This document shows, piece by piece, positions 1 through 64,000 of a stretch of 64,000 nucleotides of DNA. Position 1 is the stretch's first letter; each line of letters starts with the position of its first letter. The position numbers were made by a program, and so were the translations under genes. Source of the DNA: an uncultured Methanosarcinales archaeon (lineage in GTDB: Archaea > Nanobdellota > Nanobdellia > Woesearchaeales > UBA525); NCBI GenBank assembly GCA_964589765.1, contig CAZPUM010000001.1, forward strand, positions 29,118 through 93,117, written 5' to 3'. The notes under the pieces are model-generated. The model was not told where the DNA came from. It was given only the letters and a program-made list of their open reading frames with translations, and did not search any database.

Positions 1-110
1 AGACCTTGTTGTTAGCCAGGATGACTTCGTCAATGTCCCCGAAATAGTCACCACTGTCTGTGAAAACCTTCATCTCGTACGTCTCGGAAACGCGCTTCAT
101 GTTCAACATA
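1..110 (-). CDS. N-terminal fragment of a gene that continues past the window edge; start is an ATG whose reverse complement lies at about 108-110. The fragment reads MLNMKRVSETYEMKVFTDSGDYFGDIDEVIL and may be PRC-barrel-like.
   Basis: Reverse-complement translation of 1-110 gives an open frame from ATG to the window edge. The product call rests on weak motif similarity only. Confidence 0.3.
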
Positions 111-217
111 TTTTACCACCTGTAAGTATTCCAGAGTAAAAAACATGCTCTCCCCCAACTATTTAAGCATTTCGCACCGACGAATAGACCTTCTTAAACC
201 TCTACTGCACTGCCTTG

Positions 218-227
218 TATAAAAACC
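218..227 (+). promoter_or_regulatory. Archaeal TATA box (tgtataaaaa) preceding the GC-rich island; coordinates approximate.
   Basis: A TATA-like octamer with upstream purine-rich BRE-like bases sits about 25 nt before the onset of a GC-rich, hairpin-rich segment. Confidence 0.35.
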
Positions 228-235
228 AAGGCGTG

Positions 236-425
236 AGTGTGGGGCAAGGGACCCCACATTACGAACGCCGGAACAAATACCTGTGGGTCAGGCAGGAATA
301 CGCAGTGCCACCTAACTCTCATGCTTTGTCGTATTTTGCCTCGCTCCGCTACGGCCAGGGTCTCGGCTCTCGCCCGATTTCCTTCAGAAATACTCGAGCC
401 TCGGGTTTGACTCAGGACAAAGCAC
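236..425 (+). ncRNA. Candidate structured ncRNA, class unresolved (SRP RNA or RNase P RNA are the main possibilities).
   Basis: A local GC spike in AT-rich DNA. A strong 7-bp hairpin (tgtgggg/ccccaca) and an alternative pairing partner (tgtgggt) lie about 30 nt downstream. A GUCAGG...GGAA...GCAG motif is reminiscent of SRP RNA helix 8. The overlapping ORF 215..637 has no recognisable protein features. Confidence 0.25.
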
Positions 426-679
426 TTAAAAACAGGAAGAGAATCCTTAAAGAGATGAAAAAAGACCCTGGATACTACCCGATTGGTCATTACTGGACGA
501 ACAATGACTTGCCCGAAAAATTTGGCGAGGGACCTAAAACTCTGATTCCAGAAGGATGGATGCCACTACCGAAGAAACCACTCAGAGAGCTTGAAGGGGC
601 CTACTTCCAATGTGGAAATCATTATCACTTCTATTGAACCACCCCAGCATTTATATATCAAATACTCGGTTCGGTTTTT

Positions 680-1849
680 ATGAGCATTAAGGACGCGGAT
701 ATGGGGGACGATAAAGCCCGAGAGATAGAGTTCCGACTAACTGAGGAAATCTCGGCCTTAGAAGAAGAGAATCAACTTCTTAGGCAGTCCGTTACACAAC
801 TCCGTACAGAAATCGACAGGTACAGAAGCCCAGCACTTCTTGTAGCGGAGCTCATTGACCTTATTCAGAAGGACGGCAGGAGAATGGCAATTATCCGCGT
901 CCCAAACGGCAACAAGTTCCTAGTAGAAGTATCCTCAGACGCTGAAAATCTGAGACCAGGAATAAGCATTGTTGTCGAGCAAAAAAATCTCACAGTCATT
1001 GAAGAGATCAACGAAGGAGCCAACTTCAACGTTGAACAGTATGTGATTATCAACAAACCAGAAGTTAAGTGGACAGATATCGGCGGACTTGCTGACCAAG
1101 TCAGAGAAATACAAGAGGTTATCGAGCTTCCACTAGAAAAACCCGAACTTTTCAAGAAAGTAGGAATCACACCACCAAAAGGAATTCTGCTACACGGCCC
1201 TCCAGGAACTGGAAAGACACTTATGGCAAAGGCTGTTGCTAACAGCACAGGCAGTACATTCATCGAAGTAGTCGGTTCTGAACTTGTTCAGAAGTTCATC
1301 GGCGAGGGAGCCAAACTGGTCAAAGAGATATTCGACCTCGCGCGCTCCAAAGCGCCAGCGATTGTATTCATAGACGAGATTGACTCGCTCGCAGCAAAGA
1401 GAATAGAACTCGGAACAAGTGGCGAGCGAGAGGTTCAGAGAACATTCATGCAACTCCTTGCCGAGATTGACGGGTTCAACAACCTTGGCAATGTCAAAAT
1501 CATAGGCGCCACCAACAGAAAGGACATACTCGACCCGGCAATCATCAGACCGGGTAGACTGGACCGACTCATAGAAGTCCCCGCTCCGGATATTGACGGC
1601 CTAAAACAGATTTTCAAAATCCACACCAAAAACATGAAGATTAGCAAGAAGACAAACATAGACAAAGTCCTAAGATTCATGAAAGGGTTCACAGGAGCAG
1701 AAGTAAAAGCTACAGTCACAGAGGCAGGTTACTTTGCTATTCGCGAGGACAGGACAACTGTAAAGGAAGAGGACCTCCTTTCAGGTATTGAAAAGGTCAA
1801 CAGAGAAGAAAAACTCGAAGGCCACGACTATATGAACATGTTCGGCTAG
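680..1849 (+). CDS. pan: Proteasome-activating nucleotidase (PAN), an AAA+ ATPase.
   Basis: N-terminal coiled coil; Walker A GPPGTGKT; Walker B IVFIDEID; AAA lid; length about 390 aa, typical of archaeal PAN. Confidence 0.9.
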   Translation: MSIKDADMGDDKAREIEFRLTEEISALEEENQLLRQSVTQLRTEIDRYRSPALLVAELIDLIQKDGRRMAIIRVPNGNKFLVEVSSDAENLRPGISIVVEQKNLTVIEEINEGANFNVEQYVIINKPEVKWTDIGGLADQVREIQEVIELPLEKPELFKKVGITPPKGILLHGPPGTGKTLMAKAVANSTGSTFIEVVGSELVQKFIGEGAKLVKEIFDLARSKAPAIVFIDEIDSLAAKRIELGTSGEREVQRTFMQLLAEIDGFNNLGNVKIIGATNRKDILDPAIIRPGRLDRLIEVPAPDIDGLKQIFKIHTKNMKISKKTNIDKVLRFMKGFTGAEVKATVTEAGYFAIREDRTTVKEEDLLSGIEKVNREEKLEGHDYMNMFG

Positions 1850-1936
1850 TATTATAAGTCAGAACATATTCTGCTAATTACGCGCAATGACGATGTGAAC
1901 ACCCAGGTAGCCTTAGGGCAATGACCGTCGGATGTA

Positions 1937-2066
1937 ACTGCCGAGCGCGTATTCTACACACTCGCAGAAGTTTGAGGAAACCCCAAACCAACTGCCGAGC
2001 GCGTATTCTACACACTCGCAGAAGTTTGAGGAAACCCCAAACCAACTGCCGAACGCGTACTTCTCA
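1937..2066. repeat. Tandem direct repeat, about 54-bp unit, two full copies plus a partial third.
   Basis: aactgccgagcgcgtattctacacactcgcagaagtttgaggaaaccccaaacc is repeated head-to-tail twice, followed by a degenerate partial copy (aactgccgaacgcgtacttctc). Confidence 0.8.
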
Positions 2067-2111
2067 ATATCTGCTGAAAACAATAAAAGCATAACCTCAA
2101 TCCTATAAAGA

Positions 2112-2519
2112 ATGGGTAGAAGGGGTATGTTGGTAGCAGTTACGATCTGCGGTTTTTTATGTTGTGGAAGTCCTACTAACGCAGGAAAGTACTATGAGTC
2201 CAAAAAACCAATAATACCACACTATATTATCCCATCCACGACCGCATGTAAACCCAACTGGCACAAGAAGTTCGCGGATTGGGCGCTAAACCCTAAATCA
2301 GTTGACAACACTTATTCCATGGCAGCCATAGAACTTAGTGATGGCCGAAAAAGGGTTTTCTATTGGACTAGCACAGGATATTCAGATTCTTTCAGAGCAA
2401 TGGATACCCACGCAAAAATTGTAGGAACCTATGATAATGGAAAAAGATGGCAGACAATCGTAGATTTTAGTAGGGGTGTAAAAAAACAACAGAAACCCCA
2501 AGAAATTCCTAGCCAATAA
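2112..2519 (+). CDS. Small secreted hypothetical protein with an N-terminal signal peptide.
   Basis: Hydrophobic N-terminus MLVAVTICGFLCCGS; no recognisable domain. Confidence 0.35.
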   Translation: MGRRGMLVAVTICGFLCCGSPTNAGKYYESKKPIIPHYIIPSTTACKPNWHKKFADWALNPKSVDNTYSMAAIELSDGRKRVFYWTSTGYSDSFRAMDTHAKIVGTYDNGKRWQTIVDFSRGVKKQQKPQEIPSQ

Positions 2520-3531
2520 CCGCGTCAATACATATTCTCCAGACTCGCGGAGCGTGTTGACCTGCTTTTATGACTTCATAAGACAACAAACGCCTGTTCT
2601 TTTTCTCAACAACACGCCTGAGTGTGCTTATGGCACGGTCAAATTCGCCCTCCTGCTCAAAAGTATAACAGTGGATTGTTCCTCCTTTTTTAGTCACACT
2701 CAAAACAAGCTCTATAAAATCCATCGCAGACTCAGGAAGAGGCATTGTGATTCTGTCAAATTTCTCATCGTGCAATTTAGGAACAATATCTTTTGCGTCT
2801 CCTCTGAGCAAACGGACATTGGTACACCTATTCTTTCCAATGTTCTCAAGAGCAAGCTGGTGTGCTTGGGGATTAATCTCAACCCCCACTATTCTATCCG
2901 CAGATGTATGAACACTAAAAGTTATAGGGTAAGGACCAACACCAGAAAAAAGACATAGAATGTCCTCCCCGGGTTTTATCATCTCGGCAATTCTCTTTCT
3001 TTCTGTTGCCATTCTGACACTATAATACGCATCTTCAACATTAACACGAAGTTTTATCCCGTTCTCTATAACGGTTGCTATTCTAGTGTCCTCCCCTGCC
3101 AGAAACTCCAGAGGTTGTAGTCTGAATGTTCCTGAACGGCCTCCTGCTTTCTTCAACACAGTCTTTATTGACGGGTTCATTTCAAGCAGTTTTTCAGCCA
3201 GAACCTTTTGTTTTGATTCCAGTTCAGGCATTATCTCTATTATCGCTATTGAGCCTACCTGGTCAAAGGCGGTTCTCAAGTGCTCTTTCTCTTCATTTGA
3301 GAGCAAAGGTTCAATCGCCTCCTTCCAGCTACACGGAACCAGTCTTTCCTGTGCCTCTTCTCTCACAAACTCAACATCAAAATCCCAAGGAGGTCCAAAC
3401 TCCCTCACGACGGGAAAAACTATCCCGTCTGCCTGATGAAGAACACTAAATGACTTATCCAGCAGGTTATTGTCTACCAGGTACTGTTTCACTTTTTCCG
3501 CTTCCCTAAAAGGGACTTTAAGGCCAATCAC
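2509..3531 (-). CDS. trm5: tRNA (guanine37-N1)-methyltransferase of the Trm5/Taw2 (Met-10+) family.
   Basis: Class I SAM methyltransferase core (GVGPYPI, VEINP) with the archaeal Trm5 N-terminal D1/D2 architecture; about 340 aa. Confidence 0.75.
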   Translation of the reverse strand: MIGLKVPFREAEKVKQYLVDNNLLDKSFSVLHQADGIVFPVVREFGPPWDFDVEFVREEAQERLVPCSWKEAIEPLLSNEEKEHLRTAFDQVGSIAIIEIMPELESKQKVLAEKLLEMNPSIKTVLKKAGGRSGTFRLQPLEFLAGEDTRIATVIENGIKLRVNVEDAYYSVRMATERKRIAEMIKPGEDILCLFSGVGPYPITFSVHTSADRIVGVEINPQAHQLALENIGKNRCTNVRLLRGDAKDIVPKLHDEKFDRITMPLPESAMDFIELVLSVTKKGGTIHCYTFEQEGEFDRAISTLRRVVEKKNRRLLSYEVIKAGQHAPRVWRICIDAVIG

Positions 3532-3555
3532 ACAGTAAGAATTTCAGTTATCTTA

Positions 3556-4206
3556 TTACTTCTTGCGCTTTTTTTGCTCTCCAAGCTTAATTCTGCCTGA
3601 TTTATCCACGTAAAGCCTTCCCTCCCTTAGGTCGCTTAGAATATTAAGTGATTCGGCAACATCCTTCTCAACCTTGAGGTTCACCTGATAGTCCAGGTCT
3701 GCTCGCATCTCGCTTTTGTCTGCTAGAATGTTCTGTGATATCAAAATGAAAGTTGCAAGGAAAATTGCTTCCAAGCTAACAACAAGGACGAGGAACTGAA
3801 AGGGGTATGGGTCGAACCCACCATATAGCATCAGATTTCTGGAGCCAGTATTCAGGTATATCCAGCTTCCAAACCAAATAATATGGAACCACACAAACCA
3901 TATGTTTCCCGCAAAATCTGCAATGGATTGAGCAAGTTTTACACTCCACCCTTCAACATGAGAAAATTCCGAGTTCAGGTTCTTGCTTACAAAATGAAGA
4001 ACCTCGTTTGTCTTGTACCATCCTTGTTCGTGACTTGGCAAAGAGCAGTCTGGACAAGGAGTAAAATTCTCTCCTTTTTTGAAGGGTGTTATTTGCTCAC
4101 ATTCACTACACTCATACATAGCAGAGGTTGGTACCTCCTCGGTCAATCTAAACTCGTGCTTGAACTTATTGATAATGCTTGTTGAATGGTGCTCACCCTC
4201 ACTCAT
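3556..4206 (-). CDS. DUF1003-family membrane protein with an N-terminal zinc ribbon.
   Basis: CxxC...CxxC at the N-terminus. Two TM helices with the conserved GSWxYL...FDPYPF...SLEAIFL...QN motif of DUF1003. Confidence 0.55.
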   Translation of the reverse strand: MSEGEHHSTSIINKFKHEFRLTEEVPTSAMYECSECEQITPFKKGENFTPCPDCSLPSHEQGWYKTNEVLHFVSKNLNSEFSHVEGWSVKLAQSIADFAGNIWFVWFHIIWFGSWIYLNTGSRNLMLYGGFDPYPFQFLVLVVSLEAIFLATFILISQNILADKSEMRADLDYQVNLKVEKDVAESLNILSDLREGRLYVDKSGRIKLGEQKKRKK

Positions 4207-4281
4207 TACCTGTTTTATAAGAAACTGTCTTTTAAATTATACTGTGGAAAACCTTATGAACAACCACGCGAAGGCCACTCC

Positions 4282-5610
4282 ATGGTGGAGAGACTCCCAG
4301 ACTGGGAGGGCAAGATTGAAGCCTTGACCCAGGAGGGACTTGGCGTTGGTAATTTCGAGGTAGAGGAAAACGGAAAAAAGTTCACTAGACCTATCTTTAT
4401 TCCGTTTACAGTCCCTGGAGATACCATTTCAGCCAAAATTAAAGAGAGTAAAGGAAAGTACAATTTTGGAGAGCTTGAGAGGGTCATTGAACCATCAGAA
4501 AACAGAATCGAACCCCGATGCCCTCATTTCACAATTTGTGGCGGGTGTAATCTTCAGCACGTGAAATACGAGACACAGCTTGGCGAAAAAGCCAGACAAA
4601 TCAAGTATCTTCTTGAAAGAAAGGGCATCACTATTCCTGAAAATATCAAGGTTTGGCCCTCCAGAAAACTGCACAAATACAGATGGCGTGCGAGGGTCGC
4701 AGTCGGATTTGGGCAGGGTATACGGGCGGGTTTCAGGAAGGCACACTCAAGAGAGATTGTTAAAATCAACCAATGCTACATTGTCGCCGGCGAAGTTATG
4801 GAGTTTATCGAACTTCTTAACCAACAAAAGTCAGAGCCCAAAGAGACGGAGGTTGAAATCACTGTTGTCACAGGGCAAAAACAGAAAGTGGGCATTTTAG
4901 TTCATCTCGACAAAACTAAAGAGACTGAGTACCTTAAGGAGTTCTTTTCAAACCTGTACGCGAACAACAGGAAACTGATCGGGAACCTTTTCTTTGAACA
5001 AAATGACCAAGTAAAAACCATAGGACAGGTTCAGGAACATATCACTTATCCTCTTGGAGATATGGAGTTCATGTTTCTTCCTGAAACTTTCATTCAGGCC
5101 AACATCCTGACAAACGACCTTTTAGTTAAGAGGGCAACTGAGCTTCTGTTCAAAGACCAAGACCCTCGTGATGCTGTTGTTTTAGATCTTTATGCAGGCA
5201 TAGGAAATTTCTCTTTGCCAATCGCTAGAATGTGCAAAGAGGTTATAGCTGTGGAGGGCCAAAAGAGTTCAGTTCTGGCTGGTGAGGCAAACGCTCTAAG
5301 GAATAAAGTGGATAATGTCAAGTTTGTACACAGTCCTACGGGAAAATTTCTTGGTAAGTACCGAAAGAAAAGTTCTAAAGCATCACACGCCATTATTGAC
5401 CCCCCAAGAACGGGTGTTTCTGACAAAGCGATGAAAGACTTATTGGGCTCTGAGATACCCAGAATTGTGTATGTGAGCTGTAATCCTATATCACTTTCTA
5501 AGGACCTACTCAAATTAAAAGAAAGGTATGACATCACTGAAATACTCGGTGTTGATATGTTTCCCGACGTGAGCCATGTTGAGGTTGTCGTACTACTTGA
5601 CAAAAAATAA
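4282..5610 (+). CDS. RNA (uracil-5)-methyltransferase of the RumA/TrmA family, with TRAM domain, Fe-S cysteines and a SAM methyltransferase core.
   Basis: TRAM-like N-terminus; CPHFTICGGCNLQH cluster; DLYAGIGNFSLP SAM motif; catalytic SCNP near the C-terminus. The internal start MVERL avoids overlap with the upstream gene. Confidence 0.8.
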   Translation: MVERLPDWEGKIEALTQEGLGVGNFEVEENGKKFTRPIFIPFTVPGDTISAKIKESKGKYNFGELERVIEPSENRIEPRCPHFTICGGCNLQHVKYETQLGEKARQIKYLLERKGITIPENIKVWPSRKLHKYRWRARVAVGFGQGIRAGFRKAHSREIVKINQCYIVAGEVMEFIELLNQQKSEPKETEVEITVVTGQKQKVGILVHLDKTKETEYLKEFFSNLYANNRKLIGNLFFEQNDQVKTIGQVQEHITYPLGDMEFMFLPETFIQANILTNDLLVKRATELLFKDQDPRDAVVLDLYAGIGNFSLPIARMCKEVIAVEGQKSSVLAGEANALRNKVDNVKFVHSPTGKFLGKYRKKSSKASHAIIDPPRTGVSDKAMKDLLGSEIPRIVYVSCNPISLSKDLLKLKERYDITEILGVDMFPDVSHVEVVVLLDKK

Positions 5611-5821
5611 TTAATTTCGTTATAGCAACTATTGATTTCTACCTTATTGAAATAAAATTTTTTAAATCCATATAGAAAGTAAATATCAAAATCAATACTA
5701 AAAACAACCAATTTAGTCTTAGAGAGGCTGAAACCTCCTAAAAACCAAATATTAGGGTTTTTTTCAAGACGGGATAACAATAAAAACAGGTAGTTCCCAA
5801 CCACCCTAGGGGGTTGATGAG

Positions 5822-7213
5822 TTGGCGATTGACCATAAAGACGCCAAAAAACTACTAAGTCAACTGGTCGTCAGACTGGAAAGAGTTGCTGTTTACGCAG
5901 ACGCAATGTACTCAGAGAACTCTACTTCTGTATACGCAAAAGACAAAACAGGCATACAGATGCACAACGACCAAGACGAAGGTGTCAAACTTCGCGCATT
6001 CGATGGTTCTAAGTTTCATGAAGCAGGAGTTCAGGGATTCAACCCAACAGCGCTGAAAAAAGCAACAGAACAACTGGTCGAGAGGGTTAAAAAATCCGAA
6101 AGAGGAATACAACTCACTCTGAAAATAGATAGGAAAACAAAAACAGCCCACTACACAACAATCGGCAAAGAAGACCCAAGGACCGTCGAGCCCAAAAGAA
6201 AAACAGAACTTCTTGAAAAAATTCACAAAGAGGTAATTGAAAAAGGGTTCCTTGAATGCCAAATGAGGTATCAGGAACAGACTGAACAGAGACTTTTCGT
6301 TAACAGATTCAAACAATTATCCAGCGAGTGGACGGGTTGTGTTCTAACAGTTATGCCGATGGTACAGGCCAAAACGGGAGAGATTAGAAGTGATTTCTTT
6401 AGGCGTTTTGGAAACGGGTTTGAAGTGACCGAGTTTAGTGAAGAAGAACTTGACAAAGTTCTGAAAAGAACCAAGAAACTCGAGAAGTCTAAACGAATCA
6501 AACCAGGAAAATACAAAGTGGTCCTGGCACCAAACGTAGCAGGGCTTCTCGCTCACGAAAGTTTTGGACACGGAATGGAAGCAGACACTATCCTTCACGG
6601 CAGAGCAAGAGCCGAACAGTATATCGGAAAAAGAATCGCATCCCCAAAAGTGAATATATGCGAAAACCCAGGATACGAAGGGGCTTACGGATACCTGTCC
6701 TTCGATGATGAAGGAATGATTCCCAATGAGATTTTCATGGTTGAACGCGGCGTAGTAAGAGACCCGTTGACAGACCTGGCAAGCGCCTCCAGAGGAGGTT
6801 TCAGGCGGAGCGCAAACGGCAGGTCAGAGGCTTTCGACCGAAAAGTGTACGCAAGAATGACAAACACCTACTTTAAGTCGGGAAAAGATTCGGTCGAGAA
6901 ACTAATAAAATCTGTGAAAGAAGGATACTATCTTCACTATGGAACCGCAGGAATGGAAGACCCACGAGGTTGGGGAGTACAGCTCTCAGGCATCCTTGCT
7001 GAAAAAATAAAGAATGGAAAACTGACAGGGGAACTTGTTGCCGAAGTTTCCATGGGGGGTTACCTGCCCGAAATTCTAAATAACATTACAGGAGTCGGTT
7101 CCGACTTCGAGATAGTTCACGACGCAGGACACTGCGCAAAAAACACAAAGGAGTGGGTGCGCGTTAGTAGTGGCGGACCCCACCTCTTGATTAAGGAGGT
7201 GCCTTTGTCATGA
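5822..7213 (+). CDS. tldD: TldD-family metallopeptidase; a TTG start is predicted.
   Basis: HESFGH (HExxxH) motif; TldD/PmbA fold signature GGxxxxxG; about 460 aa. Confidence 0.8.
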   Translation: MAIDHKDAKKLLSQLVVRLERVAVYADAMYSENSTSVYAKDKTGIQMHNDQDEGVKLRAFDGSKFHEAGVQGFNPTALKKATEQLVERVKKSERGIQLTLKIDRKTKTAHYTTIGKEDPRTVEPKRKTELLEKIHKEVIEKGFLECQMRYQEQTEQRLFVNRFKQLSSEWTGCVLTVMPMVQAKTGEIRSDFFRRFGNGFEVTEFSEEELDKVLKRTKKLEKSKRIKPGKYKVVLAPNVAGLLAHESFGHGMEADTILHGRARAEQYIGKRIASPKVNICENPGYEGAYGYLSFDDEGMIPNEIFMVERGVVRDPLTDLASASRGGFRRSANGRSEAFDRKVYARMTNTYFKSGKDSVEKLIKSVKEGYYLHYGTAGMEDPRGWGVQLSGILAEKIKNGKLTGELVAEVSMGGYLPEILNNITGVGSDFEIVHDAGHCAKNTKEWVRVSSGGPHLLIKEVPLS

Positions 7214-8898
7214 GTCCTAAGAAACCTGCCAAAAAAGCTGCTAAAAAAGGCAAGAAGGTTGTAAAGAAGGTCGTGAAAAAAAAGGTCGTGAAAAAATCTT
7301 CCAAGAAAAAAATAGTGAAGAGAATTACTAAACCTACAAAAGTTAAGAAAATCACCAAAAAAACAACCAAACCCAAAAAAGTTGCAAAAAAAGGCAAGAA
7401 GGTTGTAAAGAAGGTTGTAAAAAAATCTTCCAAGAAAAAAACAGCTAAAAAACCAACCCCAAAAAAAATTACCAAGAAACCCAAAAAAGAGATTAGAAAA
7501 GAGCTGGAGAAAAAACTTCTGATATCAGTATCAACACCTCAACCCAAGAAAAATATAGATTACCCTGTTCTTGAAGGAGCAAACATAACAAGAATTGAGG
7601 TTGCAAAAGATATTCTCAAAGAGATGAAAAAGAAACATCTCATCACAGACTGGAAAATCAACGCACTAAGCGTGAACAGAGCTAATATCTACACTGGAAA
7701 GGAGTTTGAGATTGAGAATCAGCTTACAGCTTATCGCGAAGATGTCACAGTAACAATCTACAAACGCCACAAAAACAACACAATGGGCGACGCACAGATT
7801 CAAATCACAAGCCATCTGAAACGCGACATAAGACAAGCACTGAACAAAGCTCTGCCTGTTTGTGAAGTGGCAAATAGAAAAGCGTTCCAACTACCTGAAC
7901 CTGTAGCAGACATCGAATTCCCAGAAGGACACGACAAAGAGATGTGGAATCTTTTCCAAACCGACAACAGCCTTGAGGTACCTCAAACAATTCTTGGCAA
8001 AGCAAAAAAGGCAAAATTACAGGAAGCACACATATCACAGTTTGAGGTCTTAACTTCAGCAAGTACACACAGAATCCTGAACAGTGAAGGCATAGACATC
8101 AGTTTCAAAAAAACTGCAGTGTATATCGAGGCAGCAATCCAGTCAGGAGACCAGGAGTTCTACACGAGCAGGTCAGGGGTTAGTCCCGTTCAGTTCGATA
8201 CAACAGAGATACTTGAGGATGCTGCTCTCCGCGCAAAAGATGCGGACTCCTCCAAAAAGGTAGAACCTTTCAAAGGGGATGTTCTCTTGACAAACGAATC
8301 ACTAGTCCAGTTTATGGCCAAGGGCGATGACATCAATCCTATTTTCATTCATGCCCTTGCGAGATGTGAACTTTTGGGAATGTCCAGACTTACAAAGGGA
8401 GAGCCAATAGGAGAATTCACAGGAGAATACCCTACAATCATGATTAATCCTAACCTACCGCTCGGGCTCATGACTGCCCCTGTTGATGATGATGGCACCC
8501 ATCTGAAAAACTACACTCTGTTCAGAAATGGAGTCTTCAGACGGCATATTGCGCCAGCAAGAGAAGCACAAGAACTTGGTGTGGAAGCAACAGGTCAGAT
8601 AAGTAACATCCACATTCAGGATGGTGCAACCCGTGAAGAACATCTACGGGGAGGAAACTACATAGAAATAGTGAGTTTTAGCTGGTTCCACCCCGACCCT
8701 TACTCAGGAGATTTCTCCGCAGAAATCCGCTTGGGTTACAAGTGGTATATGGGTAAAAAAACTCCCTTCAGAGGGGGCTTCTTTGTTGGCAACATTTTCA
8801 ACAGCATACTTTCTGTGAGGTTTTCTAAAGAGATTATGCAAGAAGGATATTATTATGGCCCCCGAGCAATGCTTTTCAAGGATGGTGAGATTCAGTAA
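7210..8898 (+). CDS. tldE: TldE/PmbA-family protein with an N-terminal lysine-rich, histone-H1-like repeat extension of about 100 aa.
   Basis: The C-terminal about 350 aa match PmbA/TldE and lack HExxxH. There is an ATGA overlap with tldD. The N-terminus is KKVVKK/KKxTKK repeats encoded by an internally duplicated DNA segment. Confidence 0.7.
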   Translation: MSPKKPAKKAAKKGKKVVKKVVKKKVVKKSSKKKIVKRITKPTKVKKITKKTTKPKKVAKKGKKVVKKVVKKSSKKKTAKKPTPKKITKKPKKEIRKELEKKLLISVSTPQPKKNIDYPVLEGANITRIEVAKDILKEMKKKHLITDWKINALSVNRANIYTGKEFEIENQLTAYREDVTVTIYKRHKNNTMGDAQIQITSHLKRDIRQALNKALPVCEVANRKAFQLPEPVADIEFPEGHDKEMWNLFQTDNSLEVPQTILGKAKKAKLQEAHISQFEVLTSASTHRILNSEGIDISFKKTAVYIEAAIQSGDQEFYTSRSGVSPVQFDTTEILEDAALRAKDADSSKKVEPFKGDVLLTNESLVQFMAKGDDINPIFIHALARCELLGMSRLTKGEPIGEFTGEYPTIMINPNLPLGLMTAPVDDDGTHLKNYTLFRNGVFRRHIAPAREAQELGVEATGQISNIHIQDGATREEHLRGGNYIEIVSFSWFHPDPYSGDFSAEIRLGYKWYMGKKTPFRGGFFVGNIFNSILSVRFSKEIMQEGYYYGPRAMLFKDGEIQ

Positions 8899-9439
8899 CT
8901 CTGACCCAGTCCTGGGACAAATCATCTAGCTCCTCACACCGCACATTCATCTCTTCCCAACCAGTATAGTTGACATCAGCAGTCATAGTTGTGATAACAG
9001 GGCGCGTAGTTCTGAAAGAAAGCCCGAAGTACTGCCTAAGTAGAGATATCATAACAAGTCCGTTTCCTGCCCACACACTTTGATGCGCTTCGTAACTCTC
9101 AACAAAACTCGTGGTAAGAGAATTAAAGGTCTCATAAAGAGCGGTTTCAACCGTAGGAGGGCGGGGGACTAAAGTCTCGCCCTCGACCAGTTTTTCAACC
9201 AACCCATAATCCAGAACTCTTCCAACGACAAGTTGATTTAAGACATTCACCCGGTCTTTCCCAACAATTGAAATTTTTATGTCACGGTCAATATAATCAT
9301 TTAAATCAATGAAAGACTGGACCATCTCTTTGTATAAAAGGTCATAAGAACAAGGCATGCTGAAACCTGCATTAGAAAGCTCATAAGAAGTGTATACTGA
9401 ATTAGCAAGAATCTCGACATATTTTGAGTGCATAAGCAT
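8876..9439 (-). CDS. Hypothetical protein.
   Basis: A 187-aa ORF with a clean start, lying tail-to-tail with tldE; no recognisable motif. Confidence 0.35.
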   Translation of the reverse strand: MLMHSKYVEILANSVYTSYELSNAGFSMPCSYDLLYKEMVQSFIDLNDYIDRDIKISIVGKDRVNVLNQLVVGRVLDYGLVEKLVEGETLVPRPPTVETALYETFNSLTTSFVESYEAHQSVWAGNGLVMISLLRQYFGLSFRTTRPVITTMTADVNYTGWEEMNVRCEELDDLSQDWVRVTESHHP

Positions 9440-9477
9440 GGTACTGAAATAATGTTATTAAACATAACTGGCAAAAA

Positions 9478-9489
9478 CCCTTATAAAGC
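9478..9489 (+). promoter_or_regulatory. BRE/TATA element CCCTTATAAAGC about 25 nt upstream of the Sec61beta ATG (leaderless); coordinates approximate.
   Basis: A TATA-like octamer at the canonical archaeal distance. The identical 12-mer recurs upstream of the gene at 39779. Confidence 0.4.
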
Positions 9490-9508
9490 GACCCATATTT
9501 GCACAATT

Positions 9509-9676
9509 ATGCCAAGAGACAACAAGGTAAGAATGCCCAGTTCAAGCGCTGGAGTACTCAGTTTTTACGATGAGGAAAGGTCCAAAATTCTACTAAAGCC
9601 GGCCCACGTTGTGGCCCTTTGTATAATAGTGGCACTCTTCGTCATGATGCTGAACTACACAAACATATTCGGGTGA
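9509..9676 (+). CDS. secG: Preprotein translocase subunit Sec61beta (archaeal SecG).
   Basis: MPRDNKVRMPSSSAGVLSFYDEE...single C-terminal TM matches the archaeal Sec61beta signature (SSAGL-RYY-EE). The track ORF starts upstream; the internal ATG sits at the correct TATA distance. Confidence 0.7.
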   Translation: MPRDNKVRMPSSSAGVLSFYDEERSKILLKPAHVVALCIIVALFVMMLNYTNIFG

Positions 9677-9680
9677 TTGA

Positions 9681-10016
9681 ATGCTTCCAGGTATGAACTC
9701 CAGACAGATGAAGCAGATGATGAAGCAGATGGGTATTCAGCAACAGGATATCCCTGCCGACCGAGTTGAAATCTATCAGGGCAACACTAAGCTTGTTATT
9801 GATAACCCTCAGGTTGCCAAGGTCAATATGATGGGTCAGAACACATGGCAGGTTATCGGTGAGGCGCGCCAGGAGACTCTGGATACTAAAGCAGAGATTA
9901 ATCAAGAAGATATCCAGACCGTTATGGAACAAACAGGCGCTTCCGAAGAAGATGCCAAAAAAGCAATTGAAGAGGCCGACGGCGACCTGGCAGAAGCGAT
10001 TATGAAACTTTCTTAA
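9681..10016 (+). CDS. nac: Nascent polypeptide-associated complex alpha subunit (NAC domain plus a C-terminal UBA domain).
   Basis: N-terminus MLPGMNSRQMKQMMKQMGI is the archaeal NAC-alpha hallmark. The C-terminal EEDAKKAIEEADGDLAEAI is UBA-like. Confidence 0.85.
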   Translation: MLPGMNSRQMKQMMKQMGIQQQDIPADRVEIYQGNTKLVIDNPQVAKVNMMGQNTWQVIGEARQETLDTKAEINQEDIQTVMEQTGASEEDAKKAIEEADGDLAEAIMKLS

Positions 10017-10027
10017 TAATTTTTAAT

Positions 10028-10333
10028 TCAATCAAATAGTGGAGTAACTCTATCAAGTAAGTCTTGTTTTAAGCGGGGGTTGCCATAAGAGTAAACGTCA
10101 GGGATTCCTGCTGTAAAAATCTTTTTTGTCAGAAAAGCTTCTGGAAACACCTGTTTCAATTCTTCCCTTTGAAACTCTTCCATCAGCACAACGGTATCGG
10201 CCCATTCAATCTTTTCTTTTGTTACAAAATTGTTGAAAACCCCTGCATACTGAGTTGAAAAACTATCCGAAAATATCTCTGCAGCAGCTCTACTCCTATG
10301 TTTACCCTGATTACATACAAAAAGCACGTTCAT
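10028..10333 (-). CDS. Low-molecular-weight phosphatase-like protein with a CX5R motif.
   Basis: VCNQGKHRS P-loop (C-X5-R) near the N-terminus; about 100 aa. Confidence 0.45.
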   Translation of the reverse strand: MNVLFVCNQGKHRSRAAAEIFSDSFSTQYAGVFNNFVTKEKIEWADTVVLMEEFQREELKQVFPEAFLTKKIFTAGIPDVYSYGNPRLKQDLLDRVTPLFD

Positions 10334-10361
10334 TTCATACCTTAACTTTTAACACATATTT

Positions 10362-10787
10362 CTATCTTCCCGAACTACCGAACCCGCCATCTCCTCGAAC
10401 GGTATCATCGAGTTCATCCACATCCAGAATCTCGGCAGTATGGACTGGCTGGACCAGAAGCTGAGCAATTCTGTCACCTTTTCTTACTTCGTAAGGTTCA
10501 TCATGAGTGTTTAGAAGAACAATCTTCAGCTCACCACGGTAAGTGTTGTCAAGGACGCCCGCCATGGTCTTGATACCGTGTTTTGCCGCCATCCCCGACC
10601 TGTCCCAAACCAAACCAACAGTTCCTTCGGGAATGGCAAGTGCGATGGCGGTCGAGACTATGCGTCGCTCTCCCGGCTGTAGAATAACCGTCTCGTACGC
10701 ATGGATATCCATTCCCGCATCGCCAGACCTGCCGTACTTCGGCAACTGTGCATCTGAGTGTAACCTTTTAATTTTCACCTTAGTCAT
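10362..10787 (-). CDS. dut: dUTP diphosphatase.
   Basis: dUTPase motifs GDAGMD, RSG and the C-terminal GGFGSSG. Confidence 0.85.
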   Translation of the reverse strand: MTKVKIKRLHSDAQLPKYGRSGDAGMDIHAYETVILQPGERRIVSTAIALAIPEGTVGLVWDRSGMAAKHGIKTMAGVLDNTYRGELKIVLLNTHDEPYEVRKGDRIAQLLVQPVHTAEILDVDELDDTVRGDGGFGSSGR

Positions 10788-11236
10788 TTTCTTTTCCTCA
10801 TAACATCTACAATCGCTGCTTTGAAATCTTCTGGATCTTTGAAATCCATGTATACAGACGCAAACCTGATGTATGCTATCTTATCAAGGCGTTTTAGCCT
10901 CTTCATCATCAGTTCACCTATAACCTTACTGGAAACCTCTCCTGAGCGCCTCTTTTTAATCTGGTCTTCAACATAATCCAGAGCTGATTCTATCTTGGTA
11001 ACACTTATTGGACGTTTTTCACATGCTCTCAAAATACCATTTCTGAGTTTTTCACGATTAAACTGCTCTCGTCTGCCATCTCTTTTTGCAACAAGAACTG
11101 ATGTGGCTTCAACCCTTTCATAAGTAGTGAACCTCTTTTTACACTTCTTACACTCACGCCTTCTTCTTAGAGCATCTTCAGAATTTCTACTTTCTAGAAC
11201 TTTGCAATCGTCGTTTTTACAGAAAGGACATCTCAT
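10784..11236 (-). CDS. nrdR: Transcriptional repressor NrdR (zinc ribbon plus ATP-cone).
   Basis: MRCPFCKN...CKKCKKRF zinc ribbon followed by an ATP-cone; 4-bp overlap with dut. Confidence 0.8.
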   Translation of the reverse strand: MRCPFCKNDDCKVLESRNSEDALRRRRECKKCKKRFTTYERVEATSVLVAKRDGRREQFNREKLRNGILRACEKRPISVTKIESALDYVEDQIKKRRSGEVSSKVIGELMMKRLKRLDKIAYIRFASVYMDFKDPEDFKAAIVDVMRKRK

Positions 11237-11790
11237 TCAGAATCATCGGGGAAATCCCCGAAGAAGATACACTCAACCAGAGCTGACTCTTCTCCTTCTG
11301 AAGTGTGAAACGCTCTTATATTGGCAGTCGGCATCTGTGTGTGAATGTGGTCAATAATACGAAGTTTCTCATTTTCAGGAAGCTCTCCCCCAACATGAAC
11401 GATTCCATGTTTTACAAGATTGCCTGGAACCGTACTTGATAGGTTTAGCATGCCTTTGTTTAGTTCTCTTGAGTCAACACCTATGTTCTTGGTTTTTTGT
11501 TCTAAATCAATTGTTGCGGTTATTGGCAACACCATCTTGTGAAACTTGTACTCTTCCTCCATCTTCAGGAGTTTCTTAACCAGTTTCATCAGCTTTTCAT
11601 TTGATACAAAAGTGTCTGAGAATATTGCCCCAATCTCTTGGGTCATGAATTCCTCGTAGATAACCTGGTCATCAAGATGGATGGATTCCAAAACTTTTCG
11701 GAGTTCAGGCAGAGTGGACAGAGGGTCATTACTTGTCAATTCAAGTTGAAACGAAGGTAAATCAATCTTAATTTTCATACCATCCTTCAA
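11233..11790 (-). CDS. Hypothetical protein, first gene of the hyp-nrdR-dut operon.
   Basis: A 185-aa ORF with a 4-bp overlap onto nrdR; no recognised domain. Confidence 0.4.
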   Translation of the reverse strand: MKDGMKIKIDLPSFQLELTSNDPLSTLPELRKVLESIHLDDQVIYEEFMTQEIGAIFSDTFVSNEKLMKLVKKLLKMEEEYKFHKMVLPITATIDLEQKTKNIGVDSRELNKGMLNLSSTVPGNLVKHGIVHVGGELPENEKLRIIDHIHTQMPTANIRAFHTSEGEESALVECIFFGDFPDDSE

Positions 11791-11926
11791 ATAACACCAC
11801 CTATGTTACAAATAACCATGTTAATTATAAGCCTTCCTCTAAAAATCATACGATTTTCGTTAAATTCTGACAATTATTCTCATTTTCCATGAGCACGTTT
11901 AATAACCCAAAAAACCTACTGAATAC

Positions 11927-12133
11927 ATGAGTAAACTAGAACTTTGGGCGAAGAGCCACAAAAAAACTGTGGCTGCCACCAGTACCGCCTTTGTGGTAGC
12001 TACTTTGGCGGCTATTTACACAGCAAAAACTCATTCAGAGAAACAGGGAGAGGTTCAGGAGTTTGGCCCCGTGGACCTCTACCAGGATTTTGAGAACGAG
12101 TTTGACCGCGGGTATGCGTTCAAACAGATTTAG
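11927..12133 (+). CDS. Small hypothetical membrane protein.
   Basis: A 68-aa ORF with one predicted TM helix. Confidence 0.2.
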   Translation: MSKLELWAKSHKKTVAATSTAFVVATLAAIYTAKTHSEKQGEVQEFGPVDLYQDFENEFDRGYAFKQI

Positions 12134-12584
12134 CCCATAACCCGCCGGAAAGTATGGCGAGCATTATGACTGCCAGTTGACTGCCCAGGCATACAATACA
12201 TAGAGCACCAATCACAAACACTTCTATGCACGTCAAGTATATTTGGAAAGCAAGCATTACAAAGACAATTATCGATATGTACTGCCAGAAATCTTTGCTG
12301 GTGAAACCTGAGATTCTTTCTATGACCTTTCTTAGGGTAACTAAAAGTGCTACGAAAAGATAGGCCAATAGTCCAAGTGCTGCTACAGGAATTCCTAGAA
12401 TGGTTGCCCATGGACTTTTGTTTACTTTGTCGCAATTGAAACTGGCCGAAATATTACAAAAACTACTGTCATCCGGCGCAAAGTGAAGACCTACGCCGTA
12501 TGTAGCTATTACAACTCCCATCAATGCCACCAGTATGAAAGCCCATTCTTGCCAGGATTTTACCATAAACTGTCTATAAACCAC
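12120..12584 (-). CDS. Vitamin K epoxide reductase (VKOR) family protein.
   Basis: Four or five TM helices; a loop Cys pair (CNISASFNC) and a TM-embedded CIVC (CXXC) active-site motif. Confidence 0.6.
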   Translation of the reverse strand: MVYRQFMVKSWQEWAFILVALMGVVIATYGVGLHFAPDDSSFCNISASFNCDKVNKSPWATILGIPVAALGLLAYLFVALLVTLRKVIERISGFTSKDFWQYISIIVFVMLAFQIYLTCIEVFVIGALCIVCLGSQLAVIMLAILSGGLWAKSV

Positions 12585-12709
12585 CCATTTATACTGTTTG
12601 TGGAGACATATATCTGTAAAACATATCTGTTAAATCCCCAGAAAGTATTTAAATGAGCAATATACTAATGTGGCTACTAGCATACAGCGACAACACTTGG
12701 TGAGATACA

Positions 12710-13132
12710 GTGTACAGTGACTACTTAACGCTCGAAGAGGCCGAAACCCGACTAAAAAACGTCCGACCACTACTCGAATCTGCGCGCAGACTAAAGAGAG
12801 AGATTGAGATGATAGCCGCGGGTTACGACTATGACACAACACTTCTTGAACACGAAATGCCACGACTTAACACCCTTGCGCATAAGCTAGGACTGAAACT
12901 TGAGAGAATGGAAGAACTCGGTTGTTACGTAAAAGACCTCGACATAGGAATAGTAGACTTTCTAACACAATTCGAAGGACGCGATGTTTTCTTAAGCTGG
13001 AAACTTGGCGAACATAAAATTCAGTTCTGGCATGAGATGGACGAAGGGTTCAGCCAGAGACAACCAATTCTCGACTTAAGTCAGCTCGACCTGGATTTCG
13101 AATTCGAAACTCCCCTCATGAATGAGGACTAG
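12710..13132 (+). CDS. Hypothetical protein.
   Basis: A 140-aa acidic ORF; no recognised domain. Confidence 0.4.
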   Translation: MYSDYLTLEEAETRLKNVRPLLESARRLKREIEMIAAGYDYDTTLLEHEMPRLNTLAHKLGLKLERMEELGCYVKDLDIGIVDFLTQFEGRDVFLSWKLGEHKIQFWHEMDEGFSQRQPILDLSQLDLDFEFETPLMNED

Positions 13133-13437
13133 TCAGGAAATTTACTCTTAATCTGAGATTCTACAGCCTCTAATGCAACCTTTACAGCAACAGGAAGCTC
13201 CCACGAATCTTTAGATGAGTGAATTGAACCCCCAGGATAGTTTACTCTTGCGTTAACCGCAAACTTCTGCCTGTCACCATCCTTTTGATATGCTTTTGTG
13301 TGAATTACAACCTCAAGTTCATTGTTAAGCAGTTGCTTATACCTGTCAGCAAACTTTGCTGCATGGTCATAAGCTAACTGAAAATGCTCTTCTTCCGTAT
13401 TAATTCCGTCAATTCCAACAAACTTCACATTAGCCAT
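13129..13437 (-). CDS. hpf: Ribosome hibernation promoting factor / RaiA (YfiA) family protein.
   Basis: Alignable to bacterial short HPF: ...VNARVNYPGGSIHSSKDSWELPVAVKVALEAVESQIKSKF versus [35 protein letters not shown]. Confidence 0.6.
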   Translation of the reverse strand: MANVKFVGIDGINTEEEHFQLAYDHAAKFADRYKQLLNNELEVVIHTKAYQKDGDRQKFAVNARVNYPGGSIHSSKDSWELPVAVKVALEAVESQIKSKFPD

Positions 13438-13683
13438 TTTATCACCCTAGGTTAAGAAAACAGAGCAACTATTTAGTTATTATGAAGGGGGTGGCCAAAG
13501 AATCATGATACAGGCGCGTATGGGGACGACAGAAGCTATGACCACCACCTACTAAAGTTAACGATAGTTTATTCTTAAATCTTTTCCACAATTAAAAACG
13601 CCTTTGCCCCGCAAAGTCAATTATTGGAAAAACAGCATTTATTGTTCATAAATACTTTAATACATAGCCACAATAGTCAAATT

Positions 13684-14496
13684 ATGGTAATAGACCTTTC
13701 CCCATATGATGATGAGTTCAAGAACCTCAAAAAGGACCTCAACATCAAACGCCAGAGAGAGACAACCCTTGCCAGCGTTAAAAGACGAGTGGCAATCCAC
13801 AGTGGCAAGGGAGGGGTAGGAAAGACATTCATGACTGTGAATGTAGCTTATGCCCTTGCCGAGCGAGGCTACCAAGTAGGCATTCTGGACGCGGACGTTG
13901 ACTGTCCAAACATCCCAAAGTTTTTGGGAATCACCGCGTCCATGAGAGTTGATCAGGACAAAAAATTCATTCCAATTAATCATCAGGGAGTTAAGATTGT
14001 TAGCATGGGCCTGACAAGAGACGACGAAGGAGAACCCTTCCTTATTCGAGGCCCAGCAAAACACAGGATAGCAATAGACCTCCTGACCAACACAAACTGG
14101 GGGGCATTAGACTTTCTGATTATAGACTTACCCCCCGGAACAGCAGATGTTCCTATGAGTTTACTTGAGTTTGGAAAAGTGGAGGAGATTCTTTATGTTA
14201 CAAGTCCTCAGAAAGACTCCTTAATGGATACAAGAAAATCCATAGAGATGGGCAGACAGTTCGGGATTCACGCAACGGGAATCGTGGAGAACATGTCAGG
14301 AGGATTCTTTGGCACAGGAAAAGCTCTGAGTCTCGCTGAAGAGACAGGGATTCCTCTTGTCGGCACAGTACCTCTTGACAAAAACATTCTTTCTATGAAT
14401 GAAAGAGGGGACATAGCTTTCACAGACGTAGATTTTGAAGAAGTCTCTAAACCGATTGTTGACGCCATTATTGCCAATCTCGAATCTAGGACATGA
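13684..14496 (+). CDS. apbC: Mrp/NBP35/ApbC-family Fe-S cluster carrier ATPase.
   Basis: Deviant Walker A GKGGVGKT; Mrp family signature. Internal ATG chosen about 28 nt downstream of a TATA-like ctttaata. Confidence 0.8.
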   Translation: MVIDLSPYDDEFKNLKKDLNIKRQRETTLASVKRRVAIHSGKGGVGKTFMTVNVAYALAERGYQVGILDADVDCPNIPKFLGITASMRVDQDKKFIPINHQGVKIVSMGLTRDDEGEPFLIRGPAKHRIAIDLLTNTNWGALDFLIIDLPPGTADVPMSLLEFGKVEEILYVTSPQKDSLMDTRKSIEMGRQFGIHATGIVENMSGGFFGTGKALSLAEETGIPLVGTVPLDKNILSMNERGDIAFTDVDFEEVSKPIVDAIIANLESRT

Positions 14497-15226
14497 GAGA
14501 TTCATAACCGACAGTTTCTATCTCATTAGCAAGCTCTTTTCCACCTGATTTTATTATTTTTCCGTCAGAAAAAATATGGACTTTATCAGGCACAACATAG
14601 TGAAGTATTCTGTTGTAATGAGTTATCAAAAGAGCGCCATGCTCAGGACCTCTAAGTTTGTTTATTCCTTCTGCAACAATTTTCAGAGCATCAACATCCA
14701 AACCTGAATCAGTCTCATCGAGAATAGCAAACTTAGGCATAAGCATAAGCATCTGGAGAATCTCCATTCGCTTTTTTTCTCCACCTGAGAACCCCTCATT
14801 AAGATAGCGCTTTGCGAAAGTAGGGTCAACCTTGAAATTGTGTAGTTTCTCATCGAATTTTCTGTGAAACTCAAGAACATCCTGTTCCTCGCCAGTAACT
14901 TCCTTCACTGCTTGCCTCATAAAGTTCTCAACAGTCACCCCTGGAATCTCTACAGGGTACTGGAAACTAAGGAACAACCCTTTTTTAGCACGTTCGTCTG
15001 GAGACCAGTCATTGAAAACCTCCCCATCAAGAAGCATAACCCCTTCAGTAATCTCATACTTGGGATGACCCATTATTACAAACGCGAGAGTGCTCTTACC
15101 ACTTCCATTTGGACCCATTAAAGCGTGGACCTCATTTGTATCTATCTCTAAGGATACCCCTTTCAGTATCTCTTTTCCATTGACACTTGCGTGAATATTT
15201 TTTAGTTCAAGAGTTGCCATTTTCAA
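14486..15226 (-). CDS. sufC: Fe-S cluster assembly ATPase SufC.
   Basis: GPNGSGKST Walker A; ABC signature SGGEKKR; SufC length. Confidence 0.9.
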   Translation of the reverse strand: MKMATLELKNIHASVNGKEILKGVSLEIDTNEVHALMGPNGSGKSTLAFVIMGHPKYEITEGVMLLDGEVFNDWSPDERAKKGLFLSFQYPVEIPGVTVENFMRQAVKEVTGEEQDVLEFHRKFDEKLHNFKVDPTFAKRYLNEGFSGGEKKRMEILQMLMLMPKFAILDETDSGLDVDALKIVAEGINKLRGPEHGALLITHYNRILHYVVPDKVHIFSDGKIIKSGGKELANEIETVGYESLMS

Positions 15227-16832
15227 CCTCCCTTATTGCGCACTGAGTAGCCCTAAGACCAAGCATTGCGCATCTTGCCCTGACAGGCTTTGTTGAGAAA
15301 TCTATCCCTGTTATTTTGTTTACAAAACTTAAATCCAGTTCCTGGACATCAATAACAGACATGCCTTTCAGCTTTGTTGTCAAAATGCTCATTGTTGCTT
15401 GCGATATCGCGCAACCATCGCCCATAAAAGCCACTTCCTTAATTTTGTCTTCAGAAACAACAACTGTTGCCTTGATTGTGTCTCCGCAATTAGGGTTTTT
15501 ACCAAGGCAACTATGACCTTCAATATCTTTTTTGTTTCTAGGGTTGAGCACATGGTCTCTGATATGCTCTTTAATCACTTCATCATCGACATCAATTGAG
15601 GCAGGGTCGTATGACTCGTTCATTGTATTTATGGCTTTGATTAGCCTGTCAACATCATCTTTTGTATTGTAAACCCCCAGGCTTATTCTGATAGTAAATA
15701 CTTCCTTGCCTGTTCCAATATCATTCTCATGCTCAAGACCTAACGCACAATGAAGAGGGTGTGTACAGTGGCTTCCCGCCCTCACAGCTATACCTTGCAT
15801 GTCAAGAGTTGAGGCAAAATCGTGGGGGTGCCAACCTTTCATAAGAACACTTACATCACCTATTCTGTTCTCAATTGTGTCAGGACCTATTATTGTTATC
15901 TCCGCGATATTTTTTAGCGAGTCCAAAAGATACTGAAGAACGTCTTGTTCGATTTTCTGAATCTTTACCCAACCCGTTTTTTGTATGAAATCTATCGCTG
16001 CCGAAAGCCCAACCGCCTGTGCTAGCGTGGGCGTTCCTGCCTCAAACTTTGCAACACCCTCTTTGAAAAGGGTGTCTTCAACCGTGACCTTTTCTACCAT
16101 TTCCCCCCCATAAATTACTGGAGGCCATGCTTTCAGAAGTTCTCTTTTTGCGTACAGGACTCCTATTCCAGAAGGCCCGTACATTTTGTGGGCGCCAAAA
16201 CAGTAGACATCAACATCAAGCGCCTTCACATCAACAGGCATGTGCGCAACTGCCTGCGCACCATCAACAACGAATGTTGCTTGTGGAGAATTTTCTCTTA
16301 CAATTTTACCAATCTCAACTATCTGATTTATAGTTCCAAGAACATTGCTCACATGTGTACAAGCGAAAACCTTCGTATTTTCGTTTAGTTTCTCTTTCAA
16401 CACCTCAAGGTCCAATCTGAAATCAGGAGTTATTGGAACAACATCAAACTTCAAGCCAAATTTTTTTGCCAGTTGTTGCCATACAACAAAGTTGCTGTGG
16501 TGCTCCATAATAGTTACAAGAACTTGATCTCCAGGTTTGAGTCCCTCAAATATTGCCCGCGCAGAAATATTCAATGCGAGTGTTGTTCCCGAACAGAAGA
16601 CTATCTCATCCGGTTCGGCATTGATGAACTGCGCGGTCTTATTTCTTGAATCCTCAAACGCTTTTGTTGCCCTTTCGGCAAGAACATGTGCACTCCTGTG
16701 CACATTTGCGTTGGAGGTCTCGTAGAACTTCCGTTCTGCATCCAACACCGCTTCAGGTTTCTGCGAGGTTGCCGCGGTGTCAAAGTAAACAATTCCAGGA
16801 TTGTTTTTTAGTAGGGGAAAAAACTCTTTCAT
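15207..16832 (-). CDS. sufS: Fusion protein: cysteine desulfurase SufS (N-terminal) plus a SufU/IscU-type scaffold domain (C-terminal).
   Basis: PLP-lysine motif GAHKMYGPSGIGVLY and RAGSHCTHP active-site Cys in the first about 400 aa. The C-terminal about 130 aa carry the three SufU cysteines (NCGD..., GDGCAISQA, RARCAML). Confidence 0.8.
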   Translation of the reverse strand: MKEFFPLLKNNPGIVYFDTAATSQKPEAVLDAERKFYETSNANVHRSAHVLAERATKAFEDSRNKTAQFINAEPDEIVFCSGTTLALNISARAIFEGLKPGDQVLVTIMEHHSNFVVWQQLAKKFGLKFDVVPITPDFRLDLEVLKEKLNENTKVFACTHVSNVLGTINQIVEIGKIVRENSPQATFVVDGAQAVAHMPVDVKALDVDVYCFGAHKMYGPSGIGVLYAKRELLKAWPPVIYGGEMVEKVTVEDTLFKEGVAKFEAGTPTLAQAVGLSAAIDFIQKTGWVKIQKIEQDVLQYLLDSLKNIAEITIIGPDTIENRIGDVSVLMKGWHPHDFASTLDMQGIAVRAGSHCTHPLHCALGLEHENDIGTGKEVFTIRISLGVYNTKDDVDRLIKAINTMNESYDPASIDVDDEVIKEHIRDHVLNPRNKKDIEGHSCLGKNPNCGDTIKATVVVSEDKIKEVAFMGDGCAISQATMSILTTKLKGMSVIDVQELDLSFVNKITGIDFSTKPVRARCAMLGLRATQCAIREVENGNS

Positions 16833-17701
16833 ACGGACACCTTCATGAACATTTTTTGTTTAATATGTTCTCCGTGACTTCCCATCCTGCTCAAAATACC
16901 ATCAAAAAACCCGTGAAGTATTAACTGCACTGCTGTTTTTGTAGGTATCCCTCTGGTTCTAAAATAGAATATCAGCTCATCATCCAATTGGCCCAGAGAA
17001 ACACCATGACTACATTTTACGTTTTCATTATTTATCTCGAGGTTGGGCTCAGCATCCATTTTCGCGTTCTCTGAAAGTAGTATTGTCTCCTCTTTCTGGT
17101 AAGCGTCACAATCTTTGGCATCTTTTTCAATACGAATCATTCCTTTATAGACACCTTCGCTTTCATCAAACATCACCGCTCTGGTTAACATGTTACTTGT
17201 GCTGTTCGGTCCTGCATGAATCATCATACTTTTTACGTCGCACTTGTTTTTGTCTTTACCCAGAACAACACTCTCAAATCTGGCATTGGACCCTTTGCCC
17301 GCCAGAAAACTTGTCACAGCAATCCTGCTGGTTCCTGATGTTGCGTCAACCCACATAATACTGGCGTCTGACATCAAGTGAGCATGTCTTGAAATCTGTT
17401 TATCAGTTGTTTCGCTGAAATATTTTATGAAAGCATTTGGGTGAACAAGAATGTCAATATTCGCACAACCTTCTGTTTTTTCAAGAATTGTTGCGTTTGC
17501 ACCCGGAGAAACAATTATTGTAACAGTCTCGTCTTCTGCCATACAAATCTCAACAGGCATGTCATTTACCCAAGTTTCAGGAATTACATAAACAACCTCT
17601 TTTCCTTTTCCAGGACGCCAACCAGGACAGTTCTGAAAGTGTGTCATCGCCCCATCCAATTTTTTGCAAGAGTCCAACCCCTGTAATGGTCTGAGTTTCA
17701 A
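16829..17701 (-). CDS. sufD: Fe-S cluster assembly protein SufD (short form).
   Basis: SufB/SufD C-terminal beta-helix signature (SHGVSLGQLDDELIFYFRTRGI); 4-bp overlaps with both neighbours. Confidence 0.75.
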   Translation of the reverse strand: MKLRPLQGLDSCKKLDGAMTHFQNCPGWRPGKGKEVVYVIPETWVNDMPVEICMAEDETVTIIVSPGANATILEKTEGCANIDILVHPNAFIKYFSETTDKQISRHAHLMSDASIMWVDATSGTSRIAVTSFLAGKGSNARFESVVLGKDKNKCDVKSMMIHAGPNSTSNMLTRAVMFDESEGVYKGMIRIEKDAKDCDAYQKEETILLSENAKMDAEPNLEINNENVKCSHGVSLGQLDDELIFYFRTRGIPTKTAVQLILHGFFDGILSRMGSHGEHIKQKMFMKVSV

Positions 17702-19119
17702 CCTACACTCCCCTCCATTTCAAGTTCTATCAGTTTGTTAAGTTCAACCGAGTATTCCAAAGGCAGAGCTTTCACAATCGGTTCAATAAACCCGCTGACA
17801 ACAAGCTGTTTTGCTCGTTCCTCAGATAGACCACGGCTCATTAAGTAGAATATTTCATCAGTTCCTATTTTTCCTACAGTAGCCTCATGCGCAATTGTAA
17901 CTTTATCGTTCGCAATTTTCATAGTCGGATAAGTGTTACTTGTGCTTTCCTCTCCAACTAACAACGCGTCACAATCGACACTAACCTTGCTGTTTATTGC
18001 TCTCTGAGTAACCTTTACCAAACCTCGATAAGAACTGATGCCCCCGTCCTTGCTGATGGATTTCGCAACTATGTTGCTGGATGTGTCAGGGGCCGCATGT
18101 ATCACCTTGCTACCAGTATCCTGGTTCTGACCCTCTGAGGCGAACGCGATTCCTAAACTGTCTGAACGCGCACCCCTCCCTGCCAGGATACTACAGGGGT
18201 ACAGCATTGTTACACCACTCCCAAGATTGCCGTTGATCCATTCTATCACCCCTCCTTCTTGAACAACGGCACGTTTAGTGTTCAGATTGTAAGTGTTTTT
18301 GCTCCAGTTTTCTACACTGCTGTATCGTACGCGGGCCCCTTTCATAACATGTATCTCTACGCATCCCGCGTGTAGTGCACTTGTGTTGAACTGAGGGGCA
18401 GAACACCCCTCGATGTAATGAACCTCACTTCCCTCATCGGCAATAATCAAAGTGTGTTCAAACTGACCGCCGTACTCGGCGTTCATTCTGAAATAGGCTT
18501 GAAGTGGAATCTTGACCTTGACACCTTTCGGTATATATATGAAGGTTCCTCCTGACCAGACAGCTGTGTGAAGCATCACAAATTTGTGGTCGTTAATTGG
18601 AACACAGGATGTCATAAAGAACCTTTTAACTAAATCTTCGTGTTCTCTAAGAGCTGTGTCCATGTTTGTAAAAATAACTCCTTGTGATTCCCATTCTTTC
18701 TTTAGATTGTGGTAAACAACTTCGCTGTCGTACTGTGCACCGACACCTGATAGAGATTTCTTTTCAGCTTCTGGAATTCCAATACGTTCGTATGTTTTAC
18801 GGATATCTTCCGGCAGGTCTTCCCATTTTGTAGACTCTGTAGCTTTTGGTTTGATAAAAAATTTGATTTTAGGAATATCTCTGATAAGTTTTGAAAGGTC
18901 AGGTCCCCATTTGGGAAAGTCGGTTTTGTTGTAAAGTTCCAAACCTCTCAACCTCTTTTGAAGCATCCAGAGTGGTTCTTTTTTTAGAGCACTGATGATT
19001 TTCACAAGCTCCCTATTTACTCCAGGGGGCGCTTCAAACTCCGGGTCATGTAAATTCGCAGAGTCATAACGCGAACGGTCTATGTTGAAAGTGCTCACAT
19101 CGAGCATCGGAAGTGCCAT
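17698..19119 (-). CDS. sufB: Fe-S cluster assembly protein SufB.
   Basis: About 470 aa; conserved SufB core (…AHEATVGKIGTDEIFYLMSRGL…). Confidence 0.9.
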   Translation of the reverse strand: MALPMLDVSTFNIDRSRYDSANLHDPEFEAPPGVNRELVKIISALKKEPLWMLQKRLRGLELYNKTDFPKWGPDLSKLIRDIPKIKFFIKPKATESTKWEDLPEDIRKTYERIGIPEAEKKSLSGVGAQYDSEVVYHNLKKEWESQGVIFTNMDTALREHEDLVKRFFMTSCVPINDHKFVMLHTAVWSGGTFIYIPKGVKVKIPLQAYFRMNAEYGGQFEHTLIIADEGSEVHYIEGCSAPQFNTSALHAGCVEIHVMKGARVRYSSVENWSKNTYNLNTKRAVVQEGGVIEWINGNLGSGVTMLYPCSILAGRGARSDSLGIAFASEGQNQDTGSKVIHAAPDTSSNIVAKSISKDGGISSYRGLVKVTQRAINSKVSVDCDALLVGEESTSNTYPTMKIANDKVTIAHEATVGKIGTDEIFYLMSRGLSEERAKQLVVSGFIEPIVKALPLEYSVELNKLIELEMEGSVG

Positions 19120-19361
19120 TATTCCCCTCTTTTTGGCGTGCCTTCAGAATATTCATCGAGTTGTTTCAGTGCTTTCTCAACACCATCACTCTTATCTTCT
19201 AGTTGAATCTCAGGAGTCAGTTTTGATATCTCTGGAAGATTCTTTTTTGGCAAAACATCTTCAGGGAAGTCCTCTGCCAGAGCATCTATTTCATTCGCCT
19301 CTTGTTCTGATACATCTCGTCCGTCCGCAGTCATGTTGTTGTATTTTTTCATTTGAAACAA
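19119..19361 (-). CDS. Small acidic hypothetical protein.
   Basis: An 80-aa ORF lying between the regulator and sufB. Confidence 0.25.
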   Translation of the reverse strand: MFQMKKYNNMTADGRDVSEQEANEIDALAEDFPEDVLPKKNLPEISKLTPEIQLEDKSDGVEKALKQLDEYSEGTPKRGE

Positions 19362-19708
19362 ACATCACACCCTTTGGGTATGCCTCCTTCCAATTTTTCG
19401 TGAAGTTTACAGATAAAGCGCTGTTTTTTTGCCAGAGCAATTATTTTTTGCGTCTCCTTAATCATCATGTTAGTGTCAGTGATTTTTGGCGCCGCATTTT
19501 CTATAGCTTTTATCAGCTCTTTTGGAAATTTAACAGTTTTCCCCCTTTTTTCTTTGAGGTACTGGCTTACAGCAGACTCTGTAACCCCCAGAAGCTCTGA
19601 AATCTTCTTCTGCGACTTGCCTGAAGACTTCATGGCTATCGCCAGTTCCCTTCTTATCGTCGGGAGGATATAATGGACTTCCACTTCCTGTGGTTGCAAC
19701 AGCTTCAT
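19349..19708 (-). CDS. HTH-type transcriptional regulator with a C-terminal Cys cluster.
   Basis: HTH (ISELLGVTESAVSQYL); C-terminal CKLH...CDVC; first gene of the suf operon. Confidence 0.55.
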   Translation of the reverse strand: MKLLQPQEVEVHYILPTIRRELAIAMKSSGKSQKKISELLGVTESAVSQYLKEKRGKTVKFPKELIKAIENAAPKITDTNMMIKETQKIIALAKKQRFICKLHEKLEGGIPKGCDVCFK

Positions 19709-19748
19709 CTTAACTATGGTTAACTCAGGCTGTTTTTATGTGTTTTGA

Positions 19749-20723
19749 CTAATAAGGCCTTCTTGTTCCATCTTCGTCCACATGGAAGTCCTCTAGAAAG
19801 TCTTCTACCGTTATAGGGTACGGTTTTTCGTAGAAGTTATGGTCGTACCTGCCCAGAATCTTGAAATCGAAATGTGAAATACCCTGTGCCCAATCCCTGA
19901 GTCGTTCTCTCACATTATCGTTATGGTCTGAATCTAGTATCTCAACACCGTTTTTGTTGACCTTGACAAAATAGGCCCATCCTCTAGCGCCCCCATCGTA
20001 GTCTTGAAACAGTTTGTAACAGTTTCCATCCGCTGAGACTCTGTCATTTCTGGACAACATCCTGATAATATCAGGTTCAGGATTCTCATAGTTAATATCT
20101 TGGGGCCTATGATGGTTACAAAGAACAACTGTTTTCCTGTTGATATAGATTCCCGCGCCTTCCAGTAACCAAGAATAAACGTTGGCCTCCTGTTTTAGGA
20201 AGAAAATGTTTGGCCCAGAACCCCCAACTAACATATCAAAGATTGAGCCCATATTTAGTTGGAATCTGAAACTATCTGCGACATGAATTTTACCACCCAA
20301 ACATTTTGCCCAGCACTCTGCGTCCTCACCGACAAAGCATCTGTAAATATCCCCTCTTCTGATAAGAGCCTCTGATACTTCGTCCACTTTTTGTGGTCGC
20401 TTTGATTTGGCCTTTTTGTATTCCTCGACACGCTCAGCGGGACTCTTACTTTGAAGCCTTTCTGTTTTTGAAGTAGTCAGTAACTCTTTATGGACAACCA
20501 TTGTTTCAACAGTCCCTTCCAGGTCCTTGTCGAAGTTTGGCCTGTATGTCCTGGCATCAATAACTCTATTATCTTTCAAAGAAAATTCAGAAAGCTCTAT
20601 TTCTACAGGAAAACCCGATTCTGGCTCTTCTGCGAACACAACATCTCCATCCGCCGTGGCGTCGAGAACTGCTCTTTCGAGCCTCCTGGCTGAATCCATC
20701 TTCACGTATATTTTCCTGCCCAT
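19749..20723 (-). CDS. Hypothetical protein.
   Basis: About 325 aa with an internal start 25-30 nt downstream of a TATA-like catataaata; no recognised family. Confidence 0.4.
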   Translation of the reverse strand: MGRKIYVKMDSARRLERAVLDATADGDVVFAEEPESGFPVEIELSEFSLKDNRVIDARTYRPNFDKDLEGTVETMVVHKELLTTSKTERLQSKSPAERVEEYKKAKSKRPQKVDEVSEALIRRGDIYRCFVGEDAECWAKCLGGKIHVADSFRFQLNMGSIFDMLVGGSGPNIFFLKQEANVYSWLLEGAGIYINRKTVVLCNHHRPQDINYENPEPDIIRMLSRNDRVSADGNCYKLFQDYDGGARGWAYFVKVNKNGVEILDSDHNDNVRERLRDWAQGISHFDFKILGRYDHNFYEKPYPITVEDFLEDFHVDEDGTRRPY

Positions 20724-20810
20724 GCCATAATAGTAAAAAAGCACTCATATAAATATTCTGTAACAAGAAAATTACATAATAGTTAATAAGGGCAATCCCC
20801 GCACAATATT

Positions 20811-21224
20811 ATGGAACTACTAAAACCCCCTGGTAATTATTGGTACTCGCGGGTCAGATATATAACTGAACCACCAAATGGACTTAAGTTATTGATTGCT
20901 AGTAGAAAAATTTTAGGACATAAGAGAAATAACTTTGAAAGCACCGATGTTTTCTTGTCCGTCATGGGCAATCCTGTCAGAGATTATCGACCAAACAATG
21001 GGCGCTTTGAAGAGATATACGGCATTTATGTTTACAAAGGCGACACAATAGTTACAGCAGGAGATCTTCGATTCAGAGAACTTTTGTATGAAGGACACGA
21101 ATTTTTCTCACACAAAAAAGTTCCCTTAGAAGAAAGAATTGATGCGTTTGTTGCAGAGTTAGTTGCAATGGAAGCAATAAAAGAAAAAGATGTCCGTGTT
21201 GGAAAGATAAAGTGGGGGTTATGA
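20811..21224 (+). CDS. Hypothetical protein.
   Basis: A 137-aa ORF with a TATA-like gttaataa about 25 nt upstream. Confidence 0.35.
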   Translation: MELLKPPGNYWYSRVRYITEPPNGLKLLIASRKILGHKRNNFESTDVFLSVMGNPVRDYRPNNGRFEEIYGIYVYKGDTIVTAGDLRFRELLYEGHEFFSHKKVPLEERIDAFVAELVAMEAIKEKDVRVGKIKWGL

Positions 21225-21311
21225 CCTCATCCCTTCTGTGTCTTAATACGGCACTCACCCAGTATCTGCGCATTCGCTTGATACATGAGCGCCTCGGATT
21301 TTATTAGGAAT

Positions 21312-21335
21312 TAGAATAAAAAAAAAGAAAAGTGG
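21312..21335 (-). terminator. Oligo-T archaeal terminator after the five-gene cluster.
   Basis: A(9)GAAAAG on the plus strand equals a T-rich run on the minus strand immediately after the stop of the 21340..22317 gene. Confidence 0.4.
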
Positions 21336-21339
21336 AGAA

Positions 21340-22317
21340 TTAATTCTCCTGAGGAACAGCCTGAATAATGATTGGCTGTTCGATGAACTCTCCGTACCTG
21401 TACTCAAGCTTGATGTCCATTGCGTCCGTATAGACCCTTGTTGCCGGACTACCACCAATTACTGTACATGTTACGGTCTGCGGGCTTCCTGCAAACAGAG
21501 TCACAATACCTGAGCCACCGCCACCAAGTCGTCCACATGATACTGTAGCACTCGGGTCCTGCATACTGACGTCCACATCGACCTTGAACTTATTACTGTT
21601 AGTAAAGCTGGGGTCACAGTTTTCATCAGGTTGCCTGCCGTAGAACTCTCCTGGACCGATGTGGTCTAGAACGAAGTTCACCATGATTCTGTTATCGGCC
21701 ATTGGACTCTGAGATACACCTGTGACATGAACAGGACCGCCTGAATTGTGGAAAGGCCTGTCTCCAACAAGAGTACATATGCTGTTGTCCTGAACGTTCT
21801 CAACAATCTCGTCTTTGAAGCATAGTTGTGTTGTGACATCAGTATGATAGTCGTAACATGCTGTTGCTCTGATTGTTATCAGGTCGTTACCCTGTCTTCT
21901 TCCCTGATAGTTCAGGTTGTCGAAAACAAAGTTTGTCACAAGCCCTCCAATTATTGTGCCATCGAAATTTTTCTGAGCACCACGGACCGGTTCCTGTAAT
22001 GTTTGTTGCATGTCCGCCTCTGTGATTCCGAAGTTTGACGGGTTGATACCCTCCAAACGCATCGTCATGTACGGGTTTTCAGTTCCCGGACCGATGTCGG
22101 CTTCACCGACGTTCTCAACAACTATATTGACGCTGAACGGGTAGTTTCCTCCGTCGTAGACTGCCGGAGGAGGAGCGCCATCCTGTAAGTAAAGCATAAC
22201 TCCAAGGTTTCCTCCAATGAAAGGGTCTACAACAGGGCCTCCCTGACCGCCTCCACCACAACCCGTTAGGATTAGTAGCGAAAGGACTACTGGTATCAAG
22301 AGATTCCTTGTTTTCAT
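21340..22317 (-). CDS. Secreted lipoprotein (lipobox LTGC), paralog family member A.
   Basis: Signal peptide plus Cys lipobox and a G-rich linker. Carries the shared module ...TACYDYHTDVTTQLCFKD...GGPVHVTGV.... Confidence 0.6.
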   Translation of the reverse strand: MKTRNLLIPVVLSLLILTGCGGGGQGGPVVDPFIGGNLGVMLYLQDGAPPPAVYDGGNYPFSVNIVVENVGEADIGPGTENPYMTMRLEGINPSNFGITEADMQQTLQEPVRGAQKNFDGTIIGGLVTNFVFDNLNYQGRRQGNDLITIRATACYDYHTDVTTQLCFKDEIVENVQDNSICTLVGDRPFHNSGGPVHVTGVSQSPMADNRIMVNFVLDHIGPGEFYGRQPDENCDPSFTNSNKFKVDVDVSMQDPSATVSCGRLGGGGSGIVTLFAGSPQTVTCTVIGGSPATRVYTDAMDIKLEYRYGEFIEQPIIIQAVPQEN

Positions 22318-22326
22318 TTTTCCACC

Positions 22327-23646
22327 TTATACTATTCTTTTAATTTGTACTTGTCTCTGTTGTGTCTGACTGTAACCATACCACAACTCTACAACAAGTG
22401 GTGCTTGGTATGCCGACTTAAGGTTGGCAAACTGAAGCGGATATGAACATGTTGTGGTTCCCCTTTCTGTCTTGGGATCCAATCTTATGACTTCAGGACT
22501 ACACTCGATTCCACCACGACCGCCACGGCCTGAAAGACCCAGTGTTCCAACTCTGACGTCACCAAGATAAACAATATTCTTGTGTTCAGGAGTAACTCTT
22601 CCAGGATAGTAGGGACTACACCTTTCAAGGTGACCTGCATCCCAGACCGTTCCGGAACCTACATTCTGAACATTAATTCTGAAAATAATCTTTTGCGGTG
22701 TGTTTTCCTGCTCAATGCTTGTGATTGCTACAGGAGCGCCGTTTCCTCCGTTCCATGTTTTACTCTGAGGATAGCAAACCTTTCTTATGTCAGAGTAAGG
22801 GTCAGGGTCTATACAGACAATCGGGTCTGCGTATGTTGTGTACTGGTAGCACGTTGTCAGCAAGAAACTCTGAACTGTCTGGTCAAGACCAGGAGGCCAG
22901 TTCACAATCTTTCCATTGTAAAGCAGATAATCTGTTTCGCCTCCTGGAAAATTATAGTCGTCCGCCGCCAGGAGGAATTCACGGCCGTTATGAATTCTGT
23001 AGTCAATCCCCGCGAGAAGCGCGATGAAAAGACGGCCGTTCTGATAATATTCAACGTTTCCAAGAATATTGTCTATGTTGAATGAGAACACTGAGCCAGA
23101 GGGGCTATCTGTATAGTCTATACCAATATCGAACTTTGTGGGGTCCCACCAGGATGAACCATGCCTACCAGAGATTGCGTTGATTAAATCAGCCAAACTG
23201 TCTAACCTGACTCTGGCTGTGTCCCCCCCGTAGTTTACCTCTAGGCCGTCACACCTGAATATACCTCCGTAATCTCCAAATCCTATGTTTCCGAATGTGA
23301 ACCCGCATGCACCTATGCCTCCTTCAGTTATACTGATTTCGTCAAAGACAAGTAGACTTGGGTCGAACCCGCTAACAAAAATTCCTCCTCTAGTATACGA
23401 TGCTCCTTTGTTTTGTAGGGCAACTCCGAAAGAGAACTCATTGTTTGAGTTATCCTGGGGACCATAATAGTACAGTCTCTGAGGAAGTCCTTCAAAATAT
23501 GATTCAACTCCTTCCTTACCTTTATAGTAATTTGCGTACTCGTTAATTCTATTATTATCGTTACCGCCTGAACCACACGCCGTCACTAAGAACATAGTTG
23601 AGACTAGCATCAGAAACAACACCAACCTGTTCTTCGTCATCACCAC
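22327..23646 (-). CDS. Secreted lipoprotein (lipobox VTAC), paralog family member B.
   Basis: Signal peptide plus lipobox. Shared module ...TTCYQYTTYADPIVCIDPDPYSD...NGAPVAITSIEQEN. Confidence 0.6.
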   Translation of the reverse strand: MVMTKNRLVLFLMLVSTMFLVTACGSGGNDNNRINEYANYYKGKEGVESYFEGLPQRLYYYGPQDNSNNEFSFGVALQNKGASYTRGGIFVSGFDPSLLVFDEISITEGGIGACGFTFGNIGFGDYGGIFRCDGLEVNYGGDTARVRLDSLADLINAISGRHGSSWWDPTKFDIGIDYTDSPSGSVFSFNIDNILGNVEYYQNGRLFIALLAGIDYRIHNGREFLLAADDYNFPGGETDYLLYNGKIVNWPPGLDQTVQSFLLTTCYQYTTYADPIVCIDPDPYSDIRKVCYPQSKTWNGGNGAPVAITSIEQENTPQKIIFRINVQNVGSGTVWDAGHLERCSPYYPGRVTPEHKNIVYLGDVRVGTLGLSGRGGRGGIECSPEVIRLDPKTERGTTTCSYPLQFANLKSAYQAPLVVELWYGYSQTQQRQVQIKRIV

Positions 23647-23688
23647 GTCGATACACTCCCGTTCTGAATTTTTAAATGTTCCGTCGAT

Positions 23689-25476
23689 TTAGCAAGAGAT
23701 AAAACCAAAGTAATCACCAACAACCAAATCTTGTCTTGAAACAGTTCGTTTTGCGACTGTATTTCCAACATTGCCTCCTACTATCTCCACTTTGTCTCCC
23801 TCTATACTAGTAATAATGTCGCAATGACTTGTAACGCCCGGCGCATAAGGATCAGTGTAACTTATAGGACAGCTGGAGCCTCTACAATTGCATACAATGT
23901 CACCAACTTTAATCTTTGATACCTCTTCAACTCTAAGAGTTCTACAACTACCTTCACCGCCCCTTACTTTTGTAAAGTACTCCCAGTGGTTACAACTTCT
24001 AGGGAAATTAACACCTGATTTACCCATTACATATGATATGTATGCTGCAGACCAAGGAGTTCCTCCACAAGTCCCAGAGCAACCTCCCGCTCTAAAGTAA
24101 TCTGCGACCCTGCCACTCACAGCAGAATCACACTCAGACCTTCCTCCAAAGTAATTATACTCATCAAGAGCTATTTGGCCTATTCGATTTGTTGAAACTG
24201 TTGTTTCCCTTGTTTTATCGCAACAGTAGGTTCCAGGCCTGCAAAGACCGACAATACACTTGCCTGAGCTGGCAAGCGCCAGACACGCATCCCTGCTACA
24301 AGAGCAACTGAACTCTGGATTTATTCTGTCCTGTATCTCTGAAGGCGCTTTATCAGGGTTCTCAGCGTAGTACCTACACTCTGTGTAAACAGTTCCATAA
24401 TCGTCAACAACAGGCTCCTCTCCTTGGTACATGACGCCTGTTTCTTTACCATAAGGTTCTAGGTCATTGGGAGTTATGTCAGGTCTTTCAGTTCCAGGTA
24501 TTCTGTTAACTTCCAGCGTTTTTGTCGTTGCGGTCTTGTACATGTAAGTTAGGTTAACAATCAGAACAGACTGAAAGTTCTGCTTACTGGCATAGATAGG
24601 GTCATTAAGATTATTGCTTGGAACAGTGCACCTAGCTACACCCTCGCCATCAAACATTTTGATTAGTTCACCCGGCTGACACTCAAGTTTGGTGCCCAAT
24701 AACCAAGCGTCCAGCTTAACTGTGTTTATCTGTTCAGAGGGGATTCCCTTAAGGAAACATGCTGTGTCCATAGGAAGTGATGCAGGACCAATAAGTCTGC
24801 CATCCCCAACATCTCTAAAATGAATTGTAAAATGTGGCCTTATTGATTCAGTGCCTAGCAGATTATCAACAACAGGGAAACTCTGAACCTCAATATCGGT
24901 TACTGTTATTGGAGCGCCTTGACCATTCGAGAAAGACACGTCTTGCTGTACACAAGGTTGTTCTCTTTCGTTTGCGTAGTACACATTTGTATCAATACAA
25001 ACATCAGATGTTGCAAGAGTGTTATACTTGTAACAAATACTTGCAGCAAGGTCTGTTTCAGGTTTTTGACGAGTTCCATAAACGGGTTTTACGAAAAATG
25101 AATAGAATGCAGGGACTGAGAATATCTTTTTCTCACCATCAGGCCATCCTAAAGAACGCCCCCTTATCAGTTCGCTCTCAGGATCATGTATGGTGGGCTC
25201 GTACTGCTGGACCTCTACAGGAATGTTAATGTACAACGGGTCTCCTGAGAATGTTATTAGCAAGTCATCATAATGAACGTTTGCCGCACCCATATTGTGA
25301 ACGCCTAATTTTACAGGGAAAGGTGTGTTTTCGTACACGGCATCAGGTGGTGCGTTTGATGCAAACTCAGGCACTAAACCGTTTTGTCCTTCGTAAGGGT
25401 TGTAGTTCTCCATACTTCCCCCCCTACACGAAGTGAGCATAAGAACCATTACTAACATGAGAATCCAGAATCTCAT
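23689..25476 (-). CDS. Secreted lipoprotein (lipobox LTSC), paralog member C, with a Cys-rich linker and a C-terminal NlpC/P60-CHAP-like cysteine peptidase domain.
   Basis: Shared module ...SICYKYNTLATSDVCIDTN...QGAPITVTDIEVQ. C-terminal GGCSG...AAYISYVMGKSGVNFPRS (Cys motif), GDIV, SHCDIITSIEGDKVEIVGGNVGNTV (His motif). Confidence 0.6.
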   Translation of the reverse strand: MRFWILMLVMVLMLTSCRGGSMENYNPYEGQNGLVPEFASNAPPDAVYENTPFPVKLGVHNMGAANVHYDDLLITFSGDPLYINIPVEVQQYEPTIHDPESELIRGRSLGWPDGEKKIFSVPAFYSFFVKPVYGTRQKPETDLAASICYKYNTLATSDVCIDTNVYYANEREQPCVQQDVSFSNGQGAPITVTDIEVQSFPVVDNLLGTESIRPHFTIHFRDVGDGRLIGPASLPMDTACFLKGIPSEQINTVKLDAWLLGTKLECQPGELIKMFDGEGVARCTVPSNNLNDPIYASKQNFQSVLIVNLTYMYKTATTKTLEVNRIPGTERPDITPNDLEPYGKETGVMYQGEEPVVDDYGTVYTECRYYAENPDKAPSEIQDRINPEFSCSCSRDACLALASSGKCIVGLCRPGTYCCDKTRETTVSTNRIGQIALDEYNYFGGRSECDSAVSGRVADYFRAGGCSGTCGGTPWSAAYISYVMGKSGVNFPRSCNHWEYFTKVRGGEGSCRTLRVEEVSKIKVGDIVCNCRGSSCPISYTDPYAPGVTSHCDIITSIEGDKVEIVGGNVGNTVAKRTVSRQDLVVGDYFGFISC

Positions 25477-27272
25477 CTGACCATCACCTGTGTTGCAGCC
25501 TCAATTGTGTAACTGTAATAAGCCACAGCTATAATGCTTCTCTCTGTTTTGTCTGCCTCGCTGATTAATGGGTACAAATCAGCACCTTCACGCACACCAA
25601 GTTTACAAGTTATGCTTGTATAAGTGGTAATTGGACCTGCATTCTTGTTTTCAAAGACATAGTTAGTATAATCTGGTTCGAATGGGTCAGGCTCCTGTCT
25701 ACACTCGTTAGGATTGTTCTCGCACCTATCACATTCGTAAAGTTCGAACGGTTCAGGCACCTTGAGTTCTATTTTGTTAACTTGATTTAGTTGACCGCTC
25801 CCCCACCCAGGGTCTAGAGTTAAACCGATTCTTGTTCCTGCGGGGATTGGGTTTTCCTCGGCCGGATTAATCCTGATTGGCTGAGGAGTGCCTCCCATTC
25901 CTATCTTTAATGGTCCCGCCGTGAAAATGGCGGTTGGATTAGGATCGATATCCAGAACATCTCTTACATCCAGGCCTTGCCTGGCAAGGTTTCTTGCCCT
26001 TTCATCATCTACAAAAGAGAATGTTATGTATGCCCAGGTCTGGAAAGGGAATGTTGCGAAAGATTTGATTCTGTAAGTTCCCGTTTCATCTATAGCACCA
26101 AATTTACACTCATATACCCCTGCAGTACCAAGAACAATATCGAGTATTTCGGGATCGACACTTGCCTCTTCAGTAATGGCTCGCCTATCAATCACACAAG
26201 ACGGAACAACCTTCAAAGAGTCTTCGTCATCTATGAATGTTTTTGCGTAGATTGTTCCGTAAACTGATAAGGGCATGTCTGTCGTGATAGTTCTATCAAT
26301 AGGCCTTAAATCTTCAAACTTAACACCTATGTCTGCCTCAGCATTATCTTCTACCCGCCCAGTATAATAAGCACCAGGGTTCAGGGTTTCATTTATTGTT
26401 CGGCCTATGCCTGAACCTATGTTTGTGAAAGCCTCGACAAAAGTATCAAACATATTTATTGCCGAGCCAGAAACATCCAACCCTCCAACCCCTACGATGG
26501 GCATGGTTGACAATGTCGGGAAGAAAATCAGACCAAAGAATAACACGATGAAGGATATCATCAATAATATTTTGTATATTCTGAATATCTTTGCTGCAGT
26601 TTCACTTGCCTGAGACAGTCTTTGTAACATGTAGATTGGCCAAACAGGAACAATGACTGCCAAGAAAAACAAAGCTCCGTGAATATTCTCGCTCCATGTG
26701 AACGCCTCTGCAACAGCAGGCATACAGTACATTACCGCACCTGCCAAAGAAACAACAAAAATTGACTTCTTACTCGTGTCACCAATTGCAACAATATAGG
26801 TTAGTCCTAAAGCGGACATCACAGCAAAGTATGTTATGAATGAGGCTGTTGAAGCACCAAATCTGAAAACAAAAATTACAAACAAGTGTATAAGTATTGA
26901 AATTATGAAAAAAAGAGTCGGGCCTCCTGTAAGAGCGTCAGCTGTCACGTTACCCCCTACGTTCAGTAGTTTTTTACCACCTGCCTTTCCCACTGCCCCC
27001 GCACCTTTTGCCAGACCTGAAATAGCATCTTTCAGAGTTGAACGCGCCTCGCTTATCCCTTTTTCAGCCTTTAAGTCATCTGAATGAGAATCACCTGATG
27101 GAACAGAAGGAGTGGCAATTGACGAAGAACCTTCTCCAGTTCCTCCGTCCGTTTTTACATCAATATCTAGCTCCACTTTGTTTCCATCTTTACTTACTTC
27201 AGAACCAACAGGACCTTTTAGCTTAGCCTCAACTTCCTCTCTTAGCTTCTCTTCTTCGTCAGCCATGCTCAC
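25473..27272 (-). CDS. Polytopic membrane protein (about 5-6 TM helices) with an acidic/K-rich cytoplasmic N-terminus and an extracytoplasmic C-terminal domain of about 330 aa.
   Basis: Hydrophobic helices span aa about 125-330. The C-terminal domain carries a related Cys-containing motif (YECDRCENNPNECRQEPDPFEPDY...GPITTYTSITC). Overlaps flanking genes by 4 bp. Confidence 0.55.
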   Translation of the reverse strand: MSMADEEEKLREEVEAKLKGPVGSEVSKDGNKVELDIDVKTDGGTGEGSSSIATPSVPSGDSHSDDLKAEKGISEARSTLKDAISGLAKGAGAVGKAGGKKLLNVGGNVTADALTGGPTLFFIISILIHLFVIFVFRFGASTASFITYFAVMSALGLTYIVAIGDTSKKSIFVVSLAGAVMYCMPAVAEAFTWSENIHGALFFLAVIVPVWPIYMLQRLSQASETAAKIFRIYKILLMISFIVLFFGLIFFPTLSTMPIVGVGGLDVSGSAINMFDTFVEAFTNIGSGIGRTINETLNPGAYYTGRVEDNAEADIGVKFEDLRPIDRTITTDMPLSVYGTIYAKTFIDDEDSLKVVPSCVIDRRAITEEASVDPEILDIVLGTAGVYECKFGAIDETGTYRIKSFATFPFQTWAYITFSFVDDERARNLARQGLDVRDVLDIDPNPTAIFTAGPLKIGMGGTPQPIRINPAEENPIPAGTRIGLTLDPGWGSGQLNQVNKIELKVPEPFELYECDRCENNPNECRQEPDPFEPDYTNYVFENKNAGPITTYTSITCKLGVREGADLYPLISEADKTERSIIAVAYYSYTIEAATQVMVR

Positions 27273-27281
27273 CTCAAACCA

Positions 27282-28553
27282 CTATACTATCTCGAGCTTG
27301 AGCTCGGCCACATCCAGGCGGTCAACGTGCGGCGCAATCTGAATAGTGTTCGGGCCAGGATTTATTATTCCTGGGTCAATGACCGCCTGCCATACATAAT
27401 CCTGCGTGCTGAAACTCTGAACAAATCCGTTCACCACAACCTCGCCTGATTTTACATTTCGATAATCTGTGAACGTCATGGTAAGAACCAATTGACCATA
27501 GCCAAGGTCGATTCCCTCATACATTTCCATTGGCAGATTGAAGTAATACACAGGGTAATCAGACTGTCGCATCTCTAAGGTCAACTTGATGTTGTCAACG
27601 ACATACTGTCCTCCCTGGACAGCAGCCATGAAAAGTCTGTTTTCTCCAACCCTCAGATACTCTTTTGGAACATCTGTCTTGAACCGGACTCCACAGTCCA
27701 CAAGACCTGTGTAGAGTATGTTTGGTACTGTGAATGTGTTATTGTCAGAATCCCTGACAAGCCTGTCGTTTAAATGAACGACCAACCTGCCTGCGTTGCT
27801 CGGGTCACAGTCAGGAATAAATTCAAGCTGAGCTGCTCTGAAAGCACCTATCTCTTCCTCAGAAACACTGAAAGTTTGTTCACTCACACTTCCTGACTGG
27901 TCAATAACGTCCGCACTTATCTGAATGTTTCTTAGCTTATACGCATTTGGTTGCCAGAATGCAAGACCTGTATCGTCTGTCTGGAGAGTTATAACATTCT
28001 CTCCTTCAACAAAGTAGTCTGTTGGCAACTGAATTGGTGGCGGGCTTGGTTCTCTAATGGGCCTTTCGTAAATCTGGTTTCCATTGATAAGAATCCTTAA
28101 AGGTCCTGAACCCGCCTCTTCTAAACTGAAGCTCAAAAGATAGTTTCCACTCCCCTCTTTTCCCGGAGTGAATGGTATCGACATGTCTTTCTTTGCAAAA
28201 ATACCATTCTTTACAATTCCTGAGTCTATAGATTTCACAACCTGTGTGTTGATTCTTGTGAATATTGTTGAAGTAGGAATATTATGTTCTTGTATCGGAC
28301 TCCTCAGAAATCTCAGAGTCCCCGGGGTCTCTGTAAGTACCAAAACTGGGCCATACTGCGTGAAGCTTCCGCCTCCTGAACCACCTCCCGACCAGGACTG
28401 GCCACCAAACCCCCCATCACCACCAAAAAGCAACTGGTCACGTTCGGCAGGAGGAAGGAATAAGATATAGAGCAGAAGGAAACCTGCTATGATTGCAATC
28501 AAGACAGCTGAGCCCGAAGCAGTCTGTCCCCGTCGAGAGCCTCCACCTAACAT
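27282..28553 (-). CDS. Signal-anchored (single N-terminal TM) surface protein with a Gly-rich linker and repeated beta-rich segments.
   Basis: N-terminal TM AVLIAIIAGFLLLYILFL; GGDGGFGGQSWSGGGSGGGS linker; three xVxxNGxx-type repeats. Confidence 0.5.
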   Translation of the reverse strand: MLGGGSRRGQTASGSAVLIAIIAGFLLLYILFLPPAERDQLLFGGDGGFGGQSWSGGGSGGGSFTQYGPVLVLTETPGTLRFLRSPIQEHNIPTSTIFTRINTQVVKSIDSGIVKNGIFAKKDMSIPFTPGKEGSGNYLLSFSLEEAGSGPLRILINGNQIYERPIREPSPPPIQLPTDYFVEGENVITLQTDDTGLAFWQPNAYKLRNIQISADVIDQSGSVSEQTFSVSEEEIGAFRAAQLEFIPDCDPSNAGRLVVHLNDRLVRDSDNNTFTVPNILYTGLVDCGVRFKTDVPKEYLRVGENRLFMAAVQGGQYVVDNIKLTLEMRQSDYPVYYFNLPMEMYEGIDLGYGQLVLTMTFTDYRNVKSGEVVVNGFVQSFSTQDYVWQAVIDPGIINPGPNTIQIAPHVDRLDVAELKLEIV

Positions 28554-28609
28554 ATTTAAAACCCCGACGAAACAGCATATATAAAAGTTTCCGTTGTTTT
28601 CCTCGAGAG

Positions 28610-29632
28610 ATGCGAATCACCCATAAGGACCTAAAACAGGGAACCATTGCGGTTCAAACACAAACTCCCGACGATTTATGGTATTTGACTACCATAGTTA
28701 ACGAGGGAGATATAGTGCTGGGTAGCTCTGAGTACAAATTCAAACTAGGCGGTTCAGATGCCAAGCAGAAGATTGTGAAAAAAAAGGTCACAGTTGAGCT
28801 GGAAGTGGAGAAAGTCGAACTTTCAGGAAATATAACTCGGATTTCAGGAGTTGTGACAGGAGGTTCAGAGGATGTTCCCAGGGGAAGCCACCACGGAATT
28901 GACATTGAGGAAGGTTCCAGAATAACAATCAAAAAGGAAAGATGGCTGGATTTCCAGCTCGAAAAACTAAAAGAGGCCTGTAACTCTGGCGGTTCTGGTA
29001 CAGTACTCTGTCTTTTTGACAGAGAGTTTGCCAGAATTCTCAGACTAAAGCCTAACGGGGTGGATGTTTTATCGGAGATAAAGGGCGATGTTCCCAAGAA
29101 AGGTGTTGATGAAGAGAAACAACACAGGTTTTACAAGGAGATAGCAGAAAGACTTGAAACAGTTGAGGCCCAGCAAATTCTTGCTGCCAGTCCGGCTTTC
29201 TGGAAACAGTACTTAGAGAAAGAACTTTCCGCTGAGACGAAGAATAAGACCATATTCACTTCAGTCAGCGGAACAGATGATACTGCTGTAAAAGAATTGT
29301 TGAAATCAAAAGAGTTACAGCAGGTTCTACAAAACGAACGTTCTGCCCGTGAAGAGAACATGCTCGAAGATGTTATGTCCGCCTTGGGAAAAGACATGCT
29401 CGTTTACGGCAAGGACGATGTCAAGGCGGTTCTATCAGAGGGTAACTGTCTCGCGCTTTATGTTTCTGAGAATGAGATTGTGAAAGCGCGAGCCGAGAAC
29501 AGGTATCCCTCTCTTGAGGCTATCATGAAAACCGCAGGCGACCTCGATGCAAAGGTCCGTCTGTTCTCAACACGGGAACCTATGGTTAAGATTGACGGGC
29601 TTGGCGGAGTTGTGGTGGTCAAGAGATGGTGA
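28610..29632 (+). CDS. pelA: Pelota (Dom34) ribosome-rescue factor.
   Basis: N-terminus MRITHKDLKQGTIAVQTQTPDDLWYL matches the Pelota signature; eRF1-like three-domain length about 340 aa. Internal ATG chosen 28 nt after a TATA (atatataaaag). Confidence 0.8.
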   Translation: MRITHKDLKQGTIAVQTQTPDDLWYLTTIVNEGDIVLGSSEYKFKLGGSDAKQKIVKKKVTVELEVEKVELSGNITRISGVVTGGSEDVPRGSHHGIDIEEGSRITIKKERWLDFQLEKLKEACNSGGSGTVLCLFDREFARILRLKPNGVDVLSEIKGDVPKKGVDEEKQHRFYKEIAERLETVEAQQILAASPAFWKQYLEKELSAETKNKTIFTSVSGTDDTAVKELLKSKELQQVLQNERSAREENMLEDVMSALGKDMLVYGKDDVKAVLSEGNCLALYVSENEIVKARAENRYPSLEAIMKTAGDLDAKVRLFSTREPMVKIDGLGGVVVVKRW

Positions 29633-30225
29633 TTCCGGTATTCACTGTATCAGTTCCTGAATACCAAGTTAGAAAATATGATTCAGATGGCCGAGTATTT
29701 GAAGTTCCTAATTACGGTATTGAAATACCTGAGATTTATGAGGATAACAAGCCCAACTTTGAGAAATATGGTAGAATTATTGATGGTTGTCTGAAAGAAC
29801 ATTTTCTAGGAAAAAAAGTAGCCATACGGGTTCTTGGCTCTTGTGAACACCCTAATAGAACCCAAGATGAATTGATTGAAATCATCAAAGAGATAGGACA
29901 CGATAGATATGATGCTGACCGTACAGGAGATCGATATGAAAACATTGAGAACAAAGAAATTGAAATTTTCGCCATGCCACCATATGTGGTAAAAGAAAAT
30001 GAAGAATATTTCAAAAATTTCCTAATCCCTTTTTACTATTGGCCCATCAAACAAAGAGGATATCCTGTAAGGGTTGATATTGCCATAATCTACAACCCCG
30101 CCCTGCTTATCGAAGTCCCTCACATATACAAAGGAAGGGAAAACGAACTAAAGAAAGATGGATTTGTGTTTAAAGACCCAAAAAACAAATCAAACGCCAT
30201 TATAGGCATAATAAAAATTGAATAA
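29626..30225 (+). CDS. Hypothetical protein co-operonic with pelota.
   Basis: A 199-aa ORF with a 7-bp overlap onto pelota and an 8-bp overlap onto the downstream methyltransferase. Confidence 0.4.
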   Translation: MVIPVFTVSVPEYQVRKYDSDGRVFEVPNYGIEIPEIYEDNKPNFEKYGRIIDGCLKEHFLGKKVAIRVLGSCEHPNRTQDELIEIIKEIGHDRYDADRTGDRYENIENKEIEIFAMPPYVVKENEEYFKNFLIPFYYWPIKQRGYPVRVDIAIIYNPALLIEVPHIYKGRENELKKDGFVFKDPKNKSNAIIGIIKIE

Positions 30226-31063
30226 AATGGTAACTATCAACGAAGTCGTTTCCGCAATCAAGTCGAAAAAGGAACTATCAACTCTCGACGATAATTTCGT
30301 CCGGAAAAAGGTGGAGAAAATCCTTGATGGTAACGCAAAAATCGTTCGCAAAATGGAATCCTCGAAAGATTTCGAACAGTTTTCACGTTCGCAAGAGTTC
30401 AAAGGTATGATGAAGCATGTTCGTAAAGAGTTGCGAACTGTTTATGGTGTGTTCCAGGAGGGAGACAGGAATGAGCTTCTGAAAAAACTGACCGTTGATA
30501 ATATTGAGGTCGTTTCAGAAATTCTGGAAACCCACACAAGCACACGGGAAAGAATTCCTTATTATGACCAAATCTACAAGGAACTTTCAGATAGAATTCC
30601 TAAGCCAAAGAAAATTATCGATTTGGGTTGTGGTTTAAACCCTTTGAGCCACGTTTTCATGCGCAAACATGGCTGGAATCCTGAATGGTTCGCTTCCGAC
30701 ATAAGCCAGACAGACATGGAGTTCCTTTCTGAGTGTTTCTCAGTTCTTAACATAACTGGAACCGTGATGGCTTTAGACTTAACCAAGGATTATGATAAAC
30801 TTGCTAACCTGGAAGGGAATATCACTTTTGTTCTCAAACTTTTGGACTCGTTGGAAGAGACTGAAAGACACATATCTTACAAAATATTTGAGAATATCAA
30901 AACCAAGTGGATTGTTGTCAGTTTTCCAACTAAATCTCTTGGCGGAAATAAAAACATCTCAACCCGTGGCAGATTATGGTTTGAACGCTTGCTGAACAGG
31001 TTTGAACTCAAGCACGATACATTCCAAGTTGAGAATGAGCTGTTTTATGTTATTGAGAGGTAA
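30218..31063 (+). CDS. Class I SAM methyltransferase resembling the FmrO/ArmA/Rmt 16S rRNA (G1405-N7) methyltransferases.
   Basis: H-x-ST-x-ER motif (ETHTSTRER) ahead of the Rossmann SAM motif IIDLGCGLNPLS; about 280 aa, as in ArmA/RmtB. Confidence 0.5.
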   Translation: MNKMVTINEVVSAIKSKKELSTLDDNFVRKKVEKILDGNAKIVRKMESSKDFEQFSRSQEFKGMMKHVRKELRTVYGVFQEGDRNELLKKLTVDNIEVVSEILETHTSTRERIPYYDQIYKELSDRIPKPKKIIDLGCGLNPLSHVFMRKHGWNPEWFASDISQTDMEFLSECFSVLNITGTVMALDLTKDYDKLANLEGNITFVLKLLDSLEETERHISYKIFENIKTKWIVVSFPTKSLGGNKNISTRGRLWFERLLNRFELKHDTFQVENELFYVIER

Positions 31064-31176
31064 CGGACCTCATCCTTCAGTCATTGTTTCGGACTCATAC
31101 CGTCATTTTCGCTTCGCTCAATGTCACGAGTCCTCAGAAGCGATTAAGAATGAGAAAAAAATAAAGAAATTAGGCC

Positions 31177-32013
31177 TTATTTGACCTTTACCTTTTTCAT
31201 GTCCTTCCAAGCCAGGTCAAACAACTGGTCCAAAGCACTTGCGAAGAAAGGCGTGTTAATCCAAATGCCAACGTCGTAAGTCGGGTGTACTTCTGCGTCA
31301 TCCATAACCATGAAGACAACTTCCTTACCATCAACAACACAGAAGCGCGCGTTTACTTTTGCATCGCGTACTTCCACAATTCCTTCTAACTCCTTAGCGG
31401 CGGTCTGAAGGTCTTTGCTCATCGGAGCGGCAAGACGAATCTTTACTCCGCGCGCTGCAATCTCCTCAAACACAGGCCTCAATCCCTCAATCTTCCTTAG
31501 AAGACCGCTTGTTGTTGATACAAGTGTCACAGAAGACTCGGCACCTCGAATTGTTAGTTCGATGTGGTTGTACAGATTGTGTCTGCCACGAAGACTTCCT
31601 GAAAGGTCCGTTGGCTCAACAAGCTCAATCCCCTGCTTGTGCAGGTTCTTAAGCTCGCCAATCACATCCGTTTCCTTGAGTTTCTCAAGCCTTACAACAG
31701 ATTCATCTGCCTCTTTCTTGACATTTTTCTTTACACGTTCAACTACTTCATGTGGATCCACAGCGATATACTTGATTGGCTTACCAATCTTCATCACTAT
31801 GAATCCTTTCTTCTCGAGTGACTCGAGAACGTCGTAGCTACGGCTTCTTGGAACATTTGCGATATCAGAAAGCTCACCTGCTGTGGAAACTCCACGGCTC
31901 AGCAGAGCTGTCCATATCTTGACTTCGTACAAATTCAGTCCAAAGTACCTTCTTAGCCTCGACAGAAAGTCATCACGCACTATCATTCTTCTACCCCCTA
32001 TTCGGGTTCTCAC
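31177..32013 (-). CDS. trmB: TrmB-family transcriptional regulator.
   Basis: N-terminal TrmB wHTH (LNLYEVKIWTALLSRGVSTAGELSD...SRSYDVLESLEKKGF) plus a C-terminal effector domain. Confidence 0.75.
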   Translation of the reverse strand: MRTRIGGRRMIVRDDFLSRLRRYFGLNLYEVKIWTALLSRGVSTAGELSDIANVPRSRSYDVLESLEKKGFIVMKIGKPIKYIAVDPHEVVERVKKNVKKEADESVVRLEKLKETDVIGELKNLHKQGIELVEPTDLSGSLRGRHNLYNHIELTIRGAESSVTLVSTTSGLLRKIEGLRPVFEEIAARGVKIRLAAPMSKDLQTAAKELEGIVEVRDAKVNARFCVVDGKEVVFMVMDDAEVHPTYDVGIWINTPFFASALDQLFDLAWKDMKKVKVK

Positions 32014-32167
32014 CCCTTTTTAGAAATAACATTCGGATAACTACTTTAAATAAGTTACTCAGAGTTATCTAAAAACACAGTTAAGTACCGACATAACTCC
32101 TCAGTGTTCAACACTGACTGTCAGTGTCTCGCAAGTATTAAAAACCCCGTCTGAACTCAAAATAAGC

Positions 32168-33709
32168 ATGGGGGATGAGGGTATTGCGGGCCTTTTGTCA
32201 AGATTACATCCATTAGAGGTAAAACTTCTTCCGCATCTAAAAGAAACAACGCTTAGCGAAATAGCAACATCTGCCAAAATGCAGGAAGTAGAAGCTATGC
32301 GGGCATGTCAGTGGCTAGAAAACAAAAAAGCAATCAATATGGATGTTCTTTCGGTTCATGAACTAACCCTTGGTAACAATGGAGAGAAAGCTCTCAAACA
32401 AGGAATGCCTGAGGAGATATTCCTAAAATCACTATCCAAGCCTCTAACATCTACAGAGATAGCCAAGAAAACAGGTCTTGACAGGCACGAGGTTGGTGCT
32501 TCTATTGGCGTCCTGAAGAATAATGGATTTATCGATATGAATAATAAAAAAATTTCAATTACGCCAAAAGGAAAAAAATTCAGTGCAAAGCCAACTCTGG
32601 ATTTGCTAAAAAAAGTAAAGAAAGGTGTTATTCTTGAAACTCTTTCCGATAAAGAACAAGAGATTGCTAAAGAGTTAAGGAAACGAAAAGACTACCTTGT
32701 TCAGAAAGAAAGACGGGACCGCAAAATAACTCTAACTGAAACAGGTAAAAAACTTGTTAAGATTGATACTAAAACAATAAAATTTCAAGAAAAACTCTCA
32801 AAAGAGGACCTCGAAACAGGTGCTTGGAAGAAAAAACAGTACCGCGCTTACGATGTATCTGCAAGAGTTCCGGGAATACCCGCGGGGAAAGTTCATTTTG
32901 TTCAGGAAGCTATTGATTACATTAGAAAAATCTGGGTGGAAATGGGATTCACAGAGATGACTGGTAACATGGTCCAGACAGCGTTCTGGGACCTTGACGC
33001 GTTGTTCATGCCACAAGACCACCCTGCGAGAGAAACCCAAGACACATTCTACCTTGAACATCCTGAAAAGTCATCTGTTGATAAAGAGGTTTACGAAAGA
33101 GTCAGGGATGTTCACGAATTCGGTGGAAACACCGGAAGTAAGGGTTGGGAGTACAAGTTTGACAGGAAGGAGTCAGAACAACTCATGCTACGCACACACA
33201 CCACCGTTCTTTCTGCACAGACTCTCTGGGCCATCAGAAACGGTGAAGCTAAACTGCCTGGCAAATATTTCACAGTAGGAAAGGTTTTCCGCAATGAAAA
33301 ACTTGACTGGAAGCACCTGTTTGAGTTCCACCAAGTGGAAGGCATTGTTGTTGACAAAAATGTAACATTCGCACAGCTAATCGGGTATCTGAAAATATTT
33401 TTCCGTAAAATGGGCTACCCCGATGTGAGAGTCAGGCCTCATTACTTTCCTTACACAGAACCTAGTGTGGAAGTTGATGTCTGGCACCCCAAGAAAAAAC
33501 AGTGGATTGAGCTCGGTGGCGCGGGGGTATTCCGTCCAGAGGTTTCGAAAACACTGATAGGTGAAGAGGTGCCCGTTCTTGCTTGGGGGATCGGTATGGA
33601 AAGAATAATCGTTGATTATTTCCAGCTCCAGGACTTAAGAGACCTTTACCGCAATGACATCAAACAGCTTCAGGGAATGAAGAGATTCATCAAGGTGACA
33701 AATGGTTAG
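32168..33709 (+). CDS. pheS: Phenylalanine--tRNA ligase alpha subunit (archaeal type).
   Basis: Class II aaRS motifs 2 and 3 (FEFHQVEG; GAGVFRPEV); archaeal N-terminal extension. Confidence 0.9.
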   Translation: MGDEGIAGLLSRLHPLEVKLLPHLKETTLSEIATSAKMQEVEAMRACQWLENKKAINMDVLSVHELTLGNNGEKALKQGMPEEIFLKSLSKPLTSTEIAKKTGLDRHEVGASIGVLKNNGFIDMNNKKISITPKGKKFSAKPTLDLLKKVKKGVILETLSDKEQEIAKELRKRKDYLVQKERRDRKITLTETGKKLVKIDTKTIKFQEKLSKEDLETGAWKKKQYRAYDVSARVPGIPAGKVHFVQEAIDYIRKIWVEMGFTEMTGNMVQTAFWDLDALFMPQDHPARETQDTFYLEHPEKSSVDKEVYERVRDVHEFGGNTGSKGWEYKFDRKESEQLMLRTHTTVLSAQTLWAIRNGEAKLPGKYFTVGKVFRNEKLDWKHLFEFHQVEGIVVDKNVTFAQLIGYLKIFFRKMGYPDVRVRPHYFPYTEPSVEVDVWHPKKKQWIELGGAGVFRPEVSKTLIGEEVPVLAWGIGMERIIVDYFQLQDLRDLYRNDIKQLQGMKRFIKVTNG

Positions 33710-35354
33710 CCTCACAATCAACAAGGAGAAACTGTTCAAGGAGCTGGGCCAGAAAGAGTCTGAAAAAATCATCAACAAGATTGTGATGATGGGTGTGGAG
33801 ATTGATGAAGTAACAGAAGATGCTTTGCTTTTAGATATCACACCCAACAGACCTGACTTGTTAAGTCAGCAGGGATTCACAAGAGCGCTGAAAGCTTTCC
33901 TTGGAATTTCTCATAGTCTCCAAGAGTACCACACAACAAGAAGCAGACTCAAAGTTAAAGTCGACAGTTCGTGCCAGAGAATCCGACCTTACACTGCAGC
34001 AGCAGTTGTGAAAGGACTCAAACTTGACGATGCGACCCTGAAAGAAATTATCGAGATTCAGGAAAAACTACACGGAACTTTTTGTAGGAACAGAAAAAAG
34101 GCTGCTATTGGTGTTTACCCTATGGAATCGATTAATGGAAATATCACGTTCAAGGCGTTGCCTCCTGAAAAAATCAATTTCCGCGCTCTCGAATCAGAAA
34201 AAGAGATGCACGCAAAAGATATTCTTGAAAAGCACCCTAAGGGTAAAGAGTTTGCGCACCTTCTAAAGGGCCTGCCCATGTACCCTGTCTTTGTTGATAG
34301 TAAGAATAATGTTTTGAGCATGCCTCCTGTTATCAACAGCCACAGAACCGGAAAAGTAGATATCAAGACAAAAGAGGTTTTTATAGAGGCATCAGGGCAC
34401 GATTTCAAAACCTGCCATGAGATTATAAAAATCATATGTAGCGCCATGGCAGACATGGGAGGGAAGATTCAGACTGTCGATGTTATCTACGGCAAGAAAA
34501 TAATTTCAACTCCCAACATGACCCCCTCAAGACAACAGTTTTACAGGTACTATGTCAACAGGAGGCTTGGCACTAATCTGAAAAAAGAACAGCTCCCCGA
34601 CCTTTTGGGGAAGATGGGTCTGGGCTTTGAAGATGGAAGAATAAAAGAGACGCATTACGCAATCATTCCTCCTTACAGAGTGGATTTCTTACATCAAATA
34701 GATGTTGTTGAGGATTTGGCAATAGCGTATGGTTATGAAAACATCGAGGCAAAACTGCCAGAGCTTGACACAACTGCAAACGAATCACCACAAACAGTAT
34801 TTGCCGACAAGGTTCGTCAATCATTAGCTAGCACCTGTCTTCTTGAGGCAAAGAACTACCAACTTATCTCAAAAAAGCTTCAGAAAAATCTGAATGAGAA
34901 TGAAGAGATGGTTACTCTGAAGAGTTCTGTAAGCGAAGAGTTTGATTCAATGCGAACCAGCCTACTTATCTCTTTACTGCAAACATTGCAGCGTAACCGC
35001 CTCCATGAATATCCACAACAAATGTTTGAAATCGGCAAAGTCTTCATACCAAATCAAGACCTGGTCGCCGAGCCATTAAGGCTCGGAGTTGTCCTGGCGG
35101 GAGATGTTGACTACACAAAAATCCGCCAGGTTGTTGATTCACTCCTATTACAGCTTGGCCTTGAGGGCAAGTATGATTCCTTTGAAGACAACAAGTATTT
35201 CTCAGGGAGAACTGCCAAGCTGAGCGTTGATGGCCACGATGTTGGTGTTGTTGGCGAAGTCTCGCCAAGAAGTCTCGAACTCTTCGAGCTTAATGTTCCC
35301 GTGGCCGCTTGTGAGCTCCGCCTCGACGTTTTGATGATGCTTGTGATTGGTTAG
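33702..35354 (+). CDS. pheT: Phenylalanine--tRNA ligase beta subunit (archaeal type).
   Basis: B3/B4 and B5 domains; 550 aa; 8-bp overlap with pheS. Confidence 0.9.
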   Translation: MVSLTINKEKLFKELGQKESEKIINKIVMMGVEIDEVTEDALLLDITPNRPDLLSQQGFTRALKAFLGISHSLQEYHTTRSRLKVKVDSSCQRIRPYTAAAVVKGLKLDDATLKEIIEIQEKLHGTFCRNRKKAAIGVYPMESINGNITFKALPPEKINFRALESEKEMHAKDILEKHPKGKEFAHLLKGLPMYPVFVDSKNNVLSMPPVINSHRTGKVDIKTKEVFIEASGHDFKTCHEIIKIICSAMADMGGKIQTVDVIYGKKIISTPNMTPSRQQFYRYYVNRRLGTNLKKEQLPDLLGKMGLGFEDGRIKETHYAIIPPYRVDFLHQIDVVEDLAIAYGYENIEAKLPELDTTANESPQTVFADKVRQSLASTCLLEAKNYQLISKKLQKNLNENEEMVTLKSSVSEEFDSMRTSLLISLLQTLQRNRLHEYPQQMFEIGKVFIPNQDLVAEPLRLGVVLAGDVDYTKIRQVVDSLLLQLGLEGKYDSFEDNKYFSGRTAKLSVDGHDVGVVGEVSPRSLELFELNVPVAACELRLDVLMMLVIG

Positions 35355-36177
35355 ATTTCTCAAGTATGTATGTGTATGAATGGAATATAAACAGGGATAT
35401 GAATACCAGGAACAGTATCTGAACCAGCTGAATCAGTATCTGTACCGCAACACCAAAAGTGGCGAGACTTGTTGGTATTATTGCTTCTGCGTATGGCCTG
35501 AATAGTTCAGCCATTCCAATACCAACCATAAACTCGATTAAGGTATAAACAACTAAAATAACTGTTGAAATCAAAAGCAGACCAATCATTTTTTTCACAT
35601 TTCTGTTTGCCAACCGGGCCGATTGAATTATTGCGCCCCTGACCGTTTCGTCTTCAAACACTATAACTTCAACAACCCAGAACAACCAATAGAAATTCAC
35701 TAGAAGAAATAAAAGAACAGCAATGACCACAAGAGATAGAAGTACCCAAGGATGAACTTTTGAAACGGTGTCCACTATTGTAAGCTGTGCGAAAACGTAT
35801 ACGGGCCCAAACAACAATAGAGGGATTACAAAATACTTCAGCATGTAGACCAAAACGCAACGGCCCCAGTATCTTCTGACACCTGGGAAAAACTCACGGA
35901 TGGTTGTTGAGCCATCCTTTATCACGTTCTTTACCATGAAATAGAAACCTGCTGCAAAAACCCCTACAACAAGAGGAATTGCAACACTGAAAGTAAACAG
36001 AAGTAGTAACACTATTCCTGTATTGATGACTCCCATCTTAGCTATCTCAAAAGACAAAAGTTCTATCATCAACCCTATAAGAAATAGCAAAATTAGCTGA
36101 GCAACTCCTACCGCAATGAGCGAGGGGTTCTGAAAAGTCTCTTTGAAAGATAATGATAACCGTTTAATGTGTGTCAT
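35290..36177 (-). CDS. Multi-pass membrane protein of unknown function.
   Basis: Six to seven predicted TM helices and a basic C-terminal tail. Confidence 0.45.
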   Translation of the reverse strand: MTHIKRLSLSFKETFQNPSLIAVGVAQLILLFLIGLMIELLSFEIAKMGVINTGIVLLLLFTFSVAIPLVVGVFAAGFYFMVKNVIKDGSTTIREFFPGVRRYWGRCVLVYMLKYFVIPLLLFGPVYVFAQLTIVDTVSKVHPWVLLSLVVIAVLLFLLVNFYWLFWVVEVIVFEDETVRGAIIQSARLANRNVKKMIGLLLISTVILVVYTLIEFMVGIGMAELFRPYAEAIIPTSLATFGVAVQILIQLVQILFLVFISLFIFHSYTYILEKSNQSQASSKRRGGAHKRPREH

Positions 36178-36258
36178 AATAGGGCGGATAAGTTAGAAGT
36201 TAAAAATATTGGTAATACCACAAAATATAAATAAATATAACAATTATATAAAATTATA

Positions 36259-36483
36259 ATGAATACCACTATAGCCATATCAAAGGAAACGAGAAATATT
36301 CTAAAGGAATTCGGAAAAAAATCGGAAAACTACGACGAAATCATTAGAAGAATGCACAACACAATAATGATGCAGATGGAACTCGGAAAATTTGTAGACG
36401 AAAACGAATACTCAAGCATTGAGGAAGCTAAAAACTGGACCAAACTCAGGATTGCAAATGATAAAAATCGTAGTTCTCAATGA
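36259..36483 (+). CDS. Possible antitoxin-like small protein.
   Basis: A 74-aa ORF immediately upstream of, and overlapping, a RelE/ParE-like ORF. Confidence 0.25.
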   Translation: MNTTIAISKETRNILKEFGKKSENYDEIIRRMHNTIMMQMELGKFVDENEYSSIEEAKNWTKLRIANDKNRSSQ

Positions 36484-36781
36484 ACTCAGAAATGAAATCT
36501 ATAAGACCTTCAAAAAGGACTCTCTGAAAGTATATACCCTAATAGAATCTCTGAAAGACAACCCTCAAAAGGTTGTTGGTTTAGTTGGTTCGATACTGAT
36601 TAAAGAATTGAAGTATGGGAGTTTCAGATTCTACTTCATAATAGATGGCCACAGACTGTATCTATTTACTAAAGGACAGATCAGGGACATTCTACTAAGA
36701 TTCATAAAAATGTCTAAAAAGAACAATCAGAAAAAAACGATAGAAGAGATAAAAAATATACTAAAGAGAATCACTCACTAG
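36458..36781 (+). CDS. RelE/ParE-fold toxin-like protein.
   Basis: About 107 aa with a beta-rich core (GSFRFYFIIDGHRLYLFTKGQ) resembling RelE/ParE. Overlaps the upstream small ORF. Confidence 0.35.
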   Translation: MIKIVVLNELRNEIYKTFKKDSLKVYTLIESLKDNPQKVVGLVGSILIKELKYGSFRFYFIIDGHRLYLFTKGQIRDILLRFIKMSKKNNQKKTIEEIKNILKRITH

Positions 36782-37145
36782 TCTTCGGAGACTCATTTTT
36801 CTCCTCTGGTTTTTCTGGAATTACCTTCTTGGTAGATTTTTTAGCAGGCGCCTTCTTCACGGGCTCGGGCTTCATAGCAACCCTTTTTCTAGGACGCTCA
36901 GCAGACTTCTTTGGCTTGCTCTTTCTGGGTTCAATACCAAGGGCCTTCATAACAGAATCGTGGCTGTCCCCCTTCTTTACTTTGACAACCTCACCAGTCG
37001 GCTCTATGTGCTTCATGTTCACCTTTCGCCTTCTCGTTTCTCCTTCAACCAGAACCATGTGTTCTTCCAGTTCTTCAACAATAACGCACTTTTTTCCTGC
37101 GTCTCGTCCTGCTATTTTCAGACATACTGCTCCAATCTTGAACAT
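36771..37145 (-). CDS. rpl14e: Ribosomal protein eL14 (L14e) with a K-rich C-terminal tail.
   Basis: KOW-like N-terminus (CLKIAGRDAGKKCVIVE). Confidence 0.8.
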   Translation of the reverse strand: MFKIGAVCLKIAGRDAGKKCVIVEELEEHMVLVEGETRRRKVNMKHIEPTGEVVKVKKGDSHDSVMKALGIEPRKSKPKKSAERPRKRVAMKPEPVKKAPAKKSTKKVIPEKPEEKNESPKTSE

Positions 37146-37201
37146 TTGTTTTCCTCCAAGACCCTATAAACCCTCACGCGTCGCCGCAATGGGTGGGTCT
37201 C

Positions 37202-37471
37202 CTACTTGTTTCGTGCCTTTCTTTTGAAAAGGTTACGCATTGCGGTACTCGACAACATTCCTGCGAATGGCCTGGAAGGAACCTTCTGACTCCTTGTCAG
37301 TTTCTTCAATTTCCCAGGCCTCTCACGGGCAACACCATGAAGCTCTTCGCCGGTCTCTGCACAGTGCGCCTTTTTCGGCTTTCGCAGAGTGTGCCTGAGG
37401 ACATTCTTGCCTCCAGGAGTGCGTACGCGCTTCCTAGCGTATGTTCTTGAACGGAATTTGCCGCTTACCAT
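37202..37471 (-). CDS. rpl34e: Ribosomal protein eL34 (L34e).
   Basis: RSRTYARKRVRTPGGKNV...C..TG..L.G signature. Confidence 0.85.
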   Translation of the reverse strand: MVSGKFRSRTYARKRVRTPGGKNVLRHTLRKPKKAHCAETGEELHGVARERPGKLKKLTRSQKVPSRPFAGMLSSTAMRNLFKRKARNK

Positions 37472-37486
37472 ATAATCGCAGAAACT

Positions 37487-37514
37487 CCAAACGGTTTATA
37501 AAGGTATTGTTTGG
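37487..37514 (-). promoter_or_regulatory. Ribosomal-protein promoter: TATA (TTTATAAA) inside a 28-bp inverted repeat, about 25 nt upstream of the eL34 ATG (leaderless); coordinates approximate.
   Basis: CCAAACGGTTTATAAAGGTATTGTTTGG. A near-identical element precedes the uL3 operon at about 56591. Confidence 0.45.
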
Positions 37515-37576
37515 CTCTCGACGAGAACAAATCTTACTCAACGGCCACCTTTCAATGAGCACCTGGTTTGGCGTAG

Positions 37577-38350
37577 CTAAGCCACATTCAACAGCTTCCT
37601 AAACCCTAAGCTGATAGGAATGCTGGATAATATGTAGTAGAATATCCACCCTGGCTTCCAGCCAAACAGTTGAAACCCTTCTCCACCCGGCAGAATTTTC
37701 TTGTTCCATACATTGAACTCTTTAACCACGCCCGACATTTTCTGCTCAGGAGGAAGGTAAGACCTCTCGGTAGTTATTAGCACCTGCCGTTCAAAAATCA
37801 CTCCCGCAACAGAAAGGTACAAGGTATGAGTTCCCTCTTCCCCAACAGCCCTCCACCCGGCAGTGCTCTGTTCAATCTGCTGTTCAGGATTTAGAATGTT
37901 AATTCCTGAACTTCCGTTCAGATAGACATTACCTGAGACACCATCCTCAAAGTTGGCTGTAACAGCAAACTCCTGCCCTGGCTCAATAGGATAGAACGCA
38001 AAGTGGTTACTCAGCCAGAAGAAAATAACCAAGAAAGGTATCATGGTAAACAGCAAGGGCTTGAAGCTCTGCTTCATCATGTCCAGTTGCATCGGCATCA
38101 TCTGGTTCTGGATCTTCATCACTCTGCCTGTATCACCTTTCTTCTGAGCCTCACGAATCTGTTTCTGATACTTTTTAGTATCCGCCTTCAACCTCTTTAG
38201 CTTGGCCTGGTCAGTAGCATACTTCTGAATAAGAATGCTGACCAGCCCCAGAAATGCGGATAGTATCAGGATGGCCAAAAGAGAAGGTATGTCCAACAGC
38301 CAACCAAATACAGGATTTAGCATCATATCGATTATCTGTTGAAACGCCAT
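37577..38350 (-). CDS. DUF106 (archaeal YidC/Oxa1-like, EMC3/TMCO1 family) membrane protein with an extended extracytoplasmic insertion.
   Basis: TM1, coiled-coil (KLKRLKADTKKYQKQIREAQKK), TM2 and TM3 topology typical of DUF106, adjacent to secY. An insert of about 100 aa lies between TM2 and TM3. Confidence 0.65.
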   Translation of the reverse strand: MAFQQIIDMMLNPVFGWLLDIPSLLAILILSAFLGLVSILIQKYATDQAKLKRLKADTKKYQKQIREAQKKGDTGRVMKIQNQMMPMQLDMMKQSFKPLLFTMIPFLVIFFWLSNHFAFYPIEPGQEFAVTANFEDGVSGNVYLNGSSGINILNPEQQIEQSTAGWRAVGEEGTHTLYLSVAGVIFERQVLITTERSYLPPEQKMSGVVKEFNVWNKKILPGGEGFQLFGWKPGWIFYYILSSIPISLGFRKLLNVA

Positions 38351-38351
38351 T

Positions 38352-39683
38352 TTAACCTGCCATGAACTTTCTCATAGCTGGATTGAAATCCATCATGTGC
38401 TGTTGAGCGATATCCATGTACATCCTGTACACAATCATGACCGTCAGTAGGATACCTGTTCCGCTTCCAAGCGCACCTGTAAGGTCAGCAACGCTTGCCA
38501 GCAAACCTACAGCAAGACCTCCAAGTATTGTCAGAGGCCAGATGTACCTGTCTAGCATTCTCTGAAGAACACGAGGGTCCTTTCTGAAACCCGGAATCTG
38601 TAACCCTGAGTTCATTATCTGTTTAGCTTGAGATCTTGAGTCAAGACCTGCTGTCTGAACCCAGAAAGACGCAAATATAACGCTTCCAATCATGAACAGC
38701 AGAATGTATGTTAAAGCCTGCCCTATGGCCAAGAATGATAAACTTCCTTCTATTGTGAGTTGGATAATATTCTGTGGAGACACCCAATTAACCAGCGATT
38801 CTGCCCACCCTGTACCAACAAGTCTTGCCAAGAGTTGGACGTTCGCCAACAGTGCTGCCGTCAAAATAACAGGGATGTTGCTTGTGTAAAAGAAGCTCAA
38901 AGGCCACCTAATTCCGTGCCCGCGAATTCTCCCAAAGCTTAGAGGGATTTCCACTTTCATTGCCTGCGTATAAACAACAAACATGAAAACCACTATCGTT
39001 GCCAATATCGTGAAGAAAGCGATTGAAGCAACTATGGTGTCTCCTGCCTGCAGAGCTTGAACAAGTTCAAACACTTTACCAACAGAGTAGTTGGCACCTG
39101 CAGGGGTCACCCAGTTAAACAACTGGACAAATATAGACTGACTTACACCTGCAGCGATGAACAGAGATATTCCTGAACCAAAGCCCCACTTACTGGTGAC
39201 TTCGTCCATGAACATAATCATAACTCCTCCCAGGATAAGTTGGAATATCAAAATCCATGTACTGACTCCTGGCAAGGGCGACAGACCCCCAAGTTTAACA
39301 TAAACAATGGCTTCCAATATAACGAAACCATACGCAAGTAGCTTCTGAATACCCTGGTATCTCCTCTTTCCATCAGGGCTGGATAAATCGAAATTTACGA
39401 GTCCTGAACCATTAAGCAACTGCAAAACGATGCTTGCGGTTACGATAGGACCAATACCAAGACTCAATACTGAACCAAAACTTGCTCCCAACACTGTACT
39501 TAGGAACTCAAAGTTTGCGAGTGCGTTCTGTCCTAGACCAAACAAAGGAATCAAACTAAGCGTGAAAAACAGAACCAGAATGATTCCCGTCCATTTCAGC
39601 TTCTCTTTGAAAGATAGCTTTTTCTGGGTCGGTCCCTGCACTTCAGGGAGGTGTGAGATAATCGTGTCGAGTAAGTCTGCCAA
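38352..39683 (-). CDS. secY: Preprotein translocase subunit SecY.
   Basis: 10-TM SecY/Sec61alpha with typical N-terminal and plug regions. Confidence 0.9.
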   Translation of the reverse strand: MADLLDTIISHLPEVQGPTQKKLSFKEKLKWTGIILVLFFTLSLIPLFGLGQNALANFEFLSTVLGASFGSVLSLGIGPIVTASIVLQLLNGSGLVNFDLSSPDGKRRYQGIQKLLAYGFVILEAIVYVKLGGLSPLPGVSTWILIFQLILGGVMIMFMDEVTSKWGFGSGISLFIAAGVSQSIFVQLFNWVTPAGANYSVGKVFELVQALQAGDTIVASIAFFTILATIVVFMFVVYTQAMKVEIPLSFGRIRGHGIRWPLSFFYTSNIPVILTAALLANVQLLARLVGTGWAESLVNWVSPQNIIQLTIEGSLSFLAIGQALTYILLFMIGSVIFASFWVQTAGLDSRSQAKQIMNSGLQIPGFRKDPRVLQRMLDRYIWPLTILGGLAVGLLASVADLTGALGSGTGILLTVMIVYRMYMDIAQQHMMDFNPAMRKFMAG

Positions 39684-39744
39684 TGTGCACCCCCTCTATT
39701 TCATGTTCGAGACAGTCCACGCTTTAAAAACATTATCCCTCAAA

Positions 39745-39756
39745 GCCCTTATAAAG
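39745..39756 (+). promoter_or_regulatory. BRE/TATA element CCCTTATAAAGC about 25 nt upstream of the Cys-rich surface-protein gene; coordinates approximate.
   Basis: The same 12-mer as upstream of Sec61beta. Confidence 0.35.
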
Positions 39757-39778
39757 CACGACGGCAAATAAACTCTTT

Positions 39779-41443
39779 ATGAAGAAGGGAAGCCCTCCTA
39801 TGCCTGTCTTATTGGTTTTGGCCACGTCTCTCTTAGTTGCGGGCATTCTGACCACTTACACTGCAGGAATCTATGCCTCTACAACGGTGTTTGGAGTGGG
39901 AATTCTACTGTTCTTCGGCATAGCACTTTACAATACAAAGATAGATGCGGGAAAACCCACAGCAATAGTCAGCATAACCGTTGCTGTGGTGTTGGCCATA
40001 ATTATGGCATCAACATTGTTCACAATTGTCCAGACTACCATTCCTGTCTGCGGTGATGGCATTTGCGCACCGTACGAGTGCGACGAGAATTGTGAAGACT
40101 GCACTCCTGACGATTGTCTAAACGGCATATGTCAAAGACCACTTGAGACTTGCGAGAACAGCCCTGACTGTTCTTGTCCGGGCGGAACTATCTGTGTTCC
40201 GGAAAGACCGGGAGTGGACCCTACAGGTTGCTTCTGGATTAAGTGTGGCGACAATTATTGCGACAAAGGAGAGTCCTCAAAAAACTGTTGTTCCGATTGT
40301 AAATGCGAAGCAGGGTATGAATGTAGACAAAATCAATGTTTCTTTTTACCGCCTAAGATGGCTTTCAACACTTTCCTTTTCAGCGATGAAATCGGTGCCA
40401 GCACTTTAGCTGCCAACCCCAACCTGAGAAATGAATCAGGAACCCCCCACCCCTTGGTGGCATTGGATTTGACAAACCAAGGAAGCTTCGCATCAGATGT
40501 TAGAGTCAGATTCAAGCTAGATGAGGTTTTTGAAGAGAGTTTTTCAGTGGGTTCTATGGATAAAGGAGACAACAAAGATGTTTTGTGGTTCCTTGACGAA
40601 ACCCCTCTTTATCTCTCGATTGTAGAAGATATTGATACAAACATAACTGTGACTGTAGAGTACACGACAACTGAAAATATTAGGAACTCTTTCAGCGTTA
40701 ACTATCCAATCAAAATTTTAAACAGAGGCAAACTTGATGATATTGGGGAGCTCGCATACTACGTAACCAAGGATATCAAACCAAATGGTAAAACCATAGA
40801 TATGATTTGGGAAGAATACAGAAAACAACTAGAACTCAGACCTAATGATGGAATTATTCAGTATCCTTTAGAGACTCTTATTTATGGCGGAGGCGACGAT
40901 AAAGACTTAGCCGTTTTCTTTGCCAGCGCTTTTTATGGTGCGGGAAAAATTACCCAGTTTGCCAACACAACTGATGGGATGATGCTTTGGGTAAGGTACA
41001 GAGGTAATTACGAAGTACTTGATACAAGACACGTTGACTTAAATTTTGCTAAGGCGCTTGACTCGCGACCGGAACGTACCACATTGAGCAGTTTCGATGA
41101 GGTTTGGGAAATGCACAGCATAGAACCGACAACATTTGACGCGAGAATGCTTCCTGGAATGAAAATAATCTCCTCATCAGAGGTTAGCCAGGAATGTGAC
41201 TGTGTAAGCTATTGCGGTCAAAAGGTTGAAGCAATCCACAAGATTATCAACCGAGGCTTGGTTAAATCAAAACTCTGCGCCAAATCTACAATAGAACTTA
41301 ACGATGAAATTCTCAACCAAAAAGAATGGTGTTTTTCTGTAAGCCCCGAACATTTAATCTCACTAGAACACCTATGGAAAAGCAACTCAACATGTCAAGA
41401 TGTTGATGTAGAAATCAAAGTGTGGAACGCTACCTTTTCATGA
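39779..41443 (+). CDS. Membrane-anchored (3 N-terminal TM) Cys-rich surface protein with CGDGIC-type repeats and a C-terminal globular domain.
   Basis: Three TM helices. Repeats CGDGICAPYECDENCEDCTPDDC.../...CKCEAGYEC. The C-terminal region has transglutaminase-like spacing (AVFFASAFYGAGKI...MMLWVRY) without an obvious catalytic Cys. Confidence 0.55.
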   Translation: MKKGSPPMPVLLVLATSLLVAGILTTYTAGIYASTTVFGVGILLFFGIALYNTKIDAGKPTAIVSITVAVVLAIIMASTLFTIVQTTIPVCGDGICAPYECDENCEDCTPDDCLNGICQRPLETCENSPDCSCPGGTICVPERPGVDPTGCFWIKCGDNYCDKGESSKNCCSDCKCEAGYECRQNQCFFLPPKMAFNTFLFSDEIGASTLAANPNLRNESGTPHPLVALDLTNQGSFASDVRVRFKLDEVFEESFSVGSMDKGDNKDVLWFLDETPLYLSIVEDIDTNITVTVEYTTTENIRNSFSVNYPIKILNRGKLDDIGELAYYVTKDIKPNGKTIDMIWEEYRKQLELRPNDGIIQYPLETLIYGGGDDKDLAVFFASAFYGAGKITQFANTTDGMMLWVRYRGNYEVLDTRHVDLNFAKALDSRPERTTLSSFDEVWEMHSIEPTTFDARMLPGMKIISSSEVSQECDCVSYCGQKVEAIHKIINRGLVKSKLCAKSTIELNDEILNQKEWCFSVSPEHLISLEHLWKSNSTCQDVDVEIKVWNATFS

Positions 41444-41966
41444 GATAATCTCTAAGTTTGTCAAGTGCAATGCGCCTATGACTAATATTGTTTTTCATCT
41501 CCTTGGACATCTGTGCATACGAAAGACAAAATCCATCAGGTTGAAAGACAGGGTCCCAACCAAAATCAGTTTCGCCTTTAGGAGAGACAATCCTTCCGTT
41601 TACAACGCCCTCGAAAAAATAGATTTCCCCAGAATCATATAACCCCATAGTACATCTTGCCTGTGCACCATACTCACCAAATTTTTCAGCAATCTTGAAT
41701 AGGTGTGGAGCTCCACCATGGTTCATAAACCACTTTATCAACGGTCCGGGCAGTCCATTCAAACAATCCATATGAAGACTCGTGTCCTCAACTATCAAGG
41801 GCCCCTTATGATGTATGATTGCAGATTCTAGTTTTGCTCGTATAACCTCTTCAGGGTCGGAACTTTGAATCTCAGCAAGGTTTAAATCCAGATGAATCAC
41901 GTCACCCAAAATTGCTCTTACCTCTTTTAGTTTGTTAGGATTTCCAGTAATGAAGTACAAAGTCAT
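41430..41966 (-). CDS. Non-canonical purine NTP pyrophosphatase (HAM1/RdgB, ITPase).
   Basis: ITGNPNKLKE motif and HAM1 fold length. Internal ATG (MTLYFITGN) chosen to avoid overlap with the ABC gene. Confidence 0.8.
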   Translation of the reverse strand: MTLYFITGNPNKLKEVRAILGDVIHLDLNLAEIQSSDPEEVIRAKLESAIIHHKGPLIVEDTSLHMDCLNGLPGPLIKWFMNHGGAPHLFKIAEKFGEYGAQARCTMGLYDSGEIYFFEGVVNGRIVSPKGETDFGWDPVFQPDGFCLSYAQMSKEMKNNISHRRIALDKLRDYLMKR

Positions 41967-42001
41967 AATCAAATAGAAAAAAAGAGGAGTGATAAAGTTT
42001 A

Positions 42002-43807
42002 CTACTTCACGTAACCGCCCTTCTGTAGGTTCCACAGTTTTTTGTACTGGCCTTCTTGTTTAATCAGATGGCTATGCTTGCCAACCTGTACAATATTTCC
42101 CTTGTCAAGCACGACTATCTTGTCTGCGTGCATGATTGTGGAAAGTCTGTGCGCGATGATTAGTGAAGTCCTTCCTTCCATCAGTCTTTCAAGGTCCTTC
42201 TGAATCTCATGTTCAGTCTCACTGTCCAATGCTGATGTCGCCTCGTCCAGAACAAGTATCTTCTTGTTGGCAAGGAGTGCTCGTGCAATTCCTACACGTT
42301 GCTTCTCTCCGCCCGACAGTCTGACACCTCGCTCTCCAACAATTGTGTACTCCTTTTTGGGCATGTCAACAATCACTTTGTCCAGTTGGGCAAACTTAAT
42401 CGCTTTCCACACCTGTTCACGGCTCGCCGTGGGGTTGCTGAACCTGATGTTGTTCCAAATAGTGTCATCGAACAACACAGATTCCTGTGGCACAATTGAC
42501 AGTTCAGCACGTAGTGAGTCCTGCTTCAGGTTCCTGATGTCCTTGTTGTCAATCAGGATGCTTCCTTCATCAACGTCGTACAGTCTGTACAGCAACTTCA
42601 CCAAGGTAGACTTTCCGCTTCCTGAGTGTCCTACAAAAGCCACTTTCTGGTTTGGCTCAATTTTCAGGTTGAAGTTCCTGAAAACAAACCTTTTGTAGTA
42701 TTTGAACCCCATATCACGGAACTCAATCTTTCCTTTTCTGACTTTCAGCACTTTCGAATCGTGCTTGTCTTTGATTTCGTTCTCGTACTTTTCATACTCG
42801 AATATACTCTCAAAGTCAGCCATACTGCGGGTGAAGTTTCTGATTCCGTGCATGAAACCGAACAGAGGTCCCAGCAGAGATGTGTACACCGTGTAGATGA
42901 ACGCAACATCTCCTACTGTGGCTTTACCGTTCAGGAGGTCCATTATTGGAAGCGCAACTACGAAGAAGGCTCCTAACCCCAGGATAAATGCGTGTCCCGC
43001 ATCCAGCCACCTAAAGTAACCCCATAACCTGTAAAACGCATCTCTTGTCTGGTGCGTTAGGCCAAGGAAGTTTCTTTTGACGGTTTTCTCCTTTCCGTAG
43101 TACTTTATGCTCTCTATGTTTGTGAAGTAGTCTGCCATAACAGCTTTCTCCACATCCTCCTTGTGGTTCGCAAGCACGTGTAAGTCCATCTGTTTGTTCT
43201 GAATTATGAGGCCCCATCCAAGGAACACCACAATCATTACTGTTATCACTATTGCAGATGTGACATTGACAGTCAGAAGAGCCGCAGCAGCCACTATGAA
43301 GAGGAATGTCATAGGCGCAAAGTTAAACACTATAACGTCTACTAATGCCTCCACAGAACGGCCTCCTCTGCTCATTCTGCTAATCATGCTTCCTGTCTTG
43401 TTTGTTGTGTGAAACCGATGGCTCAGGTGAATCAGGTGGTTGAAAAACCTCTTTTTCAGGTCAACAATAAGCCCGCTATCCAACTTGTTAATGAAATGGA
43501 TGTGAACAAATTTCAACACTGTCCTGACAACCAGCATTACGGCGAACACTGTAGCAACAATTCCTAGAATCACTAGGAAAGGGTCTGCTGACAGGGTTCC
43601 GGTCGCGTACTCTGTGCCATTATCGATAATAAGCTTGAACAGATATTTTTCCAACACATAGCTCGCTTCAATCACCAAGATGACTGCAAGCAGTGCGATG
43701 AATCGCCATCTGTAAGGCTTGACCATCGAATAGAGATTCCTCAGGTTCCGCCTGACATCAACCTTGAACTTCAGGTCTTCTTGCCGGTCTTCAGGTTCCA
43801 TTCCCAT
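42002..43807 (-). CDS. ABC transporter, fused permease-ATPase (type I exporter, MsbA-like).
   Basis: Six-TM domain plus a nucleotide-binding domain with Walker A GHSGSGKST, signature LSGGEKQR and Walker B ILVLDEATSALD. Confidence 0.85.
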   Translation of the reverse strand: MGMEPEDRQEDLKFKVDVRRNLRNLYSMVKPYRWRFIALLAVILVIEASYVLEKYLFKLIIDNGTEYATGTLSADPFLVILGIVATVFAVMLVVRTVLKFVHIHFINKLDSGLIVDLKKRFFNHLIHLSHRFHTTNKTGSMISRMSRGGRSVEALVDVIVFNFAPMTFLFIVAAAALLTVNVTSAIVITVMIVVFLGWGLIIQNKQMDLHVLANHKEDVEKAVMADYFTNIESIKYYGKEKTVKRNFLGLTHQTRDAFYRLWGYFRWLDAGHAFILGLGAFFVVALPIMDLLNGKATVGDVAFIYTVYTSLLGPLFGFMHGIRNFTRSMADFESIFEYEKYENEIKDKHDSKVLKVRKGKIEFRDMGFKYYKRFVFRNFNLKIEPNQKVAFVGHSGSGKSTLVKLLYRLYDVDEGSILIDNKDIRNLKQDSLRAELSIVPQESVLFDDTIWNNIRFSNPTASREQVWKAIKFAQLDKVIVDMPKKEYTIVGERGVRLSGGEKQRVGIARALLANKKILVLDEATSALDSETEHEIQKDLERLMEGRTSLIIAHRLSTIMHADKIVVLDKGNIVQVGKHSHLIKQEGQYKKLWNLQKGGYVK

Positions 43808-44084
43808 TGTTATTCACCTTAACATACCTTCATAGGTTTTATATTCTATCGTTGCCTTCCGAAGTACGAATGCCTGAACCTAACGCCATGTTTGGACGAT
43901 ATTACCGTATGCTCAAGTCGTACTCCGATATGGAAGATGAAGAACTAGAGATTACGGAGCCTGAACGTGACGATGGTACAGACCACGAACTACCAGTAGA
44001 TGCCCATGAGGAACGTTGGTAGTTTCATATTTCGTCACTCTCCGTAACCTGGAAGTGGCAACAGATCTTATTTAAGATTTTCTA

Positions 44085-44112
44085 TAAAAATTTCTCGACG
44101 AAAAAATAGACG
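44085..44112 (-). terminator. T-rich terminator region downstream of uL15.
   Basis: Minus-strand runs ctattttttcg and aaatttttatag lie 50-80 nt after the uL15 stop. Confidence 0.35.
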
Positions 44113-44162
44113 GAGAATAATCACAAGAATTTAGTGTAACAGGTTAACGAGAATTGAGTTAA

Positions 44163-44672
44163 TCACTCCTCAACAACTTCTTCGGTCTCTGGTGCATCTT
44201 CAAAACTGTCTTCCTGACCAGTTACATACTCTGCCTCTAGAACTCCGCCTGCTTTCTTGAGCTTCTCTTCCGCTTTAGGAGATGCAAACTTGACGCTGAC
44301 AGAAAGCTTCTGTGTGACTTTCCCAGCACCCAGTAGTTTTGTGTATCCGAGCTGTCTCAAGTTAACAATGACTTTGCCATCTTTCTCAAGAGCCTTACCT
44401 GAACGAACAAGCGCAGGCACAATCGAGTTGAGATGTCCTACGTTAATTGTGACCTCAACAGTCTCATAGGATGTAAATCCGCGCTTGGATGGGTCCTTCC
44501 CTGACTTGTACTCCTTCCATACAGAGGGCTTCTTTGCGTCTCCTTTTGCTCCGGTTCCGGCCATTCCGCGACCTCCGCGGTTTCCTGCACCACGGTGCTT
44601 CTTCATAGAACCCCAACCGTGTGTGGTTGAGCGACGCTGTCTAACATTTTTCTTGCGGTGGCGAACAACCAT
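44163..44672 (-). CDS. rpl15: Ribosomal protein uL15.
   Basis: G/R-rich N-terminus (HGWGSMKKHRGAGNRGGRG), typical of L15. Confidence 0.85.
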   Translation of the reverse strand: MVVRHRKKNVRQRRSTTHGWGSMKKHRGAGNRGGRGMAGTGAKGDAKKPSVWKEYKSGKDPSKRGFTSYETVEVTINVGHLNSIVPALVRSGKALEKDGKVIVNLRQLGYTKLLGAGKVTQKLSVSVKFASPKAEEKLKKAGGVLEAEYVTGQEDSFEDAPETEEVVEE

Positions 44673-45092
44673 TTACATCATCCTCCTTATCAGGTCGTCC
44701 ATGCTTGGCCTTTTGCCAAGGACGCCACCGTTTTGATAACTGACCTTAATACCCTTCCGGGAGAAACCACCGCGTGGCGGTGCTAGTCTGAAAACATTTT
44801 CACTGACGGGCTTTCTCTTTGCGGAAAGCTCTTTGATAACTTCAGGGCTGACCTCTCCGTAAGCCGTGAAATCTTTCACCTTTCTCAGAATCCCCTGATT
44901 CACCTTGTTGTCAGGAATGATTGCACAAACATGCTTTCTAAGTAGTTTTAGCGAGTCAAGCGCTTTTAGGATGTCGTGCCTTACGCCTATCTGGCGACCT
45001 CTGATTAGAATAACCGCAAACTGCTTTGCCTTTGGCGCAGGTTTCTCCACTGGCGCCGGCTTCTCTGTTTTTTTCTCTTCGGTCATAATCAC
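44673..45092 (-). CDS. rpl30: Ribosomal protein uL30.
   Basis: Archaeal L30 core (FAVILIRGRQIGVRHDILKAL). Confidence 0.85.
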   Translation of the reverse strand: MIMTEEKKTEKPAPVEKPAPKAKQFAVILIRGRQIGVRHDILKALDSLKLLRKHVCAIIPDNKVNQGILRKVKDFTAYGEVSPEVIKELSAKRKPVSENVFRLAPPRGGFSRKGIKVSYQNGGVLGKRPSMDDLIRRMM

Positions 45093-45871
45093 TCACTCGC
45101 TTCTGCCTGAATCTCTTCAGGAGTCTCAATCTTCTTGGTATTTTTCTTCTCACTACCATCTATAACAAGATGCTGTGCTTTGTAAGCCTCTGACATCTTC
45201 ATCTTGTTCAATTGACGAAGTGCTTTCTCACAAGCTTTAATCAGGTTGGTCTTAGTTTTTGTTTGGCCTAAGGTCTTACTCCAGACATTCTTAACGCCTG
45301 CGAGTGCTAAAATCTTTGCCACTTCTTTCTCAGTTGCAAGACCTTTACCTTTAGGTGCGGGCAACAATCTAAGAATGACGCTTCCGCACTTGCCTTCAAC
45401 AGCAAATGGCAGACTGTGTCCTGTCTCTGCCTTATCTTCCCAGCTTCCAACTCCACGTCGGATTTTAAAGAGGTTAAGCTTTGCCTGTCGAATCGCTTTG
45501 TCTCTTGCAGGGACTGTTTCCTTGCTACTTCCAAATCCAATTCCGACGTGTCCATTCCTGTCACCTACAACTGCGGTAACGCTGAACTTTGGCTTGTTTC
45601 CTTCTTTGGTCTTTTTCTGGGTGTTTTTGAAAATCCTTCTCTGACCTCCTCCGAACTTACCCTTGGCCTGGCCAATTAGCAGGAAGTCCATTTCGAGGTT
45701 TGGTATTAACGCATCGATTATCTCAGGTTCCAGAATTCTCTCACCGGAGTCAAGAATCTTATCGATATCTTTAATCTCCTTGTTCTTTACCGCGCGACCC
45801 AGAGCGGTTTTTGGTTTCCACTCTGCCACGTCGAATTCGGGCATTGTTTCCTTTCTTTTTTGATACGCCAT
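45089..45871 (-). CDS. rps5: Ribosomal protein uS5 with a K/E-rich C-terminal tail.
   Basis: dsRBD plus S5 C-terminal domain (VTAVVGDRNGHVGIGFGSSKE). Confidence 0.9.
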   Translation of the reverse strand: MAYQKRKETMPEFDVAEWKPKTALGRAVKNKEIKDIDKILDSGERILEPEIIDALIPNLEMDFLLIGQAKGKFGGGQRRIFKNTQKKTKEGNKPKFSVTAVVGDRNGHVGIGFGSSKETVPARDKAIRQAKLNLFKIRRGVGSWEDKAETGHSLPFAVEGKCGSVILRLLPAPKGKGLATEKEVAKILALAGVKNVWSKTLGQTKTKTNLIKACEKALRQLNKMKMSEAYKAQHLVIDGSEKKNTKKIETPEEIQAEASE

Positions 45872-45875
45872 ATTT

Positions 45876-46367
45876 TCACTTCGTAATCTTGCCTTTCACA
45901 TCGGTCACCATCTTTGTGACCTTTTCATCGATGTGCTTTCCGTTAATGCGGTCGTCTGATGGAAGCGCTTCTTCACTGATGCGAACTTTCAGTCCGCCTT
46001 CGATTGCTCCTTTTGCTACCGCATAAATTCTGCCACCCTTGTGGTGCTTCTGCAGACCTATGTCAACAATGATTTCATCTTTGATGTTGCTCTTCTTTGC
46101 AAGAAGAATTCCTGTCAGGTATGCCGCAGGAGTGTTTCCTGTGTTTCCCTTCCAGCCAAGCTTCGATAAATCCGTCGCTCTTGCAGTCGCAAGTACTATG
46201 TCACCATCTTCATGATACTGAACCAACTGTGCTTGGACGCTTTTATTGCTACCTCTGACAACCAGTCGGGGTAAGTGGCTTTTCAGCAATGACAATCGCT
46301 TCTTATAATCCGTACGACCTTCACGCTTCCTCCTGTATGCTAGTACTCTTGCGCCCATTTTAATCAC
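45876..46367 (-). CDS. rpl18: Ribosomal protein uL18.
   Basis: L18/L5e signature (RLVVRGSNKSVQAQLV). Confidence 0.9.
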   Translation of the reverse strand: MIKMGARVLAYRRKREGRTDYKKRLSLLKSHLPRLVVRGSNKSVQAQLVQYHEDGDIVLATARATDLSKLGWKGNTGNTPAAYLTGILLAKKSNIKDEIIVDIGLQKHHKGGRIYAVAKGAIEGGLKVRISEEALPSDDRINGKHIDEKVTKMVTDVKGKITK

Positions 46368-46818
46368 TCTTCACCATATTATTTTCATTCATGTACAACT
46401 TAATGTGACGGACACTTCTAAAGTATCCTCCTTTCACTTTTCTGTAAAGTAATCTGTAGCCCTCTGATGTCAGAATGCTTTTGTCTTTAAGCTCCTTGAT
46501 GAAATTTCTCTGTGCTCTGACCTTTCTCATCCAAGCTTCTTTTGAGGGGTTTCTTGCTGTGGATTTTCCTTCGCGACTTCCCGCACCTTTTCTAAGCCCC
46601 TTACTTCTCTGTACGGCATTCTTTCTTGCTCTGACTCTGCTCACTCCCTTTATGGGTTCAGCAGATATTAGTCCTTCACGAACCAGCTCGCGAATATCCT
46701 CCTTTGTGATTGCTGCTTTGATATCATTAAGCCTGGAAGGGTCAAACTTGACTCTCTTCTGGGTTGCTTTTAGGACATCAGCGGACAATCTTTTCTGGAG
46801 TGTTAGGTCATATGCCAT
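46360..46818 (-). CDS. rpl19e: Ribosomal protein eL19 (L19e).
   Basis: L19e N-terminus (LQKRLSADVLK). Confidence 0.9.
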   Translation of the reverse strand: MAYDLTLQKRLSADVLKATQKRVKFDPSRLNDIKAAITKEDIRELVREGLISAEPIKGVSRVRARKNAVQRSKGLRKGAGSREGKSTARNPSKEAWMRKVRAQRNFIKELKDKSILTSEGYRLLYRKVKGGYFRSVRHIKLYMNENNMVKSD

Positions 46819-46824
46819 GTATCA

Positions 46825-47526
46825 TCACTTTTTTTCGGAAGGTTTTGGTTCTAGAGAGTCCTTGGAATTCACATTAGCTTTAGTTCCCTGTTGGGTTTTG
46901 GGCTTCTTTGGAGACTCCTTTGTTGACTCTTCTTTCTTGACGGTTGGTTTTTCATCCGCCTTTACTTCCTTCTCTATTTTTTTCTCAAGAGCTTCTGTGG
47001 GTTTCGAAGTTTCTTCGGAATCTTTTTTCTTCTCAGACTCTTCCGCTTCTTTTTCCAGCTCTTTTTGTTTCTTTTCTCGCTCCTGATCGCGCTCCTTCTT
47101 GGACTTACTCTGTGCTTCAAAGTCAGCTTTAATCTTGTCTGCGCGCTCTTTGGATGCGTTTAGGAATGTGAATCCTGCTTTTAGGCCAGCCTCAATGACA
47201 ACTGCCTTTTTCTTGCCCCCTAGTTTTCCACTAACAACAAGTGTGTGCACTTTTGGGTCGAAGTCTTCAAAGTTAACAGATGTTACGATAACAGGAAATA
47301 GACCGTCTTTAGTCTGACCGCGCACAACAACAGGGGTCTGATACCCTCCTTTGAGGTGCTTACGATATCCTTTCCTGTTGTCACCAATTTTGTTGTGAAG
47401 GCCTGTTGGCTTTCTCCACTTTGATGCGAGTTTACTCTTTTTGTGAGCATCCTGTCTGATGAACTTTGGCTGTTTTTTCTTCAAGTTAGCCTTCACATCC
47501 AACAGTCTCTTTTTGTCATCTGCCAT
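46825..47526 (-). CDS. rpl32e: Ribosomal protein eL32 (L32e) with a long K/E-rich C-terminal extension.
   Basis: L32e core (KFIRQDAHKKSKLASKWRKPTGLHNK); tail EKKQKELEKEAEESEKKK.... Confidence 0.85.
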   Translation of the reverse strand: MADDKKRLLDVKANLKKKQPKFIRQDAHKKSKLASKWRKPTGLHNKIGDNRKGYRKHLKGGYQTPVVVRGQTKDGLFPVIVTSVNFEDFDPKVHTLVVSGKLGGKKKAVVIEAGLKAGFTFLNASKERADKIKADFEAQSKSKKERDQEREKKQKELEKEAEESEKKKDSEETSKPTEALEKKIEKEVKADEKPTVKKEESTKESPKKPKTQQGTKANVNSKDSLEPKPSEKK

Positions 47527-47528
47527 GA

Positions 47529-48074
47529 TTATACCTTTTTACCGTCTTTTTCCACGATGTAGATTCCATCCTGGAATACTCTTGAATCAAAACCAGGCCT
47601 CCTAGTGAGCAATTCTATTGCACTGGCCTGGTTTCCTGCGCGAACCTTGTCTAATGACTCTACAACTATATCTGTGCCTTCCATTTTGACATCGACATCA
47701 TCCATTAGCTTGAGCCTTCTTGGAACAGCCTCACCAATGAAGTTCTTTACCTCAAGGACACCGTCCTTGATACTTACATTCATTGGAAAGTGTCCGCTAC
47801 AGATTTTCAGTTTGTAAGTGTGACCCTCAGTTACGCCTCTTGCCGTATTTCGCACAATTGTTGCGGCGGTGTTCATAAGACGCTTGTCTTTCCTGGTGGC
47901 GTTTTTTCTTGTGAAAGTTACTTTGTCACCCTCAATTTTTATGTCATAGTTCTTACTACCAACATCCTTTGACAGCTCTCCTTTTGCTCCCTTTATAGTC
48001 ATAGTGCGACCGCTCATTGAAACGGTCACTCCTTCGGGGAGCTCCACAGTTGCTGTTAGTTCTTCGAGGTGCAT
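47529..48074 (-). CDS. rpl6: Ribosomal protein uL6.
   Basis: Duplicated L6 alpha/beta domains. Confidence 0.9.
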   Translation of the reverse strand: MHLEELTATVELPEGVTVSMSGRTMTIKGAKGELSKDVGSKNYDIKIEGDKVTFTRKNATRKDKRLMNTAATIVRNTARGVTEGHTYKLKICSGHFPMNVSIKDGVLEVKNFIGEAVPRRLKLMDDVDVKMEGTDIVVESLDKVRAGNQASAIELLTRRPGFDSRVFQDGIYIVEKDGKKV

Positions 48075-48086
48075 TGTTTCACTTCC

Positions 48087-48488
48087 TTAGTATGCGAAAG
48101 CAATCAAATTTCCGCCAACATTGGCTTCTTTTGCCTGCTTATGTGTAATTATTCCCTTGTTTGTTGTTAGGATTATAACTCCAAAGTCTTTTGCCGGAAG
48201 GTATCTCTTCTCAAACCTTACGAACTCATCAACACCCACATTGAAGTTAGGCGTAATGACTCCTGTCTTGTTCAGGTTTCCTGAAAGTTTGACTGTGAGC
48301 AGATTACCCTTCGCGTCTTTGGTTTCTTCAAAGCCTTCGATGTAACCTTCCTCTTTTAGGATTGTTAGGACCTGGCGAATCAGGTTACTGTTGCACTTGG
48401 TTGTAAATCCCTTCTTACCAATGCGCTCAGCATTCTGAATTCTACTCAGGACGGCTGCGAGTGGGTTGTTCATGCTCATTTTATTCAC
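48087..48488 (-). CDS. rps8: Ribosomal protein uS8.
   Basis: S8 signature. Confidence 0.9.
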   Translation of the reverse strand: MNKMSMNNPLAAVLSRIQNAERIGKKGFTTKCNSNLIRQVLTILKEEGYIEGFEETKDAKGNLLTVKLSGNLNKTGVITPNFNVGVDEFVRFEKRYLPAKDFGVIILTTNKGIITHKQAKEANVGGNLIAFAY

Positions 48489-48719
48489 CTAGTTATACTG
48501 CTTAAAGCCGAGGTCGACTGCGTTCTCTCTGAAACACTGACGGCAGATGTTCAATCCATATGAACTGATGTGCCCGCCTGCGCGTCCGCATCGCTTACAT
48601 CTCTTAGAGCTCTTACCAAATTTTCTGTCATCTGGTTTGTTGTGCTTCTTGTACTTTGCAACCTTTCCTGGCTTCTTACTTATCTGCTTCAGTACTTTGC
48701 TGTGATGCGATACGGTCAT
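48489..48719 (-). CDS. rps14: Ribosomal protein uS14 (zinc-binding type).
   Basis: [11 protein letters not shown]...CRQC zinc ribbon. Confidence 0.85.
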
Positions 48720-48721
48720 GT

Positions 48722-49267
48722 TTATTCCTCTAGCTTTGTGTTGAAAGTCGCGTTCATGAAAGCGACCGCCTCATCCTTTTTGATAAGGTGCTTTTTGTTG
48801 ACTTTACCAGGCCTGAAATTTCGTCTCTTGACTCTGTACCCAGGTCTCTCAAGACTGATACACGCCTGAAGACCGATGATTCCAATCTCAGGGTCGTACT
48901 TGCTTCCGTCAATATCAATGTACTCCGGAATTCCGAAACTGATGTTGCCTGCATCATCATAGTTATTTTTCTTCAAATGATTTTCTTTGGCGGAGAGCAG
49001 TCTTGGGATTACCTCTTCTGCCTGCTTTCCTCTTAGTGTAATTTTACAGCCAATAGGCAAGCCAGGTCGAAGTCCCCAACCGGGAATCCTCTTTTTGGTC
49101 ACGGTTTTTACCGGAGGAATTCCTGTCAACTGCTCAAGCAGTTTCATTCCCTTTTCTAGGAGCTGTGCATCCTTTCCTGCTCCGATGTTTAAGGTGACTT
49201 TCTCTACCCTTATCTGTTTCATCGGTTGCTCCGTGACTGTTTTTGCTTGCTGTGTCATATGTATCAA
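48722..49267 (-). CDS. rpl5: Ribosomal protein uL5.
   Basis: L5 signature. Confidence 0.9.
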
Positions 49268-49947
49268 CCTAGTGTTATGATTGGCTTGTCCTTGCCGATT
49301 ACAAATGCGTAATCGATAGATGTCTGGAATGTTTCTTTTCCAGATTTGATTGTCAGTGAACCTTCCTCTTTGTCAATCTCTTCGATAGACCCGACTTTTC
49401 CGATGTGGTTTCCACCGACAACAAGAATTGCTGCGCCTTTCTCGAAGGTGAGCTTCTCCTTGATTTTACCGTCAAGGTCAACCACTACTGAATCTCTGTT
49501 CTTGTACTGACCAACATCTACTAGAAGGTTGAAACCTCCTCTGCAGTTAAGCTGAATCTTTCCGCCTCCTACAGTTGTTTTACCTCTTACTTGGTAGATG
49601 ACAAACTCCTCGCCTTTCTTTACGGGGGTTACAGTCAGCACGTTATTCTTGTTAATCAGAACTCTGTAATTGTCTTTGTCGATTGTTAGTAAGTCCATGA
49701 ACCCTACAGGATCATCTGTGTGATGCAATTTTCTGCCATTAATCTTTACCTCAGAGTTCTTCAGCACGAGCTGTGCTTGCCTTGCAGTCTGTACTAGACC
49801 AAGTACTTCTCGAAGTACTATTGCCACAGGCATACTCAGCGCCAAAGTGTGTCCACTAGGTCTTGGCCTCATGATGAAGGTTGTTTCCTTCCTAGGTATT
49901 GGCCAGGTCCTCGGTGCCGCTTTCCTCTTTAGATGGTATTTTGTCAT
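49264..49947 (-). CDS. rps4e: Ribosomal protein eS4 (S4e).
   Basis: S4e N-terminus (HLKRKAAPRTWPI); KOW. Internal ATG chosen to limit overlap with uL24. Confidence 0.85.
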   Translation of the reverse strand: MTKYHLKRKAAPRTWPIPRKETTFIMRPRPSGHTLALSMPVAIVLREVLGLVQTARQAQLVLKNSEVKINGRKLHHTDDPVGFMDLLTIDKDNYRVLINKNNVLTVTPVKKGEEFVIYQVRGKTTVGGGKIQLNCRGGFNLLVDVGQYKNRDSVVVDLDGKIKEKLTFEKGAAILVVGGNHIGKVGSIEEIDKEEGSLTIKSGKETFQTSIDYAFVIGKDKPIITLG

Positions 49948-49951
49948 TTGA

Positions 49952-50335
49952 TCACTTCTTCTTTGCAAGCCTTCGCTTGTCTGTTGTATCCAACTCAACA
50001 ATCATCAAGTTGCTCGCATTCATTCCATAAGGAACCTTTGTTGCGCCGTCTTTCTTGACAATCTCAACCTTTGTTACATAGACTTTACTTCGAGTTGTGT
50101 CGACCTTGTCAACCTTGCCCTCGCGTCCTTTGAAAGTGCCTCTTAGTACGCGGACCTTGTCACCTTTTCTCACTCGGAGTGAGCGGGTGCCGTGCTTTTC
50201 ACGGAGGTCCTTGGCAAGGGTTGCATGAAGGAAGCTACCTCGAATATGATGTGGCGCATTGTACCTGTACTTGCGCTGCTTTCTTGGTTGCTTGCTTGCA
50301 TTCCATGTCGAACTGAATCTTGTCATTGTTATCAC
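49952..50335 (-). CDS. rpl24: Ribosomal protein uL24.
   Basis: KOW (RVRKGDKVRVLRGTFKGREGKV). Confidence 0.85.
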   Translation of the reverse strand: MITMTRFSSTWNASKQPRKQRKYRYNAPHHIRGSFLHATLAKDLREKHGTRSLRVRKGDKVRVLRGTFKGREGKVDKVDTTRSKVYVTKVEIVKKDGATKVPYGMNASNLMIVELDTTDKRRLAKKK

Positions 50336-50733
50336 ACGATTATGTTAGCAACTTTGGCCACTGCTGGCCATCTCGCTGCCACTTCTTTTGCTATTGGTCC
50401 CTTGAAGATTGTACCCTTCGGGTTACCCTTTTCATCCTTGAGTACAACCGCACAGTTATCCTCGAAACTAACTCTAGTCCCGTCGGCTCTGCGGTACTCT
50501 TTTTTCTGTCGGACTATGATTGCGTGAACAACCTGTTTTCTCATGTCAGGCCTTCCTTTTTTTACTGCCGCGAGTACCATGTCACCGACACCTGCCGCGG
50601 GGGACTGACCCTTGCGGGTCTTGTGTCGCTTAACTGAGAATATTTTCAGGACCTTGGCACCCGAGTTATCACAGGTTTCAAGCTCTGCCCCGACTGGGAT
50701 TCCTCTTGTTACTCTTGCATTGACAGATTTCAT
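50332..50733 (-). CDS. rpl14: Ribosomal protein uL14.
   Basis: L14 signature (CDNSGAK...). Confidence 0.9.
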   Translation of the reverse strand: MKSVNARVTRGIPVGAELETCDNSGAKVLKIFSVKRHKTRKGQSPAAGVGDMVLAAVKKGRPDMRKQVVHAIIVRQKKEYRRADGTRVSFEDNCAVVLKDEKGNPKGTIFKGPIAKEVAARWPAVAKVANIIV

Positions 50734-50735
50734 GA

Positions 50736-51056
50736 TTATGCCTCTAGTATCTTTGTTACGATGAAGTTCTTTGTCTTGCTGATGGGTCTTGTTTCGCGAA
50801 TCTCAACAAGGTCGCCGGTTTTAGCACCGATGTCATTGTGTGCTTTGACCCTTGTTCTTGCCTTTGTGTAACGCTGGTACTTTGGAATGTACTTTCTTCG
50901 TTCCCAAACAACAGTTACTGTTTTGGCCATTTTATCAGAAACAACTGTGCCTGTGAAAGTTCTTCCTCTAACTGGGAAAGCGGTCTTCTCCTTCTCAGGA
51001 GTTTTTTTTGCAGACGTTTTTGTCGCCTTCTTTGCAGTGGTTTTTTCTTCGGTCAT
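50736..51056 (-). CDS. rps17: Ribosomal protein uS17.
   Basis: OB-fold S17 core (GTVVSDKMAKTVTVVWERRKY). The internal ATG at 51056 is used because the longer track ORF overlaps SUI1 and the mini-Rpp29 ORF. Confidence 0.85.
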   Translation of the reverse strand: MTEEKTTAKKATKTSAKKTPEKEKTAFPVRGRTFTGTVVSDKMAKTVTVVWERRKYIPKYQRYTKARTRVKAHNDIGAKTGDLVEIRETRPISKTKNFIVTKILEA

Positions 51057-51211
51057 TTTGTTTCCTCGATTTGGTCTTTTATTATTTTTTTTCTTTCGTT
51101 TTTGGTGTCGATGATGAGTGTGTTTTTGGTTTCGTTGACGATGGTTCCTGTTGTTCCTTGAAACGTTTTGTTGGTTGCTTTGGTAATCGTAATTGTTTCT
51201 CCGATCTTCAC
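51053..51211 (-). CDS. rnp1: Unannotated 52-codon ORF with RNase P protein Rpp29 (component 1) core similarity; GTG start.
   Basis: Translation VKIGETITITKATNKTFQGTTGTIVNETKNTLIIDTKNERKKIIKDQIEETK aligns with the archaeal Rpp29 core (...[32 protein letters not shown]...RIWKVPKD...). The GTG overlaps the SUI1 stop (GTGA) and the stop overlaps the uS17 ATG (ATGA). The position is syntenic with Rpp29 in other archaea. Confidence 0.55.
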   Translation of the reverse strand: MKIGETITITKATNKTFQGTTGTIVNETKNTLIIDTKNERKKIIKDQIEETK

Positions 51212-51519
51212 TGCTTGACCTCAATGGTTTCCGGTGCGAATCCAAGCCTGATGAGCTCGTCTTTCACGTTTCTTCGGTGGTCACCTTGGAGTTCGATTTG
51301 ACCTCCTTTGGCTGTTCCCCCGCACGCGAATTTGTTCTTGAGCTTCTTCGCCAGGTCTTTTGTGTCAACCTCGTTTTCGTTGATTCCCGTAATGACTGTA
51401 TACGCCTTACCGAACTTTTTACGGTCCAGCTTCACCATTATTTTCTGCGATTCGCGAGCGATTGCCTCACATACGCAGAGGTCTTGTGGCAGGCCACATG
51501 TGTTACAGATATCAGTCAT
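51208..51519 (-). CDS. sui1: Translation initiation factor SUI1 (aIF1).
   Basis: SUI1 domain (KAYTVITGI...KKLKNKFACGGTAK). Confidence 0.85.
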   Translation of the reverse strand: MTDICNTCGLPQDLCVCEAIARESQKIMVKLDRKKFGKAYTVITGINENEVDTKDLAKKLKNKFACGGTAKGGQIELQGDHRRNVKDELIRLGFAPETIEVKQ

Positions 51520-51716
51520 TGCTTACTCATCACCTCCTTGTTTTTTATTGTCATGATTCTAGCAATTGTTCTCTTGATTTCGCGGATTCTTCCAGACTCT
51601 TTACCAGCACCGCCAGTTGCGGCTTGGGACTTGTACTTCATGAGCTCAAAATTTGCTTTCTGAAGCTCTTTGTCCAAATCCTCCGGACTCTTTTTCTGTA
51701 AATCCTTGAATTTCAT
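51516..51716 (-). CDS. rpl29: Ribosomal protein uL29.
   Basis: L29 helical signature (LQKKSPEDLDKELQKANFELMKYKSQ). Confidence 0.8.
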   Translation of the reverse strand: MKFKDLQKKSPEDLDKELQKANFELMKYKSQAATGGAGKESGRIREIKRTIARIMTIKNKEVMSKQ

Positions 51717-52501
51717 TATTCCTTAGCCTCCTTTTCTTCGGGCTTTTTCTCTTCGACCTTCTTGGCCTGTTTCTTAGGAGATTTCTTTTTGGTCTCCTCG
51801 GATTTTTTCTCTTCCTTGGGCTCAACCTTGGCAACCTTTACAGCCTCTTCAATCTCCTTTGCTTCTTTCTTTCCCGTCACTTCTTCAACAACGGGCGCGG
51901 TTGGCATATTGATATCAATCTGGTCAGGGAGTACTGTTGTCGAGGGCATTACACTTACCTTGATTCCAACGACCCCTGTCTTGAGTTCTGCGATTCTGTA
52001 TGCTACATTGACACCTTCAACTGCGATGTCGCCTGATTTCTTCAGATACCCTTGGTAAAATCTCCAGGTCTTTCCTCTCTGGCTAGGTACTTTTCCGCTG
52101 ATTAGGATTTCAACACCTAGTGCGCCTGCGCGCATCGCTTCGAAAATCGCTTTGTGACCTATTCCTTTGAATCGTCCAGCTCCGAATCGCTCCAGACTGT
52201 TGCTGATCATCTCTGCCAGAATGTCCGGCTCAATCATTGGGTTGACAAGCTCTTCAATCTCAATCTGGGGGTTCTCCAGCTTGAAATCTTCTTTCAGTTC
52301 CTTTGTAAGCTGGTGGATGTTCTGTCCTCCACGTCCTACAACAAGTCCTGGCCTGCTACAACTGACCAAGATTTTCTCACCAAGTGGTGTTCTCTGGAGC
52401 TTAACTCTTGCAACACCAACCTTCCCTAGGCTGTTGAAGATATGCTCCTTTATCTGGAACTCGCGCATTTTCTGCTGGATGAATTTTCGTTCGATTGCCA
52501 T
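51716..52501 (-). CDS. rps3: Ribosomal protein uS3 with a K/E-rich C-terminal tail.
   Basis: KH domain plus S3 C-terminal domain. Confidence 0.9.
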   Translation of the reverse strand: MAIERKFIQQKMREFQIKEHIFNSLGKVGVARVKLQRTPLGEKILVSCSRPGLVVGRGGQNIHQLTKELKEDFKLENPQIEIEELVNPMIEPDILAEMISNSLERFGAGRFKGIGHKAIFEAMRAGALGVEILISGKVPSQRGKTWRFYQGYLKKSGDIAVEGVNVAYRIAELKTGVVGIKVSVMPSTTVLPDQIDINMPTAPVVEEVTGKKEAKEIEEAVKVAKVEPKEEKKSEETKKKSPKKQAKKVEEKKPEEKEAKE

Positions 52502-52505
52502 ATGA

Positions 52506-53171
52506 TTATTCCTTCTTTGCCTCTTCAGGCTTTTCTTCTACCTTTTCAACAGGCTTTTCCTCAACCTTCTCTTTTGAAACTTCCTTGTTATCTACAGGCT
52601 TTGGTTTTTCCTTTGATTCCTGTTTCTTAGGCTCAGGCTTCTGTTCCTCTTTTGGTGTTTCATCGGCCTCAGGCTTAGGTGTCTCTTTTTTCTCTGCAGG
52701 TTTTTCAGCTTTCTTTGGTTCAGATTTCTTCTTCGCCTTTTTCTCAGTCTCAACCACTATTACCTCAAGATGAGTCCTCTTGAACTCCCCACGGTACTTT
52801 GAGCGGTTTCTCATTGGCCTGCTTGCTCTGTTTGCCGCAAGGTGCTTGATTACAAGTGTTCCTGTGAAACCTTGCGCAGTTGCGTTGGCCTTTACAGCCG
52901 TGAACAAAACCAGGAACTCTGTGGCTGCCTTGACAGGGTATCGCCCTGCGCCCATTTTTCCTGGTCTATGTCCTACACCATCTGTGAATCTTTTGAATGG
53001 AATGGCTTGTGTCTTGCTTTTAACGCCTTCAAGAATTGTTATAGCATGTTCTATCTCTTTCCCTCTTAGGAAATTGCAAACCTCGATTGCGACCTTCGTA
53101 CTAATCGAAACGTCCTTTGCCATAGCTCTGGCGGACTTGGTCTCAACCGTTGTCATGTATGTGTGTGCCAT
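52506..53171 (-). CDS. rpl22: Ribosomal protein uL22 with a K/E/P-rich C-terminal tail.
   Basis: L22 core followed by AKKKSEPKKAEKPAEKKETPKPE.... Confidence 0.85.
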   Translation of the reverse strand: MAHTYMTTVETKSARAMAKDVSISTKVAIEVCNFLRGKEIEHAITILEGVKSKTQAIPFKRFTDGVGHRPGKMGAGRYPVKAATEFLVLFTAVKANATAQGFTGTLVIKHLAANRASRPMRNRSKYRGEFKRTHLEVIVVETEKKAKKKSEPKKAEKPAEKKETPKPEADETPKEEQKPEPKKQESKEKPKPVDNKEVSKEKVEEKPVEKVEEKPEEAKKE

Positions 53172-53172
53172 T

Positions 53173-53517
53173 TTACTTCTTTCCTACGTTGTGTTTTGCT
53201 ATCTTTCTCGTCATTACGAACTGTCCTAGTCGCTGACCGAGCATCTCTTCGGTGATTGTGACTGCAACATACTCGTTGCCTCTGTGAACCATCACGGTCT
53301 TGCCTACCATTTGAGGAATAATAACCATCTCACGTGCTTGAGTCTTGACTTTGTCTTTCTTTTCGAGCTTTTTCAAGAGGTTCCTCTCCTCCGTTGAGAA
53401 TCCTCTTAGGATACTTCTTCTTTCCCTGCTTGGGATTAGCTGTGCAAACTCTTTTGCACTCATCTGATTGAGCTGTTCAAGCTTCAAACCCTTGTACGTG
53501 AACTCTTTCTTTGCCAT
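53173..53517 (-). CDS. rps19: Ribosomal protein uS19.
   Basis: S19 signature (GKTVMVHRGNEYV...GQRLGQFVMTRK). Confidence 0.85.
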   Translation of the reverse strand: MAKKEFTYKGLKLEQLNQMSAKEFAQLIPSRERRSILRGFSTEERNLLKKLEKKDKVKTQAREMVIIPQMVGKTVMVHRGNEYVAVTITEEMLGQRLGQFVMTRKIAKHNVGKK

Positions 53518-53524
53518 TTTATCC

Positions 53525-54247
53525 TCAGTTGTTTCTTACTCTAGTACCGCGTGCACGGCCAGTCTTTCTTGGTCGAATCATTCCGACCTTGCGACCACGT
53601 GGTGCGTTCTTCGGTGAGATAGTTGGTCTTCCCTTTCGTCCGGAGCGCTTTCCTCCGAAGGGGTGCGCAACTGCGTTCATTGCAGCTCCGCTGACCTTTG
53701 GCCAGAACTTGTTCTTGGCCTTCATCTTATGGAACTTAATTCCTGCTTTCATCACAGGCTTCTCTAATCTGCCGCCCCCGGCAGCTGTTCCGAGCATTGC
53801 TCGGCATTCAGGATGGAAAGCTCTCTTTTTCTTGCTCGGCATCAGTACTAGGATTTTGTCCTTCTGCTTGCCGAGCACTCTTCCGACTGCACCACTTCCA
53901 CGAATGAACTTTCCACCGTCTCCTGGTGCAGCCTCAATATTGTAAACGAGGCATCCCTCTGGAAGCTCTTTCAAAGTGGTAGCATTACCGTAGTTCAGTT
54001 CTGCTGAACCAAGCGTGATTGTGTCTCCGACCTTGATGCCTTCAGGCGCAATCAGGTATGCTGTTTCGCCATCCTCAAACTTAACTTTCATCAAAGGTGC
54101 GGTATGATGTGAACAAGTCTCCAGGTCCAGAACTTTTGCATCACCATTCTTTCTTGGAAGCTTAACGTCTCCCTTTGAACGGAAACTCATAGCTCGGAAA
54201 GTGCTTGTTCCGCGTCCTCTCCTCTGCTGAATTAAGTTCTTACCCAT
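53525..54247 (-). CDS. rpl2: Ribosomal protein uL2.
   Basis: L2 signature. Confidence 0.9.
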   Translation of the reverse strand: MGKNLIQQRRGRGTSTFRAMSFRSKGDVKLPRKNGDAKVLDLETCSHHTAPLMKVKFEDGETAYLIAPEGIKVGDTITLGSAELNYGNATTLKELPEGCLVYNIEAAPGDGGKFIRGSGAVGRVLGKQKDKILVLMPSKKKRAFHPECRAMLGTAAGGGRLEKPVMKAGIKFHKMKAKNKFWPKVSGAAMNAVAHPFGGKRSGRKGRPTISPKNAPRGRKVGMIRPRKTGRARGTRVRNN

Positions 54248-54248
54248 A

Positions 54249-54512
54249 TTACATCAACCCTAGTTTTGTTGCGATATCTATCGCGGGCGTTTCCGGACTG
54301 AACTGTATGTAAGCGCGCTTCTCGCCCTTCGATGTGTTCATTGTGTTAACCTTCAACACCTTTGCATTGAGTTCTTCCTCGACTGCCTTCTTGATTTCCT
54401 CTTTTTTTGCGTCGCGTGCGACTACGAAAATCAGTTTGTTCTCAGCATCGATGTATCTGACCGCCTTTTCAGTTGCCAGTGGATACTTTAGGATTGAACT
54501 CATGATTATCAC
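54249..54512 (-). CDS. rpl23: Ribosomal protein uL23.
   Basis: L23 signature. Confidence 0.85.
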   Translation of the reverse strand: MIIMSSILKYPLATEKAVRYIDAENKLIFVVARDAKKEEIKKAVEEELNAKVLKVNTMNTSKGEKRAYIQFSPETPAIDIATKLGLM

Positions 54513-55453
54513 TTCTTAGCAGGCTTTACAGCCTTCTTTGGCACCTTCTTTGATACCTTCTTTGGTGTCTTTGCAACTTTTTTTGCAACTTTCTTTACTG
54601 GTTTCACAGGAGCAGGCTTCTCGGCCTTAACCCCTTTGTAGTCCTTAGTGAACAGCCCCTCTTTTTCGAGGCGCTCAATCGCGGACTTTGTGTAAAGTGT
54701 GAGTCTTCCCGGCCTTGTTCCTGGTGCTAACAACTCTGCATTGACTGCGTTAACTGTTGCGACCTCTGTGCCTGGGAGATTTCCTGCAGCCTTCTCGATT
54801 GGCTGGTCATCCTTTCCTGTTACAAAAAGGAAGCTAACCGGACTCTTGTATTTCCTGCCTCGGAGTTTTCCGATACCTGCACGGATTCTTTTTTGACTTG
54901 CCCTGGCAAGTTCATCTGCGAATCCTAGCTGGACAAGAACCTTCTCAAGCTCTGCGGTTTTCTGGATTGACTCAAAGGAGTCATCGATAATGAATGGAAA
55001 TCCTTCTGGTATTTTGTGCCCTCTTGCAGTAATAATGTCTGCGTTTACAGTTGCAGACAAGGCTGCCCTGATGGCTTTGCGGTTCTCAGTCTTGTTGATT
55101 TTCTGAGCCCACTTTTTCTCGGCTTTTGGACCGTGTGCTCTTCGTCCGCCGATTGTTCCTGGTGCCTCTGCACCTACCATGTGCATCTGACTTCCTCTTC
55201 TGCTGAGAATTTTTCTTGGGACTCTGCTGATTCCCTTACCGTAAGAACCACGGTACTTTCTTCTCCTTCTAGATAGGTCTGCAGCGTGCTGTAGTCCCGC
55301 GCGAGCAAATACTCCGTACGCCTGCCTTCTGGCTGACTGAAGTGCTAGAACCGCGCGGGTTATGATATCCTCACGTACTGACTCAGAGAACTGAATAGGA
55401 AGGGTGACATCCCCTGTGGCCTTGTTTTCTGTAGTCATTACTTTGAGTTTCAT
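54509..55453 (-). CDS. rpl4: Ribosomal protein uL4 with a K-rich C-terminal tail.
   Basis: L4/L1e core; tail KPAPVKPVKKVAKKVAKTPKKVSKK. Confidence 0.85.
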   Translation of the reverse strand: MKLKVMTTENKATGDVTLPIQFSESVREDIITRAVLALQSARRQAYGVFARAGLQHAADLSRRRRKYRGSYGKGISRVPRKILSRRGSQMHMVGAEAPGTIGGRRAHGPKAEKKWAQKINKTENRKAIRAALSATVNADIITARGHKIPEGFPFIIDDSFESIQKTAELEKVLVQLGFADELARASQKRIRAGIGKLRGRKYKSPVSFLFVTGKDDQPIEKAAGNLPGTEVATVNAVNAELLAPGTRPGRLTLYTKSAIERLEKEGLFTKDYKGVKAEKPAPVKPVKKVAKKVAKTPKKVSKKVPKKAVKPAKK

Positions 55454-55454
55454 A

Positions 55455-56450
55455 CTATTTCCTCTGTTTTGAGTTTAGGTCAATTTCTTCAACTGTTGGT
55501 CCCGAAACGGGCCTTTTGAGTCTGACCGGCTTGACTAATGTTATCATTCTTTTTTTTGGACCTGGAACACTACCACGAATTACTAGGAACTCGTTTCCTT
55601 GTTTTCCAACTCCATAATTGATGAACCCGCCTTTGACGTTTACTTCTTCAGGCTTGTCTGATATCTTGAGAATCTGGTTATTGTACTGTACGCGCTGATG
55701 GTATCCCATCTGGCCCGCCATTGCCGTTCTGTACATGGTGTGCTGTTGTGCAACCCATCCGCCAAGAGAACCAGGCCTCCTGACTCCTTTCTCTGACTTG
55801 TGACTTTTCAGGCTGATTCCGAATCTCTTGACCGGGCCCTGATATCCGTACCCTTTACTGATTGCGTGCAGATCAAGGTAGTCGCCTTCTTTGAACACCT
55901 CGCTTGCCTTGATTTCCTTTCCGACAAACTCCTTGATTACAGCTAGTTTGTCAGCATTTGTTTTTCCACCTACCGCCACTTCAAAGAGTTGTGGTTTCTT
56001 TTGACCAATGCCTGTTTTGCTTGGCTGGGTCATGAGAATAACGCGAATTTCAACAATTTCTGGAGAATCAAAGGAGGAGTCAAGGGCGCTTGCGTCACCG
56101 GTTTTCTTTGAAGGGGTGACCTTGCGCCCGAGGTGCTTGTCCTTGCCAACAATCACCTCCTTGGCAACTTTTAGACCATAAGAGTCTGATGTGTATCCTC
56201 TAACGCTAAAAATGCGCATTGGTGGACACTCAATAATTGTACATGGAATGCTGATGGGCTCATTTTTTGATTTGGCAGTCTTGTGTGTTGCGACTGCTTT
56301 AACATGGGTCATGCCCATTTTGAAACCTGCAAAAGCCTGTATTCCCTCGCCATTAAGGTCGTAGCTCCTAACCCTTACGTACGACTTTTTAGCCCTCTTT
56401 CTAGGCCAGAACTGCATACTTCCTGCGCGTGGTTGTTTGGGCTTTGGCAT
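55455..56450 (-). CDS. rpl3: Ribosomal protein uL3.
   Basis: MPKPKQPRAGSMQFWPRKRAKK N-terminus; about 330 aa archaeal L3. Confidence 0.9.
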   Translation of the reverse strand: MPKPKQPRAGSMQFWPRKRAKKSYVRVRSYDLNGEGIQAFAGFKMGMTHVKAVATHKTAKSKNEPISIPCTIIECPPMRIFSVRGYTSDSYGLKVAKEVIVGKDKHLGRKVTPSKKTGDASALDSSFDSPEIVEIRVILMTQPSKTGIGQKKPQLFEVAVGGKTNADKLAVIKEFVGKEIKASEVFKEGDYLDLHAISKGYGYQGPVKRFGISLKSHKSEKGVRRPGSLGGWVAQQHTMYRTAMAGQMGYHQRVQYNNQILKISDKPEEVNVKGGFINYGVGKQGNEFLVIRGSVPGPKKRMITLVKPVRLKRPVSGPTVEEIDLNSKQRK

Positions 56451-56590
56451 ATTGGATATCTCCAGCGCAGAACTATCTCAGAATCAACGGTTGTCCGTCG
56501 TACTGAAACGCATCCCGCGCCAGGCGTGGACAACAGGGTCCCGGCCCGTTTCCAGACGGGTCACTCTCCTGTGTTCATATCGCGGAAACG

Positions 56591-56618
56591 CCAAACCGTT
56601 TATAAAGGTGTTGGTTGG
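56591..56618 (-). promoter_or_regulatory. Ribosomal superoperon promoter: TATA (TTTATAAA) embedded in a palindromic 28-mer about 150 nt upstream of uL3; coordinates approximate.
   Basis: CCAAACCGTTTATAAAGGTGTTGGTTGG, nearly identical to the element at about 37487 upstream of eL34. Confidence 0.45.
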
Positions 56619-56920
56619 TGTCAAGCCACCCTTGGAAACTCCCGAATTTGGTCATATTCGACGGGAATGGGTTCGCCTTCATCAGGGTCAGGGCCATCCC
56701 ACATTGGCCTAGAGGCAGGGGCCAAAAAAACATACTGAAGTGGGAAAGGACTGTACAGCTCATAAAAACCTCCTGGAGTGCAGATTCGGGGCTTTGGATA
56801 AAATTGAGAGTTTAATTCTCTCTGTAAATCAACCTCTGACCTAAAGGTTGGAAATAGCGTAGTGAAAACAGAGTTGGCAAACTTTCCAATATCCATAAGA
56901 TAACAGGAGTTACCCGGGGT

Positions 56921-57583
56921 TTATTGGTGTTTCGAAACCCAGTTGACAACCGCTGAGACCATCGCATCTCTTTTTTCCAGATTATTGAAGTTATGGCCTG
57001 CCCCACCTATTATACATAGTTCCTTCTCCCCCTCAATTCCGAGGAAAAGTTCTTTGGCATCATCCAAAGGAACGGCAGTGTCCTCGGAACCGTGAACAAT
57101 CAGAACTGGACATTTGATTTCAGAGGCTCCTGCCAGAACATCCAGTTCTGCTCTCTGCTCGAAAAAATCCTTCTCAATAACAAAGTGGACATCCTTGTCC
57201 TCTCTGTGCCAGTCCACTTTCCCTTGTTTTTCGAGCTGTTCTCTCTGCTCAGCACTGAGTAACCTCAGAGGGTCCCGCAGTTCTGCGGGGCTTGCCAGAG
57301 AGACCACCCCTTTTACTTTCTCGCTTGACTGTGCTACGAGCAACGATAATAGTGCTCCAAGGGAGTGCCCAAGCAGAATCACATAGTCATGATTCCCCAC
57401 CTCTTCGATTAATTCATCGAGCATAGTCATTGGAGGGGTCTGGAGAAACTTGTTTTCATCAAGCGGTTTGGGGTAGTTCATAACCACCACTCTGTGTCCT
57501 TTTTCCCTCAGTGCTTTAACGCAGGAACCTATTGTTCCACTCTTGTCATTACTTAGAAACCCGTGGCTTGCTATGATTACCAT
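56921..57583 (-). CDS. Alpha/beta-fold hydrolase (esterase-like).
   Basis: Nucleophile elbow GHSLG; catalytic His and Asp regions (VHGSEDTAVP). Confidence 0.75.
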   Translation of the reverse strand: MVIIASHGFLSNDKSGTIGSCVKALREKGHRVVVMNYPKPLDENKFLQTPPMTMLDELIEEVGNHDYVILLGHSLGALLSLLVAQSSEKVKGVVSLASPAELRDPLRLLSAEQREQLEKQGKVDWHREDKDVHFVIEKDFFEQRAELDVLAGASEIKCPVLIVHGSEDTAVPLDDAKELFLGIEGEKELCIIGGAGHNFNNLEKRDAMVSAVVNWVSKHQ

Positions 57584-58086
57584 AATTCCTCCTTTAAGAA
57601 CATCTCAACCCTGTCAGCCCTCAAGTCTGGGGCCCAGCAGGGGATTGACCTGACGGGGATGCGTTTCGCACAGTAATGTGCCATTATTCTTGTCGTAAGA
57701 GTTTGTTCTGACAACTCTTTCAACCTTTCTTCTTCGGGAACAAAGTGCAAAGGTCTTCTATGAAGAGAGAACACAAATTCGTACATTGTCCTGTCGATAA
57801 GTTTTCTTTGCTCATCTGGAACGACCAAATCATCGTTATAAGCATATACCAGGTTCTCAATCATGCCTTCATCAACAAAAGCGCCATCGGGGGCTTCAGA
57901 TTCTAGTTCCGCCTGGCGATTTATCACGGCAATTCTGAACTCCAAAGGGTTGGAGTTTTCTGGAAACTCTTTTCTAACCATTTCAGTAGCATTTGGCATG
58001 ACCACATAGCCTCTTTCTCTTAGAATTTCTGCCACTGTTGTTTTTCCAACGTTTCTTCCACCACTAAGTGCATACAATTTTTTCAT
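57577..58086 (-). CDS. P-loop NTPase or small kinase-like protein.
   Basis: Walker A GGRNVGKTT in the first 20 aa; 169 aa. Confidence 0.45.
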   Translation of the reverse strand: MKKLYALSGGRNVGKTTVAEILRERGYVVMPNATEMVRKEFPENSNPLEFRIAVINRQAELESEAPDGAFVDEGMIENLVYAYNDDLVVPDEQRKLIDRTMYEFVFSLHRRPLHFVPEEERLKELSEQTLTTRIMAHYCAKRIPVRSIPCWAPDLRADRVEMFLKEELW

Positions 58087-58169
58087 TCTATTCTACCTCT
58101 AATCATTGCTTCAATCATATCTGTTGTTTTTCCTGAACCCAGGTCCTACTGAAAGAACATAAAGCTTCT

Positions 58170-59696
58170 TCATTTCTTCTTACCTATCTTCACCAATTTC
58201 ACGGAGTATTGGGCAGGGTTTTTTATCGTTTGGCATGTTTCATCCGGACGGCAAACCCCTAATTCCTGGTAGAACGCTTTACAGTTGGGGGGAGGAAATC
58301 TTTCCTTTTGACGTTTTTTGGAACGTAAGTGTGATTTCAATTCGACCTCTTTCAGATGCTCTGCGTTACACTCGTTCCATTTATCCAATCTTTCCTCAAT
58401 CATTTCGTGACTCCACCCACACACTTTAAGGAAATTTGTAAGAACAAACATCGCCCTTTTCCTTCCGTCAGAGAGCCCTTGTAGTATCAACTTAATACAA
58501 GGTGGAAACAACTCTTCAGGAATCGCTTCATCTGGAACTTCAAACTCTCTCTTTTCGTACTTTGCCTCTTTACTCTCCTGTGTTGACCATGCTAAACGGC
58601 AAAGATTTTCAGCTTCATCAGGAACGACTTTTTTCGTATCCAAGAAAGTCTTTTCAAAATTAATTTTTTCAGGTTCCGCGTCTGTTTTCTTGAAAGTTAG
58701 AACATCTTCTATTTCAACAACTATTCCTGACAAACCTGATTTTTCGTGAAGACTGTAAGGCATCCTGTAAAGGTGTCTGCTCGCCAACAGGACTGTGTCG
58801 ACTTCGACAATCTCTGTGATTTTCAATCGCGGTTCTGTTGGCCCTGTTGCTTCAGTTCTGCTGAGCGAGTAAAAATCCATCCAACCGTTGCACTTAGAGC
58901 ATACTCGCTCAGAATCTTCAGCCATCTCTTTTTCGTTTTGGCTGAATCTTTTTTCTGGTCTGTTTCCACACGAAGTACAGTGGAGTTTGTACAGACCTTC
59001 TTCTTTATTCACAAACTTTTTTGTTTTTGGATTGTAGTTTCCGATTAAGTCTTGTTTTGTTTTTCCGCATTTTTTTGCCAGCTCATTTATCGATGTTTTT
59101 ACTAGTCCCCCTAGTAGGAGTTCATCTTTGTTTATTTTGACCAGGTTGTTTTTTGAATCTCCTATGTAGTCTATCAAAAACTTTGCAATAGCTCTTGGCA
59201 TTTCGGGGAAAAGATTTTTCAGCACTATCTCTTCACCATCATCCGTTACAATCTTTTCAGGAAAAGATTCCCATGGAACACCTATGTGCCATCCTTTATT
59301 TCCTGAGAACTTAACTGAGACGCCTTTGATGTTATGCGCTTCCAATGCTTTAATGAAAAGCCATGCCGTTAATCTGGATATCTCCCAGTCTTTCGCATCG
59401 ATATCAAGAACTAGGTCCCATCCTATTCTCAGTTCGTCTGCTTCCTTTCTAGACATTCCTGTTTGAATTAGCATAGGGTTATCCCATCTCTCTTCAGAAC
59501 AGTGGAAGCTTGTTGTTTTTCTCTTCGCAAACTCCAGAACATCTTGGGGAAATGATAGAACGTCAGGCCTTTTCCCGAACCCTGTTCCATACCTTGGACT
59601 AACTTCGCGGTTTTCCGCATGTCTTACAAGTGCCTCTTGTACCTCGGGACGCTTGTAGTATTTCAGCGTCTTTGAGAACTGCTCCACATCCCCCAT
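58170..59696 (-). CDS. priS: Single-polypeptide DNA primase: a PriS catalytic domain fused to a PriL-like C-terminal Fe-S domain.
   Basis: Archaeo-eukaryotic primase motifs DLVLDID (DxD) and FSGNKGWHIG (SGxRGxH); a zinc knuckle (CTSCG...CSKC). The C-terminal approx. 140 aa carry the PriL-CTD-like Cys set (PPCIKLILQG...C...C...C). Confidence 0.65.
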   Translation of the reverse strand: MGDVEQFSKTLKYYKRPEVQEALVRHAENREVSPRYGTGFGKRPDVLSFPQDVLEFAKRKTTSFHCSEERWDNPMLIQTGMSRKEADELRIGWDLVLDIDAKDWEISRLTAWLFIKALEAHNIKGVSVKFSGNKGWHIGVPWESFPEKIVTDDGEEIVLKNLFPEMPRAIAKFLIDYIGDSKNNLVKINKDELLLGGLVKTSINELAKKCGKTKQDLIGNYNPKTKKFVNKEEGLYKLHCTSCGNRPEKRFSQNEKEMAEDSERVCSKCNGWMDFYSLSRTEATGPTEPRLKITEIVEVDTVLLASRHLYRMPYSLHEKSGLSGIVVEIEDVLTFKKTDAEPEKINFEKTFLDTKKVVPDEAENLCRLAWSTQESKEAKYEKREFEVPDEAIPEELFPPCIKLILQGLSDGRKRAMFVLTNFLKVCGWSHEMIEERLDKWNECNAEHLKEVELKSHLRSKKRQKERFPPPNCKAFYQELGVCRPDETCQTIKNPAQYSVKLVKIGKKK

Positions 59697-59810
59697 GATA
59701 TGGTTGACGCGTTTCCACTCATAAGGATTGCGACTGACCAGTGTAATACTTCTATATAGAAATAAATTATATTGGCAAACCATTTTATACAGCCGGGAAG
59801 CTTCTTTACC

Positions 59811-60938
59811 ATGCGAACTGCAAAAGTTCTCATCTTTTCTGGCATGGACAGCAACATGCGCTACGCAACAGGCCTGTGTTTACACGAGTCTTTCATCTGG
59901 GTCAGATACGGAGAAGGTAAATCTGCCAAAGAGTATATTCTTGTCAACAGACTAGAATTCCCGACCGTGAAAAAAGAGGCAAGAAAAGATATCAAAGTTA
60001 TCTGCTGGAATGATTTGGAGCTCGATAACATAAGAATTCCTAAACAAAGAAAGAAAAATCTTGCAGACATCGCGTCTTCTTTTCTTCTAAGTTACAATGT
60101 TGATGCAATTCAAGTTCCTGACAACACATGGGCAATACACATGGAGACTTTCAAAGAGCACAACCTCATCGCTAAACCAACCCAACCCTTTTTTCCTGAG
60201 AGAATAATCAAACGTAGCGATGAGGTGTTGGCCATCAAACAGACTGGCAAAGTTACCAAGATGGCCTTCAAGCACACCGTGAAAATACTCCGCGAAGCGG
60301 AGATTCAGTGGGACGATAGTCTCACATGGAACGGTGTGAAACTCACATCCGAATTTTTACAGAACGAAATAGAGAAGGTTTTCATCGATAACGGTTGTTC
60401 GTCTGGAGAATCAATTGTTTCCTGCGGAGAACAATCATCCGAACCTCATAACAGAGGGTCGGGAACTCTGAAAGCAGGCCACCCTATCGTCGTAGATTTA
60501 TTTCCAAAAGACAACAAGACAGGGTACTATTTTGATATGACCCGTACAATAATCAAAGGAACCCCCACCCCTGAGTTAAAAAATATGCTTCAAACTGTGA
60601 AAAGAGCCCAAAAAGAGGCGCTTGAACTGGTCAGACCTGGACCGGCAGAACATGTTCACCTTGCCGCCAGAAAAATTGTTGAAAGAGCAGGATTCAAGAC
60701 GACCGATGAAGAAGGGTTCCTTCATAGCACAGGGCACGGTGTGGGCGTAGATTTGCACGAACCCCCGAGAATAGGAGATAAGTCAGAGGATATTCTCGAA
60801 CCTGGAATGGTCATTACAGTTGAGCCGGGACTTTATTACAAAGAGCACGGCGGGGTCAGGATTGAAGACACAGTTCTTGTTACAAAAAACGGATACAAAA
60901 ATCTGACAAATCTTCCTAAACTATCCATTTTAAGATAA
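59811..60938 (+). CDS. M24-family metallopeptidase (Xaa-Pro aminopeptidase or dipeptidase).
   Basis: Pita-bread fold motifs (HSTGHGVGVDLHEPP, VEPGLYY, GVRIEDTVLVT). Internal ATG chosen to avoid overlap with the primase gene. Confidence 0.85.
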   Translation: MRTAKVLIFSGMDSNMRYATGLCLHESFIWVRYGEGKSAKEYILVNRLEFPTVKKEARKDIKVICWNDLELDNIRIPKQRKKNLADIASSFLLSYNVDAIQVPDNTWAIHMETFKEHNLIAKPTQPFFPERIIKRSDEVLAIKQTGKVTKMAFKHTVKILREAEIQWDDSLTWNGVKLTSEFLQNEIEKVFIDNGCSSGESIVSCGEQSSEPHNRGSGTLKAGHPIVVDLFPKDNKTGYYFDMTRTIIKGTPTPELKNMLQTVKRAQKEALELVRPGPAEHVHLAARKIVERAGFKTTDEEGFLHSTGHGVGVDLHEPPRIGDKSEDILEPGMVITVEPGLYYKEHGGVRIEDTVLVTKNGYKNLTNLPKLSILR

Positions 60939-61041
60939 CAATATTTTAAAGGAGAAAAACCGCTGTTATGTTATCCCTGGAACGACTAATAATCGGTTAC
61001 GCGGACATTCTTACCAGGGGGATTTATCGCACTTTTCGGAG

Positions 61042-61395
61042 GTGAACATGGAGCTGGAGCAGATCTATACAGAGATAGACAACGTCAGAACCAAAACAGT
61101 TCTCGTCGAAGGACGGAACGATAAACGAGCACTGGAGAAGCTCGGGTTCACGAACATTGTTCCATTGTCTGGGCCGTTGTACCAGATGGTGGAAAAGGTT
61201 GAGGATGAAGATGAGGTACTTATCCTCACAGACCTGGATAGCCACGGCCGAAGGCTTTACAGGTACTTCTACAACGAACTGACAAAGCGAGGAGTTAGAA
61301 TTAACAACCGCTTACGACAGATGTTATTCGGCACTCATATCAGGCAGATTGAGGGTTTAGACAACTACCTCAGACGACTCGAAATGATGGCGTGA
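61042..61395 (+). CDS. Small Toprim-domain protein.
   Basis: Conserved Glu (VLVEGRNDKRALEKLGF) and DxD (ILTDLDSHG) of the Toprim fold. Confidence 0.7.
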   Translation: MNMELEQIYTEIDNVRTKTVLVEGRNDKRALEKLGFTNIVPLSGPLYQMVEKVEDEDEVLILTDLDSHGRRLYRYFYNELTKRGVRINNRLRQMLFGTHIRQIEGLDNYLRRLEMMA

Positions 61396-61574
61396 CCGCT
61401 CTGAGGAGCCGGCCATTTCTATAGGGGGACCCTCGCGCAATTTTTTCAAACCCACATCTTGTATATGCCAATTTTATTGATAGTATCTCTAAAAATCTGT
61501 ACGCGATATTGTAAGATATTACTATTTCTCAAAAATACTGGAAATCTTATAAATCTCGTCTGTAAAAAACCCTT

Positions 61575-62387
61575 GTGGACTGGAAAATAATCTTGTTAAT
61601 CATAGTAGGAATAATTCTGCTCATAGCATTCCTATTCAGAAAACAGATTGGACATTGGTCCTCCGCGCTGGTCCATGACTATGTTTATGACTGGGGTCTT
61701 TCAACACTTGACAACTTAATAGGAGGTTTCGCAGGTCTGGATGTTGGAGACTGGGTTGGAGCTTTTCTTATATTCAGAGGTGAGAAAAAAATTATTGGAA
61801 CCCTGCCTGCATTAATTGTTGCATGGGAGGCCACCAACTTTATTCCACTCAGTTTTATTCCTGTGGTCGGAGAGGGAATTGAAGTTGTAACTAACATTAT
61901 ACCTGCATCGACCATCACAAGGTTTTTAGTCGCAAAATATGGCCCAGCTGAACGAATGGAAGTGCGCTTGATGGAAGAAGGCGCTGTTATGAAACAAGAA
62001 AACATCAATGTCCCTGACTTTGAAGGGGCTCTAAACCATATCAAGGAGTTAATTGACAAGAACAACCCTGTCGAGGCATACGCTATGGAGAAGGCAATTG
62101 ACAAAGCTGTCAGCCAGAAACTCAGAATCAAGATTGACAAACTTGTCAATCAAGTAGACGGTGAAATACAGCAGTTGATTCAACAAGACCCTGAAGGAAC
62201 TGATGACCAGCTCGAGGTTCTGACAAAAGGGATAGAACTGGCCAGAACACACCTTAATGATGCCAAGCTTTTTGAAAAAAAGAAAAATTTCGCCAGCGCA
62301 ATCAAAAAAGCAAAAGAGGCTCAGAGCGTGCTCAGTCAGTCTGTTGACGCTTTCAATGAATCACTGAGCATGGAGAAAGCCGCATGA
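61575..62387 (+). CDS. Hypothetical membrane protein.
   Basis: An N-terminal TM helix plus two or three more hydrophobic segments and a C-terminal coiled coil. A TATA-like tcttataaatc sits about 25 nt upstream. Confidence 0.4.
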   Translation: MDWKIILLIIVGIILLIAFLFRKQIGHWSSALVHDYVYDWGLSTLDNLIGGFAGLDVGDWVGAFLIFRGEKKIIGTLPALIVAWEATNFIPLSFIPVVGEGIEVVTNIIPASTITRFLVAKYGPAERMEVRLMEEGAVMKQENINVPDFEGALNHIKELIDKNNPVEAYAMEKAIDKAVSQKLRIKIDKLVNQVDGEIQQLIQQDPEGTDDQLEVLTKGIELARTHLNDAKLFEKKKNFASAIKKAKEAQSVLSQSVDAFNESLSMEKAA

Positions 62388-63313
62388 AACCTCTGATTTT
62401 ACTAACGATTTTGTTGCTGATAACCTCTTGTACCACAGAGAGTTTGCCCGAGGAGAAAACAATAATTGGACCTAATGATATCAAAATCCAGGAGAGCAGA
62501 AATCTGCAGAAAGGGGTCGCTGGAATCACTCCTAAAAACAATTACAGACCGAGCGACGAAGACTGGAATGATTACTTCTCAATGCTCGGAGAGTATGGCC
62601 CTCTGTGGGGAGTCTATGTTAACATAGAGGACAGCTTACAAGAGGGCATACCTCAACAGGTGCGTCTTGCTTACGAACTGGCAAAAATGCGTCCAGTCAC
62701 ACCTGTTGTTGCTCTGGGTTTCCAGAACGATATAGAAAAAGGATTTTTTGAACTGAACGGTCTTAGGTATCAGGAAACCGTTTTAGCTGTCGCAAAAGAG
62801 TACCACCCCGCCTATCTTGGTCTTGGTATTGATGTTAACAGGATTCCTGACGAAGAGTTTGACAACTACCTTAATTGGTACAAAGATACATACAATGAAG
62901 TGAAAAAAGTCAGTCCCTCCACTAAAATATTTCCAATCATTCAGTACGAACATTTACTTAACAGTCAGGAAGATGACTGGCTAGAGGAACTCGAAATGGA
63001 TGTTTTTGCCATAACCTTGTATCCTTTCCTTGCTTTTGATTCACCCGCTGATATTCCTCGTGACTATCTACCTAATGATGTGCCAATCTTAATCACGGAA
63101 ACTGGCTGGCCATCTAGCGAGGTTGGTCGAGTCCAGCCAGCACAGACTGAATATATTGACTGGCTTTCAACAACACCGACAAATGTTGAAGCTGTTTTGT
63201 GGAGTTTTTCGCACGACCCTATGTTAGGAGATAAAACGTGGGATTCAATCAGCCTAAAGTTCTCTAATGGAACTATGAAACCCGCGTTCAATAAATGGCA
63301 GAGTTTGAATTAA
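62384..63313 (+). CDS. Secreted lipoprotein (lipobox ITSC) with a GH5/GH17-like (beta-glucanase-type) TIM-barrel glycoside hydrolase signature.
   Basis: Signal peptide plus lipobox. Catalytic-nucleophile motif ILITETGWPS typical of GH17/GH5 clan A. Putative acid/base Glu region upstream. Confidence 0.5.
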   Translation: MKPLILLTILLLITSCTTESLPEEKTIIGPNDIKIQESRNLQKGVAGITPKNNYRPSDEDWNDYFSMLGEYGPLWGVYVNIEDSLQEGIPQQVRLAYELAKMRPVTPVVALGFQNDIEKGFFELNGLRYQETVLAVAKEYHPAYLGLGIDVNRIPDEEFDNYLNWYKDTYNEVKKVSPSTKIFPIIQYEHLLNSQEDDWLEELEMDVFAITLYPFLAFDSPADIPRDYLPNDVPILITETGWPSSEVGRVQPAQTEYIDWLSTTPTNVEAVLWSFSHDPMLGDKTWDSISLKFSNGTMKPAFNKWQSLN

Positions 63314-63326
63314 CAGCTCAGGAAAA

Positions 63327-63974
63327 TTACTTTGAATCCGGATTGTTAATGTATTTCTTCTCAGCAATCTCCTTGATTCGTTGTGCTTTCTTAGGACCTA
63401 TCAAATCAACCTCTTTTAGTTCTGTTTCACTTGCCTGAAGAACACCTAATATTGAACCAAATCTTTCCAACAAAGGTTTAGCCAGATGACTTCCCACCCC
63501 TGGAAAAGCAGCAATGATATACTCTTGTAACTCCTTATCAGACAGAGGTTTCGATGTGTGATACTGAAACTCCTGACCGCCTATCTGTTCGCGTTTGGCA
63601 AGAGCGATTAACAGTCCAACTGTTTCTTTTGAGTTTCTAGACCAAAGAATAGGAATGTTGTAAGACACAGCAATAGTTGCCAGCATACCCCTTATAGCAT
63701 TAGGATGCACCCTTCTTACTGAGTATATGTCCTGCGTCCCTTCAACAAGAATTATCGGGCGCGTATATTGTCGCAGAGCCTTAAGTTGTTCAAGCAATCT
63801 GCCATCAAGTATGCTATTAACAAAGTCAGGAACCTGCTTGTATTCAACAACAACTCTGTCGGAAACCTGAAAATCCCCAACTGACAACTGTTGTAATTCA
63901 AGATTGACTCCTGAGTCAAGTATCTCTTTCAGAACAGGACTTCCTTTTTCTCGGTAATCTGCAATAATCTTCAA
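63327..63974 (-). CDS. xpf: XPF/ERCC4-type nuclease (short archaeal form with a C-terminal HhH2 domain).
   Basis: ERCC4 nuclease motifs (IADYRE...GDFQV...ERK-like) and a helix-hairpin-helix C-terminus (AFPGVGSHLAKPLLERFGS). Confidence 0.7.
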   Translation of the reverse strand: MKIIADYREKGSPVLKEILDSGVNLELQQLSVGDFQVSDRVVVEYKQVPDFVNSILDGRLLEQLKALRQYTRPIILVEGTQDIYSVRRVHPNAIRGMLATIAVSYNIPILWSRNSKETVGLLIALAKREQIGGQEFQYHTSKPLSDKELQEYIIAAFPGVGSHLAKPLLERFGSILGVLQASETELKEVDLIGPKKAQRIKEIAEKKYINNPDSK

Positions 63975-64000
63975 ACTTTTTGCTTGTACCTGATTTTTTT

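What the first reader, a model, noticed from the sequence alone, without database searches (positions are those of the whole stretch)
58170..59696. Primase small and large subunits fused in one polypeptide
The N-terminal two-thirds carry PriS motifs (SFHCSEERW, DLVLDID, FSGNKGWHIG, a zinc knuckle). The C-terminal approx. 140 aa carry a Cys arrangement resembling the Fe-S domain of PriL (PPCIKLILQG...C...C...C). This PriS-PriL fusion is compact and characteristic of highly reduced archaeal genomes such as the Nanoarchaeum type. It is useful as a lineage marker and for primase mechanism.
Basis: partly seen in the sequence, partly recalled or inferred. Interest (0 to 1): 0.55.

Follow-up and report, generated by a model that had tools for sequence, protein, structure and literature searches.

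The report
Single-chain DPANN archaeal DNA primase

Summary

More than 3,400 homologues exist. The closest named ones are Woesearchaeota. The literature (Iyer 2005 via Raymann 2014; Dombrowski 2020; Schneider 2023; a 2026 preprint) already describes this monomeric primase as a synapomorphy of DPANN cluster 2 plus Undinarchaeota, and the Nanoarchaeum enzyme NEQ395 has been characterised biochemically.

- Only the PriL C-terminal domain is present, not whole PriL.
- The "zinc knuckle" is a lineage-specific Zn-ribbon insertion between motifs II and III, absent from NEQ395-sized relatives. It is not the canonical PriS knuckle.

Verdict: already known, low interest.

The parts
58170..59696 (-). Complete CDS of the monomeric primase (508 aa plus stop codon at 58170-58172)
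   Evidence: ORF. Identical to the NCBI protein P0001. Aligns end to end with 49 homologues. AF2 model has mean pLDDT 90.
58632..59696 (-). PriS-like AEP catalytic domain (aa 1-355), including the insertion listed below
   Evidence: Foldseek against PDB matches human, yeast and Pyrococcus PriS, Prim-PolC and the LigD polymerase domain at E 2e-6 to 1e-3. Weak Pfam PF01896 and PF21686 hits. The profile aligns the RHLYRMPYSLHEKSG segment to human Pri1.
59484..59510 (-). SFHCSEERW (aa 63-71), a family-specific conserved block with invariant H65
   Evidence: S63, H65, S67, E68, E69 and W71 are invariant in A1. By spacing H65 corresponds to NEQ395 H58, which is needed for binding the elongating nucleotide (PMC10250227). 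This mapping is an inference.
59397..59417 (-). AEP motif I, DLVLDID (aa 94-100); metal-binding D98 and D100
   Evidence: D94, D98 and D100 are invariant. They fit the hhhDhD/E motif defined in PMC10250227.
59280..59309 (-). AEP motif II, FSGNKGWHIG (aa 130-139); S131, K134, H137
   Evidence: In A1 S131, G132, K134, G135 and H137 are invariant. In A3 G132, G135 and H137 stay invariant, S131 is >=90% conserved and K134 varies (R in P0241). Fits the sxH motif. Same spacing as NEQ395 S119/K122/H125.
58827..59138 (-). Lineage-specific insertion (aa ~187-290) between motifs II and III; its Zn ribbon has C240/C243 and C266/C269 (58890-58979)
   Evidence: Absent from nine family members of 394-431 aa. 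C240, C266 and C269 are invariant and C243 is >=90% conserved among long forms. Weak profile similarity to eL43- and Rpb12-type zinc ribbons. pLDDT is 73-94 by 10-residue block.
58737..58805 (-). AEP motif III and nucleotide-binding segment EVDTVLLASRHLYRMPYSLHEKS (aa 298-320); D300, H308, R311
   Evidence: D300 is invariant in A1 and >=90% conserved in A3. R307, H308 and R311 are invariant. Spacing is identical to NEQ395 D194/H202/R205, all of which are essential. The segment aligns to the human Pri1 NHLLKSPFSVHPKTG segment.
58509..58610 (-). Interdomain linker (aa 363-396): helix 363-383 plus loop
   Evidence: DSSP on the AF2 model. Poorly conserved and variable in length in A1. Analogous to the NEQ395 linker helix, whose length affects primer-length distribution.
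58197..58508 (-). PriL C-terminal [4Fe-4S] domain (aa 397-500); Cys400, 472, 482, 488; R412, R414, F417
59697..59810 (.). Divergent intergenic region shared with the M24 peptidase gene; A/T-rich TATA-like element at about 59751-59770
   Evidence: Read from the sequence. Promoter function is inferred only.

Best explanation
This is the replicative DNA primase of a Woesearchaeota-type DPANN archaeon. It is a single polypeptide. An archaeo-eukaryotic primase catalytic (PriS-like) domain is tethered, by a helical linker, to the [4Fe-4S] C-terminal domain of PriL. The PriL N-terminal domain and a separate PriL gene have been dispensed with.

Proposed mechanism, inferred by homology to the characterised Nanoarchaeum enzyme NEQ395:
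- D98, D100 and D300 bind the two catalytic metals.
- H65, S131, K134, H137, H308 and R311 hold the elongating NTP.
- The tethered PriL-CTD (R412, R414, F417) holds the initiating NTP or 5'-triphosphate end and the template. This allows dinucleotide formation in cis.
- The linker length helps set the length of the short RNA primer.

The Zn-ribbon insertion (aa ~187-290) is an extra module of the long, Woesearchaeal form. I guess that it contributes to template DNA binding.

Shown here: domain identities, conserved residues, family membership and genomic context. Inferred: activity, Fe-S binding and the roles of individual residues.
For: - Intact ORF, identical to an NCBI protein.
- PriS fold: Foldseek E 2e-6 to 1e-4 to human, yeast and Pyrococcus primase catalytic subunits.
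- Motif I, II and III residues are invariant or near-invariant across long and short family members.
- Four cluster cysteines plus the R-x-R...F helix are conserved, with the same local spacing as the NEQ395 residues shown by mutagenesis to matter.
- The family has more than 3,400 members. Those with names are Woesearchaeota or Nanoarchaeota. There are 287 representatives at E <= 1e-30.
- Chromosomal context is conserved in three other Woesearchaeota contigs, next to the ribosomal-protein operon.
- No other PriS or PriL in the window.
- SUF Fe-S assembly genes are in the same window.
- Literature: fused primase in all DPANN cluster 2 and Undinarchaeota (PMC7414124). NEQ395 is an active monomeric primase with a [4Fe-4S] cluster (PMC10250227).
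Against: - No biochemical data exist for this protein.
- The PriS domain is so divergent that Pfam PF01896 (16.2 bits against 26.8) and the NCBIfam PriS and PriL equivalogs are far below their cut-offs.
- The rest of the genome could not be searched for a separate priS or priL, because the contig is not in the look-up index.
- I never held the NEQ395 sequence, so residue equivalences rest on motif spacing.
- In NEQ395 the Fe-S cluster was dispensable in vitro, so its role is unclear.
Confidence: 0.93

Rival explanations
1. Same function but a different origin. The gene is not an in-situ fusion of the host's priS and priL. It descends from a monomeric AEP primase of a mobile element or virus that displaced the two-subunit primase in the ancestor of DPANN cluster 2 plus Undinarchaeota.
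For: - The catalytic domain is far from canonical PriS: Pfam PriS is below its cut-off.
- It lacks the canonical post-motif-I zinc knuckle and the PriL N-terminal domain.
- It scores better against a viral primase family (phrog_16345, E 4e-12) than against Pfam PriS.
- The 2026 preprint argues for a mobile-element origin. Plasmid pTN2 carries an independently fused PriS-PriL (PMC3973330; PMC3914693).
Against: - No relative was found in 50,697 phage and archaeal-virus genomes or in IMG/VR by pattern scan.
- Dombrowski 2020 place the split halves with PriS and PriL, with the fusion at the base of the clade.
- The PHROG match covers only motifs I-II (aa 83-147).
- The gene sits in conserved chromosomal synteny.
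Confidence: 0.35
2. It is the replicase or primase-polymerase of an integrated plasmid or virus (pRN1 or pTN2 type), serving that element rather than the chromosome.
For: AEP-plus-PriL-CTD/PriCT-like fusions are typical of archaeal plasmids (PMC3973330). There is a weak PHROG primase hit.
Against: - No helicase domain and no integrase or other element genes nearby. The neighbours are housekeeping genes: an M24 peptidase, a Toprim protein and the ribosomal-protein operon.
- The same gene order occurs in three other Woesearchaeota contigs at 57-73% primase identity.
- GC content is unremarkable.
- Raymann 2014 found no sequence similarity between the pTN2 primase and the DPANN primases.
Confidence: 0.03
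3. It is a repair-type AEP (LigD polymerase domain or PrimPol) acting in end joining or damage tolerance, not in priming replication.
For: Pfam LigD_Prim-Pol hit at E 1e-3. Foldseek also lists Prim-PolC and LigD polymerase domains.
Against: - The LigD hit is below its cut-off (19.1 bits against 27.4), and those Foldseek hits reflect the shared AEP core.
- A PriL-CTD Fe-S domain, which supports de novo initiation, is attached.
- No Ku or ligase neighbours.
- The orthologue NEQ395 is the only primase of N. equitans and is an active primase.
Confidence: 0.02

Closest known systems
NEQ395, the monomeric PriS-PriL primase of Nanoarchaeum equitans (Schneider, Bergsch & Lipps 2023, PMC10250227)
   Same: Single chain with the same order: AEP catalytic domain, helical linker, PriL-CTD with four Cys. 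The same local spacing holds for all residues shown by mutagenesis to matter: DxD, SxxKxxH, D..H..R, C..RxR..F and C..C..C. There is no PriL N-terminal domain.
   Different: The window protein is 508 aa against 393 aa. It carries a ~100-aa insertion with a Zn ribbon between motifs II and III, which NEQ395-sized relatives lack. I did not align it directly with NEQ395, because I did not hold that sequence. It comes from a Woesearchaeota-like genome with no indication of thermophily.
Fused priS-priL of DPANN cluster 2 / Undinarchaeota ('Nanostetteria' primase; Raymann 2014, Dombrowski 2020, bioRxiv 2026)
   Same: It belongs to this family. The closest relatives are Woesearchaeota MAG proteins at 57-65% identity with full-length coverage.
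   Different: Nothing essential. Within the family it has one Zn site in the insertion, where roughly three quarters of the aligned long forms have two.
Canonical heterodimeric archaeal/eukaryotic primase PriS-PriL (e.g. P. abyssi 9f26, S. solfataricus 5of3, human 4rr2)
   Same: Same catalytic fold and acidic triad. The same Fe-S domain carries the FPPC and PPNC..C..C cysteine motifs.
   Different: - One chain instead of two.
- The PriL N-terminal (PriS-binding) domain is absent.
- The canonical zinc knuckle just after motif I is absent.
- Sequence divergence is so high that the curated PriS and PriL models fail their cut-offs, apart from PF04104 on the CTD.
PolpTN2 of Thermococcus nautilus plasmid pTN2 (PMC3973330)
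   Same: Also a PriS-like domain fused to a PriL-CTD-like domain.
   Different: It is plasmid-encoded, is a primase-polymerase, and is reported to have no sequence similarity to the DPANN primases (PMC3914693). Not compared here.

Membership tests
Monomeric PriS-PriL(CTD) primase of DPANN cluster 2 / Undinarchaeota (NEQ395 type) | One polypeptide with an N-terminal AEP (PriS-like) catalytic domain | tested here: met
   AF2 model has pLDDT 90. Foldseek hits PriS of human, yeast and Pyrococcus at E 2e-6 to 1e-4.
Monomeric PriS-PriL(CTD) primase of DPANN cluster 2 / Undinarchaeota (NEQ395 type) | AEP motifs I (hhhDhD/E), II (sxH) and III (hD/E) intact | tested here: met
   D98 and D100, S131 and H137, and D300 are present and invariant or >=90% conserved in 49 + 12 aligned sequences.
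Monomeric PriS-PriL(CTD) primase of DPANN cluster 2 / Undinarchaeota (NEQ395 type) | C-terminal domain homologous to PriL-CTD | tested here: met
Monomeric PriS-PriL(CTD) primase of DPANN cluster 2 / Undinarchaeota (NEQ395 type) | Four conserved cysteines able to bind a [4Fe-4S] cluster | tested here: met
   C400, C472 and C482 are invariant. C488 is >=90% conserved in A1 and invariant in A3. Actual cluster binding cannot be tested here.
Monomeric PriS-PriL(CTD) primase of DPANN cluster 2 / Undinarchaeota (NEQ395 type) | PriL N-terminal domain absent; the domains are joined by a helical linker | tested here: met
   The PF04104 match covers only profile positions 83-219 of 266, on aa 371-493. 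Helix 363-383 lies between the domains.
Monomeric PriS-PriL(CTD) primase of DPANN cluster 2 / Undinarchaeota (NEQ395 type) | Sequence relatedness to the fused primases of these lineages | tested here: met
   Full-length hits at 41-65% identity, named Woesearchaeota or Nanoarchaeota where a name exists. GTDB loci are Woesearchaeota MAGs. Short, NEQ395-sized members align over both domains. No direct alignment with NEQ395 itself was made.
Monomeric PriS-PriL(CTD) primase of DPANN cluster 2 / Undinarchaeota (NEQ395 type) | No separate canonical priS or priL in the genome | tested here: inconclusive
   None in the 64-kb window, judged by the family HMM on all six-frame ORFs and by Pfam scans of 30 ORFs: ten neighbours and twenty other large ORFs.
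Monomeric PriS-PriL(CTD) primase of DPANN cluster 2 / Undinarchaeota (NEQ395 type) | Monomeric, de novo RNA primer synthesis | not testable with these tools
   Shown only for NEQ395 (PMC10250227).
Canonical archaeal PriS (PF01896 / TIGR00335) | Score above the curated family threshold | tested here: not met
   PF01896 16.2 bits against 26.8. TIGR00335 20.2 against 143.5. The protein is homologous in fold but is not a member of the curated family.
Canonical archaeal PriS (PF01896 / TIGR00335) | Zinc knuckle immediately after motif I | tested here: not met
   The sequence after DID is AKDWEISRL, with no Cys or His cluster. The human CPKCW segment aligns there. The position of the canonical knuckle is from my own knowledge of the human p49 and Pyrococcus PriS structures.
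Canonical full-length PriL (NCBIfam PRK02249 / PRK03968 equivalogs) | Full-length match including the N-terminal PriS-binding domain | tested here: not met
   Matches lie within model positions ~189-338 and score 27-31 bits, against cut-offs of 339-479.
LigD polymerase domain / Prim-Pol (PF21686) | Score above the Pfam gathering threshold | tested here: not met
   19.1 bits against 27.4. The structural hits reflect the shared AEP core.

The most novel reading that the evidence does not exclude
The ~100-aa Zn-ribbon module inserted between catalytic motifs II and III (aa ~187-290) has one Zn site here and two in most long homologues, and it is absent from Nanoarchaeum-sized enzymes. It may be a previously undescribed template-recognition domain. 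It would be functionally analogous to the zinc-binding domain of bacterial DnaG or T7 primase, and would give Woesearchaeal monomeric primases their own priming-site specificity. The repeated loss of the second Zn site would then mark functional divergence within the family.
Probability: 0.2. Interest if true: 0.45.

Novelty: already known. Interest (0 to 1): 0.2.

Why it matters
The feature confirms that the window comes from a DPANN cluster 2 (Woesearchaeota-like) archaeon, and it provides a correct annotation for a protein that carries no name in the source searched.

The monomeric primase is an established lineage marker and a tractable minimal model of eukaryote-type primases. This particular gene adds nothing new to that picture. 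The possible exception is the Zn-ribbon insertion, which distinguishes the long Woesearchaeal form from the characterised Nanoarchaeum enzyme. I did not find this insertion discussed in the papers I read.

Tried and rejected
- Rfam and tRNA scans of the window, to fix the lineage: no hits.
- The look-up of encoding contigs for the exact protein, to reach the rest of the contig: not on record. The listing of cluster members gave no name.
- The GTDB scan did not return the window's own genome, only 57-73% relatives.
- The afdb50 library was unavailable, so I could not pull the AlphaFold entry of NEQ395.
- No supplement text was held for the NEQ395 paper, so no direct alignment with NEQ395 was made. 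P0241 (394 aa) was tested as a possible NEQ395 and is not it.
- The search for viral relatives (INPHARED tblastn, IMG/VR pattern scan) was negative.
- The longer 537-aa start at 59783 was considered and rejected.
- The weak family-HMM hit to ORF 3559-4236 (E 0.0085) was not examined further. I assume it is a chance match, perhaps to a cysteine-rich stretch.

Full report

The ORF listing shows a single long ORF on the minus strand, 58170..59783, 537 aa from the first ATG. This shorter product is identical, over its whole length, to a protein already deposited at NCBI (P0001, from a 101,316-bp contig). The N-termini of the 49 aligned homologues start within about ten residues of it. Using 59696 also leaves a 114-bp divergent intergenic region before the M24 peptidase gene, and that region contains an A/T-rich TATA-like element (promoter function is only inferred).

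All quoted strings are present:
- SFHCSEERW, aa 63-71
- DLVLDID, aa 94-100
- FSGNKGWHIG, aa 130-139
- a CxxC...CxxC pair at C240/C243 and C266/C269
- PPCIKLILQG, aa 398-407, followed by C472, C482 and C488

**2. What the two halves are**

*N-terminal part.* At sequence level it is very divergent. Pfam's PriS model scores 16.2 bits (cut-off 26.8) and LigD_Prim-Pol scores 19.1 bits (cut-off 27.4). The NCBIfam PriS equivalogs are far below their cut-offs. An AlphaFold2 model built on a 49-sequence alignment is confident: mean pLDDT 90, pTM 0.73. Foldseek against the PDB returns 47 hits at E <= 1e-3, and all of those listed are AEP catalytic domains. These include human Pri1 (4rr2_C, E 2.3e-6), yeast Pri1, P. 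furiosus, P. abyssi and P. horikoshii PriS, and the related Prim-PolC and LigD polymerase domains. A family profile aligns the RHLYRMPYSLHEKSG segment to human NHLLKSPFSVHPKTG.

The three AEP motifs as defined in PMC10250227 are intact and conserved. D98 and D100 (motif I) are invariant. H137 (motif II) is invariant, and S131 is invariant in A1 and at least 90% conserved in A3. D300 (motif III) is invariant in the 49-sequence alignment and at least 90% conserved in the 12-sequence one. R307, H308 and R311 are also invariant.

*C-terminal part.* PF04104 (primase large subunit) scores 31.3 bits, above its gathering score of 22.4. It covers aa 371-493 and only profile positions 83-219. Five NCBIfam PriL equivalogs hit within aa 358-503 at E about 1e-7 to 2e-6, but far below their full-length cut-offs. 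A profile of the isolated domain (A2, 25 sequences) finds P. abyssi PriL (9f26_B) at E 7.4e-10. The alignment lies exactly over the FPPC and PPNC...C...C cysteine motifs.

The putative cluster ligands C400, C472, C482 and C488 are invariant or nearly so, as are R414 and F417. The PriL N-terminal domain is absent. A helix (aa 363-383) and a loop connect the two domains.

**3. Is there a separate PriL or PriS?**

HMMs built from the two halves were run against all 724 six-frame ORFs of at least 40 aa in the window. They find only this gene. The A2 profile detects a canonical PriL at about 42 bits, so a canonical PriL in the window should have been seen. Sensitivity for a canonical PriS is lower, at about 17 bits. 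Pfam scans of ten neighbouring ORFs and twenty other large ORFs found no primase domain. The rest of the genome could not be reached, so this criterion is met only for the window.

**4. Family and lineage**

The word-indexed search gives 3,433 homologues at E <= 1e-3 among the 8,000 candidates scored. The best are 41-65% identical over the full length and typically 500-560 aa. Most carry no name; those that do are called Candidatus Woesearchaeota or Nanoarchaeota archaeon. The exhaustive search of 50%-identity representatives gives 712 clusters at E <= 1e-3 and 287 at E <= 1e-30. The closest GTDB genomes are Woesearchaeota MAGs, one of them mislabelled Methanosarcinales, at 57-73% identity.

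In these three contigs the local gene order is the same as in the window. The M24 peptidase is divergent from the primase, followed by a small Toprim protein. An HhH/Hef C-terminal gene lies beyond that in the two longer contigs (L001, L002). In the same two contigs the L3 ribosomal-protein operon lies on the other side. The gene is therefore chromosomal and vertically inherited at this scale.

**5. What is already known**

Raymann et al. 2014 (PMC3914693) credit Iyer et al. 2005 with noticing the fusion in N. equitans. They extended it to Nanohaloarchaea and Parvarchaeota.

Dombrowski et al. 2020 (PMC7414124) showed that all DPANN cluster 2 lineages, explicitly including Woesearchaeota, have the fused gene. 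So do Undinarchaeota. Cluster 1 keeps separate priS and priL.

A 2026 preprint (10.64898/2026.06.17.729505) builds a phylogeny of this "monomeric primase". It treats it as the synapomorphy of a clade it names Nanostetteria, and argues for an origin from a mobile element.

Schneider, Bergsch and Lipps 2023 (PMC10250227) characterised NEQ395:
- It is monomeric and brown, with a [4Fe-4S] cluster.
- It is a highly active primase that prefers templates with a triplet centred on T and makes primers of about 9 nt.
- The PriS part alone extends primers but cannot initiate.
- R301, R303 and F306 in the PriL part are needed for initiation.
- The linker length affects the primer-length distribution.
- The Fe-S cluster is dispensable in vitro.

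**6. Mechanism proposed for the window protein**

The published NEQ395 residue numbers have the same local spacing as the invariant residues here and in a 394-aa relative, P0241.

| NEQ395 residues | Window residues |
|---|---|
| D87 / D89 | D98 / D100 |
| S119 / K122 / H125 | S131 / K134 / H137 |
| D194 / H202 / R205 | D300 / H308 / R311 |
| C289 / R301 / R303 / F306 | C400 / R412 / R414 / F417 |
| C364 / C376 / C384 | C472 / C482 / C488 |

From this I infer two-metal catalysis in the PriS domain. The initiating nucleotide and template would be bound by the tethered PriL-CTD acting in cis, and primer length would be set partly by the linker. These steps are inferred by homology, not shown. 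The window also encodes a SUF Fe-S assembly set (SufB, SufD, a SufS-NifU fusion and an Mrp/NUBPL-type ATPase), so a supply of clusters is plausible.

**7.

The protein is 115 aa longer than NEQ395. I aligned it with nine family members of 394-431 aa. The extra length is essentially one insertion, about aa 187-290, between motifs II and III. The short forms lack it completely.

Its position differs from the canonical PriS zinc knuckle, which in human and Pyrococcus PriS follows motif I directly (my own knowledge; consistent with the human CPKCW segment aligning just after DID). No such knuckle exists here.

Among the 49 long homologues, about three quarters have 7-10 cysteines in the insertion, arranged as four CxxC-type pairs, which implies two Zn sites. 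The window protein and about ten others keep only the inner pair of pairs. I did not find this insertion discussed in the papers I read. That is the only mildly novel element, and I did not establish its function.

**8. Rivals**

*Integrated plasmid or viral replicase.* This is unlikely. There are no helicase, integrase or element genes nearby. The neighbours are housekeeping genes, synteny is conserved and GC content is unremarkable.

*Repair-type AEP.* This is unlikely because a PriL-CTD is attached and no Ku or ligase gene is nearby.

*Evolutionary origin (in-situ fusion or replacement by a mobile-element primase).* This remains open. The catalytic core matches a PHROG primase family (E 4e-12, aa 83-147) better than it matches Pfam PriS. 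However, no relative is present in 50,697 phage and archaeal-virus genomes or in IMG/VR by pattern scan.

**9. Verdict**

The feature is a textbook marker of this archaeal group and the protein sequence is already public. Novelty: already known. Interest: low (0.2).

Noticed in passing
window 58827-59138 (primase aa ~187-290): A ~100-aa insertion with a Zn ribbon lies between AEP motifs II and III. It is absent from 394-431-aa family members. Most long homologues have two Zn sites here, while the window protein has one. I did not see it discussed in the papers read.
   Followed up: partly
window 59811-63686; loci L001, L002, L003: The gene order Hef-C-terminal/HhH gene, small Toprim protein (61048-61395, PRK04017-like 'hypothetical'), M24 Xaa-Pro peptidase, then the divergently transcribed primase is kept in L001 and L002. 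The short contig L003 keeps the Toprim, peptidase and primase part. The L3 operon lies on the other side in L001 and L002. A Toprim-only protein this close to the primase may be coincidence, or it may be a functional link.
   Followed up: partly
proteins P0173, P0203, P0209, P0233 (not in the window): Some family members of 883-1019 aa carry inteins with LAGLIDADG homing-endonuclease domains inserted within the primase.
   Followed up: partly
protein P0123 (769 aa); window 56921-57583: One homologue has an alpha/beta-hydrolase domain fused to the C-terminus of the primase. In the window a separate alpha/beta-hydrolase gene lies two genes downstream of the primase. Another homologue (P0085) is annotated with a GrpB domain.
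   Followed up: no
window 13684-19119: A SUF iron-sulfur assembly cluster: an Mrp/NUBPL-type ATPase, an ABC-ATPase-like ORF at 14486-15220 (possibly SufC; not scanned), a SufS-NifU/IscU fusion protein of 541 aa, and two SufBD-core proteins (272 and 473 aa). It is relevant as the likely supplier of the primase's cluster.
   Followed up: partly
window 19749-28553 and 39779-41443: A run of large ORFs (324-597 aa), almost all with no Pfam match; one (23689-25476) has a DUF2272 domain. Several have lipoprotein-like or signal-like N-termini. They may be surface proteins of a DPANN cell.
   Followed up: no
window 1-64000; gap 56451-56920: No tRNA gene and no Rfam family hit at gathering thresholds anywhere in the 64 kb. 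The 470-bp stretch between the L3 gene and the hydrolase gene holds only a 91-aa ORF with no family match.
   Followed up: no
window 63327-64000 (-): The ORF fragment matches the C-terminal HhH part of the Hef/XPF nuclease (NCBIfam E 1e-30). The gene may continue upstream, possibly beyond the window end.
   Followed up: no
locus L002 (CAZIKW010000003.1): A contig labelled 'uncultured Methanosarcinales archaeon' carries a Woesearchaeota-type monomeric primase (57% identity) with the same neighbouring genes. This suggests a mislabelled or contaminated MAG, as the 2026 preprint notes for other bins.
   Followed up: no
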